A stretch of DNA of 34,480 nt, taken from the IMG/VR virus record IMGVR_UViG_3300028534_000010, positions 1 through 34,480 of that record; one strand, given 5' to 3'. Shown piece after piece: positions 1 through 34,480 of the stretch. Both the position numbers and the translations under genes were made by a program. The notes under the pieces were generated by a model. That model saw only the letters and a list, made by a program, of their open reading frames with translations. It did not search any database and had not been told where the DNA came from. Every line of letters begins with the position of its first letter. Within the stretch, counting starts at the first letter, position 1. This DNA comes from a virus.

Positions 1-31
1 AAGCATTCCAATGAAACCAAAGCCAGCACCA
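1..31. repeat. Left copy of an exact 31-bp terminal direct repeat (circular-assembly overlap)
   Basis: Bases 1-31 (aagcattccaatgaaaccaaagccagcacca) are identical to 34450-34480. The rusA-like start codon at 11 recurs at 34460. Confidence 0.95.
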
Positions 32-379
32 CGTCCAAGAGTAACAACAAGAGGAACTTATAATCCTAAAGACTACACAGATTATAAAAATTATATCTCT
101 CTACTTGCAAAAAGAGAGAGACCAAAAAAGATAGATGGTGCAGTAATGCTAATAATAGAGTATAGACTCGGAATGCCAAAAAGCTGGAGCAAAAAGAAAA
201 AAGCCATAATGAATGGGAAATGGCATATTTCAAGACCAGATCTTGACAATCTTGACAAGGGCGTAAAAGATGCACTTACAGGAGTATGCTATAGAGACGA
301 TTCACAAGTTGCCTTAAAGCATACATCAAAAGCATGGGCTAGTTCAGATATGATTAGTATAAGTGTATATGAATTATAA
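11..379 (+). CDS. rusA: RusA-family Holliday junction resolvase
   Basis: 122 aa carrying the RusA signature SRPDLDNLDKGVKDALTGVCYRDDSQV. By circular continuity it follows the HNH-like gene. Confidence 0.85.
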   Translation: MKPKPAPRPRVTTRGTYNPKDYTDYKNYISLLAKRERPKKIDGAVMLIIEYRLGMPKSWSKKKKAIMNGKWHISRPDLDNLDKGVKDALTGVCYRDDSQVALKHTSKAWASSDMISISVYEL

Positions 380-391
380 ACAAAATGTGTA

Positions 392-574
392 ATGAATGAT
401 AACAGCAGACGACATAACAAGAGAGGTAAAAACGCAGAGAAAGAGATATCAGAAATACTAAAAAACCTTACAGAGAAAACAAACGCAACAATAAAAGATA
501 TAAAAATATTAGAAAAAGCACATCTTATAGGAGAGCAAAGAGAGTATGATGTTTTTATTTCCTTTTATCTATAA
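392..574 (+). CDS. Hypothetical small basic protein
   Basis: 60-aa ORF starting 12 nt after the rusA stop. Its 3' end overlaps the convergent ORF 555-827 by 20 nt. No family recognised. Confidence 0.3.
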   Translation: MNDNSRRHNKRGKNAEKEISEILKNLTEKTNATIKDIKILEKAHLIGEQREYDVFISFYL

Positions 575-827
575 TCTCAATGTTCCTAATCCTTGACAAT
601 CTCTTTAGATCGTATTTTAGTGTTTTGCTATTAAACTTTTTGGCAAATTTAAAATCAAATGAAACAGTATATCCTATTTTTAAATTTGCCTCATACCATC
701 TCTTGTTGAACCTCACCCACGCATGGTCTCTCCATCGTTCACCATCAACCACAATATCAAGCAGCAGAAGGTAAGTAACGCCTCCTGCATGGTATGATTT
801 TCTGCCTATCTTTGCTACCGCCTTCAT
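555..827 (-). CDS. Hypothetical protein (last gene of the leftward island)
   Basis: 90 aa. An AGGAG SD lies 5 nt upstream of the ATG and overlaps the stop of the upstream gene, which indicates translational coupling. Confidence 0.6.
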   Translation of the reverse strand: MKAVAKIGRKSYHAGGVTYLLLLDIVVDGERWRDHAWVRFNKRWYEANLKIGYTVSFDFKFAKKFNSKTLKYDLKRLSRIRNIEIIDKRK

Positions 828-835
828 TTCTGCTC

Positions 836-1297
836 CTATTTTATAACTATCTCTTCATATTTAACGTGATCGTTTCCATGGTACAACTCATCATAGATAA
901 CAACTGCCCCGCCTTTGTATGTAATCTCAAGCCATGCGTGACCGTCTCCACCAGCCGTCCCAGCGATTAGCGATATTCCTATTACACTATCATCATCAAA
1001 AAGAATCTCTGCCGCAGTAATTGCGTAATCTTCACAGTCTCCTACATAGTTGAATCCGTATTTTCTCACAGGCTCCCATTTGTCATCTTCTTTGTCGCTC
1101 TTGTATAAAAACATATCTTCGAGCTTCTGAATGCCATCAAGCCCTATCATAGACACATAGCTACTATCATCTCCGCATATCATCATGTCATAGTTTTGGC
1201 ACATATCATAAAACTTTGAAGATGAGCCAAATCCTGTGCTTTCAATACCGCACCCATACAGTAGCAGTGATAAAGCAATAATAATGTTTTTTGTCAT
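836..1297 (-). CDS. Secreted or lipoprotein transglutaminase-like cysteine peptidase (BTLCP/LapG-like)
   Basis: Start chosen at the internal ATG at 1297, which has a GGAGGT SD, not the track start at 1375. The N-terminus MTKNIIIALSLLLYGC is a signal peptide with a lipobox-like LYGC. The BTLCP-type motifs are DDKWEP, GDCEDYAITAAE (Cys), DGHAWLEI (His) and VIYDE (Asp). Confidence 0.65.
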   Translation of the reverse strand: MTKNIIIALSLLLYGCGIESTGFGSSSKFYDMCQNYDMMICGDDSSYVSMIGLDGIQKLEDMFLYKSDKEDDKWEPVRKYGFNYVGDCEDYAITAAEILFDDDSVIGISLIAGTAGGDGHAWLEITYKGGAVVIYDELYHGNDHVKYEEIVIK

Positions 1298-1392
1298 CAC
1301 ATACCTCCAATTGTAATCATTATAGCCAAAACGATAAAATATGGGTAAAAAGCAGACATTGCTATTATGCCCCACACTATTAGCTGCTTCAT
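1297..1392 (-). CDS. Possible 31-aa hydrophobic micro-protein (single TM)
   Basis: Encodes MKQLIVWGIIAMSAFYPYFIVLAIMITIGGM. Its ATG overlaps the upstream stop (ATGA) and its TGA overlaps the peptidase ATG (TGATG). It was below the size cutoff of the ORF track. Confidence 0.3.
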   Translation of the reverse strand: MKQLIVWGIIAMSAFYPYFIVLAIMITIGGM

Positions 1393-1532
1393 TTGCTCTC
1401 CTCTGGTTTGTTTTTTGTTATCTTGCAAATATTTTGATCATCTCTCTTAACTGAAAGTCGTTTTTGTTTATCTACAGGAAGATTATTCAATTTGTAGAAG
1501 AATTGATTAGCTTTTTTTCTCCTGAATTTCAT
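1389..1532 (-). CDS. Possible 47-aa basic micro-protein
   Basis: Encodes MKFRRKKANQFFYKLNNLPVDKQKRL.... Its stop overlaps the start of the next micro-ORF. The SD (AAGGA) is weak and distant. Confidence 0.3.
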   Translation of the reverse strand: MKFRRKKANQFFYKLNNLPVDKQKRLSVKRDDQNICKITKNKPEESK

Positions 1533-1585
1533 ACTTTTGTCTATCCTTTACTCATAAATATCAACTATTAGATCACAATCACTTG

Positions 1586-2074
1586 TTAAGACGTGTGTCG
1601 TTCCGCTTCTTCTATTAATTCGCTTTGCTGTTGTATATATGTTTTCTCATCCTCTACTATTTTTTCTATCTTTCTTATTAATGTTTTTATATTGTTAAAT
1701 ACAAAGCGATTTGTTATTAAATGCTCCCATCCACCTATAAGCTCATTTCTAAAAGTTCCGTTACTGTCCATTTCTTTCCAGTAGGCGTATTCATCTTCCT
1801 CCACAAATTCCTTTACGATCGGCGTTATCTCTCCATCTTTATACACTAGCCATAACTCCTCATCTCCAAAATTTGTATCATAATCAAAAGCTCTTCCTGC
1901 ATAATGCTTGTATGAATCAATAACAAGAATATGATACAGGCGAAAATGACTTTTTTCTGCTAACTTTTCAAATACATTCAGCAACTCAAAAAATTTCTTT
2001 TTTAGCTCTTTTGCTTGCTTTGTTCGCAAGTCTCCTATTTTCCCCATCTCTTCTATTATTGTATTTGTATTCAT
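1586..2074 (-). CDS. Hypothetical protein
   Basis: 162 aa and acidic. An ATGA overlap joins it to the upstream gene at 2071-2074. No family recognised. Confidence 0.65.
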   Translation of the reverse strand: MNTNTIIEEMGKIGDLRTKQAKELKKKFFELLNVFEKLAEKSHFRLYHILVIDSYKHYAGRAFDYDTNFGDEELWLVYKDGEITPIVKEFVEEDEYAYWKEMDSNGTFRNELIGGWEHLITNRFVFNNIKTLIRKIEKIVEDEKTYIQQQSELIEEAERHTS

Positions 2075-2472
2075 TGCTTTCTACCTCCTATTGTATATTT
2101 AACTTCTCTTTCAATCGAAGCATCCATAAGATCCTCAAAATATTTCTCTATAGAAAATATAAATTTTTCTATTTTTTTTATTCCTTTTTCGATGTTTGTT
2201 ACGAACAATTCCTCCGAGTTCATTTCTAGCATAAACTCTTTCTGTATCAAAGGGTTTGATTTTTGAAAAACTGTTACAGTCACATCTTTAGGAAGAGGAC
2301 GCACAGTAAATCCTAGAGCTTTGTTTAGCTGCAAGGAAGCTTCAATAATCCCTCTTTTGCTCCACTCGATTTCTTTACCTGCACATATTGGCGTTATATG
2401 ATCTCCCCCCTTTTCGTATAGAATAAAATCTCCTGCCTGCCTCTCTTTAATGTAAATACTTATCTTTTTCAC
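2071..2472 (-). CDS. Hypothetical protein
   Basis: 133 aa with a GTG start preceded by AAGGAG. No family recognised. Confidence 0.6.
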   Translation of the reverse strand: MKKISIYIKERQAGDFILYEKGGDHITPICAGKEIEWSKRGIIEASLQLNKALGFTVRPLPKDVTVTVFQKSNPLIQKEFMLEMNSEELFVTNIEKGIKKIEKFIFSIEKYFEDLMDASIEREVKYTIGGRKQ

Positions 2473-2562
2473 GCTAGCTCCTTTTCTAATCTGCTAAATA
2501 ATCATCAAGTCTACTATACATTAGAACAATAATAGTCATCAATAATATGCATGATATTTCAA

Positions 2563-3588
2563 TCACAATACTATCCTAAGCCACGATTTAACAAGATTAT
2601 CAATATTTCTATCTTTTGCAATTTCTAGCAGATAATCAACCCGAATCCCACCAACGCTGTTCAAATCAATACCGAGTTGGTATACGGCAGAATTGATTCC
2701 TGGGTCACAAGCTCCTGCATTTTTCAGGTGGTCTATCCCTATGAATCGATATTTAAATCTATCGAATAGCTTGTGATTGCTCATCTTCTTTTTTGCTTCT
2801 GCAATCTTTCTTTTTCTATGTAGCTCTTTGGCTTCTTCAAGTGTTTTGCCGTGCGACTTGTGCCAGATGTAACCATGCTCAAAATACACTTCATAGTTTC
2901 CATATTTCCCTGAGCTTGTTATCCATTTGCATTTATGATCATTTCCTTTCACAGTCAGCACGCCATCAATATTTTCTATTTTCAGCAAATCGTTTAGAGA
3001 TATAACTATCTCTGTGTACCCGTGCGTAGGTTTCCATGTGCAAGATTTTGCGTAACTTTCCCTGTCATCATATTCAGAGAAAAACTTTTTATTTTTTTTG
3101 CTCCTTGAATACACAAAGAGCTTTGTAATAGCCCCCATTGAGTAGTCATTATTTCTATATATTCCAAGAATCATTTCTGCATTCTTTTTCATTTTGATAA
3201 ACTTATCAAAAGAAACACCCCACTCTTTGGAGAATGAGCGAGAATACGGGAGGTTGTCTATAAACTTTTTAAATGAAAGTTTCGTGCCATCATCAACTAT
3301 GCTCTTGTACGCCCAAGCGGATTTAATATTTTCAACAAACATCTTTTTAGATACGCCATTGCAAGTTGAAGAAAATATCTTATATTGAGAATCGAAAAAC
3401 TCTTTTTCTTTTTCTTTTTCAAGTATTTTTCTTATTTTTCTCACACGCTGTTCATGTTTTCTGTCAATCCCATATTGTTGCAGTAGTTCATAATCACACA
3501 GTCTACCACTGTATGATGCTATCGCCTCAAGCTTTTCTCTTAAGCCGCCAGCCTTTTTGATCGCTGCATCAAGTTGTTTCTTGTTCAT
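2563..3588 (-). CDS. Hypothetical protein
   Basis: 341 aa. A GAGGA SD lies 7 nt upstream of the ATG, preceded by a tandem-hairpin leader. No nuclease, NTPase or integrase motifs seen. Confidence 0.7.
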   Translation of the reverse strand: MNKKQLDAAIKKAGGLREKLEAIASYSGRLCDYELLQQYGIDRKHEQRVRKIRKILEKEKEKEFFDSQYKIFSSTCNGVSKKMFVENIKSAWAYKSIVDDGTKLSFKKFIDNLPYSRSFSKEWGVSFDKFIKMKKNAEMILGIYRNNDYSMGAITKLFVYSRSKKNKKFFSEYDDRESYAKSCTWKPTHGYTEIVISLNDLLKIENIDGVLTVKGNDHKCKWITSSGKYGNYEVYFEHGYIWHKSHGKTLEEAKELHRKRKIAEAKKKMSNHKLFDRFKYRFIGIDHLKNAGACDPGINSAVYQLGIDLNSVGGIRVDYLLEIAKDRNIDNLVKSWLRIVL

Positions 3589-3610
3589 ATTTTCCTCTTT
3601 GTGTTAGATT

Positions 3611-3647
3611 TAAGCGATTAACACTTACTAATACCGCCATCAGGCGG
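3611..3647 (-). promoter_or_regulatory. Tandem-hairpin leader element L3
   Basis: On the minus-strand RNA the order is CCGCC-TGAT-GGCGG, then TAAGTG-TTAAT-CGCTTA (one G-U pair), then AATCTAA, then the SD and the ATG at 3588. Confidence 0.5.
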
Positions 3648-3658
3648 CACTATAAGGG

Positions 3659-4177
3659 CTATTTTACTTTGTACGGCTTATCAAAAGACCCTATAGAGAA
3701 ATCAAAATATGCTTTTGTGTGAAAGTAATCAGTCATGGGATCGCTATTGTCATACCACTTTAATATCTTTTTAGCAGCTGCCAGCGACTCTGAGAAGAAT
3801 TTATAGAATTTGCTATTTTTCAAAAAATAGTCATCCAAATAGAAGTGGTTGATGTCAACGCTCTTACACTCAAGCAGCTCGAATATGTTCCAAACATCAT
3901 TAACCAATCTTATTTCATGATTCCCAAATTCATCTCTTATAATATCCTCAACTCCAGAATAGCTATCAACGCCAGCGTCTATAGCTTTGTTATACAGTCT
4001 CATCGAAATACTATCAACTGCCAGATCTTTAATATCTACCTTTTCACCAGACGTTAGAGAAACCTCCAGCGATGAGTAGTCTCTATTTCTAACACTTGCG
4101 GTGAAACCGTAATGCTTTGCTATACCCCTTATAGCCTTTCTGCATTGTGCCGCCTCTTCTTTCGATATGTATGCCAT
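3659..4177 (-). CDS. Hypothetical protein; weak resemblance to LPD29-type polyvalent-protein-associated domains
   Basis: 172 aa. The N-terminal KAIRGIAKHYGFTASVRNRDYSSLEVSL and the C-terminal YDNSDPMTDYFHTKAYFDF recall that family from memory only. Confidence 0.6.
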   Translation of the reverse strand: MAYISKEEAAQCRKAIRGIAKHYGFTASVRNRDYSSLEVSLTSGEKVDIKDLAVDSISMRLYNKAIDAGVDSYSGVEDIIRDEFGNHEIRLVNDVWNIFELLECKSVDINHFYLDDYFLKNSKFYKFFSESLAAAKKILKWYDNSDPMTDYFHTKAYFDFSIGSFDKPYKVK

Positions 4178-4199
4178 CTTCTATCCTTTAGTTTTAGTT

Positions 4200-4239
4200 T
4201 TAAGCGTAACCGCTTAACAGAGTAGCCCAGTAGCTACTC
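4200..4239 (-). promoter_or_regulatory. Tandem-hairpin leader element L2
   Basis: On the minus-strand RNA the order is GAGTAGC-TACTGG-GCTACTC, then TTAAGCG-GTTA-CGCTTAA, then AACTAAAACTAA, then AGGA and the ATG at 4177. Confidence 0.5.
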
Positions 4240-4349
4240 AATAAGTGGTCATTTAAACATCTTGTAAAAATCTCTAATACTCCCCCATTCTCTAATCTCA
4301 TTAGAGATTTTGTCATCATAGCCGTTTGTATGACCAGTTTAACGACAGA

Positions 4350-4451
4350 TCAAGATGATTTATAATCCATTGCCTGCAATCCATACCACCTCGAAAACAA
4401 CATATAGTATTTGTCATTATTCTTGTCGTTCCAAATAATATACTCTCCCAT
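4350..4451 (-). CDS. Possible 33-aa micro-protein
   Basis: Encodes MGEYIIWNDKNNDKYYMLFSRWYGLQAMDYKSS. An AAGGA SD and an ATCTAATCTA motif lie upstream. Confidence 0.25.
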   Translation of the reverse strand: MGEYIIWNDKNNDKYYMLFSRWYGLQAMDYKSS

Positions 4452-4484
4452 TGCATATCCTTTATATGTAGATTAGATATAGGC

Positions 4485-4637
4485 TTATGATAGATAGCTG
4501 ATTAATGCATCCATCGCATCGCTCTTTCTTTCGTGCCCATTGTCTATAGGGAACTTACAAGAGTCGAAGATAAGCCAACCGCCGTCGTAGGATTTTGCTA
4601 TGTAACCTATGTTCCCATTGTAAATAATCTCTTTCAT
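4485..4637 (-). CDS. Hypothetical 50-aa protein (first cistron of the leftward island)
   Basis: Encodes MKEIIYNGNIGYIAKSYDGGWLIFDSCKFPIDNGHERKSDAMDALISYLS. A GAGGT SD lies upstream, preceded by a hairpin leader. Confidence 0.5.
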   Translation of the reverse strand: MKEIIYNGNIGYIAKSYDGGWLIFDSCKFPIDNGHERKSDAMDALISYLS

Positions 4638-4661
4638 GGTTTTACCTCGTTTTTAGATTTT

Positions 4662-4709
4662 CGCCCACATGTGGACGCTATAAAAAGGATACAATTATCC
4701 CTTTTATAG
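4662..4709. promoter_or_regulatory. Hairpin (4662-4677) plus a 32-bp near-perfect palindrome (4678-4709) in the divergent control region
   Basis: The hairpin is cgcccacatgtggacg, which is self-complementary. The palindrome is ctataaaaaggata-caat-tatcccttttatag, with 13 of 14 arm positions paired. The one mismatch becomes a G-U pair only on the minus-strand RNA. Confidence 0.5.
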
Positions 4710-4733
4710 TGATCTTCCATTCTCCATCTTTTA

Positions 4734-4850
4734 CATGCGGGTCAGGTCATCCGCGTCGAAGCGGTCACGCATGGTGGATTTTTTATCGCTGGTCACGCCA
4801 GGGCATAGGAGAGGATACGAGCCTCAACAGACAAGAGCCTTTCAACCCTT
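4734..4850 (+). other. GC-rich structured non-coding island (candidate sRNA, attenuator or protein-binding array)
   Basis: CATGCG (4734-4739) pairs with CGCATG (4768-4773). CCGC at 4751 can pair with either GCGG at 4737 or GCGG at 4761. A T6 run lies at 4779-4784. GGTCA occurs four times (4740, 4745, 4763, 4791) and GGTCACGC twice, 28 bp apart. The overlapping 74-aa ORF looks non-coding. Confidence 0.35.
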
Positions 4851-5006
4851 TATCTATACATATTATATAACAATATTATCACGATGTCAATACAAAATAA
4901 GCAATTCATACAAATTAGGTCAAATTGTCATACATTTCTTTATCCAGTTTTCAATATGAAACATTGAATTTTTACGAAATTAATCAATGTTGTGTTAATA
5001 TTTCGT

Positions 5007-5237
5007 ATGAGTCAAGATGAAATGATTACATTCAGGCAGATAAGTAAGCGGCTAGGGTATAAAAGAGTATCCTATCTGTATAGGTCTATTGGGTACACTG
5101 CATCAAACATATCTAGGATAAAGAGAGACAACAAAGAAAGATATAAAATGTTAATGTACTTGGCAATCATCAATCATTACGGGATAACACACGCAGGGTT
5201 AATAGATATGATGGAGGCTATGAGAGATGGTAAATGA
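5007..5237 (+). CDS. Small putative DNA-binding protein (first gene of the rightward late block)
   Basis: ATG at 5007 (the track gives an alternative GTG at 4992). FRQISKRLGYKRVSYLYRSIGYTASNISRIKR looks HTH-like. No SD is visible. Confidence 0.45.
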   Translation: MSQDEMITFRQISKRLGYKRVSYLYRSIGYTASNISRIKRDNKERYKMLMYLAIINHYGITHAGLIDMMEAMRDGK

Positions 5238-5263
5238 TAATGATTATCAATTTAGGTTCTTCG

Positions 5264-5355
5264 ACGGCTTGAACGCCGTGCGGGGGCTAAGCTCCCGAAA
5301 GTTATCGATTTTTCACTCTTCAAAACCCTTTACTAAAAATATAACCGTAGGTTAT
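5264..5355 (+). other. Cluster of three hairpins upstream of the packaging genes (candidate cos/pac or RNA element)
   Basis: ACGGC-ttgaac-GCCGT lies at 5264-5279. cgggggc-taa-gctcccg lies at 5281-5297 (7 bp, one G-U pair). ataacc-gta-ggttat lies at 5341-5355. The element is locally GC-rich within AT-rich DNA. Confidence 0.35.
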
Positions 5356-5369
5356 ATCAAGGAACAACA

Positions 5370-6056
5370 ATGATTACATACACGGTAGACTTCCCCGCCA
5401 TTGCTGACATAATAGAGGATTTGAACGAAGAGGCACACATGAAAGCATTTGATGATGCCGCGAATGACGTGTTCCTAAGAGCCACATCGAAAGTCGTTAC
5501 TCAAATAAAAAAGAAGTTCAATTTAGGCTCTGTAAAAGAGAACCCATATACATGGGCATTCTCATCAAAGCTAACAGGCAGAACTAGGAAAAAGAGTGGC
5601 AGGATAAGGTTTTTCAAAAAAACAGCCAAAAACGGCAGTATAAAAATACTCATAAGAGGAGAGTCTATAGACTCTTATCTGTTCAATTATGGCATACCAG
5701 AGAGGATAAAGGCAACAAAAAGCGAAAAAAGAAAAGCGTCACTCACACGAAAATACAACAAGATGTCAAAACGTGACAAAAAAAAGCCAGTGGTTAAAAT
5801 TCTAAGGTCTGGCAGGGTCACAACATTAGATCATGCTTTTTTCGCAACGATGAAGAGTGGTCATACAGGAATATTCTTTAGGCACTCAGGAGAGAAAAAG
5901 AAGATAAATGAGAGCAGGGTAATAACACTAGTGTCAATGCTGCATCAAGTTAATTATGACAAGATATATGACGACCATTACAAGGCAAATATGCCAAAGC
6001 GGTACGAGCATTACCTAAAAAGACAGTTTAGGAGTAGCGTATGGCGGATAAAATAA
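5370..6056 (+). CDS. Lambda gpZ-like tail completion protein (tentative)
   Basis: 228 aa whose layout recalls lambda Z: an N-terminal helical part, a basic K/R-rich stretch (KSEKRKASLTRKYNKMSKRDKKK), then VKILRSGRVTTLDHAFFATMKSGHTGIFFR, compared with VGNRRIPGAFIQQLKNGRWHVMQR in Z. Confidence 0.4.
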   Translation: MITYTVDFPAIADIIEDLNEEAHMKAFDDAANDVFLRATSKVVTQIKKKFNLGSVKENPYTWAFSSKLTGRTRKKSGRIRFFKKTAKNGSIKILIRGESIDSYLFNYGIPERIKATKSEKRKASLTRKYNKMSKRDKKKPVVKILRSGRVTTLDHAFFATMKSGHTGIFFRHSGEKKKINESRVITLVSMLHQVNYDKIYDDHYKANMPKRYEHYLKRQFRSSVWRIK

Positions 6057-6649
6057 GACAAACCAAAATGATAACGGTTTCAAAACTTTGCGATTTGCTA
6101 AACTCCTCAGAGTATGACATAGAAATGCCATCGTCTGGCGTATGGACTAAGAAAAACGTATCAATGAAGATTAAAAATGCAGGAATTCTCCCAGTAAGGA
6201 AAGGGAGAGGAAGGACTGGCAACCAATACAGCACAGATGACATAATAAAGCTGTTTGGTATAGGGGATGAAAAAACAAACATACCAGAGCCAAGAGATAC
6301 GATAAAAGAAGCAGATACTGCACTTGGAGCATGGGGCGAATATAAGAAGAAGATAGAAGAGCGTGTCGCAATGGCACCGAGTGCTAAAGTAGAGGCAGAA
6401 ATAGAAAAGATTATGACAGCGACATACAAGGATGAGCTTGATGTTATCGAAAAATCAAAACTGTTATTGTCGAGAGCAGAGGTAGAAGCTACAAACGGCA
6501 GGATTTTATCTGCGTTAAAACATGAAATTGTGCAGATAGTCGGCAAAATATCAGCAGTTGCACCAGAGCTTGATAGAAAAAAGCTTGTAATGATAAGAGA
6601 CACGATAAACGAAGCACTTGCAAAGGTAGCAGATGAGCTTGGCAAATAG
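6041..6649 (+). CDS. Terminase small subunit (by position)
   Basis: 202 aa with an HTH-like N-terminus. It overlaps TerL by 17 nt and the upstream gene by 16 nt. Confidence 0.5.
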   Translation: MADKIRQTKMITVSKLCDLLNSSEYDIEMPSSGVWTKKNVSMKIKNAGILPVRKGRGRTGNQYSTDDIIKLFGIGDEKTNIPEPRDTIKEADTALGAWGEYKKKIEERVAMAPSAKVEAEIEKIMTATYKDELDVIEKSKLLLSRAEVEATNGRILSALKHEIVQIVGKISAVAPELDRKKLVMIRDTINEALAKVADELGK

Positions 6650-8414
6650 CTACCTGCTAAACTCTGCGGCAGAGATATTAAGACCGCCTGAAAAAATAAA
6701 AGGGTCAGAGTTTGTAAATAAGCATCTCTATGTTCAGACAGGGAAAGTAACGCTGTACCCGTGGCAGGAAGAGTGCTTAGATGTGTGCCTTGATGATGAA
6801 CATGAGGAAGTGATGTTCATGAAGCCGTCAAGGGTTGGGTACACAGAGGTTATAATTGGCGGTGTGATATTGTGGGCTATCGCACAAGACCCAAATAATA
6901 TATTGATAGCACAGCCAACAGACGATGAGGCGTATGGATATGCTGAGGACAATCTTACAAAACTTATTCAGGCAAACAAACTAATAAGTGACGCAATAAC
7001 AGCGACACCGATCATAGGCAAAAAGAAAAAAGAGAGAACGACAAAGAAGCTCTTTAAGGGAAACTATATAGAGGTTGTCGGAGCACATTCACCGAAGAAC
7101 TTCAGGAGGAGGTCTGCAAAATATCTAATAGCCGATGAAATAGGTGGTTGGGATATAGGAGCTGGCAAAGAGGGCGACCAGATAAAGCTGATGAAGCGGA
7201 GGGGTGCCGATTACTATGACATGAAGTTCATAAAGGGCTCTACTCCTACAGTCGAGGGGTGTAGGACTTGGAGTGAATATATAGCAGGCGATCAAAGAAA
7301 CAGGTACTACCACTGCCCTGAGTGTGGAGGTCTGCACAAGTGGGAGCTCAAACAGCTAAAATATGACATAATTGATGGTACGATACCTAAAAACAGCGTA
7401 AAGATGTCATGCTCAAACTGCGGTGCATTGTATGGTCAGGAACTTCAACACGAGCTTGACAAAGGCGGGGAGTGGATAAAAGAAAATCCAAATGCGATAT
7501 CAGTATCGTTTATGATAACTGGATTTATGTCACGGTCTCCTCAGTCCACATGGTGGCATATCGCACAGGCTATAGAGGACGCAAAAAAAGACCCAGAGCG
7601 TCTAATGCAGCCAGTTGTGAACACAATGATAGGTCTGCCATACACAGAGAAGCACAAATCAGAGGTATCAAAGAAATCATTAAGAGCAAAAAAAGAGCAC
7701 TATGAGCACGAAGTACCAGACGGTGCGAATGTACTAATTATGTCAGTAGATACACAAAATGACAGACTAGAATGGATTATAAATGGATATGGAGAGGATT
7801 ACGAAACATGGGCTGTAGACAGAGGTGTCATACACGGAGACCCCGCACAAAAAGAGCCGTGGATAACACTTGAGGATATATTTGACAACAAGAAATACTC
7901 ATCAAGTGACGGTGCAATGTCAATTTATGCGATGGGGATAGACTCTGGTGGTGGCAGGACATCCGATGTATATGGATTCTGTTACCCAAGGTTGCACAAG
8001 AGGATATACGCATTAAAAGGGGCATCACAGATAGATGCAGAGGAAGTATCGAGGAGGACAGTAAGAGATAAAGGCTCACGGTACTATGGAATGCCTTATA
8101 TAAGGGCAGGCGTAAACAGGGTAAAGGATATTGTATTTGTTGGTCTTAAAACGCCTGCTGGAAGATATGCTATCCATTTCCCTAGAAGCAGGAAGTTTGA
8201 TGATAGCTTTTTCGAGCAACTTACAACAGAGTATAAAGACGGTAAAGGCAGGTGGGTGAAGCGTTACGCAGGTGCAAGGAATGAGGGTATAGACTTGTTT
8301 GTGTATGGGCTTGTTACGCTTCAAGCAAGCGGTGCCGATGTGTCAATGGGAAGGTACATGGACGGAAGCACAGACAGTGAAGATGAGTTTATAGAACTTG
8401 ATGCAGGTTATTAA
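6633..8414 (+). CDS. Terminase large subunit, lambda gpA family
   Basis: 593 aa with YPWQEECLD, FMKPSRVGYTE, LIADEIGGW and the zinc ribbon YHCPECGG...CSNCGA typical of gpA-type terminases. Confidence 0.88.
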   Translation: MSLANSYLLNSAAEILRPPEKIKGSEFVNKHLYVQTGKVTLYPWQEECLDVCLDDEHEEVMFMKPSRVGYTEVIIGGVILWAIAQDPNNILIAQPTDDEAYGYAEDNLTKLIQANKLISDAITATPIIGKKKKERTTKKLFKGNYIEVVGAHSPKNFRRRSAKYLIADEIGGWDIGAGKEGDQIKLMKRRGADYYDMKFIKGSTPTVEGCRTWSEYIAGDQRNRYYHCPECGGLHKWELKQLKYDIIDGTIPKNSVKMSCSNCGALYGQELQHELDKGGEWIKENPNAISVSFMITGFMSRSPQSTWWHIAQAIEDAKKDPERLMQPVVNTMIGLPYTEKHKSEVSKKSLRAKKEHYEHEVPDGANVLIMSVDTQNDRLEWIINGYGEDYETWAVDRGVIHGDPAQKEPWITLEDIFDNKKYSSSDGAMSIYAMGIDSGGGRTSDVYGFCYPRLHKRIYALKGASQIDAEEVSRRTVRDKGSRYYGMPYIRAGVNRVKDIVFVGLKTPAGRYAIHFPRSRKFDDSFFEQLTTEYKDGKGRWVKRYAGARNEGIDLFVYGLVTLQASGADVSMGRYMDGSTDSEDEFIELDAGY

Positions 8415-8436
8415 TAAAAAAATGGTATAATTAGGC

Positions 8437-8682
8437 ATGGCTACAATAGATACAATGACGGACGAGGAAGTTGAAGAAGCCTTATCCGTAAAGCGTGACC
8501 CAAATAGACAATTGTTAAGACTCTACACGAGAAGAGACGAGATACTTGAAGCAGGAGAAGAATGGGCGAATGGCGATAAGAGAAGAAGAGACGCTGATCT
8601 TAAAACCGTTCAAGACCAGATCGCTATGCTTGAAAACTCTCTATTGCCGTGTATTGAGTTTTGTGAAGTGGAGGTAGAATAA
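8437..8682 (+). CDS. gpW-like head-tail joining protein (by size and position)
   Basis: 81 aa lying between TerL and the portal, as in lambda. A TAATG overlap joins it to the portal start. Confidence 0.45.
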   Translation: MATIDTMTDEEVEEALSVKRDPNRQLLRLYTRRDEILEAGEEWANGDKRRRDADLKTVQDQIAMLENSLLPCIEFCEVEVE

Positions 8683-10016
8683 TGGAAGTTGTAAACGATT
8701 CTGTATATACCTCCGAAGGGTACGAGTATCTGTCTCCACCGGATATTGCAGATTTAGAAAACATAGAAGCAATTCAGGCTACAAGCCAATGGATGGCACA
8801 TACTAATGCATTTGCCGCTGGTGCGATATCTACAAATGCAAACTCCACAATAGGTCGTGGGTTTAAACTACGATCTACAATAAACAGAGACTATCTTGGT
8901 CTCTCGGAAGAAGAGGCTCATCAAAAAAAGCAGGAGATAGAGAGACTGTTCAATATGTGGGCTTCATCTCCAAAAACAGACGCTACAGGTCACACGAATT
9001 TCAAACAGCTGCCTATGTTACTTTATAAGACATCTCTTGTTACAGGTGCATCTATCGCACTGTACCCAGAGACGGATGATGGGTGGTTGCAGGTAAAAAT
9101 ACTAAGCTCAACTCAAATAAACAGAGAAAAGGGGCTTAACGGTATTGAGTTCAAAGACGGAGCACCAGTAGCGTACCACATATACAAAAAACGAAAAGAA
9201 CTATACGAAGATGCAAAATCAGTTAAAATAAAGATGTATAGCGGGCTAAAGAGAAACGTAGTACACTATTTTGACAAAAAGATAGCAGGGCAGATAGACG
9301 GCATACCATATCTTTCAGCAGTGTTTGACACACTTAGGAAAATCAAAGACTATAGCCAAGCAGAGCTTGATGCAGCTATGCTGTCTGCGTTATTTGCAGT
9401 AGGTATAGTAAAAAAGGATGCAGGTGGTGTCTCTCTTAAGATGCCAGACGACAATACAATAAAGTTAAAAAAAGGCAACATGTTTAAACTACCTGCTGGA
9501 TATGAAGTAAGCACGATTGACCCATCTCACCCTAATAGCTCTTACCCAGAAGCGATGAGTGCTTTTATTACAGAGCTATGTATTGGTCTTGACATCCCAA
9601 AGGAAGTGTTCACAAAAGAGTTTAAGGCATCATACTCTGCATCAAGGGGTGCTGTCATAGAGGGTAGAAAGTCATTCAGGGTATCACGTAGTGGCGTAGA
9701 GATACAGTTTTTGTCTGAAACATATAAGAATTTCTTATTATGGTCAGTTTTGAATAACTATCTGGTACTGGATGGGTTTTTAGATGATGAGTTCGCACGA
9801 ATGGCATGGAGTTCGGCAGATTGGATAGGTGATATTGATGAAGAATTAGACCCACTAAAGGCGGCAAATGCTGCACAGAAGAGGGTTGATGGGTACTTCA
9901 CGACAGGGGACTTTGAGTCCAAGCAGATGTATGGGCTTGATTACGATGACAATATAGAGAGAAGAAACTCCGAATTGTCAAAAATAAACACAAAGGAGAT
10001 TGATGAGCAGGGGTAA
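8682..10016 (+). CDS. Portal protein (lambda gpB-type)
   Basis: 444 aa. Synteny follows A-W-B-C, and the start of the downstream protease overlaps it. Confidence 0.8.
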   Translation: MEVVNDSVYTSEGYEYLSPPDIADLENIEAIQATSQWMAHTNAFAAGAISTNANSTIGRGFKLRSTINRDYLGLSEEEAHQKKQEIERLFNMWASSPKTDATGHTNFKQLPMLLYKTSLVTGASIALYPETDDGWLQVKILSSTQINREKGLNGIEFKDGAPVAYHIYKKRKELYEDAKSVKIKMYSGLKRNVVHYFDKKIAGQIDGIPYLSAVFDTLRKIKDYSQAELDAAMLSALFAVGIVKKDAGGVSLKMPDDNTIKLKKGNMFKLPAGYEVSTIDPSHPNSSYPEAMSAFITELCIGLDIPKEVFTKEFKASYSASRGAVIEGRKSFRVSRSGVEIQFLSETYKNFLLWSVLNNYLVLDGFLDDEFARMAWSSADWIGDIDEELDPLKAANAAQKRVDGYFTTGDFESKQMYGLDYDDNIERRNSELSKINTKEIDEQG

Positions 10017-11118
10017 TTATGTAAGCAAAATGCTTGACGGGATGCTGTTTATGGCAGACCAACATACCGTAGATACTTTGGCAGAGTTTGTTAACAGCGG
10101 CATGAAAGTGTATGATGTTACGCAAGTAAGCGACAGTGTAGGGTATGAGGTTGTTGGCGGAACTGCCGTTATCTCAATTGATGGAGCAACGTCAAAAAAG
10201 ACGCGGCACGGTCTTTGTGGCTCTGTGTACGGGTACAATACAATCATGGAAAAGATTGCGTTGGCAGAGAATAATACAGCAGTTGATACTATTGTATTCA
10301 GGATAGACAGTAACGGAGGTGATGTTTATGGTGTAGATGACTTGGCAGCAGCGATACGAGCTATAGAGAAGAGGACAATAACTCTCTATGAGAATAGAGC
10401 ATTCTCGGCAGCGTTATATTATGGAACAGCGTCAGATGAAGTGTACGCCACAAAAGCGACCCAGTTAGGGTCTATAGGTGTTGTAGCAACTTTTAGGGAG
10501 GCAAAAGACGAAACGATTGCCGTTATGACCTCAAGGAGAGCTGACAACAAAGTATGTGATATGGCTGACAAATCATGCGTAGACAGATTGCAAGCAGAAA
10601 TCGATACTTACGAGCAGCACTTCTATGATGCTATTCATCTACATACTGGATTCACAGATGAGAGGATAGCAGAGGTTTTCGACAACGGTGGCTCAATCTT
10701 TGCAGAAAGAGCAAAAGCGGAGGGGTTTATTGACGGTATAACAACTTTCAATGACCTTATGGCAACTTTTGAATATAAAGGAGAAACAATGCCAAAAGAC
10801 GAGAAAAAAGAGCAGGTCAGCACGGCTGATATCGCTGCGAAGATTGCGGCAAATATCAACGCAATCCCCCCAACTATGAGAGCAGAGGAGTCGCTAATCG
10901 CATTAGCTTCAAACCCAGACACTACAGAAGATCAAATCAAAGCAGCACTCTGGGATATGAGCCAAGCAAAAAAAGCAGAGCAGAAAGAGCAATCTCTTGG
11001 TGAAAACAAGAAGATGCAGGAAGTCGAGACAGAGTCGCCAGAGAAGAACGCTGGCAAAGATGACGGGATAGAGTATGCCGCAGATGGCACAATTCTTTCT
11101 ATTAAAGTTGAGGAGTAA
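10000..11118 (+). CDS. S49 (SppA/ClpP-fold) prohead protease with a C-terminal scaffold-like domain
   Basis: VFRIDSNGGDVYGVDDLAAAIRAI plus GSIGVVA fit the S49 family. The C-terminal third is A/E/K-rich. Confidence 0.8.
   Translation: MMSRGNYVSKMLDGMLFMADQHTVDTLAEFVNSGMKVYDVTQVSDSVGYEVVGGTAVISIDGATSKKTRHGLCGSVYGYNTIMEKIALAENNTAVDTIVFRIDSNGGDVYGVDDLAAAIRAIEKRTITLYENRAFSAALYYGTASDEVYATKATQLGSIGVVATFREAKDETIAVMTSRRADNKVCDMADKSCVDRLQAEIDTYEQHFYDAIHLHTGFTDERIAEVFDNGGSIFAERAKAEGFIDGITTFNDLMATFEYKGETMPKDEKKEQVSTADIAAKIAANINAIPPTMRAEESLIALASNPDTTEDQIKAALWDMSQAKKAEQKEQSLGENKKMQEVETESPEKNAGKDDGIEYAADGTILSIKVEE
10789..11118 (+). CDS. Nested in-frame scaffold ORF (lambda Nu3-like arrangement)
   Basis: An in-frame ATG at 10789 is preceded by AAGGAG (10778-10783) at 5-nt spacing. 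It encodes the 109-aa A/E/K-rich C-terminus of the protease ORF. Confidence 0.45.
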   Translation: MPKDEKKEQVSTADIAAKIAANINAIPPTMRAEESLIALASNPDTTEDQIKAALWDMSQAKKAEQKEQSLGENKKMQEVETESPEKNAGKDDGIEYAADGTILSIKVEE

Positions 11119-11120
11119 AC

Positions 11121-12152
11121 ATGAGAGATATTCAATCAGTATGGAAAACAACACCACAGGAGCGTCTGCTTGGCATGGGGTTTTTGGCAAATCTGGCGTT
11201 CCCGCAGATGAAGAGACAAGACACTCCATTTGTTGAGCTGTTCAAGTACGCACAGAACGCAAAAGTTGCAACAGTGGTTCAAGATGGTGCAACTCCAGTA
11301 TTGCAGACGTACGAAACAGGAACGAATCAGGCTATCAAAATGCCTACAACTTCTGACAAGTTTAAGGTGAACACGGCAGAGATTTATCTTGAGCCAGAGT
11401 ATTCTGAATATCCATCAAATATCAAAGATGGTATTAGACTGATAGAGGCAGAACGCAGAAAGCGTGACCAACTGGCACTGGCAAACAGAAGATGGGTAGA
11501 GTCTATGGCTATCGGTTTTGTGTTTGGACACGGAGAGTTCACATATACTCCAGACGGTGGGTCTGCAATCACTATCAACTATGGGCTACTTGCAGAGCTA
11601 CAGTTCGATGTAGGTGCGGCTGACGACACATACTATTGGGGCGGGGCAAACGCAACTCCAGAAAAAGATGTGCAGACTGGAATCGATGCTATGATTGACA
11701 ATGGTGGCGTGCCTTATGCAATCGTAGGGCGACCTGAACTGGTAGAGGAGTTTATTGAGTCATTGCTAGAAAGCAAAAAGTACGACAGCAAAAACGCAGA
11801 GTATGGGACACTTTCACCTGATGCAATGATGGAATTTGTAGGCACAAAGGCAGGCACATTTGCAGGCGTTCAGATCTTCAAGTACAGCGGTGTAATTCCA
11901 GGAACTGGCAAGCTAGTACCAGCGGACAAAATCGCAATCGTAGGAAAGTCTGACGGTAACTCAAGAGTCGTAGGTAAAAACGAAGAGACATTCCCTACAT
12001 CAGCAAGTGGTCTAAGAGTAACAAGATCAGCAGACGGCATGATGTTCGCAGGGTATAGCATCGAAACAGCTAGATATATCGCTGGGTCTACAACTGCACT
12101 GCCAATCATTGGCGACACCAGTTCAGTGGCTACTATCAAAGTCAAGGCGTAA
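11121..12152 (+). CDS. Major capsid protein, lambda gpE-like
   Basis: 343 aa (gpE is 341 aa). It follows the protease/scaffold gene. Segments such as IFKYSGVIPGTGKLVPADKIAIVG parallel gpE VVYSGQYVENGVKKNFLPDNTMVLG. Confidence 0.8.
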   Translation: MRDIQSVWKTTPQERLLGMGFLANLAFPQMKRQDTPFVELFKYAQNAKVATVVQDGATPVLQTYETGTNQAIKMPTTSDKFKVNTAEIYLEPEYSEYPSNIKDGIRLIEAERRKRDQLALANRRWVESMAIGFVFGHGEFTYTPDGGSAITINYGLLAELQFDVGAADDTYYWGGANATPEKDVQTGIDAMIDNGGVPYAIVGRPELVEEFIESLLESKKYDSKNAEYGTLSPDAMMEFVGTKAGTFAGVQIFKYSGVIPGTGKLVPADKIAIVGKSDGNSRVVGKNEETFPTSASGLRVTRSADGMMFAGYSIETARYIAGSTTALPIIGDTSSVATIKVKA

Positions 12153-12154
12153 TC

Positions 12155-12304
12155 ATGAAGATTACGCTACTTAAAGCAGTAAAGGTCAATGATAAGTTCT
12201 TATTTGGTGATGTAGTTGTAGATGCAAAAATCGGTAAGAAGCTTATCGAATCAGGTGCAGCGAAAGCACCTGAAAAAGAGACAGCGAAAGCAGGAAAGAA
12301 GTAA
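12155..12304 (+). CDS. Hypothetical 49-aa protein after the capsid gene
   Basis: Encodes MKITLLKAVKVNDKFLFGDVVVDAKIGKKLIESGAAKAPEKETAKAGKK. It starts 2 nt after the capsid stop and has a TAATG overlap with the next gene. Confidence 0.5.
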   Translation: MKITLLKAVKVNDKFLFGDVVVDAKIGKKLIESGAAKAPEKETAKAGKK

Positions 12305-12582
12305 TGGAAGAGATACTTAAATCTTCATACGATCAGTTTGGCTTTGACTGGGATTTCTGCGGGAGCTCTGTCAAAGTTATGAGAGATGAAGGGTTTAGGT
12401 ACGATGATGACGCACTGGAATCATTCAAGGTCATTGCGTCATCTATCCAACTTCAAGATGGTGACATCGTGTGCAGAACACCAACTGACAGCAACGGAAG
12501 GCAGAGGAAGGTGATATCGTGGCAATATCACGGAAACAATGAAGAAGAGATTTTAATGGCGGTAGAGCATGGACGCGTATAA
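12304..12582 (+). CDS. Hypothetical protein (head-tail connector module by position)
   Basis: 92 aa with coupled starts and stops. Confidence 0.6.
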   Translation: MEEILKSSYDQFGFDWDFCGSSVKVMRDEGFRYDDDALESFKVIASSIQLQDGDIVCRTPTDSNGRQRKVISWQYHGNNEEEILMAVEHGRV

Positions 12583-12859
12583 GGCATCAATGGACTATAT
12601 TGTGTCCTATCTTTCAGGAATAGGTATTCAGTCAAACCCACTGCTTGTAGAGATTGATGACATTGGTGACGGTGTTATCGGTGTTGCAGTAGACACAAAA
12701 AGAGTCACAAGTGAAATGATAGATAATCTTATGATTACATTTAACGATAATGCAGAAAGCTTTGTCAGGTTTTTAGGCGGGTCTATCGTTCAATCTGGTG
12801 ATATGACAACACCGCTATTTATGTTAAAATTTGTAACATCAAAGGAGTGCTCATGGTAG
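12569..12859 (+). CDS. Hypothetical protein (head-tail connector module by position)
   Basis: 96 aa. It overlaps the upstream gene by 14 nt. Confidence 0.6.
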   Translation: MDAYKASMDYIVSYLSGIGIQSNPLLVEIDDIGDGVIGVAVDTKRVTSEMIDNLMITFNDNAESFVRFLGGSIVQSGDMTTPLFMLKFVTSKECSW

Positions 12860-12969
12860 AGCTAGTTAAAGGCAATGTTCGTATCACGGTGCGAAAACAG
12901 TCGGTACCTGCATTCAAAAAAGCAGGGTACAAAATTGTAAAGAAGGAGCCAAAAGATGGCAAAGGGTAA
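12853..12969 (+). CDS. Possible 38-aa basic protein
   Basis: AAGGAG at 12842-12847 lies 5 nt before the ATG. It encodes MVELVKGNVRITVRKQSVPAFKKAGYKIVKKEPKDGKG and overlaps both neighbouring genes. Confidence 0.4.
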   Translation: MVELVKGNVRITVRKQSVPAFKKAGYKIVKKEPKDGKG

Positions 12970-13909
12970 GATTTTTGTCCGTTCGGATATCGGAATCGAA
13001 GTAAAGGCACAGACTGAGCAAGGTACATACGTTGACCCTGATCAGATTCTATGTGTTGAGAGAGGCAAACTTGATGAACCAAAGATAGAAGTGAATGGAG
13101 ACACAGTAACGTGTACTACAGGAACAAGGATATCTTTCCTTGAGCAAGTAGATGGGTCAAAGGTAACATTTGCGATAGAAGCGGCATTGCCAGTAGGTTC
13201 AAAAATGGGAGGTCTAAAAGACCTTATCGCTGCGTGTGGCGTATCTGTAGGTGATGATGGTAGCGGAAATCCTACATTTGAACCTATTTTAGACGGTGTT
13301 CTTCCAGTGTCTGCTGAGTTCACAGAGAAACGTAGGACAACTAAAGTACGAGACGCTTATGGAAATGTGACAGCTTCATTCACGTCAGGCAAAATGGTAT
13401 ATATCAAGTGTGAGATGAGTGGTGTGCTAGAAGAAGATCCGACAGAGCTTGCTGCTGCCGATGCAGACAATGCTATCCCAAAGAACATTCTATCCCCTGA
13501 CACAGATATCGTCTGGATGGCTAGAAAGTGTGGCGTAGATATGGGAGGCACAACACTGTATCTGACAGAGGCATCATTCGACAACGGCGTATCATCTAAT
13601 GATGTAGACACAGCGTGCGGTGTTTTGCCAACAATGGAATATCTTGACCCGTCACTGTCACTGTCTTTTAGAGAGACAGAGGAAAATGAGGCATCATTCC
13701 AAGCTCTAAAGAACGGTACTGAGTTTGCAGTAACCATACCGCTCTACAAGAAAGACGGATCAGATGCAGGGTCATTCACTGCTTCAAAATGTGTAGCAGT
13801 CGAACCTGATGACAGAAGTGACGACAACGGATACAGAGCTGCTACAAGGAAGTTCCAACTGAGAGAAACTTCAGGGAATGACAACTATCTAGCAACGGTA
13901 AAGGGCTAA
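12956..13909 (+). CDS. Major tail tube protein (by position)
   Basis: 317 aa, immediately upstream of the G/GT chaperone pair and the tape measure gene. Confidence 0.6.
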   Translation: MAKGKIFVRSDIGIEVKAQTEQGTYVDPDQILCVERGKLDEPKIEVNGDTVTCTTGTRISFLEQVDGSKVTFAIEAALPVGSKMGGLKDLIAACGVSVGDDGSGNPTFEPILDGVLPVSAEFTEKRRTTKVRDAYGNVTASFTSGKMVYIKCEMSGVLEEDPTELAAADADNAIPKNILSPDTDIVWMARKCGVDMGGTTLYLTEASFDNGVSSNDVDTACGVLPTMEYLDPSLSLSFRETEENEASFQALKNGTEFAVTIPLYKKDGSDAGSFTASKCVAVEPDDRSDDNGYRAATRKFQLRETSGNDNYLATVKG

Positions 13910-13912
13910 CAG

Positions 13913-14338
13913 ATGAGTAAAGGAATTGGAATACCAATCACTATGACTCGCAATATCTACGGTGAGGAGATGGAATTTACCATCACCCCACTTAAAAGAA
14001 AAGACGCTGAAAAGCTTGATTCTAAGTCTGACAAAAAGTGCGACAAGGTGCAAAAAGAGCTACTTGAAATAAATGAGCTTATTTCAACATACGAAGGAGA
14101 GCTAACGCACGATGAAAGAGTTGAGCACAGAAAGCTTATTGGTCGAAGGAGAGAACTGATTTCGACAGATAATAAATGCAGAGAAGATGCAGAGAAAAAG
14201 TTTTCAATATTTCTGCATAAATTAATATCTCCAGCAGAGGCAGCAGATGCAATCGAGGAAAACGCTGGTGCAGAGACAGGAGTTATGTGGGCGATGAACG
14301 AGTATCAGGTAGAGCTGGGAAAGTTACAGCAGGAGTAG
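13913..14338 (+). CDS. Tail assembly chaperone, gpG-like
   Basis: 141 aa. It ends 5 codons after the G GGA AAG slippery heptamer. Confidence 0.8.
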   Translation: MSKGIGIPITMTRNIYGEEMEFTITPLKRKDAEKLDSKSDKKCDKVQKELLEINELISTYEGELTHDERVEHRKLIGRRRELISTDNKCREDAEKKFSIFLHKLISPAEAADAIEENAGAETGVMWAMNEYQVELGKLQQE

Positions 14339-14589
14339 CGGAGTATATCTCTGTCGTCCGCTCTGACGGCAGGCTTGACCCAGTAGATGACAGAGATTTT
14401 ATAGAGGCTACAATAGGAACAGACACAGCGAATCTGTTGTTAGACGCATATTCGCTTTCACGTCACCCAATGGGTGGGTGTGACAGTGTAGTAATTAAAG
14501 AATTTTCGATAGAATATGGTATAGGGTTTTTGCCACTAATGAGGGCAATAAATATGATAGAAGGGAGCATAGATGTCAAGGACAAGTAA
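13913..14589 (+). CDS. gpGT-like frameshift fusion chaperone, join(13913..14323,14323..14589), about 225 aa
   Basis: The -1 frame stays open from the slip site to 14589, and that ORF overlaps the tape measure start at 14573. Confidence 0.7.
14317..14323 (+). promoter_or_regulatory. -1 programmed ribosomal frameshift site GGGAAAG
   Basis: The zero-frame reading is ctG GGA AAG. The -1 frame (GGG AAA G..) is the frame of ORF 14287-14589. The heptamer is identical to the lambda G/GT site. Confidence 0.8.
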
Positions 14590-17500
14590 GATACAGTCTA
14601 TTGAGCTAAAAGTCTATGCAAATACCCGTGAAGTCAAGCGAATGCGGTCTGAATTTAGGGAACTAAAGACAGAAATACGCACGGCAAATGATGTTCAGAC
14701 GAGAATGGCAGCAGCGGCAATACCACAAATGAACAGATATGCATCCGCTACTGCAAGAGCAACAACACAAACAAAAAACCTAACGAATCAAATGGTACGC
14801 CATATTAGACAAGTAGAGTCTCTATTTGTTGCAGGGTATGGTCTATACAAACTATACACTGCAACTCTTGGCGTAGGACATGAGTACAATAAGCTTTTGG
14901 AGAACGAGGTGGCAGGTATGAAGATACTCGCTGTTCAAAATCTTAAAGATACTGACGCAATGGGAAGAAAGCTGACATTGCAGGAAAAATATAATATCGC
15001 ACAGGCAGAATCAATAAAAATGGTTGATTTGGCAAGGAAAATCAACCCAGAGACACCATACAACCTGTCCGACACAATAAAAACATACAAAGCTATATTC
15101 CCACAACTTATAAAATATAAAGCGACACTTGAAGATATTGCAGAAATAACAAAAAAGATGACCATATTAGGCAAGGCTAGAGGTCTTTCTATGGATCAAT
15201 TCATAAAAACAATAGATACTGCATTTAGTGGTCAAATGAAGCAGTCACAGATGCAGATGGCACTAGGAAGCGTAGGCATAACAAACGCAACAATAAAAGA
15301 GTGGCAAAAGAGTGGAACGCTTGTACAAAACGTATTGAAGTCACTTGAGCAGGTTGACTCAAAGATGGCAGGCATCACGATGACATGGGATACAGCAGTA
15401 TCTAATTTTGTAACAGTGTGGCAAAACCTTTGGTCAATAGTGCAGAAGCCGATATTTACTAATATAAAGAAAGATATAGTGTCATTCACGTCACTTTTGA
15501 GTGGGAGCGAAGAGTCCATTGCAGGATGGATATCAGGCATTTCTACATCTATATGGACTGCTGTAAAAGCTTTTGCAGTGTACAAAGTTGGCACACTGTC
15601 TATGCAGAGAGGCAATATGTCATTCGCGGCATCATCTTTGGCATTGCAGAGACAACTATACACAACTGGAAGAGCAGCAGAGTTCACTGGTAGCATGATG
15701 CAAGTTATGAGCTTTAAAGTCAAAGAGCTTGGAGCGGCATTGATTGCAGTCGGCAGAGCAAATCTACCACTACTTGCACTTACGGCAGTGTTTGAGGGGT
15801 GGGAGTATATCGCCAATAGGAACCGTGATGCTCAAGAGAGATTCAACACTGCAATAAACAAAACAACCGAAGAAATAAAGGCAATGACAGCAGCACAAAG
15901 AGCTGTTGCACTAAGAGATATAGAACTAGGGCTAAACAGAGAGATTGATAAATTAAATCATCTAAAACACCTAAAAGACAAAATCATCAAACAAGATGAG
16001 ATAAGAAGAAAAAAAGCAATCATGATTTATGGTGAAGAGAGGGTAGCTAGAGAGTTCAAAGAGAATACGGCAGCACTAACTTCAGCACAGGCAGAGCTAG
16101 ATGCTCAACAAAAAATAGTAGACAAGCTAAAAGAGCAAAAAGCACTATGGGAAGAGACAGACTTATCAATTCAGGGTGCTACATGGTCTGCAAAAGAGAT
16201 GTCAACAGAGCTGAATCAGTCGTCAATATACGCAAGCGGGATATCTGGCGGTGCAAACAATGCAAAAATATCAATCTCATCAGCTGCAAACGAAGCCGCA
16301 AGGCTGGCACAAAATCTCATGAATGCAGTAGCGGCACTCAATGGAGCATTACGAGGGCAGGCGGTACTTAAAGGCGTAATGAATCAGGCACAGGCAACCT
16401 ATGAAGGTCTGGCAGCAAAGATGAACTCTGCGAATGAGCCGCTGTCTAACATGAATTTGTCTGCTTTAGATATGGGCGGTGTAGCAGGTGATAAGCAAAG
16501 ACTGCACTATGCAGACGCTATTGCGAAAACAGAATCTGCAAAGCTTGAGATAATGAAACTGCAACAGCAGGTGTCACTTGATGGTATAAAGGCAGCAACA
16601 GATTACCAAATAGTCCAAATCCAAAACGAAGCACTAGAGAGACAAATCGCAGGTGACAAGCAAGCACAGCACGATGCAGCACTAAGAACAATAGAGGTTG
16701 AACGCCAAGCACTAATAGACAAAGCCTCTATAGATGCACAGTACAAAAACTCAATTCAGTACCAGACTGATTTGAATATGCTGAAACAGAGAGAGCTACA
16801 AGAGCAGCAGAAAATAAACAAAGAGATTGCAAAAGGAGGAGGCGGTTCCAAAAAAGCCTCCGCAGATGCGAAGAAAGCAGCAAAAGAAGCCAAAAAAGAG
16901 GCAGAGAAGTTCACTGGTGCATTTACTTCTCTCATAGACAAGATGCTATCAGGCGATTGGTCTAATCTATTTAAGGACTTTTTTTCATCAATATCTAAGA
17001 CACTAGCAAAGCCCTTCATAGACGACATATCTAAAAAGATGAGCTCTGTACTATCATCAATGATGAGCAGTCTTGGGAGTGGCGGTAGCTTTGTCGCTGC
17101 TATTGCTATACAGATAGGCTCTGCTATGCTTAACTCTCTATTCAATAGCACAGTATCTCAGGCAGAGATAGACGCGGCTAAAGGAAGAGACGATTGGAAT
17201 GACAAGTCACTTGCAAATCTAGGGGCGTTATTTGAGTCTGTAATGTACCCGCAATTGACCGCGACAAACAAGATGAGCAAGTACCTAAAATCTATAGACA
17301 GAAACACGGCAGCGTTTACCAGAGCACTTGTCGGCAAAGCGTCCACAGCAGGGATAGACCTAACAGGCGTGAACCATGTAGATACGCAAACGACTGGGTT
17401 TTTGGGGTTCAGCTCTAAGTCTGTTTCACTTATCGGCACTGGTCTGGCAATGGATCTGATGACGCTTGGCGATGCAATGGATTACACAACAATAAAAGCC

Positions 17501-18640
17501 AAAGCATACACTACAGAGCTTGTTCAAAAATCTTCGTTCTGGGGTCTGTTTAAATCCTCTTCAATACGCGAAACATTCACAAACCTACCAGATGATGTGA
17601 AAAAGAATCTATCAGACAATTTCGCAGATGGATTCTACTCAATACTCGAAGCTGGGATAGCACTCGGATTTGATGCTGACAAGCTGACAGAGCTACTGCA
17701 AAATGCAGAATTTGATCTCGGCAAAATAGATATGACAGAGCTGTCTCAGGACGAAGTTAATAGCAGGCTACAGGCAGCATATAGTGAAGCGTTTAGCGGT
17801 ATAATTGATGATGTAGATGTATTTGATTCTTTGATGGAGCGGTATTCTATATCAACAGAGGATTATCTTGAGACGCTTACAAGAATCGCTGTTGAATTTG
17901 AGCAGGCAACTTATAGCTTTAGTCTGATCGGGAAGAATCTGATAGACCAATACGCTGCCATAGATATAGTATCAGGAGCAGGCGGGCTAGACTCATTCAA
18001 TGACAGCTTTTCCACATTTGTGGAAAATTTCTATACCGACCAAGAAAAGCTTGACATGTCATTCAAATCTCTCTCCTTGACAATGGGCAATATCGGCGTG
18101 GATATGCCAGACTTCCAAGATGCAGAAGCCGCCAAAGAGTGGTATCGCAATCTGATAGAGGGGTGGGATACGTCCACACAAGCATCAAGTGAGGCTCTTG
18201 GGCAGCTGCTTACTTTGTCAGATGGATTTGCTACGTTCACACAGCAGCTAGATGGTCTATCTGATGTACTAGACGAGACGAAACGCAAATCACTAGACTC
18301 TATTAGATCAATAGCTGATGAATGGCTAGGGAGTCTCAGTTACCTGACAAGGCAACAAAAGGCTGATTATGCAACTGGATATTTTGACCTGATAAGAGAG
18401 TATAATGATCCAGAGACTACTATTGATGCAGCAAGGGCAATGGCAGAGCAGGCACTTAAAACAACTGCAACAAAGGACGAGTATAAGCCATATTTCGACG
18501 CACTCATAAAGGCAAAAGAGGCAGAGGTAGAAGATGCCTCTATGCGTGATCTATTGGAGGAGCTGCAAGCTCTTAGGAAAGAGGTGATCGAAGTGAAAAA
18601 CGCACAAATAGACATTAGCACATACGGAGGTGCTGCATGA
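14573..18640 (+). CDS. Tail tape measure protein
   Basis: 1355 aa, A/Q/K/E-rich and coiled-coil in character, directly after G/GT. Confidence 0.9.
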   Translation: MSRTSKIQSIELKVYANTREVKRMRSEFRELKTEIRTANDVQTRMAAAAIPQMNRYASATARATTQTKNLTNQMVRHIRQVESLFVAGYGLYKLYTATLGVGHEYNKLLENEVAGMKILAVQNLKDTDAMGRKLTLQEKYNIAQAESIKMVDLARKINPETPYNLSDTIKTYKAIFPQLIKYKATLEDIAEITKKMTILGKARGLSMDQFIKTIDTAFSGQMKQSQMQMALGSVGITNATIKEWQKSGTLVQNVLKSLEQVDSKMAGITMTWDTAVSNFVTVWQNLWSIVQKPIFTNIKKDIVSFTSLLSGSEESIAGWISGISTSIWTAVKAFAVYKVGTLSMQRGNMSFAASSLALQRQLYTTGRAAEFTGSMMQVMSFKVKELGAALIAVGRANLPLLALTAVFEGWEYIANRNRDAQERFNTAINKTTEEIKAMTAAQRAVALRDIELGLNREIDKLNHLKHLKDKIIKQDEIRRKKAIMIYGEERVAREFKENTAALTSAQAELDAQQKIVDKLKEQKALWEETDLSIQGATWSAKEMSTELNQSSIYASGISGGANNAKISISSAANEAARLAQNLMNAVAALNGALRGQAVLKGVMNQAQATYEGLAAKMNSANEPLSNMNLSALDMGGVAGDKQRLHYADAIAKTESAKLEIMKLQQQVSLDGIKAATDYQIVQIQNEALERQIAGDKQAQHDAALRTIEVERQALIDKASIDAQYKNSIQYQTDLNMLKQRELQEQQKINKEIAKGGGGSKKASADAKKAAKEAKKEAEKFTGAFTSLIDKMLSGDWSNLFKDFFSSISKTLAKPFIDDISKKMSSVLSSMMSSLGSGGSFVAAIAIQIGSAMLNSLFNSTVSQAEIDAAKGRDDWNDKSLANLGALFESVMYPQLTATNKMSKYLKSIDRNTAAFTRALVGKASTAGIDLTGVNHVDTQTTGFLGFSSKSVSLIGTGLAMDLMTLGDAMDYTTIKAKAYTTELVQKSSFWGLFKSSSIRETFTNLPDDVKKNLSDNFADGFYSILEAGIALGFDADKLTELLQNAEFDLGKIDMTELSQDEVNSRLQAAYSEAFSGIIDDVDVFDSLMERYSISTEDYLETLTRIAVEFEQATYSFSLIGKNLIDQYAAIDIVSGAGGLDSFNDSFSTFVENFYTDQEKLDMSFKSLSLTMGNIGVDMPDFQDAEAAKEWYRNLIEGWDTSTQASSEALGQLLTLSDGFATFTQQLDGLSDVLDETKRKSLDSIRSIADEWLGSLSYLTRQQKADYATGYFDLIREYNDPETTIDAARAMAEQALKTTATKDEYKPYFDALIKAKEAEVEDASMRDLLEELQALRKEVIEVKNAQIDISTYGGAA

Positions 18641-20061
18641 TTAGATTATTATTAACAGCATTTCTATTGATGGGATGCGGAGGAGAAAAAATGGCTACAA
18701 CAGGGCAGGAATATGAGCTTGAACTAATATCTACTAATGTTCCAAACAGGTACCCAACATTTCCAAATGATGGTGTCGTAGAAAAAGGAACACTGATAGA
18801 AGATATCGGTGTATCTGGGTACGTATGGGAGGCACAGGAGACGTTCTATAATAACCCAGATACTTCACTTTACAACAAAACAGTAAACGACTCACACGAA
18901 TCCCCAAAATTTTACTGTAACACGGCAGACAAATTAACATACACTGGTGTAGCAATGAGAGGCGTTTTGCCAGTAGGATACCCTGTCTCTGGAGGTTCTA
19001 TTACAAAGTATATAACCCCAAAAAATGGTGTTATGTTTGGCGGGCTCCTTCCAGATTCTGAGCCGGCTAGCGGCAACATTTATTATAATGACAATTTTTT
19101 GCATAGCGGGAAGCTATGGTACGATGGAGACTTCCATTGGGATCCAAGCGACAGCGAGGTTGTATATACAGAGAATGACTTTGCACTTACTCATCAAGAT
19201 ATGTTTTTCCAGCTACAAAATGCATCATCGGGAGAACCCCGGTACATAGCAACAATCGGCGGGGTCATAACAAAAGATGTAGATGCACTTGCAGCACTGT
19301 CCGCTGACGGCACTCTGTATGATGATGAAAACCATGTATCTGGAATATGGGAAAATAGAAGAGCGTCTGCACCATCATCACTGACAGATACTTTAAATAT
19401 TACTCAATCAGAGCACGATAACGAGATACTAATTTCTGCATCTCCTACCCACAAAATAAACGCAATAGCCGTGTCCAACGTGACAGCATCTTCAATATAT
19501 TGGGAGATATTAGACGACGGAGATGTAATAGACAGCGGTGAAGTAGGTGTAGATTGTTGGCTTGACGCAGACCATTTATTGCCACAAGGCGGTACTACGG
19601 TGCTCATCCCGCTTGGGAGAATGATAAGCACAGATTACGTTATAAATATAACAATAACAAATAATGGAACAGTAAGAGTTGGAAATATTTCAGGATGTAT
19701 TACCGTAGATGATGGTGTTACAGGGTATGACCTGTCTATTTCTACTATCAATTTCAATGACCATACACCTGACCCGTGGGGGAACATAGAGCTTGGTAGA
19801 AAAGCGGTCGTTACAAAACTGGCTTATACTGTCAGGGGTGATGCGAAGCTGCTGTCTCAGTCGCATAGGCGGCACAAGTCTATGGAGGAGAAGATAGTAA
19901 TAGTAGATGCTACAGATATCGCATTAGAGACAAACTGCTATTCCATACAAGAAGCGGTAAAGAGAGGCATAATGACAGTATCATCAACTGCTCTTGTAAT
20001 TAAAAATGGTGTTCCTACTGGGGCGGCTGAGTATAAAGTATCTGTACAGGAAGTGGTATGA
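18637..20061 (+). CDS. Distal tail protein with an N-terminal lipoprotein-like signal; alternative internal start at 18691
   Basis: ATGA overlap with the tape measure stop. The N-terminus MIRLLLTAFLLMGCGG looks like a lipoprotein signal. The second ATG (M19) is preceded by GGAGGAG at 18679-18685. Confidence 0.65.
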   Translation: MIRLLLTAFLLMGCGGEKMATTGQEYELELISTNVPNRYPTFPNDGVVEKGTLIEDIGVSGYVWEAQETFYNNPDTSLYNKTVNDSHESPKFYCNTADKLTYTGVAMRGVLPVGYPVSGGSITKYITPKNGVMFGGLLPDSEPASGNIYYNDNFLHSGKLWYDGDFHWDPSDSEVVYTENDFALTHQDMFFQLQNASSGEPRYIATIGGVITKDVDALAALSADGTLYDDENHVSGIWENRRASAPSSLTDTLNITQSEHDNEILISASPTHKINAIAVSNVTASSIYWEILDDGDVIDSGEVGVDCWLDADHLLPQGGTTVLIPLGRMISTDYVINITITNNGTVRVGNISGCITVDDGVTGYDLSISTINFNDHTPDPWGNIELGRKAVVTKLAYTVRGDAKLLSQSHRRHKSMEEKIVIVDATDIALETNCYSIQEAVKRGIMTVSSTALVIKNGVPTGAAEYKVSVQEVV

Positions 20062-20561
20062 GTTGTTGCCCTGATAGCGTACCTACATTACTCTGGAAGA
20101 TGTGTGAATCACCATTCGCACTAATACATCAAGAGGGATACAGCGACGACACAGGAGTTGTATTTGAAGGATTCGCAGGAAGGTCGATAGCAGATGAACG
20201 TCCAAAATACAAAGTAACCCTAACGCTCAAGGACGATTTGGCAGTAAGAGAGTTCTTTAGATGGCACAAAGAGACGATAGCCAACGGTACAGGATTGTGG
20301 GCTATATTCGGAGATCATGCGGGCGAAACGAAATGGTGGGTAGTGAGACTTGTCGACAACCGAGTAAAATTCTCGGCTAAAAGCAGGTTGAGAGAAGCAA
20401 TATTAGAGGTGTATATCTATGGATATGCAAAAACAGTGACAGAACCATCGGCAGAGTGTAGCGTATTGTGTGATGATGGCGATCAGATGACAGAAGGTGG
20501 ATGCACGATTACAGCAGATGCTGTATCTGGTGTTGCGTCAGATTTGATATGTAAGGAGTAA
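20058..20561 (+). CDS. Hypothetical tail or baseplate protein
   Basis: 167 aa with an ATGA overlap with the upstream gene. Confidence 0.6.
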   Translation: MSCCPDSVPTLLWKMCESPFALIHQEGYSDDTGVVFEGFAGRSIADERPKYKVTLTLKDDLAVREFFRWHKETIANGTGLWAIFGDHAGETKWWVVRLVDNRVKFSAKSRLREAILEVYIYGYAKTVTEPSAECSVLCDDGDQMTEGGCTITADAVSGVASDLICKE

Positions 20562-20563
20562 AA

Positions 20564-21154
20564 ATGGGATGTTTATTGTCAGAAACAATAGAAAACAACG
20601 ACAGCGTGATAACTTCGATGAAGAACGCACTAGCCGGGTGGTTTGCACAAATCGGTGGCGACAGCACACAGAAATTCAAAGTAGCTAATGCCGACAACAA
20701 TGACGAGGCACTGACGCTTGGGCAGTTTTCAGGTGACGATATATTTTTTATCAACGGCATACACTTCACGAAGCAATTCGCCCCAATTTCATTCGATTCA
20801 GACGACAAGAACTATGCTCATGTAATCATGAGCGTGAAGAAGGGTGATAATAAGATGATAAGCTTTACTGTGGATGGGTATATTTATGGAAGTAAAAACA
20901 TATACAGTAAGCTTGGGTTATATGCATATGACGGCGACGATGATCCGTATGCTGTAAAGATAACAAATCTCGCAGATGGTGGATTCGCAGACCCATATTA
21001 TTCAGCGGATGATAATCTAGTAGTCGTCATAGACCTAGCTGGGGGTGCGCAATACTCTGGTGGCATGCTTAGCTGGCAGACTATGTCTTCTCACTACAGT
21101 TTAGTGCATGTAGAGTCTGTCATATACTCCGATGATGCGACAGGGGCAGCATAA
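20564..21154 (+). CDS. Tail-fibre-like protein (tentative)
   Basis: 196 aa. The segment FKVANADNNDEALTLGQF resembles the conserved motif seen in many phage fibre proteins. Confidence 0.5.
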   Translation: MGCLLSETIENNDSVITSMKNALAGWFAQIGGDSTQKFKVANADNNDEALTLGQFSGDDIFFINGIHFTKQFAPISFDSDDKNYAHVIMSVKKGDNKMISFTVDGYIYGSKNIYSKLGLYAYDGDDDPYAVKITNLADGGFADPYYSADDNLVVVIDLAGGAQYSGGMLSWQTMSSHYSLVHVESVIYSDDATGAA

Positions 21155-21405
21155 TGAAAAACCCACTACTAACAATCCCAACAGACAAATGCGGACACAC
21201 TATCGCAGGTGCATTGATATTCACGATAATGTTTGCCATATCAGGAATGATATTCGCATCATTCGTAGTTGTAGCAATCGCAGCAGCTGGCAAGGAGATA
21301 TACGACAAGTTCCACCCATTATCGCACACAGCAGATGTTTGGGATTTTGTCGCTACTTTGTCTCTGGCAGCTGTTATAGCTTTATCTTATTATATTGGAG
21401 GATAG
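21154..21405 (+). CDS. Small 3-TM membrane protein (holin candidate)
   Basis: 83 aa with three hydrophobic segments and GKEIYDKF between TM2 and TM3. A TAATG overlap joins it to the upstream gene. Confidence 0.45.
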   Translation: MKNPLLTIPTDKCGHTIAGALIFTIMFAISGMIFASFVVVAIAAAGKEIYDKFHPLSHTADVWDFVATLSLAAVIALSYYIGG

Positions 21406-21744
21406 ATGGAAACTGAGGTGATAACTAGAACAGTTGAAGCGGCAGAGAGACTGTCGCAAACTGGCGAGAATGGGTTTGTATTGTTTGCTATATTGACTGT
21501 TGTCTCAATGCTTGGTCTAATGGGGTTCATAACCTACAAGAGCCAAAAAACGATGATAACAACGCTCACAGAGAAGCACAATGACAATGCCGAAGCCATT
21601 GCCCATGCACATGAAAGAATGCATGAGCTAGAAACAAGAGAGAACGAGTGTATTAGGAGGCTGGATACGGCTACAGACAAACTAGAGTCATGTACTAGGC
21701 GGCTTGAGGGCTGTTTCAGTGAACTAAAAAACAGAAAGGACTAA
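21406..21744 (+). CDS. Single-TM coiled-coil membrane protein (holin/antiholin or spanin-like)
   Basis: 112 aa with a GGAGG SD. The TM segment is GFVLFAILTVVSMLGLMGFI, followed by a helical C-terminus with 3 Cys. Confidence 0.5.
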   Translation: METEVITRTVEAAERLSQTGENGFVLFAILTVVSMLGLMGFITYKSQKTMITTLTEKHNDNAEAIAHAHERMHELETRENECIRRLDTATDKLESCTRRLEGCFSELKNRKD

Positions 21745-21745
21745 T

Positions 21746-22003
21746 ATGACAGACTACACACTTACAGAGAAGGAAGAGACAGTAAAACACGACGGAGGAG
21801 ACGTGCTTCACATAACAAATTGTGCATCGTTCACAAATATTGGGTACACAAGGCTAAAATGGAGCTCTGCACCAATATCTGACTCAAACCTTGGTGCAGA
21901 GTGTGGCACTGGAGACGGAGCTATATTCAGTGCTCCTATAGATATCTATTTCCTAACAGAAAAGCACGATATGAAAATCCAAGCTAGAAGCGAGACATTA
22001 TGA
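21746..22003 (+). CDS. Hypothetical protein
   Basis: 85 aa with an AAGGA SD and an ATGA overlap with the next gene. Confidence 0.55.
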   Translation: MTDYTLTEKEETVKHDGGDVLHITNCASFTNIGYTRLKWSSAPISDSNLGAECGTGDGAIFSAPIDIYFLTEKHDMKIQARSETL

Positions 22004-23187
22004 TAAGCAATGGTCATACAAATTTCGGAGTAGACGGAACAGCAGCTGCCCCAATAAAGAGTTTGGCTGTCTACAATGCACAGAGAAATCCAGAATGGAC
22101 AAAGATTGACGATCTCATAACTCCAGAAGAGTATGCGAATGGAACACAAAAAATGGTAATCCTTGCGAAAGTATCTGCATATGATCGAGTTCGTTTCGAT
22201 ATAAAAGGAGAATGTACTGTTGATTGGGGAGATGGCTCTATTGCTACAGAACCGACAACAGGCATATCTTACTATAAAAATTATGAGCCTGTATATGCAG
22301 ATATGCCACAGCCAGAAATTGATGGATGGTTTAGATATGTAGTCATAACGATTACTGCAAATGCAGGAGAAGATTTTACATATTTCAGAGTTGAAAGGCA
22401 TAACTCTGATATGAACTGGGAAGGTATTTTGGAGGTAATGGCAAATGTACCAAAAATGGAACACTGGAGCCATATCTTCAATTATCATATTGAGCTTCTG
22501 TACTTAAAAGGAGCACATCTAACAAATTACCTTGTATTTCCGTCAAGATTGAAATATTATGATTTTGACATATCTAACAGATCATCCTATAGCTCAATGT
22601 TGTCGTACTGTATATTCCCGCTTGATGTTGAGATAACATTAGATAGTGTGACAAATCTTAGCAATTTAAACAAATATTGCCAAATTGAATCTGCGAAATA
22701 TGTCGGTCAAATACAAAACGACTTTACAGCAAATTACATGTTTGGATTGAGCTACATTGAGGTGTTGCCAAGCTTAGATTGGAGTAGATGTTATGATTTT
22801 AGATATTTCCTGTATTACAATAAATTTGCCAAGATAATGCCGCTGATAGACATGAGCGGGTGTACAACTGAAGGATATGGATATAGATCTTTTTACGGTG
22901 CTCAAGCACTACAGAATTTAAACATAATAAACTGCGAAATCTCGCTGGATTTCACGATAACCAGATGCCTGCCATTGGCAGAGATAATCCGTTTTGGCTT
23001 AAATGGAATTGTAGATAGGTCTGGAGAAGATGATACGAGACAAATCATACTTAGTGCATCTAGGGCTAGACGTGAATTAATAATCATGGACGACAATGAC
23101 AGTACAATAACTGTAGATGGAGTTACATATGATCATGATCAGGTTATAGAGATATTTACAGACAAAAACTGGGATTTAGTATTATAA
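22000..23187 (+). CDS. BspA-like leucine-rich-repeat protein (possible receptor-binding or surface protein)
   Basis: 395 aa. VDWGDGSIA is followed by repeated segments of about 22-26 aa of the type NYMFGLSYIEVLPSLDWSRCYDFRYFLYYNKFAKIMPLIDMSGC. Confidence 0.45.
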   Translation: MISNGHTNFGVDGTAAAPIKSLAVYNAQRNPEWTKIDDLITPEEYANGTQKMVILAKVSAYDRVRFDIKGECTVDWGDGSIATEPTTGISYYKNYEPVYADMPQPEIDGWFRYVVITITANAGEDFTYFRVERHNSDMNWEGILEVMANVPKMEHWSHIFNYHIELLYLKGAHLTNYLVFPSRLKYYDFDISNRSSYSSMLSYCIFPLDVEITLDSVTNLSNLNKYCQIESAKYVGQIQNDFTANYMFGLSYIEVLPSLDWSRCYDFRYFLYYNKFAKIMPLIDMSGCTTEGYGYRSFYGAQALQNLNIINCEISLDFTITRCLPLAEIIRFGLNGIVDRSGEDDTRQIILSASRARRELIIMDDNDSTITVDGVTYDHDQVIEIFTDKNWDLVL

Positions 23188-23196
23188 GGAGAAAAA

Positions 23197-23382
23197 ATGA
23201 CGATAATGACACCGAAAAAGCACAAAGAGGGCGATACAGTGGTAGTGGGCGGAGAAGAACTGACGATAAAAAAAGTACACAAGCGGAAAAAGGGTAAAAA
23301 ATTCTACACGATTGAGGTAGATGATCCGACTCCTGATCCTATGATTGGGCAGATGATGGAGATAGAAGATGACGCAATTTAA
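23197..23382 (+). CDS. Hypothetical 61-aa protein
   Basis: AAGGAG SD. The protein is soluble and charged. Confidence 0.55.
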   Translation: MTIMTPKKHKEGDTVVVGGEELTIKKVHKRKKGKKFYTIEVDDPTPDPMIGQMMEIEDDAI

Positions 23383-23620
23383 AGTCATTGTAGTCTCGAT
23401 AATGATAGGAATAATCGCAATACTCTACACAAGAGTATCAATCCAAAACAATCGCATAGCGGGGCTAGAGAGCAAAATAGACTCGCTAAAAATGGAGATG
23501 CAGCTTGAGTCTATAGGCTCTCATGCAGATGGTGAGATAGACGCTATGATCGATGAGTACGACAGGAGAAGAGATGAAAACAGCTCTGGCAATACTTTTG
23601 ATTTTGACTGGCTGTTCTAG
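23369..23620 (+). CDS. i-spanin (Rz-like)
   Basis: 83 aa with an N-terminal TM (VIVVSIMIGIIAILY) and then a coiled coil. Its 3' end contains the start of a lipoprotein gene in another frame. Confidence 0.7.
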   Translation: MTQFKVIVVSIMIGIIAILYTRVSIQNNRIAGLESKIDSLKMEMQLESIGSHADGEIDAMIDEYDRRRDENSSGNTFDFDWLF

Positions 23621-23855
23621 CATTACACCAAAGATGCACCCAGTCAAACCAAAACTACATGACATTAAAAAGTGTGGCAGGCTAAAATATGAGAGAAAAA
23701 ACGGAAATGTCATACTTGACTACAAGGCAGCGAAGTGTTTGTCAGAGGCACTCACACAGTGCGGGCAGGACAGACGAGTGCTGATATCGGCAAATAAGGC
23801 AAACGTAGAACAAATGGAGCTTATGAATGACAACAGTAGTGAATCAATACGGTAA
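23574..23855 (+). CDS. o-spanin (Rz1-like lipoprotein), overlapped architecture
   Basis: Start set at the internal ATG at 23574, which has a GGAG SD. MKTALAILLILTGCSS carries a canonical lipobox. It overlaps the i-spanin gene by 47 nt. Confidence 0.7.
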   Translation: MKTALAILLILTGCSSITPKMHPVKPKLHDIKKCGRLKYERKNGNVILDYKAAKCLSEALTQCGQDRRVLISANKANVEQMELMNDNSSESIR

Positions 23856-24000
23856 GTACGTTTATGGAGAAGCAAGAGACCATATCGTGTCTGAGTACGA
23901 CAAAGACAGGACAAAAACAGTGTACGATGGTAGAAGAATAAGGTTAGTAGGACACAGTACGGACAGCGACGGAAACAGGATTATAAAGGTAGAGATATGA
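23827..24000 (+). CDS. Hypothetical 57-aa protein
   Basis: Encodes MTTVVNQYGKYVYGEARDHIVSEYDKDRTKTVYDGRRIRLVGHSTDSDGNRIIKVEI. An ATGA overlap joins it to the amidase start. Confidence 0.45.
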   Translation: MTTVVNQYGKYVYGEARDHIVSEYDKDRTKTVYDGRRIRLVGHSTDSDGNRIIKVEI

Positions 24001-24743
24001 AGTTTGCATTAGTTGTTGGGCACAGAAAGAAATCGCAAGGGGCAGTAGGCTCTGATAACTTATCTGAGTATAAATATTACAAAAACATCTTCATACCTGA
24101 CGTAATGAATATGCTGAAAGTAGAGTCTAAAATGTTCACGAGGGGGGACTATGGAACAAGCTATACAGACAGAATCAGAAAGCTTCATAAAAAGATTGAC
24201 GATTGGGGAGCAGACTATGCAATCTCATTTCACTTTGACGCATCAAGCAACCCAAAGGCACAAGGACACACAGTGCTATACGACAGTGCATCAAATAAAA
24301 GCAAAGCTACCGCCTTAGTGTTTGACTCGTTTTTAGATAAATATATGCACAATCGTGACAGAGGATTGCTAGACAGACACAGAGGTAACGGGTCAGCATT
24401 TTTGAGGTACGGAAATAGTACAAACGTGTTGTTGGAGCTGTATTTTGCATCACATCAGCATCTATACGCAAAAGGTACAAAAGGATACGACAATGCAATA
24501 AAAGCAGTTGTAGATGCTATCCACTCACTAGACAATAAAGATGATGTAAGATTTTACTTTGGAAAAAGGTCTCTAAAGCGATTAAACGCAACAGGAAACA
24601 AAGCATATATAGACACAATGAAGCGAGCGATAAAGATATCAAAAGTTGATATTACGATAAAAAAAGATGGAAGTTTTGCCCCATACCCGAAAGGAGCAGA
24701 TTGGGCAGAGGTGAGCCGTGCTGTTATGAAGTCAATCAAATAG
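23997..24743 (+). CDS. Endolysin, N-acetylmuramoyl-L-alanine amidase (Amidase_3-like)
   Basis: The pattern ALVVGH...SEY...ADYAISFHFDAS...GHTVLY...NVLLELYFASH matches the H/E/H zinc amidase pattern. Confidence 0.75.
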   Translation: MKFALVVGHRKKSQGAVGSDNLSEYKYYKNIFIPDVMNMLKVESKMFTRGDYGTSYTDRIRKLHKKIDDWGADYAISFHFDASSNPKAQGHTVLYDSASNKSKATALVFDSFLDKYMHNRDRGLLDRHRGNGSAFLRYGNSTNVLLELYFASHQHLYAKGTKGYDNAIKAVVDAIHSLDNKDDVRFYFGKRSLKRLNATGNKAYIDTMKRAIKISKVDITIKKDGSFAPYPKGADWAEVSRAVMKSIK

Positions 24744-24780
24744 AAAGGAGGTGATCCATCTATCTACAGAGCACTTGTGC

Positions 24781-25329
24781 TTATATGTTTTCATTTTTTA
24801 TCATTTGCTCAAATAGCATATTCTCAATGCTAGGAAACGGCACTGACTCTATTCCATAAGTAGTTGACAAATACTTGTCAAGCTCTCTGTGTATCAAGTC
24901 GATATCCTTAGAGCTGATCTTTGTCGTTGACTCTTTGCTAGTCAGTGCCTTCTGGAACGGTCTCCAAAGCAGATTTTTGACATTCTCACCAGTCCAAGAT
25001 ATTTGCGTATCAGTATGGCTTAGTATCTTTTCTTTTACTTTTATCACCAATTCGCTTCCTGTCTTATTGTAGAGCCAGTCCATTACTTTCTCTATCTTTG
25101 AGTCTCGTTTCCTATTCAAAACATACTGCACAGAGTACCCTGCATCATTTAGTAGTTCTGCCACAATAGCAAAATACTTATGCAGTGCCCTGTTAGCAGT
25201 ATATGATCTTGTTGTTTGCGTTGTCTTTATAATACTATACACTTTGTTTTCGTCAAGAGGCGTAAGCACAACGTCCGCATTGCTATCGTCCATGAGATAC
25301 CATTTCCCACTTGTACTGATTATTTTCAT
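24781..25329 (-). CDS. NinB/Orf-like recombination mediator (tentative)
   Basis: 182 aa. TRSYTANRALHKYFAIVAELLNDAG and STTKISSKDIDLIHRELDKYLSTTYGIESVPFPS parallel lambda NinB RSLDQNRKLWACLGDVS and STSRMRVGEFAELLELIQAFGTERGV. Confidence 0.4.
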   Translation of the reverse strand: MKIISTSGKWYLMDDSNADVVLTPLDENKVYSIIKTTQTTRSYTANRALHKYFAIVAELLNDAGYSVQYVLNRKRDSKIEKVMDWLYNKTGSELVIKVKEKILSHTDTQISWTGENVKNLLWRPFQKALTSKESTTKISSKDIDLIHRELDKYLSTTYGIESVPFPSIENMLFEQMIKNENI

Positions 25330-25526
25330 TTTTCGCCCATCATCTCAATCAATTTTTTTATTCTTTTTATTGTTTTGCCGTCCTGCTTTTTGATTAATTC
25401 TCTTTGCGAATCTGAAAAGTTTGCATATTCTGGAGTATCGACACGCATTGTGTGTTCTATTATAAGATCGATGAAGTCATAGCAATCGTCTATAGTTAAT
25501 GGGCATAGTTGCTTAATTGTTTTCAT
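25326..25526 (-). CDS. Hypothetical protein
   Basis: 66 aa with an ATGA-type overlap with the downstream gene. Confidence 0.55.
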   Translation of the reverse strand: MKTIKQLCPLTIDDCYDFIDLIIEHTMRVDTPEYANFSDSQRELIKKQDGKTIKRIKKLIEMMGEK

Positions 25527-25527
25527 G

Positions 25528-25731
25528 TTATCGCCTCAATTCATGTAAATGAATGGATATATCATTTTTTAGTAGTCTGTCAATGCTATCAAGTGCTCTT
25601 GCTATTTCTCTCATATCTTCACTGCCAAAGTACTTCCCAATAAGTTCAGTCATCCAACCATTACCGTCAAATATTATTTTCGCTAAAAACACTCCATTCC
25701 TCTCAACTTGAATCTCTTTAACTATTGCCAT
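25528..25731 (-). CDS. Hypothetical protein (start moved to the internal ATG)
   Basis: The ATG at 25731 lies 1 nt after the exonuclease stop and has a GAGG SD. The track start at 25785 would overlap the upstream gene by 53 nt. Confidence 0.5.
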   Translation of the reverse strand: MAIVKEIQVERNGVFLAKIIFDGNGWMTELIGKYFGSEDMREIARALDSIDRLLKNDISIHLHELRR

Positions 25732-25732
25732 C

Positions 25733-26596
25733 TTAAACCTCATGCTCTTTAAGTTTGTCGTAACGCTCTTTGAAGTCTGCTTCAAAGCACTTCACTGTCT
25801 CGATCATATTATAAATAAACTCTTCGTCTCTCGACACTTCCCTGATAATAAGATCCACTTTATCAGTATCCTGCGACTGCACCAGAAAGTGTGTCATATC
25901 AATGTCAAGTATATACATTTGTACCTGCATTTGAGCGTAGTATCGCTTTACAAGCTCTCCCCGTGTCAGCTCTGCCAGATATGTACTCAAAAATACAGAT
26001 TTGATCTCTATATTTATCTTGTTAAAATCTGAGTCAGTCGTGATCCCGTCTGTTGATGCACCTAGCATGATATCCTTCCCGACTACAAGCCCCTTTGACA
26101 CTACTTTATTGCCTGTCTTTTTCTCGTATAACTCAATAGCTCTTGGCTCAAGCTCATGCCCTAGGTTAGTGGCATCATTTTTAACGCCACTTTCTTTTAT
26201 AATACCATGCTCAAGTAGGAACTTCTCTGCCACTTTCTTATCGACATACGCGTCATAGGTCGGTATCTTTGTTCCTTTGATCGTGAATGGCGTACTGGAT
26301 GCAGTAATCATGCCTATTCTAGCTTTTAGCCATTCGTCAGTACCTTGGTCATGAGTAGCGTCTAAAACCTCTGGAATCTGCTCTTTTCGTAGCTCTTTTA
26401 CAAGCTTTTCTTTTTGCTCTTCTCTGTATTTTTCAATACTCTCCAAAAAGTCTGCTTCAAGTGTACTTTCAAACTCTATGATGTTTCCATCAAGAGTGTG
26501 ATCTTTGTCAAAAACATAGTCGCCCATATTATCGATAATGTACTTTCTGTAGAGACGCTTTCCTCCAGTCTGTTTAGTTGCCTTTATTAGGTTCAT
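25733..26596 (-). CDS. YqaJ-type (lambda Exo-like) recombination exonuclease
   Basis: GTDEWLKARIGMITASS, GHELEPRAIELYEKKTG and GASTDGI...INIEIKS fit the PD-(D/E)XK YqaJ pattern. Confidence 0.85.
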   Translation of the reverse strand: MNLIKATKQTGGKRLYRKYIIDNMGDYVFDKDHTLDGNIIEFESTLEADFLESIEKYREEQKEKLVKELRKEQIPEVLDATHDQGTDEWLKARIGMITASSTPFTIKGTKIPTYDAYVDKKVAEKFLLEHGIIKESGVKNDATNLGHELEPRAIELYEKKTGNKVVSKGLVVGKDIMLGASTDGITTDSDFNKINIEIKSVFLSTYLAELTRGELVKRYYAQMQVQMYILDIDMTHFLVQSQDTDKVDLIIREVSRDEEFIYNMIETVKCFEADFKERYDKLKEHEV

Positions 26597-27206
26597 CTAA
26601 TATCCCTTTTAATTCAAGTCCGTATTCTTTAAGTTTTTCTTTTTTGTCTACATCTACCTCTTGGCTAAACAGTGCTCCGATTTTCTTTTTAGCTTCGGAT
26701 ACGCTGTTTTTGTCTAGCAGGTCAACAGACTCTTTTACTGTCTCCATTTCAGCGATTGTGTCGATAGGCTCTTTTGTCAAGTCCTCTGGTACATTACGGG
26801 TGTCCTCTGGGTCTATATCACTAAGCCCAAGTATCCTGATAGACAGGATTCTACTGATATAGCCGAATTGTTTTCCTCTCTCTATCTCTGCGTCAAGATA
26901 CATCATATTTCCGTTTCTATCCTCTCTAGGTGCTATTGGCATAAGCGAAGCCACAGAAGAAATACTCTCTCCTGACTCTACATGATAGAGTGTTACAACT
27001 ACTGTTTCTGTTCCTAGAGACTCTGAATGCTGGATAGTTGATACAAGTTCAAGCCCGCACTCAGTAAGCGGCTTTTGGATTGTTTTTATTAGATTATCCT
27101 CACTTGCAAATTTCCAGTTACCACCTGCCCCGCCTTTTTGCTTATCAGCAACAAGCACAACTCCTTTTTTCCTGAACTCTGATTTTGCTTTTAGTAGGTT
27201 TATCAT
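26574..27206 (-). CDS. ERF-family single-strand annealing protein (tentative)
   Basis: 210 aa directly upstream of the exonuclease. NWKFASEDNLIKTIQKPLTECGLEL, LYHVESGESI and FGYISRILSIRILGLSDIDPED follow the ERF layout. Confidence 0.55.
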   Translation of the reverse strand: MINLLKAKSEFRKKGVVLVADKQKGGAGGNWKFASEDNLIKTIQKPLTECGLELVSTIQHSESLGTETVVVTLYHVESGESISSVASLMPIAPREDRNGNMMYLDAEIERGKQFGYISRILSIRILGLSDIDPEDTRNVPEDLTKEPIDTIAEMETVKESVDLLDKNSVSEAKKKIGALFSQEVDVDKKEKLKEYGLELKGILDEPNKGN

Positions 27207-27307
27207 TTATTCGCCCTTAAGTATTCAGCATACATAGCAACAGTCAATGACTCTGCATTAATGCCTTTTGCCTGCATTTCTGCAATGTACGTTTTCATTT
27301 TTTTCAT
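27203..27307 (-). CDS. Possible 34-aa protein
   Basis: Encodes MKKMKTYIAEMQAKGINAESLTVAMYAEYLRANK. It has an AAGGA SD and an ATGA overlap with the ERF start. Confidence 0.35.
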   Translation of the reverse strand: MKKMKTYIAEMQAKGINAESLTVAMYAEYLRANK

Positions 27308-27326
27308 TTTTTATCCTTTTTACTAT

Positions 27327-27403
27327 TGGTGTGGCAAGGCGGATTTGAACCGCTCCTCCATCCCGTTATGAGCGGGACGCTCTACCAATTAAGCTATTGC
27401 CCC
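27327..27403 (-). tRNA. tRNA with anticodon CAT (Met, or Ile2 if lysidine-modified), encoded CCA
   Basis: The reverse complement is GGGGCAA TA GCTT AATTGGTA GAGC G TCCCG CTCATAA CGGGA TGGAGG AGCGG TTCAAAT CCGCC TTGCCAC A CCA, which folds as a cloverleaf. It has a G2-A71 mismatch, an A49-C65 mismatch and a 6-nt variable region. Confidence 0.75.
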
Positions 27404-27625
27404 ATATATCAACGAATCGAATGCACAAAGTGGGCTATCATCATACCAGTCTATTTGATACGAATTTATCTCATCATCAAGCATCATAAGCGTATCATCC
27501 ATGAACTGATTTGCCTCTGCCTCATCCATGCTTTTTAGGATAGCTTGGAGAAGCAGTGTTTTCCCGTATGCGTCAGATATGTCATCAATGCCATTCTCTT
27601 TTGCAATTGCTTGTAGTTTTGTCAT
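27389..27625 (-). CDS. Hypothetical acidic protein (first gene of the early-left operon)
   Basis: 78 aa. Its last 15 nt overlap the 5' end of the tRNA. Confidence 0.55.
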   Translation of the reverse strand: MTKLQAIAKENGIDDISDAYGKTLLLQAILKSMDEAEANQFMDDTLMMLDDEINSYQIDWYDDSPLCAFDSLIYGAIA

Positions 27626-27765
27626 TCATTTCCTTTGTTTTGATTACAAATGATAACATATAAAATCTTAAACTATTATTAATAAACAGATAATAGATAA
27701 TATATTTATTTAATATTGAATTAAGTATATATATGATATTATTTTACATATCGTAATAAAGGAAA
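27626..27765. promoter_or_regulatory. AT-rich divergent early control region
   Basis: A 140-bp gap, very AT-rich, lies between the divergent gene starts at 27625 (-) and 27766 (+). It contains agataat-agataat and ttaat-attga-attaa repeats. Promoters are expected here but cannot be mapped by eye. Confidence 0.45.
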
Positions 27766-28026
27766 TTGATGGAGAATCTAGTAAAAAATATAAAAGAAAA
27801 GATGAAAGAGAAACGGTGGTCTGTCAAGGCTATAGAAGAAGAGATAGGATACCCAAGAGGCACACTGTCAGTTAAATTCGCAAGATCGAAAAAATCAGGT
27901 GCAGGAGGGTTTGTCTTTTACGACATAATGAAGCTAACTGAGATACTTGAGTGCTCTTGGGATGACCTATGCAAAGGAGTAGATTTTAAAAGGACTGGCA
28001 GAGGATACATGAGGAAAAAGAAATGA
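27766..28026 (+). CDS. Cro/XRE-like HTH regulator
   Basis: 86 aa. KEKRWSVKAIEEEIGYPRGTLSVKF...LTEILECSWDDL has an HTH_XRE layout. It is the first gene of the early-right operon. Confidence 0.55.
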   Translation: MMENLVKNIKEKMKEKRWSVKAIEEEIGYPRGTLSVKFARSKKSGAGGFVFYDIMKLTEILECSWDDLCKGVDFKRTGRGYMRKKK

Positions 28027-28247
28027 CAAAGCAGGATCAGATACTCGAATACATGATGAGCGGCAAAGAGATAACGCCTCGTATCGCTGTGGCAGAGTTT
28101 GATGCTTGGCGACTTGCAGATAGCGTTGCAAAGCTGAAAGCAAAAGGCTATGAGATAGAAAATATCCAAGCAGAAAGAGGAGCTAAGCACGGCATATATC
28201 GCATGACTGAAGAATCTATCAAAGTGGCAAAGGATAAACAATGCTAA
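28023..28247 (+). CDS. Winged-helix DNA-binding protein
   Basis: 74 aa. ILEYMMSGKEITPRIAVAEFDAWRLADSVAKLKAKGYEIE is typical of small phage wHTH proteins. An ATGA overlap joins it to the upstream gene. Confidence 0.55.
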   Translation: MTKQDQILEYMMSGKEITPRIAVAEFDAWRLADSVAKLKAKGYEIENIQAERGAKHGIYRMTEESIKVAKDKQC

Positions 28248-28287
28248 AAACAATAACAAAAGGATGCGAACAGAAAAGAGGCACTAG

Positions 28288-28530
28288 ATGATAAGCATAG
28301 AAGAAATACGCAAAATACATCATGAAACATGGGGGATTAAGAGCGGGTACTCAATGGACTATGTTGACGGTATTATCGACGTAATATACGACTCAATAGG
28401 AACGTGTCAACAATGCAAACACTATATTGAAATTAATGAATCAAGCGGGCTGTGCGACAATCAACTCCTGCCAGAAATTGGCGTTGATGCAGACTTTTTT
28501 TGTAAGTTTTTTGAAAAGGAAACAGAATGA
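28288..28530 (+). CDS. Hypothetical Cys-containing protein
   Basis: 80 aa with CQQC...C...C spacing. Confidence 0.55.
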   Translation: MISIEEIRKIHHETWGIKSGYSMDYVDGIIDVIYDSIGTCQQCKHYIEINESSGLCDNQLLPEIGVDADFFCKFFEKETE

Positions 28531-28658
28531 ACAAATCCAGAATATTGCTATTACCAACAATAAGATTGAATAAATATGATACATTTATACAGACAGACTG
28601 CGTGCTCGAAATTATCGGTAACATACACGAATCACAAGAACTCTTAAGCACAGATTAA
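28527..28658 (+). CDS. Possible 43-aa protein
   Basis: ATGA overlap with the upstream stop. It encodes MNKSRILLLPTIRLNKYDTFIQTDCVLEIIGNIHESQELLSTD. Confidence 0.4.
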   Translation: MNKSRILLLPTIRLNKYDTFIQTDCVLEIIGNIHESQELLSTD

Positions 28659-28670
28659 TAAAAAGTAGTT

Positions 28671-28765
28671 TTATATGTCGTCCAGACATCGAGTCCTTAC
28701 CTCTTGGTAGGGGCGACATATAAGGTTACTAACTTTGTTAGGTTTGAGTAGGTGTTTGGACGACA
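28671..28765 (+). ncRNA. Structured RNA candidate with two mutually exclusive helices
   Basis: Helix A pairs 28671-28680 with 28714-28723 (10 bp). Helix C pairs 28676-28690 with 28751-28765 (15 bp, 2 G-U). Hairpin B spans 28694-28713 (8 bp, 2 G-U, tetraloop tctt). Hairpin D spans 28729-28741. The G-U pairs exist only on the plus-strand transcript. Confidence 0.45.
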
Positions 28766-28801
28766 CTACCAATCTTAAATTTAAATGCTCCGAAAGACGA
28801 T

Positions 28802-28960
28802 ATGGAAAGTGACGCTATTCATGCGATGCTAAAACATCAAGCACAACTTAAATGCGGTGATCTATGGTCTAACATGAATGAAAAAGAGCAATTAACGGCT
28901 ATGTTAAAAGTGGAAGAAGATTTGCTAAAGGAGTATGATAGTGGCAAAAATAAGAATTAA
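28802..28960 (+). CDS. Possible 52-aa protein
   Basis: Encodes MESDAIHAMLKHQAQLKCGDLWSNMNEKEQLTAMLKVEEDLLKEYDSGKNKN. It overlaps the initiator start by 26 nt and has a weak SD. Confidence 0.35.
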   Translation: MESDAIHAMLKHQAQLKCGDLWSNMNEKEQLTAMLKVEEDLLKEYDSGKNKN

Positions 28961-29609
28961 GAAGCATATCACGCTAAACCTAGAGCTATGCACATCGTAT
29001 GATATTTCCTACCCAGAATGGATACTTTGTGAGCAGATTCAGTTTCTATCCGTAAGAAAAGGATACTGCTATGCAAAGAGAAAAACACTAGCAGAAGCAC
29101 TTAAAATATCAGTACGAGGTCTACAGAAGATGATAGATAGATTAATAGAAAAAGGACTACTAAAAAGACACGAAAATGCAGCTCTTACAGTAACAGAAAA
29201 GTGGCTAAATTCCCAAGAAATTAAAGATTCTAGCCACGAACAAAGTTCACCCCTAGCACGAACAAAGTTCACCCCTAGACACGAACAAAGTTCACCCCCT
29301 ACTATAAAGATGGATAATTTAAGTGTAGATATAAAAGAAGAGCAATACCCAGAACCACTAAAAGAGTGGATAGACTATCGTAAAGAAATTAAGAAGCCAC
29401 TAAAAGAATCATCAATCAAAAGACTTCTTAAAAAGCATGATTTAGATAGTCATTCTTTTGCATTGTCAGTAGACCACTCTATAGAAAATGGGTATCAAGG
29501 GTTATTTGCTCCTAAAACAAATAAAACGTACACAAAACAAGATCAACTCCTAGATGAAATGTTCCCAGACGAAACATCAGGAACAATAGATGTTGAGGTG
29601 ATAACATGA
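28935..29609 (+). CDS. Replication initiator / replisome organiser (wHTH N-terminus)
   Basis: 224 aa. RKTLAEALKISVRGLQKMIDRLIEKGLLKR is wHTH-like, and the C-terminal LKEWIDYRKEIKKPLKESSIKRLLKK is typical of phage replication organisers. The gene contains iterons internally. Confidence 0.55.
   Translation: MIVAKIRIKKHITLNLELCTSYDISYPEWILCEQIQFLSVRKGYCYAKRKTLAEALKISVRGLQKMIDRLIEKGLLKRHENAALTVTEKWLNSQEIKDSSHEQSSPLARTKFTPRHEQSSPPTIKMDNLSVDIKEEQYPEPLKEWIDYRKEIKKPLKESSIKRLLKKHDLDSHSFALSVDHSIENGYQGLFAPKTNKTYTKQDQLLDEMFPDETSGTIDVEVIT
29235..29300. repeat. Three direct iterons cacgaacaaagttcacccct (candidate origin of replication)
   Basis: Copies lie at 29235-29254, 29257-29276 and 29280-29300, spaced 22 and 23 bp apart. 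An AT-rich stretch, actataaagatggataatttaagtgtagatataaaag, follows. Confidence 0.6.
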
Positions 29610-30178
29610 AAGAAATCATAGAGTACATTGGAAGCGTATTAAATATCAAGATAGATAATAGGCTAGTAATAGACGATATAACAACAGAGCTAAAGTCAAT
29701 AGGTGACATCGTTGACTATAAAAACTTCCTCAAAAAAAACATGAATCATATCCATACACAATACATGACAGGGTTTCAAAAATTCATTAAGCTGACAGAA
29801 ATCTATAAGAGACAATTAGCACTTGAGTCAAGCAGCGACAGGATAAGTAATGCAGATGATTTTGCTAAAAAGCTTGCAAGTAAGGTGAAGTCAGTGGCAA
29901 AAGAAATAGAAGAAAATTCATATCTTGACTATGACAATTTTATATCAAGCGGAGAGCCGTACTTTTCTGATTATGAAAGGAAGCAGATAGACAAGATAGG
30001 CGGGCTTCAAACAGCAATAAGGCTACAAAAGAGCGTTAGCGGCACAGATGCACTGGAGGAAAGGCTAAGGTCTCAATCTGTATCTATCGTGATAAGAGAT
30101 GCACTCAAGAAGCCAGACAAGCAGAAGTCACTATCAATGGTGAAAGACGCTGCGAATGCAACGAGGATAGCGAAATGA
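29606..30178 (+). CDS. Hypothetical protein (replication module by position)
   Basis: 190 aa with an ATGA overlap with the initiator gene. Confidence 0.6.
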   Translation: MKEIIEYIGSVLNIKIDNRLVIDDITTELKSIGDIVDYKNFLKKNMNHIHTQYMTGFQKFIKLTEIYKRQLALESSSDRISNADDFAKKLASKVKSVAKEIEENSYLDYDNFISSGEPYFSDYERKQIDKIGGLQTAIRLQKSVSGTDALEERLRSQSVSIVIRDALKKPDKQKSLSMVKDAANATRIAK

Positions 30179-30223
30179 AAAAAATACAAAAAAACAACAG
30201 TTTAAGCTGTTTGTTATCTTTTG

Positions 30224-30229
30224 TATAAT
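30224..30229 (+). promoter_or_regulatory. Candidate -10 box TATAAT for the PcfJ-like gene
   Basis: ttgTATAATataat lies 34 nt upstream of the ATG at 30263, and an AGGAGG SD follows it. Confidence 0.35.
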
Positions 30230-30262
30230 ATAATACGGTATCTACATAGCTAGGAGGCTAAA

Positions 30263-31603
30263 ATGAAATACACAGAATATGCGAAAGCGTTCAACTGCAA
30301 AGACGATGTGATAGTTTGGATAGATGCGAATCTGCAAAACTATCTGAAAAAGAATGAAGAAAACCAAACAGATATTGAGCATATACTTGACTACCTATGC
30401 TCCGATGCAAGACCAAAGAGAATAGCAAAAATGAGCTATAAAGAAGCTCTGTCAAATGCAGAGAAGTGGTCAAAGTCACTACAGAAAAAAGCATCTGGGA
30501 TAGATGAGGAAGAAGATGATACTGAAACCGTCCTTGATTTTAGAGACGGATTCAAGATAGTTAAGTTGGTCGGCAGGAATGCATATGATAGAGAGGGTAT
30601 GCTTATGCGGCACTGCGTATCGTCATATTACGGTAAAGATACAGAGGTATATTCATTGAGAGACAAAGATAATATGCCGCACTGCACAATAGAGAAAGAC
30701 AAACAGATAAAAGGGAAAGGGAATGGGTCTATAAGCCCAAAGTACATAAAATATGTAGTAGAGTTTCTTGAGCATATTGGCATGGAAGTTAGAGATAACG
30801 AGATGAAAAATCTTGGGTATGTGAATATCGAAAAAGTAAAGAATGATTTCGATTTTATGCCAACATTTAGAAGTAAATATTTCTACAAAGACGATATATT
30901 AAAAGTAAAAAACAAAGACGATATGCGACTGTGGAACATCTTTGGGCTGTTCACAATAAAGAAACATGAGACAAGTTTCAATTTTGACTTATCTCTGTCT
31001 ATAAAAAAACATATTAGCAGAACAAAAGCTAAAGATTATATAGCAGCTAGGGACTACTCAACCGTAGCAGCTCTGGACTCATCAACCGTAGCAGCTAGGA
31101 ACTACTCAACCGTAGCAGCTAGGAACTCATCAACCGTAGCAGCTAGGAACTCATCAACCGTAGCAGCTAGGAGCTACTCAACCGTAGCAGCTCTGGACTC
31201 ATCAACCGTAGCAGCTAGGAACTACTCAACCGTAGCAGCTCTGGACTCATCAACCGTAGCAGCTCTGGACTACTCAACCGTAGCAGCTAGGGACTACTCA
31301 ACCGTAGCAGCTAGGAACTACTCAACCGTAGCAGCTCTGGACTCATCAACCGTAGCAGCTAGGAACTCATCAACCGTAGCAGCTAGGAACTACTCAACCG
31401 TAGCAGGTGGGAAAGATTGCGTAATAGTAGCAAGAGCGAACTCAAAAGCTAAGGGATTGATGCGGTCAGTGATAACACTATGTGAGACTAATAATTTCGG
31501 TGAAATTACAAACTTTGTATCATTCCAAATCGATGGTGATAAATACAAAGAAGATACATTTTATCACATCAAAAATGGTAAGATTACAGAATTTAAAGGA
31601 TAG
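30263..31603 (+). CDS. PcfJ-like domain protein with a central 8-residue tandem-repeat array
   Basis: 446 aa. REGMLMRHCVSSYYGKDTEVYSLRDKDNMPHCTIE fits the PcfJ-like signature. Residues about 258-381 are STVAA(R/L)(N/D/S)(Y/S) repeated. Confidence 0.6.
   Translation: MKYTEYAKAFNCKDDVIVWIDANLQNYLKKNEENQTDIEHILDYLCSDARPKRIAKMSYKEALSNAEKWSKSLQKKASGIDEEEDDTETVLDFRDGFKIVKLVGRNAYDREGMLMRHCVSSYYGKDTEVYSLRDKDNMPHCTIEKDKQIKGKGNGSISPKYIKYVVEFLEHIGMEVRDNEMKNLGYVNIEKVKNDFDFMPTFRSKYFYKDDILKVKNKDDMRLWNIFGLFTIKKHETSFNFDLSLSIKKHISRTKAKDYIAARDYSTVAALDSSTVAARNYSTVAARNSSTVAARNSSTVAARSYSTVAALDSSTVAARNYSTVAALDSSTVAALDYSTVAARDYSTVAARNYSTVAALDSSTVAARNSSTVAARNYSTVAGGKDCVIVARANSKAKGLMRSVITLCETNNFGEITNFVSFQIDGDKYKEDTFYHIKNGKITEFKG
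31034..31406 (+). repeat. 24-bp in-frame tandem repeat: 14 full units, one degenerate leading unit and one truncated terminal unit
   Basis: The unit is tcaaccgtagcagct plus 9 variable nt. Full units start at 31058 and recur every 24 bp up to 31370. The 15-nt core is identical in all of them. Confidence 0.95.
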
Positions 31604-31606
31604 TAG

Positions 31607-31921
31607 ATGATAGAGGTAAAAACACACAGAAATTCTGGATTCGGTATGGCTAAAATCGCTATAAATATTGACAGTATATCAACCGTAATGAATAAAGGAA
31701 TTGTTGTGATTGTGCTAAATGACGCAACTTCAATCATGCTAGATGAAAGCCATAAAAATTGTGATATTTTGTCTGCAATAAAAACAGCAAGGAAGGAAAG
31801 ATGCTCACAAACAAAAGAAACAATCAGAGCACTAAAAGAACTAGACACGCTAACGCCAATGGCATCAAAGGCAGCGGTGAACGAACTTATCGCAAAATTG
31901 GAGGCACAAAGTGAAACCTAA
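31607..31921 (+). CDS. Hypothetical protein
   Basis: 104 aa, starting 3 nt after the upstream stop. Confidence 0.55.
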   Translation: MIEVKTHRNSGFGMAKIAINIDSISTVMNKGIVVIVLNDATSIMLDESHKNCDILSAIKTARKERCSQTKETIRALKELDTLTPMASKAAVNELIAKLEAQSET

Positions 31922-32042
31922 GCACTACACACAAGGTCTATCAGTAGGAGCCGTCTATATCTACAGAGACGGCAAAAAGCTATATCTTACACCGTTCTAT
32001 GACAAGAGCGGTAGATTGAAATATAAGGAGATTGACGGATGA
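31911..32042 (+). CDS. Possible 43-aa protein (GTG start)
   Basis: A GGAGG SD at 31900-31904 lies 6 nt upstream of the GTG start. An ATGA overlap joins it to the next gene. Confidence 0.4.
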   Translation: MKPKHYTQGLSVGAVYIYRDGKKLYLTPFYDKSGRLKYKEIDG

Positions 32043-32251
32043 AATGGAAAAACACAGAAATAGACGGATACCCAAAAGATGATGGGCTAGTATTCGTATC
32101 TAATGGAAAATATATAGATGCCGCTTGTTGGAACTCTTATCACGAGTGCTGGGATGATGTATCGTGTGATGACTACTATTTAGAAAAAGAAGCATTTAAG
32201 TTTTGGCTTGCACCACCACCACTGACAGATATTGGAAAGGATAAAGAATAA
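32039..32251 (+). CDS. DUF551-like phage protein (tentative)
   Basis: 70 aa with W...P...VFV...W...FWLAPPPL, the layout typical of DUF551. Confidence 0.45.
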   Translation: MKWKNTEIDGYPKDDGLVFVSNGKYIDAACWNSYHECWDDVSCDDYYLEKEAFKFWLAPPPLTDIGKDKE

Positions 32252-32685
32252 TGCTGCTAAAAATAAATGGAGTCGTTAGGCTAACAAGAGACGTAGAAAT
32301 TCGCTACACTCAATCAGGAAGTGCAATAGCCAGCTTTGGCGTTGCATCAAGCAAAAAATACAAAACACAATCAGGCGAACAAAAAGAAGAGACAACTTTT
32401 GTCGATTGTACTGCATTTGGCAGATTAGCTGAAATCTGCAATCAGTACCTGCACAAAGGAAGCAAAATCTACATAGTCGGTGAGCTAAAACTTGACCAGT
32501 GGACTGCACAGGACGGCACGAAGAGATCAAAGCACTCTATAACAATAGAGTCAATGGAAATGTTAGATGGGAATAGTGGCGGCAATGAAGCAACAGTGAA
32601 GCAAAATCAACAGAACAATACGGATGCACAAAACGCTACTCCACAGATACCAGAAATTGACATAGATGATGAAATTCCATTCTAA
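32251..32685 (+). CDS. ssb: Single-stranded DNA-binding protein
   Basis: The OB-fold core is GVVRLTRDVEIRYTQSGSAIASFGVA...TTFVDCTAFGRLAEICNQYLHKGSKIYIVGELKLDQW, and the acidic tail is IDDEIPF. Confidence 0.95.
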   Translation: MLLKINGVVRLTRDVEIRYTQSGSAIASFGVASSKKYKTQSGEQKEETTFVDCTAFGRLAEICNQYLHKGSKIYIVGELKLDQWTAQDGTKRSKHSITIESMEMLDGNSGGNEATVKQNQQNNTDAQNATPQIPEIDIDDEIPF

Positions 32686-32745
32686 ATGGTAAGCAATAAT
32701 TAGATATAATCATTTATGCGTTGGCTGAAATGCCAACCAGAGAGG

Positions 32746-32819
32746 CGTTATAGATGCTGCCTACTCAAGCCTCCTAAAGCAATGGCGGCATCATCTATAA
32801 CGGATAAGACTTTAGGAGG
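32746..32819 (+). promoter_or_regulatory. Leader hairpin whose loop is a perfect 10-nt anti-SD (pseudoknot-type SD sequestration)
   Basis: Arm 32746-32761 pairs with arm 32784-32802. The loop sequence cctcctaaag (32770-32779) is the exact reverse complement of ctttaggagg (32810-32819), which contains the SD for the ATG at 32826. Confidence 0.5.
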
Positions 32820-32825
32820 TCTCAA

Positions 32826-33109
32826 ATGGAATATGAAGAGTTTATACATTCAAAAATAGTAAAAGCGAAAGAGTCAGGGTTTGACGTTGACGAAACAATG
32901 CTAAATAAAAATTTATTTGATTATCAAAGAGAGATAGTAAAGAGGGCGATGTAGTAGCATCTTTCTTTGGAGGCATAGGGAGTGAGCCAGTAACTGCAAT
33001 AGAACTTAACAGAAAGGCGTATGCAGTAGAGTTAAAAAAGAGTTATTTTGATATAATGAAAAGTAATGTTTTGGACGCAATTAAAAGCAAAACGAATCTA
33101 TTTAATTAA
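32826..33109 (+). pseudogene. Remnant of a DNA methyltransferase gene with a large internal deletion
   Basis: A 42-aa N-terminal fragment (MEYEEFIHSK...LFDYQREIVKRAM) ends in TAG TAG at 32952. A different frame then encodes only the C-terminal SAM-binding end GDVVASFFGGIGSEPVTAIELNRKAYAVELKKSYFDIM..., which has no start codon. Confidence 0.6.
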
Positions 33110-33118
33110 GGAAACAGC

Positions 33119-33481
33119 ATGATAAAGCCAAGCGAAGCTTCAAGGATATTAGGCGTATCTGTAGTAACGCTGTCTCAATCTAAAAAGTATGCGAGATTCT
33201 ACAAGAGAGCTTCTGATGGGAAAAACAATGCATGGTTTGATATAGAAAAGTACAATGAGTATATAGCAACAGATAATAATATTAAATCACAAACAGGAAT
33301 GCTAATTGAGTTCATGCTCCACGAGATAGGCATGACAATAGATCAAATAGCAAGCTTTGGGATTTCAAGAACTGGAATAGCGACACACACATTCAGCCCA
33401 GAGTCGTGTAAGCAGTTTATTTCTACTGTTTTTGTAAATAGACCAGATGTAATGAGGAGGTATTGTGAATATTATAGGTAA
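33119..33481 (+). CDS. Hypothetical protein with an N-terminal HTH (MerR/excisionase-like)
   Basis: 120 aa with PSEASRILGVSVVTLSQ. Confidence 0.5.
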   Translation: MIKPSEASRILGVSVVTLSQSKKYARFYKRASDGKNNAWFDIEKYNEYIATDNNIKSQTGMLIEFMLHEIGMTIDQIASFGISRTGIATHTFSPESCKQFISTVFVNRPDVMRRYCEYYR

Positions 33482-33791
33482 ATGCAAAATGTGCGGTATA
33501 GAGATGCAAAAAACAAACAACTCTCAAAAATACTGTAAGAGTTGTGCTGTAATTGCTAGAAAAGACAGAATAAAAGAGTATAAAAAGAGAGAGCGAGAGA
33601 GAAACAAATCAAATTGTGCAGTTTGTGGGAAAGTTATATACAAATCACGTAAAAACCAAACCATGTGCCGACCGTGTGCACTGAAAAGCAGGCACGCGAA
33701 AAAAGAAAAAACAGTAGTTGTAGATGAGGTTGCAAGAGAGCTACTAAAAAAAATAGGAAAACCGCGGTCTGCGATAGAGAGGTGCTACTAA
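33465..33791 (+). CDS. Zinc-ribbon protein
   Basis: 108 aa with a duplicated CxxCG...(Y/M)CxxCA motif. Confidence 0.55.
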   Translation: MNIIGKCKMCGIEMQKTNNSQKYCKSCAVIARKDRIKEYKKRERERNKSNCAVCGKVIYKSRKNQTMCRPCALKSRHAKKEKTVVVDEVARELLKKIGKPRSAIERCY

Positions 33792-34123
33792 TGAAAATAG
33801 CAATAGACTATGATGATACAATAACTAAATCAGAGTCAATGTGGGCAGTTATCATATCAATAATTGCAAAAGAAGGTCATGAGGTTGTCATCGCAACAGC
33901 AAGAGAATATGAGGGAAGCGACATAGCATCTTTTAGAAAAAAGGTATACTCACTGATAGCATACGATATTCCAGTAATATTGACGAGACATTTCCCAAAA
34001 ATGGATATACTACAAGATGTAGATATATGGATAGATGATTTTCCACTTGGGATAACGCACGGGATAGTTGGGTGCATGTACGAGCCATGCGATTCTGTTA
34101 AAAAGGATATAAGTAATGTATAG
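33791..34123 (+). CDS. Small HAD-superfamily-like protein
   Basis: Start set at the ATG at 33791 (TAATG overlap, GAGGTG SD). MKIAIDYDDTIT gives the DxDxT motif, with VVIATAR and IWIDDFP following. Confidence 0.45.
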   Translation: MKIAIDYDDTITKSESMWAVIISIIAKEGHEVVIATAREYEGSDIASFRKKVYSLIAYDIPVILTRHFPKMDILQDVDIWIDDFPLGITHGIVGCMYEPCDSVKKDISNV

Positions 34124-34433
34124 CAAATCACAACAAACAAAGAAAAACAAAAGACCAAATCCAAAGAAGATGCCAAAAATAGAGTATGAGCTATATGTAG
34201 ACTTCATCAATTCAAAGTCTGGAGGTCTTTGCCAGTGCGGGTGCGGCAGGAAAGCAGACGATATCCATCACTCTGTCTTCGGTGCAGGCGGCAGAGATGA
34301 TAGATATATAACTGCAATATCTAGGCATTGTCATACAATTATACACCACGGAACGGACACGGATGAAGCATCGCGGCTAAAGCTATTAATGAAGCAAAAA
34401 GGGAAAGAGAATTTTAAGGACTACATATTATGA
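34116..34433 (+). CDS. HNH-type nuclease motif protein
   Basis: 105 aa with CQCGCGRKADDIHHSVF...DDRYITAISRHCHTIIHHG. It precedes rusA across the circular junction. Confidence 0.5.
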   Translation: MYSKSQQTKKNKRPNPKKMPKIEYELYVDFINSKSGGLCQCGCGRKADDIHHSVFGAGGRDDRYITAISRHCHTIIHHGTDTDEASRLKLLMKQKGKENFKDYIL

Positions 34434-34449
34434 CAAACACTTTAAAACT

Positions 34450-34480
34450 AAGCATTCCAATGAAACCAAAGCCAGCACCA
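34450..34480. repeat. Right copy of the 31-bp terminal direct repeat
   Basis: Identical to bases 1-31. Confidence 0.95.

Follow-up and report, generated by a model that had tools for sequence, protein, structure and literature searches.

Proteases of the BTLCP family (peptidase C93) govern attachment (LapG, DvhG) or capsule formation (HvyA), both of which decide phage access and biofilm life. A substrate has been defined for LapG, known from P. fluorescens and L. pneumophila (structures 4U65 and 4FGO), and for DvhG, but for no other BTLCP. LapG and DvhG require calcium and a Cys-His-Asp triad, and HvyA also requires its triad (PMC13090378, PMC4359373, PMC4241560). DvhG is membrane-tethered and cleaves adhesins, and it loses its activity in the mutants D316A/E318A and C317A (PMC13090378). 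The periplasmic BTLCP HvyA of Caulobacter crescentus blocks capsulation only with its triad intact, and this action alters phage sensitivity (PMC4241560). BTLCP genes are also borne by phages; in viral genomes from river water, no other auxiliary gene was reported as often (Nishikawa et al. 2024, PMC11283719). We found BTLCP genes in 22 IMG/VR contigs, and most of the viral BTLCPs retrieved were either tail-like proteins of 800-1200 aa, whose domain scores 90 bits, or shorter proteins (about 120-135 aa) that lack an N-terminal signal.

Small outer-membrane lipoproteins of phages are represented by Llp of T5 and Cor of phi80, N15 and T1, which are non-enzymatic receptor blockers, and genes of the llp/cor type usually lie beside tail fibre genes. 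The protein described here is a lipoprotein variant of the known BTLCP family, and phage-borne BTLCP genes are themselves not new. The suggestion in a preliminary description of this DNA that the function had not been described in phages must therefore be narrowed, since such genes have been reported (PMC11283719), but we found no functional test of any phage BTLCP in the literature searched. As a small subfamily invisible to Pfam and with a conserved lipid anchor, these lipoproteins are a compact candidate for probing how phages use the enzyme.

The lipoprotein gene and its relatives

The window (the whole 34,480-nt stretch of DNA that was analysed) is a complete circular phage genome (34.45 kb, with a tRNA-Met at 27327..27403), confirming that the gene belongs to a phage. 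The features of the gene are as follows.

836..1297 (stop codon included), minus strand: gene for the BTLCP-like lipoprotein (153 aa), from the ORF and its translation, with the ATG at 1297
1304..1308, minus strand: GGAGG Shine-Dalgarno sequence, 6 nt 5' of ATG 1297, read from the sequence
1250..1297, minus strand: predicted lipoprotein signal peptide, residues 1-16 (MTKNIIIALSLLLYGC), with Gly at +2, identified by the invariance of Cys16
1028..1042, minus strand: G86-D87-C88-E89-D90, the predicted catalytic Cys flanked by Asp and Glu (calcium binders in LapG-type enzymes), from the alignment
938..940, minus strand: codon of His120, the predicted catalytic His, invariant in 47/47 sequences and located on model strand 118-127
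890..892, minus strand: codon of Asp136, the predicted third triad residue, present in 15/15 family members and aligned to the LDN/LDC Asp of PF06035 proteins

The product begins with MTKNIIIALSLLLYGC followed by GIE, its lipoprotein signal reads LLLYGC, and the mature protein would be 137 aa long. The motifs reported earlier, DDKWEP (71-76), GDCEDYA (86-92), DGHAWLEI (118-125) and VIYDE (133-137), are all present on the minus strand as described. The start at 1297 with a lipobox-type signal, also proposed there, appears to be correct, because no relative is extended N-terminally, the lipobox Cys is invariant and a Shine-Dalgarno sequence precedes 1297.

An exhaustive HMMER search recovered about 20 small relatives of the 153-aa protein. 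In the 15 relatives that were aligned, C16, C33, C41, G86, D87, C88, D90, H120 and D136 are invariant at pairwise identities of only 26-50%, indicating that the triad and the lipobox are not chance motifs. In the larger alignment of 47 sequences, the G, D, C and D of GDCED are invariant, with D87 found in 47/47 and E89 in 45/47. Every family member begins with a lipoprotein signal; a PROSITE-type lipobox pattern fits 16 of 19 members, and the other three have LNGC or MNGC (Asn at -2) at the aligned site. A predicted export signal of the lipoprotein type is thus present and conserved in the family, and the conserved pair Cys33/Cys41 probably forms a disulfide, which would fit an exported protein.

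A word-indexed protein search with the single sequence returned the 153-aa protein itself as the sole match, phmmer against PDB gave noise only, and neither megablast of 8 kb nor tblastn of the protein gave a match among 50,697 cultured phages. Scanning a genome collection for exact peptides of the lipoprotein found nothing, and scanning it with a three-sequence profile found distant cellular BTLCPs only, mostly from Rhizobium. A metagenome scan recovered again the contig that carries the closest homologue (L002) and nothing else, and an IMG/VR scan for the sister subfamily found nothing. The lipoprotein subfamily is rarer than other viral BTLCPs and is missed by Pfam-based annotation.

Membership in the BTLCP family

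We found that the profile matches, together with an intact Cys-His-Asp triad, uphold the earlier assignment to the BTLCP/peptidase C93 superfamily, with the protein being a divergent member. As had been predicted, the triad is kept on alignment, with C88, H120 and D136 aligning to the triad of PF06035 and being invariant in the 15 relatives. The 153-aa protein did not reach the PF06035 gathering cutoff of 27 bits (18 bits, E 0.0027), and 6 of the 15 family members individually gave sub-threshold matches to PF06035; the related phage lipoproteins P0028 and P0030 exceeded the cutoff, at 34.3 and 28.9 bits. When the family profile was compared with 18 PF06035 proteins by hhalign, the probability was 99.05% (E 2.1e-18) and the three triad residues were aligned. 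By hmmsearch, the same profile matched PF06035-annotated proteins from E 3.6e-13. It also matched LapG at E 0.0035 (chain 4u65_E) and E 0.047 (chain 4fgo_A); in these matches the Cys and His are aligned, and the GDCED of the lipoprotein falls on the GDCED of both LapG sequences. PHROGs returned a single weak match, to 'peptidase' (E 0.018), with no link to the Llp or Cor families, and PADLOC gave no match for the lipoprotein.

An AlphaFold model built from 47 sequences (pLDDT 88.2, pTM 0.80) predicts a helix, 88-99, that opens at Cys88, with the His in strand 118-127 and the Asp after strand 132-135; a single-sequence run was unusable (pLDDT 41). The structural likeness to LapG that had been expected was not recovered, as Foldseek against PDB gave no match at E <= 1e-3 and LapG was outside the top 50. 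The best PDB matches were loosely related Cys-His-Asp enzymes, namely TglA, CPR-C4, arylamine N-acetyltransferases and vasohibins. Against BFVD, the matches included 'Transglutaminase [Caulobacter phage CcrPW]' (E 4e-3) and, from uncultured phages, 'Lipoprotein' (E 5e-3) and 'COG3672 transglutaminase-like cysteine proteinase' (E 0.16). The putative fold is assigned from the sequence profile and the order of secondary-structure elements only.

Compared with LapG and DvhG, the lipoprotein has a Cys-His-Asp triad in the same order and with equal spacing, a GDCED whose Asp and Glu on either side of the Cys correspond to the calcium binders, a Y..D....D.W motif ahead of that Cys and a predicted periplasmic location. 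D87 and E89 are equivalent to D316 and E318 of DvhG (PMC13090378), the comparison covering these two ligands. Like DvhG, the phage protein is predicted to be tethered to a membrane, but the anchors differ, being a lipobox in the phage protein, a cleaved Sec signal in LapG and a membrane helix in DvhG. The mature phage protein is also smaller (137 aa, versus about 170 or more for LapG-type enzymes and 193-197 aa for the solved LapG chains), and it differs from LapG in its shortened N-terminal lobe, its score below the Pfam cutoff, its phage origin and the lack of a LapD/LapA/type I secretion neighbourhood. Since much of the N-terminal lobe is missing from the shorter mature protein, its docking of substrate may differ from that of LapG. 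HvyA resembles the lipoprotein in being a BTLCP of the periplasm that depends on its triad and whose function bears on phage sensitivity, but it is a soluble 272-aa protein without a lipobox, encoded in a capsule locus by a cell-cycle-regulated cellular gene. Llp and Cor, although also small phage lipoproteins, have no sequence or domain relation to it. The viral BTLCPs of PMC11283719 and IMG/VR are likewise phage-borne and spread horizontally between unrelated phages, but they pass the Pfam thresholds, unlike the lipoprotein in the window.

A putative envelope-cutting enzyme

The lysis genes recognized in the window are the following.

23369..23855, plus strand: i-spanin (23369..23620) overlapping an o-spanin (MKTALAILLILTGC..., about 23574..23855), from translations and a lipobox scan
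23997..24743: amidase_3 endolysin, 3' of the spanin pair

No holin was identified in the phage. The spanin pair points to a Gram-negative host, and the enzyme should therefore face the periplasm. The lipoprotein itself was rejected as a candidate o-spanin, since the spanin pair lies elsewhere, 22 kb away, and the protein carries an enzyme domain.

On balance, we favor the reading that the gene encodes an exported, lipid-anchored, BTLCP-like enzyme that cuts a host envelope protein. The phage would make this small enzyme inside the infected Gram-negative cell; the Sec/Lol lipoprotein route would export it, and the lipid would tether it to the periplasm-facing side of a membrane, which, with Gly at +2, would be the outer membrane if the sorting rule of E. 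coli applies. The catalytic triad would consist of Cys88, which opens its helix, together with His120 and Asp136, and Asp87 and Glu89 around Cys88, which match the calcium site needed by LapG-type enzymes, may make the activity calcium-dependent. The likeliest activity would be to cleave, once and specifically, an envelope protein of the host with a periplasmic segment, for which an adhesin anchor (as for LapG), a capsule-export component (as for HvyA) and the phage's own receptor are candidates, and the outcome would be an altered surface of the infected cell. Against protease chemistry it may be said that enzymes of the transglutaminase fold can also carry out cross-linking, deamidation and isopeptide cleavage. 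Cutting of adhesins, receptors or capsule machinery by phages, if shown, would bear on superinfection exclusion and biofilm dispersal, with biofilm-removal tools as a possible use.

The stripping of a LapA-type adhesin, put forward in the preliminary description, would have the enzyme imitate LapG, cutting the N-terminal retention module of a giant, type-I-secreted adhesin at [T/A/P]AAG free of LapD/c-di-GMP control, so that the adhesin is shed and dispersal, superinfection exclusion or a smaller loss of progeny on debris results. In its favor, LapG chains gave the best sequence matches in PDB, the lipoprotein has both the D-C-E calcium motif and the Y..D....D.W motif in common with LapG, and DvhG provides a precedent for a tethered, adhesin-cleaving BTLCP. 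However, no link to LapA, LapD or type I secretion was found, these genes being absent from the 34.5-kb phage genome, and the truncated N-terminal lobe and the lack of LapG among the Foldseek matches also argue against this role. In addition, heterologous BTLCPs are often not interchangeable and the role of HvyA differs (PMC4241560); the sole [T/A/P]AAG among the phage proteins, in a small membrane protein, carries little information. We consider this role unlikely, and adhesin stripping is one option among several because the family also includes the capsule-blocking HvyA.

We would also place little confidence in a receptor-directed exclusion lipoprotein, comparable to T5 Llp and Cor, that cuts the phage's own outer-membrane receptor instead of plugging it, thereby blocking superinfection and sparing progeny from debris. 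All family members are lipoproteins, and the genes of the sister lipoproteins P0022, P0023 and P0030 adjoin tail-fibre-like genes with collagen-like repeats, a position resembling that of llp/cor-type genes, but adjacency is weak evidence, the gene in the window lies away from the tail fibre genes, and the PHROGs result gives no sequence link to Llp or Cor.

Control of capsule or exopolysaccharide, in which a periplasmic step of polysaccharide export would be inactivated and the capsule stopped, as with HvyA, seems more doubtful still. Caulobacter phages encode a similar fold, and the gene of a distant lipoprotein relative, P0039, adjoins glycosyltransferase and flippase genes on a bacterial contig. 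However, P0039 is remote (E 1.5e-5, 17% identity), the substrate of HvyA itself is not known and the phage has no polysaccharide genes.

A lysis helper, which would sever either a link from the outer membrane to the cell wall or a peptide bond in the wall and so aid the release of progeny, is to our minds similarly hard to credit for this phage, although relatives suggest such a role. For example, lipoproteins that pass the PF06035 threshold and have a matching N-terminal layout occur inside phage lysis cassettes, with the order holin, BTLCP and M15 endolysin and overlapping stops and starts in one contig (L050), and with the BTLCP just 5' of holin-like genes, an M15 endolysin and spanins in another (L051); an endolysin-like gene is found some 650 nt away from the closest homologue. 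Transglutaminase-fold pseudomurein endoisopeptidases of phages (PeiW/PeiP) are cited in the references of PMC10318531. Such related lipoprotein BTLCPs in lysis cassettes suggest that at least some of them have a role different from the one favored above. In the window, however, about 22 kb separate the gene from the lysis cassette, which is on the opposite strand; the gene lies behind a sigma-70-type promoter, and the phage encodes an endolysin and both spanins of its own, with no holin identified.

Finally, a cytoplasmic, non-exported product of 179 aa from GTG 1375, for which a longer ORF exists mechanically, or a decayed and inactive remnant, can be given almost no credence, because no relative is extended and all start with a lipoprotein signal, GGAGG precedes ATG 1297, the extension overlaps orf31 (see below) and the triad is invariant.

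To return to the favored envelope-cutting enzyme, a broader proposal, which is possible but speculative, is that phage lipoprotein BTLCPs are a general tool of Gram-negative phages for editing the host envelope from the periplasmic side. Here the enzyme would be an unregulated LapG-like scissor that frees an adhesin or the phage's own receptor, leading to enzymatic superinfection exclusion or forced detachment, and the lysis-cassette relatives would cut outer-membrane tethers at lysis.

Micro-ORFs and the leftward block

The lipoprotein gene is part of a block of leftward genes that runs from 4637 down to 555, behind a promoter-like site, and includes the following features.

4862..4890, minus strand: promoter-like site with a perfect TTGACA-17-TATAAT, heading the block, a consensus match only
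1389..1532, minus strand: orf47, a 47-aa basic peptide with a net charge of +10, whose stop overlaps the orf31 start via ATGA
1297..1392, minus strand: orf31, a 31-aa hydrophobic peptide (mean Kyte-Doolittle 2.0), whose stop overlaps ATG 1297 via TGATG
555..827, minus strand: orf90, the last gene of the block, starting 9 nt past the stop of the lipoprotein gene and with its own AGGAG

The layout of the two micro-ORFs, one basic and one hydrophobic, linked by ATGA and TGATG overlaps, is as originally described. This layout exceeds chance: in 5000 shuffles of the 300-nt micro-ORF stretch, a pair of ATG ORFs each 30 aa or longer arose in 1% and ORF coverage of at least 75% in 0.2%. In an independent assembly, orf31 is annotated as a gene. 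No homologue of orf47 was found among 5.8 billion proteins, and conservation of the micro-ORFs beyond this phage was not detected. A second contig with the region is identical over the compared overlap (about 3.3 kb, window 1..3298), so that dN/dS on the micro-ORFs was not feasible; with no homologue and an identical second contig, it is the gene-like layout that suggests their translation. A spanin-like pairing of orf31 with the lipoprotein was discarded, as orf31 is not long enough to bridge the periplasm.

No family match was found for orf90, NCBIfam and PADLOC searches of the leftward block gave nothing, and scanning IMG/VR gave no match to the neighbouring 162-aa protein. The exact TTGACA-17-TATAAT match is unique in the genome, with a chance expectation of 0.01, and the block may be expressed from this site. 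The GC content of the leftward block is 35.5%, versus 42.1% in the structural genes. Set between RusA and terminase on the opposite strand, and away from both the structural and the lysis genes, the lipoprotein gene appears to have the placement of an accessory (moron-type) gene. The gene moves by itself: among the 18 window proteins tested, the lipoprotein alone is common to the phages L001, L045 and others, and L002 has one further protein in common with the window, encoded at 22000..23187.

A divergent BTLCP-like lipoprotein

The gene lies on the minus strand, in the following arrangement.

555..827, minus strand: 90-aa ORF (orf90), 3' of the lipoprotein gene with 8 nt between
836..1297, minus strand: lipoprotein gene, ATG 1297 to stop 836, 153 aa, MTKNIIIALSLLLYGC followed by GIESTG...
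Residues 71-76, 86-92, 118-125 and 133-137 of its translation: DDKWEP, GDCEDYA, DGHAWLEI and VIYDE
1304..1308, minus strand: GGAGG (Shine-Dalgarno), 6 nt 5' of ATG 1297
1297..1392, minus strand: micro-ORF orf31, single hydrophobic stretch, mean hydropathy 2.0
1389..1532, minus strand: micro-ORF orf47, 15 Lys/Arg versus 5 Asp/Glu

The preliminary description had proposed a 153-aa ORF starting at 1297 with these four motifs and a lipobox-type signal, and both were found. Sixteen of 19 family members followed a PROSITE-type lipobox rule; in the remaining three the aligned residues were LNGC or MNGC, which puts Asn at -2. Since no family member had an N-terminal extension and a Shine-Dalgarno sequence precedes ATG 1297, we placed the start at 1297 and rejected the GTG at 1375.

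As a single sequence, the protein scored 18 bits against Pfam PF06035 (BTLCP; E 0.0027), below the cutoff of 27, and a word-indexed protein search returned nothing beyond itself. An exhaustive phmmer search covered 1.84 billion cluster representatives and gave 21 proteins; about 15 of them were lipoproteins, 147-193 aa long and laid out in the same way. In a 15-sequence family alignment (26-50% identity to the query), the residues invariant in all 15, besides Met1, were the lipobox Cys16, Cys33, Cys41, Gly86, Asp87, Cys88, Asp90, His120 and Asp136. The family profile retrieved PF06035-annotated proteins from a 5.8-billion-sequence database at E values from 3.6e-13, and its top PDB sequences were the LapG chains 4u65_E (E 0.0035) and 4fgo_A (E 0.047), with GDCED and the His aligned. 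An hhalign comparison of the family with a profile of 18 PF06035 proteins (probability 99.05%, E 2.1e-18, residues 52-140) set Cys88, His120 and Asp136 on their triad positions, bearing out the Cys-His-Asp triad suggested earlier. In addition, two phage lipoproteins with a matching N-terminal layout, P0028 and P0030, passed the Pfam cutoff. Over 47 aligned sequences, G, D, C, D and H were invariant and Glu89 was present in 45. In LapG, the Asp/Glu residues flanking the catalytic Cys adjoin calcium ions (PMC4359373), and the calcium-site double mutation D316A/E318A inactivates DvhG (PMC13090378); Asp87 and Glu89, flanking Cys88, are the counterparts of D316 and E318.

An AlphaFold model built with the 47-sequence alignment (pLDDT 88.2, pTM 0.80) had helix 88-99 beginning at Cys88, His120 within strand 118-127 and Asp136 after strand 132-135, the order that would be expected of a papain/transglutaminase core. 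The LapG fold match sought for the protein did not emerge, as Foldseek against the PDB gave no match at E <= 1e-3 and LapG was not listed; the best matches, with low TM-scores, were TglA, CPR-C4 protease, arylamine N-acetyltransferases and vasohibins, all Cys-His-Asp enzymes. Against predicted viral structures there were four matches below 1e-3; among the named neighbours were 'Transglutaminase [Caulobacter phage CcrPW]' at E 4e-3, 'Lipoprotein' at E 5e-3 and, from uncultured phages, 'COG3672 predicted transglutaminase-like cysteine proteinase' at E 0.16. The structural search, which the protein did not pass, is the weak point of the assignment; because of the firm sequence-profile link, we file the protein as a divergent member of the BTLCP superfamily.

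Upstream micro-ORFs and genome setting

The stop/start overlaps described earlier for the micro-ORFs, ATGA and then TGATG, are present, and a purine-rich ribosome-binding site precedes each of orf47 and orf31. Of 5000 shuffles of the 300-nt micro-ORF stretch, 1% contained two ATG ORFs of 30 aa or longer and 0.2% reached an ORF coverage of 75% or more. Both micro-ORFs were predicted by an independent gene caller. The layout is gene-like, and translational coupling to the lipoprotein gene is plausible. No homologue of orf47 was found among 5.8 billion proteins; the one other contig with this region that was read was identical across the compared overlap of about 3.3 kb (window 1..3298).

The final 31 nt of the window (34450..34480) repeat its first 31 nt (1..31), so the assembly is circular and the genome whole, and a second assembly continues across the end junction. 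The window is thus a complete, circular phage genome of about 34.45 kb. It encodes small and large terminases, portal, protease, major capsid protein and a 1355-aa tape measure, together with RusA, an amidase_3 endolysin, RecE-like and Erf-like recombination proteins, an O-like initiator and SSB; no integrase was found among the ORFs scanned.

11..379: RusA, starting before the window's end and wrapping around the junction
23369..23620, plus strand: i-spanin candidate, N-terminal membrane helix and coiled coil
Within 23553..23855, plus strand: o-spanin candidate, lipoprotein, MKTALAILLILTGC, overlapping the preceding ORF

We read the overlapping pair (23369..23855, plus strand), which adjoins the amidase_3 endolysin on its 5' side, as an i-spanin with its o-spanin; this points to a Gram-negative host, one that has an outer membrane. 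The closest large-terminase relatives (<33% identity) were mostly from phages of Gram-negative bacteria. A 57-aa ORF (23827..24000) between the pair and the endolysin also occurs in IMG/VR contig L002 (7845..8018, minus strand), likewise 5' of an endolysin-like gene. Directly 3' of the tape measure gene, a 474-aa protein (18637..20061, plus strand) begins with a lipobox, MIRLLLTAFLLMGC, unexpected for a tail protein; its PHROG match was weak, to an entry of unknown function. A single tRNA-Met (CAT; 27327..27403, minus strand) has the recombination genes on one side and the replication module on the other.

The lipoprotein gene is the penultimate one in a leftward block that runs from about 4637 to 555, between RusA and the terminase genes; the block is opposite in direction to the late genes and has 35.5% GC versus 42.1% in the structural genes. 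The other proteins of the block had no informative family match, and it looks like a typical accessory, moron-type region. The genome's only perfect TTGACA-17-TATAAT (4862..4890, minus strand; chance expectation 0.01), in a 1.2-kb divergent region between the block and the packaging genes, faces left into the block and is its putative promoter.

Relatives and their distribution

Gene context varied from relative to relative. When the 18 window proteins were compared with all fetched loci, only the lipoprotein was shared, apart from one tail-region protein in common with L002; the lipoprotein gene moves alone. Two ORFs, with an ATGA overlap, precede the closest relative (42% identity), in L002: one encodes a membrane peptide of 38 aa and the other has 68 aa. 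The membrane peptide was the sole echo of the micro-ORFs among relatives, with no detectable homology. Upstream of the two closest homologues (L002 5683..6007; contig L045 2..298), a membrane segment is followed by a conserved YTGCVS.TPE..YIGAPSGCVGEVR, forming two ORFs in L002 and one in L045. Another relative, P0025, lies within a series of small early-type ORFs.

BTLCP domains were encoded in 22 IMG/VR contigs. Some belong to 800-1200-aa proteins, tail-like by size and layout, with a 90-bit PF06035 domain, implying a probable virion-delivered version of the enzyme:

L003, 5206..7722
L009, 2602..6240
L017, 5041..7479
L007, L008, L016 and L023, similar proteins

Others have about 120-135 aa and lack an N-terminal signal; cultured phages of Vibrio, Aeromonas and Roseobacter carry this type too, under the annotation hypothetical. 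The window's subfamily was not found in the cultured phages searched or in the genome collection scanned.

In river-water single-virus genomes, Nishikawa et al. 2024 identified BTLCP more often than any other auxiliary gene, and they argued that it is exchanged horizontally between viral clusters (PMC11283719). The earlier suggestion of an undescribed phage function thus holds in part: such genes had been reported, but no functional study of a phage-borne BTLCP was found in the literature searched. What is new is modest: a lipoprotein subfamily that is rare, apparently carried mainly by phages, shortened in its N-terminal lobe and overlooked by Pfam-based annotation, as well as the occurrence of related lipoprotein BTLCPs in lysis cassettes and beside tail fibres.

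Possible action in the host envelope

The protein is very probably an exported BTLCP-fold enzyme, and an envelope protease is a fairly probable reading. It would be exported, lipidated and anchored to a membrane surface that faces the periplasm, with Gly at +2 directing it to the outer membrane by the E. coli rule; Cys33 and Cys41 may form a disulfide there and, with calcium, the enzyme would cleave a host envelope protein at a specific site.

LapG and DvhG act on giant adhesins, whose periplasmic retention module they cleave (PMC3032545, PMC13090378), and by analogy an adhesin could be the substrate, although this particular target is unlikely. Action on the phage receptor is likewise improbable; relatives' genes adjoin tail fibre genes, for example P0022 and P0023, surrounded by tail-fibre-like genes with collagen-like repeats, but in the window the gene is far from the tail module. 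HvyA blocks capsule formation and thereby alters phage sensitivity (PMC4241560), and a distant cellular relative, P0039 (bacterial contig, L047/L048 8001..8585), has glycosyltransferase and polysaccharide flippase genes beside it, a setting that recalls the place of HvyA in the capsule locus of Caulobacter; a similar action on capsule here would nonetheless be very unlikely.

Several relatives lie within or near lysis cassettes. In L002, about 650 nt separate the homologue from an endolysin-like gene, and a tail-spike-like gene is nearby. In L050 (1562..2978), a GTA-type holin, P0028 and an M15 endolysin have overlapping stops and starts, and L051 (216..2986) carries a tail-fibre-like gene, P0030, two multi-pass (holin-like) membrane proteins, an M15 endolysin, an i-spanin and an o-spanin, which suggests a lysis-linked role for the clade of these PF06035-passing lipoproteins. 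For the window protein, however, aid to lysis is highly improbable, and a surface-remodelling accessory role is favoured because the gene is far from both the tail-fibre and the lysis module, with a promoter-like site of its own.

Follow-up and report, generated by a model that had tools for sequence, protein, structure and literature searches.

The array gene and its surroundings

The window, by which we mean the whole 34,480-nt stretch of viral DNA analysed here, encodes a 446-aa protein in which a PcfJ-like head, a cap helix, an array of octapeptide repeats and a conserved C-terminal domain follow one another (Table 1). The gene adjoins replication and recombination genes and lies far from the tail module, which agrees with the original prediction of a PcfJ-like early gene beside replication genes, and it encodes an early, non-structural protein; the phage is a siphophage of the temperate type. 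No signal peptide was recognised by eye in the 446-aa protein. The gene had also been credited with its own TATAAT and AGGAGG. Both motifs are present, the former twice ahead of the gene (30224-30229 and 30229-30234), but the promoter that they implied did not hold up: a consensus scan ahead of the gene found none, an adequate -35 element is missing, and promoter-like sites in the region show no excess over shuffled sequences.

Table 1. Features of the array gene, with positions in the window and the evidence for each.
Feature	Position	Strand	Evidence
AGGAGG ribosome-binding site, 5 nt before ATG	30252..30257	+	read off sequence
CDS, 446-aa protein (PcfJ-like head, cap helix, octapeptide array, C-terminal domain)	30263..31603	+	ORF list
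N-terminal PcfJ-like head, residues ~1-226	30263..30940	+	Pfam, alignment of relatives, Foldseek
Strand and helix capping the N-terminal end of the array, residues ~228-257, FNFDLSLSIKKHISRTKAK	30944..31033	+	AF2 helix at 243-255
Degenerate lead unit DYIAARDY	31034..31057	+	in-frame unit table
14 complete 24-nt units, invariant 15-nt core plus 9-nt variable block	31058..31393	+	unit table, repeat finder, core search
Modified final unit STVAGGKD, runs into cap strands	31394..31417	+	core with one mismatch
Conserved C-terminal beta domain, residues ~382-445 (~60 aa)	31406..31600	+	profile A2, phrog_27197

A protein identical to the window's 446-aa product occurs in the public collection (P0001). 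Neither that protein collection nor a set of 50,697 phage records yielded a near-identical relative of the gene, and its nucleotide sequence had no match in the phage records. Comparison of 20 loci revealed no conserved neighbour gene, and the 446-aa protein matched none of the defence-system models in PADLOC and nothing in NCBIfam.

The array is composed of a small set of cassettes

Tandem Repeats Finder placed a repeat of period 24 at 31041-31413, with 15.5 copies and a match of 86% over whole units. Read in frame, this resolves into 14 full units preceded by a degenerate first unit and followed by a modified last one, so that the earlier count of about 15 cassettes stands, while their description as perfect applies to the core only. 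The core TCAACCGTAGCAGCT (S-T-V-A-A) is indeed identical in every full unit, as had been observed: it occurs exactly 14 times and once more with a single mismatch, the final unit STVAGGKD retaining 13 nt of the 15-nt core. Elsewhere in the 34,480-nt window the core is absent (0.06 matches expected from shuffles).

The 9-nt block beside the core comes in six versions, as originally described: LDS and RNY four times each, RNS three times, and RSY, LDY and RDY in the remaining units, giving the octapeptide consensus S-T-V-A-A-[R/L]-[N/D/S]-[Y/S]. Unit differences within the block are AG/CT, A/G and AC/CA. The versions had been thought combinatorial, but D comes after L in 5 of 5 units and N after most R (Fisher p = 0.003), so the variation is not freely combinatorial. 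Two principal cassettes, CTGGACTCA and AGGAACTAC, dominate the array, and the remainder are a few derivatives. A super-period of two or three units was not found among the unit variants, and the unit types follow one another without structural periodicity. We rejected the array as a DGR target, since the core has no counterpart elsewhere in the window and the unit differences show no adenine specificity; no reverse transcriptase was found among the subset of window ORFs scanned with PHROGs.

Arrays of this kind raise the suspicion that the repeat itself, or the count and order of its units, is an assembly artefact. Short-read assemblers break at such arrays, ~10 related contigs break off within theirs, and exact internal repeats here reach 67 nt. 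We nevertheless give this explanation very little credence, because k-mers of at least 77 nt are all unique in the region and the same architecture recurs in more than 100 independent assemblies, in Sanger-sequenced Bordetella phages and in a finished plasmid (Paenibacillus pSC2, WP_013385856). That the array exists can therefore be taken as secure, whereas its exact count and order of units, which come from a metagenome assembly, are provisional.

A PcfJ-like head and a widely shared C-terminal domain

Pfam PcfJ (PF14284) matched residues 75-161 of the window protein with 24.4 bits (E = 2.7e-5), missing the 25-bit gathering cut-off by 0.6 bit. Of 60 relatives, 56 matched the same family at E < 0.01, the best of them at 1.2e-7, and in Foldseek the head structure resembled several phage models named 'PcfJ-like protein' with probability 1.0 and E down to 1e-9. 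These results support homology of the head to PcfJ despite its sub-cut-off score, and bear out the PcfJ-like signature noted earlier. An exhaustive search with the head gathered 1,970 cluster representatives. In an alignment of relatives (A1), the invariant residues of the head include E39, D43, W69, E111-G112, M115 and H117-C118, together with S131-L132-R133-D134, P139-H140 and G151/G153-N154. A likeness of the head to ESCO1/MYST acetyltransferases was weak (TM 0.27-0.39), and we discounted it as evidence. Our search of the literature for the function of PcfJ, PF14284 or DUF7666 returned nothing useful.

Head-only relatives of ~225-240 aa exist, which indicates that the head is able to work without the array. 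We considered whether in these relatives the array module had been split off into a neighbouring gene, and rejected this.

Between head and array lies the cap helix, which we infer to be homologous to the cap helix of DUF7666 proteins, a relationship to which hhalign lends very weak support. By eye, the motif xFDLPxLIKASIEFL also stands ahead of the arrays of DUF7666 proteins.

At the other end of the protein, a profile built from 30 C-terminal domains (A2) matched the window ORF with E = 1.5e-27, and phrog_27197 matched residues 365-445. The profile succeeded where the C-terminal 77 aa by themselves, used in a word-indexed search, had returned no candidates. The domain is common to DUF7666 proteins, bbp36-type proteins and stand-alone small phage proteins, and 126 stand-alone or other relatives of it were collected.

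The repeats are predicted to stack as a beta-solenoid

Two AF2 monomer models, with a mean pLDDT of 90 and 91-98 over the array, gave the repeats a strict alternation of four-residue strands (T-V-A-A) and four-residue turns ([R/L][N/D/S][Y/S]S). The array is thus confidently modelled as a beta-solenoid of 15-16 octapeptide rungs with the variable residues in the turns; a solenoid was among the options originally proposed. A Foldseek search of the PDB with the full model, and with the array plus C-terminal domain, returned no significant match, and the weak fold matches were beta-helices without exception. Models of DUF7666 phage proteins superposed on the window model with an rmsd of 1.1-2.1 A.

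The period of eight residues had been said to fit no repeat class, which was not borne out. Repeats of eight residues occur in the T4 gp5 beta-helix and in ice-nucleation proteins, and profiles touched several related folds: the UspA1 beta-roll head (E = 1e-5); the grass antifreeze beta-roll LbR_Ice_bind, matched by 7 of 60 members; Bflower_2, a 5-fold beta-flower (PF21785), at 30.2 bits against a 38-bit cut-off and with a match in 1 of 60 relatives; and the C-terminal triple-stranded beta-helix of T4 gp5 (PF22178 / PF06715), with Gp5_trimer_C at 24.7 bits, below the 30.9 cut-off, and Gp5_C or DUF2345 in 5-12 of 60 relatives. The shared period and these Gp5 matches would suit a trimeric, gp5-like triple-stranded beta-helix serving as needle or fibre of a virion or injection device. 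Every such match for the window protein is below the Pfam cut-off, however, the monomer model of the array with its C-terminal domain is already confident (pTM 0.82), and the gene sits among recombination and replication genes, distant from the tail genes and without a lysozyme, OB-fold or baseplate partner; we consider a needle very improbable.

Many related arrays are acidic, and for this reason we considered a DNA-mimic role like that of pentapeptide-repeat proteins. We judged it unlikely since the window array contains more Arg (10, including the lead unit) than Asp (7).

Unit number, order and type turn over rapidly among relatives

More than 100 metagenomic relatives carry arrays of 8- or 9-residue units; unit numbers lie between 6 and 27 in 109 of these arrays and reach 33 in one. 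The original prediction had named fixed-length homologues with ordinary divergence between units as the observation that would speak against it. The outcome spoke for the prediction: the homologues we examined range from 2 to 33 units overall, and units are homogenised within each gene, every gene having its own unit. Two pairs of genes encode heads that are 100% identical but have unit counts 6 and 8-9 apart (P0025/P0041 and P0083/P0107), the near-identical P0003 and P0012 also differ in unit number or order, and P0078 and P0091, with heads 98.8% identical, differ in their variable residues. Y, D, N, K and S are abundant in the variable columns.

The same kind of turnover is seen in variable region 2 (VR2) in bbp36 of the Bordetella phages BPP-1, BMP-1 and BIP-1 (Liu et al. 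2004, summarised in PMC2884959). The bbp36 flanks of the three phages are 100% identical; VR2 measures 330, 498 and 474 bp, respectively, and its YR, ES and NY units come in different orders. Each 24-bp unit joins a 19-nt core to TATCG, GAATC or AATTA and encodes GTATAG followed by YR, ES or NY. Bbp36 has a DUF7666 head (41.7 bits) and aligns with P0053, a member of the array family, through to the C-terminus (E = 9e-11). DUF7666 (PF24703) itself had no match in the window protein at E <= 1. Other DUF7666 proteins of phages and plasmids (such as WP_013385856 and BFVD A0A8S5MQ87) have the cap helix, an array of 8- or 9-residue units and the C-terminal domain in common with the window protein, and differ from it in the head.

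These comparisons support the view that arrays of this kind, probably including the window's, vary in copy number and reshuffle a few cassette types, as opposed to a repeat in decay: genes with identical heads, like the Bordetella siblings, differ in the order and number of their units. Such fast change between sibling phages and near-identical genes is also what a classical contingency locus would show, in which repeat number switches a gene on or off or yields antigenic variants of an exposed protein. We regard this as highly unlikely. With a unit of 24 nt, a change of copy number never shifts the frame, which speaks against the contingency locus originally proposed, if taken in the on/off sense. 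The array also lies inside the gene and outside any promoter, and an exposed protein is hard to reconcile with the apparent want of a signal peptide and with a gene in the replication module, away from the virion genes.

The repeat might instead act at the level of DNA or RNA, whether as a set of iterons, as an array of sites for a protein or as a structured RNA, with its coding frame incidental. Perfect conservation of the core at synonymous sites within the array would fit, and selection on the nucleic acid had been raised from the outset. Yet the peptide pattern (small residue, x, hydrophobic, A/S/G and so on) recurs across lineages in widely differing codons, and the array invariably continues the reading frame of the two protein domains that flank it, which are the same throughout. 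The predicted RNA fold at the array is no better than that of shuffled sequences (z = -0.64), Rfam gave no match, and the likely origin iterons lie elsewhere, at 29230-29298. The probability of this alternative is close to negligible.

Proteins with related heads carry other repeats. Close head paralogues have perfect LRR-type arrays whose differences fall at the x positions of xLxLxx while synonymous sites are frozen, and other sister proteins have ankyrin or HEAT-like arrays in the array's place. PcfJ-like heads have also been found upstream of DGR variable regions (PMC5758913). A match to a Citrobacter ParB with TQQPDNSG repeats was set aside as a P/Q-rich linker of another repeat type.

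Variation is concentrated at amino-acid-changing sites

Counted between units within 22 arrays, a setting in which biased gene conversion could distort the numbers, 114 of the 222 nucleotide columns of amino-acid-variable codons are polymorphic, as against 14 of the 89 four-fold sites of invariant codons (~16%; p = 3e-9). Within the variable codons, ~71% of first and second positions are polymorphic and only 9 of the 74 third positions vary (12%), so the changes in these codons are amino-acid-changing. In beta-solenoid and LRR arrays, variation thus gathers where it alters the amino acid, in a few codons of each unit, and this suggests that diversity is selected for there.

The pattern bears directly on a rival view, in which the array serves only as a passive spacer or stalk: a rigid beta-solenoid would hold head and C-terminal domain apart at an adjustable distance, and its turn residues would be unconstrained. 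A range of 2 to 33 units, an order of unit types without periodicity and the occurrence of head-only forms would all suit a spacer, as would the dispensability of bbp36 (PMC2884959). Unconstrained codons, however, should vary equally at their third positions, and no more than four-fold sites elsewhere; the proportions given above (71% at first and second positions, 12% at third, 16% at core four-fold sites) depart from both expectations. In addition, Y/D/N/S-rich variation is found at the canonical ligand-facing positions of the paralogue LRR arrays. We therefore consider a passive spacer unlikely. Should the array prove to be one, the family would still illustrate cleanly how repeats in phage genes evolve in concert.

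A proposed binding scaffold, shuffled and selected

We favour, as a reasonably probable account, a binding scaffold that is shuffled by recombination, positively selected, and joins the PcfJ-like head to the C-terminal cap domain. On the predicted structure, the constant S-T-V-A-A of every rung would supply the strand and core packing, and [R/L][N/D/S][Y/S] would lie in the turn with its side chains presumably exposed. As every full unit has the same 15-nt core, replication slippage, or unequal recombination from one core to another, could keep the core homogeneous, synonymous sites included, and the same events would alter the number of units and reshuffle the small set of unit types. Selection would meanwhile keep or promote amino-acid diversity at the three turn positions. 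The resulting ladder of turn residues probably forms a rapidly evolving binding surface, which may give the head its target specificity, whether for a host factor or for a factor of a rival element.

Points against a binding reading are the missing conserved neighbour gene, the missing defence-model match, the head-only relatives and the unit order without periodicity. The last of these is also expected of a neutral spacer.

A broader proposal, possible but doubtful at present, is that such genes embody a second, DGR-independent route to hypervariability of phage proteins, in which recombination between identical cores re-deals a cassette-coded scaffold (a beta-solenoid of 8- or 9-residue rungs, or LRRs in paralogues), and the choice of two or three Y/D/N/S/R residues at each rung would determine which target in the host or its defences the PcfJ-like or DUF7666 head is directed to. 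If true, this would amount to a natural, fast, TALE- or VLR-like programmable binder. The spread of the family suggests a testable hypothesis, namely that repeat shuffling may serve phages, with no reverse transcriptase involved, to diversify their intracellular binding proteins. If right, it would open a new arena of the phage-host arms race and offer a compact, modular beta-solenoid scaffold for protein engineering.

Comparison with known systems

In its predicted fold, the array resembles the YadA/UspA1 head, the grass ice-binding protein, ice-nucleation proteins and gp5, in all of which short S/T/A/G-rich repeats form parallel beta rungs. The window units differ from these in being far more uniform while having hypervariable turns, and in standing outside any autotransporter, ice-binding or baseplate context.

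In its mode of variation, the array recalls the TAL effectors, whose near-identical DNA units, with two or three variable residues per unit, are likewise reshuffled by recombination. TAL effector repeats are 34-aa alpha-helical units of bacterial type III effectors with a known DNA-base code, whereas the window array bears no sign of a code or of a nucleic-acid target. With lamprey variable lymphocyte receptors, plant NLR LRRs and DGR targets, it shares a constant scaffold with diversity at ligand-facing positions, and paralogues of the window head in fact use LRR arrays or DGR variable regions. Diversity in the window array would come from the shuffling of units, in contrast to cassette assembly by a dedicated recombinase or to reverse transcription.

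Among phage proteins, gp54 of mycobacteriophage Tweety is the product of a dispensable gene and contains a tandem array of tetrapeptides (AAxx) with invariant positions and a few alternatives; its authors invoked selection for variation, compared the array with VR2 and thought the region likely unstructured (PMC2884959). It resembles the window array in its tandem arrangement of invariant and few-alternative positions, and differs in having units of four rather than eight residues.

The closest described case, which the original description had missed, is VR2. Both arrays consist of 24-bp in-frame units in which a constant core is joined to one of a few short blocks, both are followed by a homologous C-terminal domain, and both lie in an early gene just downstream of the repressor. 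In VR2 the number and order of units change between siblings with identical flanks, as they do between relatives of the window gene with identical or near-identical heads. The differences are the head, DUF7666 in one and PcfJ-like in the other, between which hhalign finds no similarity; the number of variable residues per unit, two in VR2 and three in the window array; and the GC-rich composition of VR2. Judged by these sequence features, the window array is best read as a VR2-type protein-coding minisatellite. VR2 of BPP-1 has been an unexplained curiosity since 2004. Its combination of array and C-terminal module is now seen to be widespread, with more than 100 arrays, is attached to at least two unrelated heads, and is swapped for LRR, ankyrin or HEAT-like arrays in sister proteins.

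An in-frame array built from two main cassettes

The window represents all or much of a siphophage genome. Beyond the endolysin gene, a recombination module runs leftward and is followed by small regulators, an O-like initiator, a 190-aa gene, the gene in question, a 104-aa gene and SSB. A tRNA-Met (CAT), called by both ARAGORN and Rfam, separates the Erf-like gene from the regulator genes. Within the O-like initiator gene, a 23-nt unit, CTAGACACGAACAAAGTTCACCC, occurs in three head-to-tail copies with 95% matches; by analogy with lambda O, these are probably origin iterons.

Features of the window and of the repeat array
Feature	Position	Remark
Large terminase	6633-8414	
Portal	8682-10016	
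Major head protein	11121-12152	
Tape measure	14573-18640	
Endolysin	23997-24743	
RecE-like exonuclease	25733-26596	leftward module
Erf-like annealing protein	26574-27206	leftward module
tRNA-Met (CAT)	27327-27403 (-)	
O-like replication initiator	28935-29609	
CTAGACACGAACAAAGTTCACCC repeats	29230-29298	probable iterons
Flanking 190-aa gene	29606-30178	no PHROG or PADLOC family matched
Gene in question	30263-31603	446-aa ORF
Degenerate unit ahead of full units	31034-31057	
Full 24-nt units, n=14	31058-31393	in frame of the 446-aa ORF
Modified unit after full units	31394-31417	
Flanking 104-aa gene	31607-31921	no PHROG or PADLOC family matched
SSB	32251-32685	

At 31041-31413 Tandem Repeats Finder counted 15.5 copies of a 24-nt repeat, and together with the in-frame unit table this bears out the original prediction of 24-bp in-frame units sharing an invariant core. 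The 15-nt core is present in 14 exact copies and one with a single mismatch, and occurs nowhere else in the window, where shuffles lead one to expect 0.06 matches. The list of six versions of the adjoining 9-nt block was likewise correct, but they are not the free combinations that had been proposed: L always precedes D and R mostly precedes N (p = 0.003), and LDS and RNY are the main cassettes of the array, the other versions being a few derivatives of these two. The gene had also been credited with its own TATAAT and AGGAGG; both motifs are there, yet a simple promoter scan called no promoter upstream of it, and a promoter of its own is not supported.

A family with a conserved head and tail

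Pfam gave three matches to the 446-aa protein, all below threshold (PcfJ at residues 75-161, Bflower_2 and Gp5_trimer_C), while PcfJ was matched by 56 of the 60 relatives scanned. Searching a large protein collection returned 183 relatives, every one metagenomic, many of them full-length and of common architecture: a head of about 225-250 aa, a tandem array always starting near residue 255-265, and a tail of about 55-65 aa, with head and tail conserved. The family alignment shows an invariant E/D, H-C and H cluster in the head. Unit length is 8 or 9 residues depending on the gene, and each gene has its own near-uniform unit (for example STVAARNY, SKLAGGDN, NEVAMDNY, AKVSAGNY or SQLAASGDY). An exhaustive search with the head only yielded 1,970 cluster representatives, 731 of them at E <= 1e-10.

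At three fetched loci (L016, L028 and L033, about 6001-7400) tblastn matches nearly the whole query, yet the ORF starting at the match start breaks after 13-86 codons; a further, overlapping ORF (6233-7120) holds the C-terminal domain in L016. A frameshift, a sequencing error or a recoded stop codon could account for the interruption.

The array is predicted to form a beta-solenoid

An AlphaFold2 model built on a 60-sequence alignment had a mean pLDDT of 90, with 91-98 across the array, which was modelled as a strict alternation of a 4-residue strand (T-V-A-A) and a 4-residue turn ([R/L][N/D/S][Y/S]S); a small beta domain comes after the array. Residues 245-446 modelled separately gave the same picture (pTM 0.82). 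Among solved structures the models had no significant match, and the weak matches were all beta-helices, including pentapeptide-repeat proteins, the CAP C-terminal domain, pectate lyases and autotransporter passengers. Among predicted viral structures, the head matched phage PcfJ-like proteins, and the array with its tail superposed on phage proteins described as ‘DUF7666 domain-containing’ (rmsd 1.1-2.1 A). From these models we conclude that the array is a predicted beta-solenoid of short rungs.

The claim that the 8-residue period fits no known repeat class is not supported: the family sequence profile touches two beta-rolls, the left-handed one of the UspA1 head (E = 1e-5) and, weakly, a grass ice-binding one, and 7 of 60 members matched the Pfam grass antifreeze beta-roll. 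Gp5 families were matched by 5-12 of 60, but neither the scores nor the gene context support a trimeric needle like that of gp5.

Arrays change in number and order under apparent selection for diversity

Across the 109 arrays with six units or more, unit number ranged from 6 to 27 (median 13); one locus has 33, and some genes have only 2-4. Related proteins with near-identical heads carry differing arrays: P0025 and P0041 (heads 100% over 240 aa) are 485 and 437 aa long, P0083 and P0107 (heads 100%) have 9 and 18.6 units, P0078 and P0091 (heads 98.8%) are similar in length and differ in their variable residues, and P0003 and P0012, with DNA flanks 92-95% identical, have 9 and 4 units. These pairs and the confident AlphaFold2 model support the original prediction of shuffled cassettes in a copy-number-variable, putative solenoid. 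Ten contigs (L011, L014, L015, L018, L022, L023, L025, L085, L086 and L088) terminate within the array, indicating that short-read assemblies break there, so for metagenomic relatives a repeat count is either a minimum or uncertain. Assembly is thus a concern for exact counts, and an artefact could touch the array's count and order only, not its existence.

We compared units within the 22 arrays for which DNA was available. Codons for constant residues were almost always identical between units, synonymous sites included; differences were almost all amino-acid-changing and confined to the same two or three codons and the second codon after the conserved S/N/A. Variable codons were polymorphic at 114/222 columns, against 14/89 four-fold sites of invariant codons (odds ratio 5.7, p = 3e-9), and at only 9/74 third positions. 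With third positions spared, neither a mutational hotspot nor a simple lack of constraint fits, and the pattern points to what would be selection for amino-acid diversity over strong homogenisation. Slippage or unequal recombination, with the identical cores as substrate, would jointly explain homogenisation, copy-number change and re-ordering. That the array is a passive stalk of adjustable length seems rather improbable to us, since this leaves the excess of amino-acid-changing differences unexplained. The 24-nt unit rules out the contingency locus suggested earlier, in the sense of an on/off switch. A repeat acting as a DNA or RNA element is unlikely, given that the peptide pattern is kept across lineages while codons differ, that the RNA fold z-score is -0.64 and that the array has no Rfam hit.

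The array was also considered as a target of a diversity-generating retroelement (DGR) and rejected: there is no template copy of the core in the window, and differences are not adenine-specific.

Related heads carry other repeat scaffolds

Among the best 150 of the 1,970 head-search cluster representatives, about 40 had 8- or 9-residue arrays, about 20 had LRR-type arrays of 19-22 residues, one had ankyrin repeats, and 55 were short and head-only. Loci fetched from viral and genome collections supplied further examples. Near-perfect LRR-type arrays of 20-21 residues and up to 18 units occur on close head paralogues (L021, L064, L090, L091, L026 and L058), among them 18 near-perfect copies of GGYLDLRNTAITSLPDNMSV (L021 5980-7782) and an array of NQLTSLQGAPQTVGGNFYC units (L064 5830-7389). 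Their synonymous sites are frozen too, and the units differ only at x in xLxLxx, which in LRR proteins faces the ligand, drawing on the same Y/S/D/N/R/G alphabet. The variable columns of 8-/9-residue arrays hold 17% Y, 17% D, 14% N, 10% K and 9% S, and the constant columns S, A and G. A 958-aa PcfJ-like protein (L077 5029-7902) has a long PPEVLxKLSxD array, HEAT- or LRV-like, and a giant one of 1,488 aa (L066 5695-10158) ends in ankyrin repeats and appears to contain several head-like segments. In CPR bacteria, according to a DGR survey, PcfJ-like domains lie upstream of the retroelements' variable regions (PMC5758913).

The simplest reading of these sequences is that the head, with its invariant cluster, would be a constant effector, for which the array may serve as an exchangeable, fast-evolving specificity module. 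Against this reading we counted that no conserved neighbouring gene was found in 20 loci, that defence-system models gave no match, that head-only forms exist, and that the order of unit types is aperiodic.

The module is shared with VR2 of Bordetella phages

In a protein-versus-DNA search of deposited phage genomes, the array matched Bordetella phages BMP-1 and BIP-1 at features labelled ‘variable region 2; VR2’. In BPP-1, VR2 lies within bbp36, four genes downstream of cI. The bbp36 head is DUF7666 (41.7 bits against a cut-off of 27), its array consists of 24-bp units coding GTATAG then YR, ES or NY, and its C-terminal domain aligns with family member P0053 up to the last residues (E = 9e-11). 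Flanks are identical in BPP-1, BMP-1 and BIP-1, while the VR2 regions measure 330, 498 and 474 bp and order the three unit types quite differently. A published summary of the original work describes a 24-bp element made of a 19-bp repeat and one of three 5-bp spacers, in 9-20 copies by isolate; it reports bbp36 to be non-essential and VR2 to lack a link to tropism, which also counts against a specificity module (PMC2884959). A comparable tetrapeptide array is described for mycobacteriophage Tweety gp54 (PMC2884959).

A Paenibacillus plasmid codes for the module too, with 9-residue units and a DUF7666 head, and small phage proteins of 55-125 aa represent it as a stand-alone form. Mycobacterium phage Squirty gp51 (L100 2378-3448) has the reverse architecture, with N-terminal 8-residue repeats (GSARVEAR, GSAHVEAW, DSAHVVAR), to which Pfam adds an ALTTAQ repeat, and a C-terminal DUF7666 domain. 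We set aside as an unrelated type the P/Q-rich, probably disordered linker of about 20 octapeptides TQQPDNSG in a ParB-family partition protein of Citrobacter braakii plasmid pF217-2 (L103 2508-3803).

On these alignments, we class the window's array as a VR2-type array, a kind known since 2004; the module is common to both genes, whereas the head is DUF7666 in bbp36 and PcfJ-like here. What this analysis adds is the family's breadth, its predicted fold, the signature of selection, and the swapping of the array with LRR, ankyrin and HEAT-like scaffolds.
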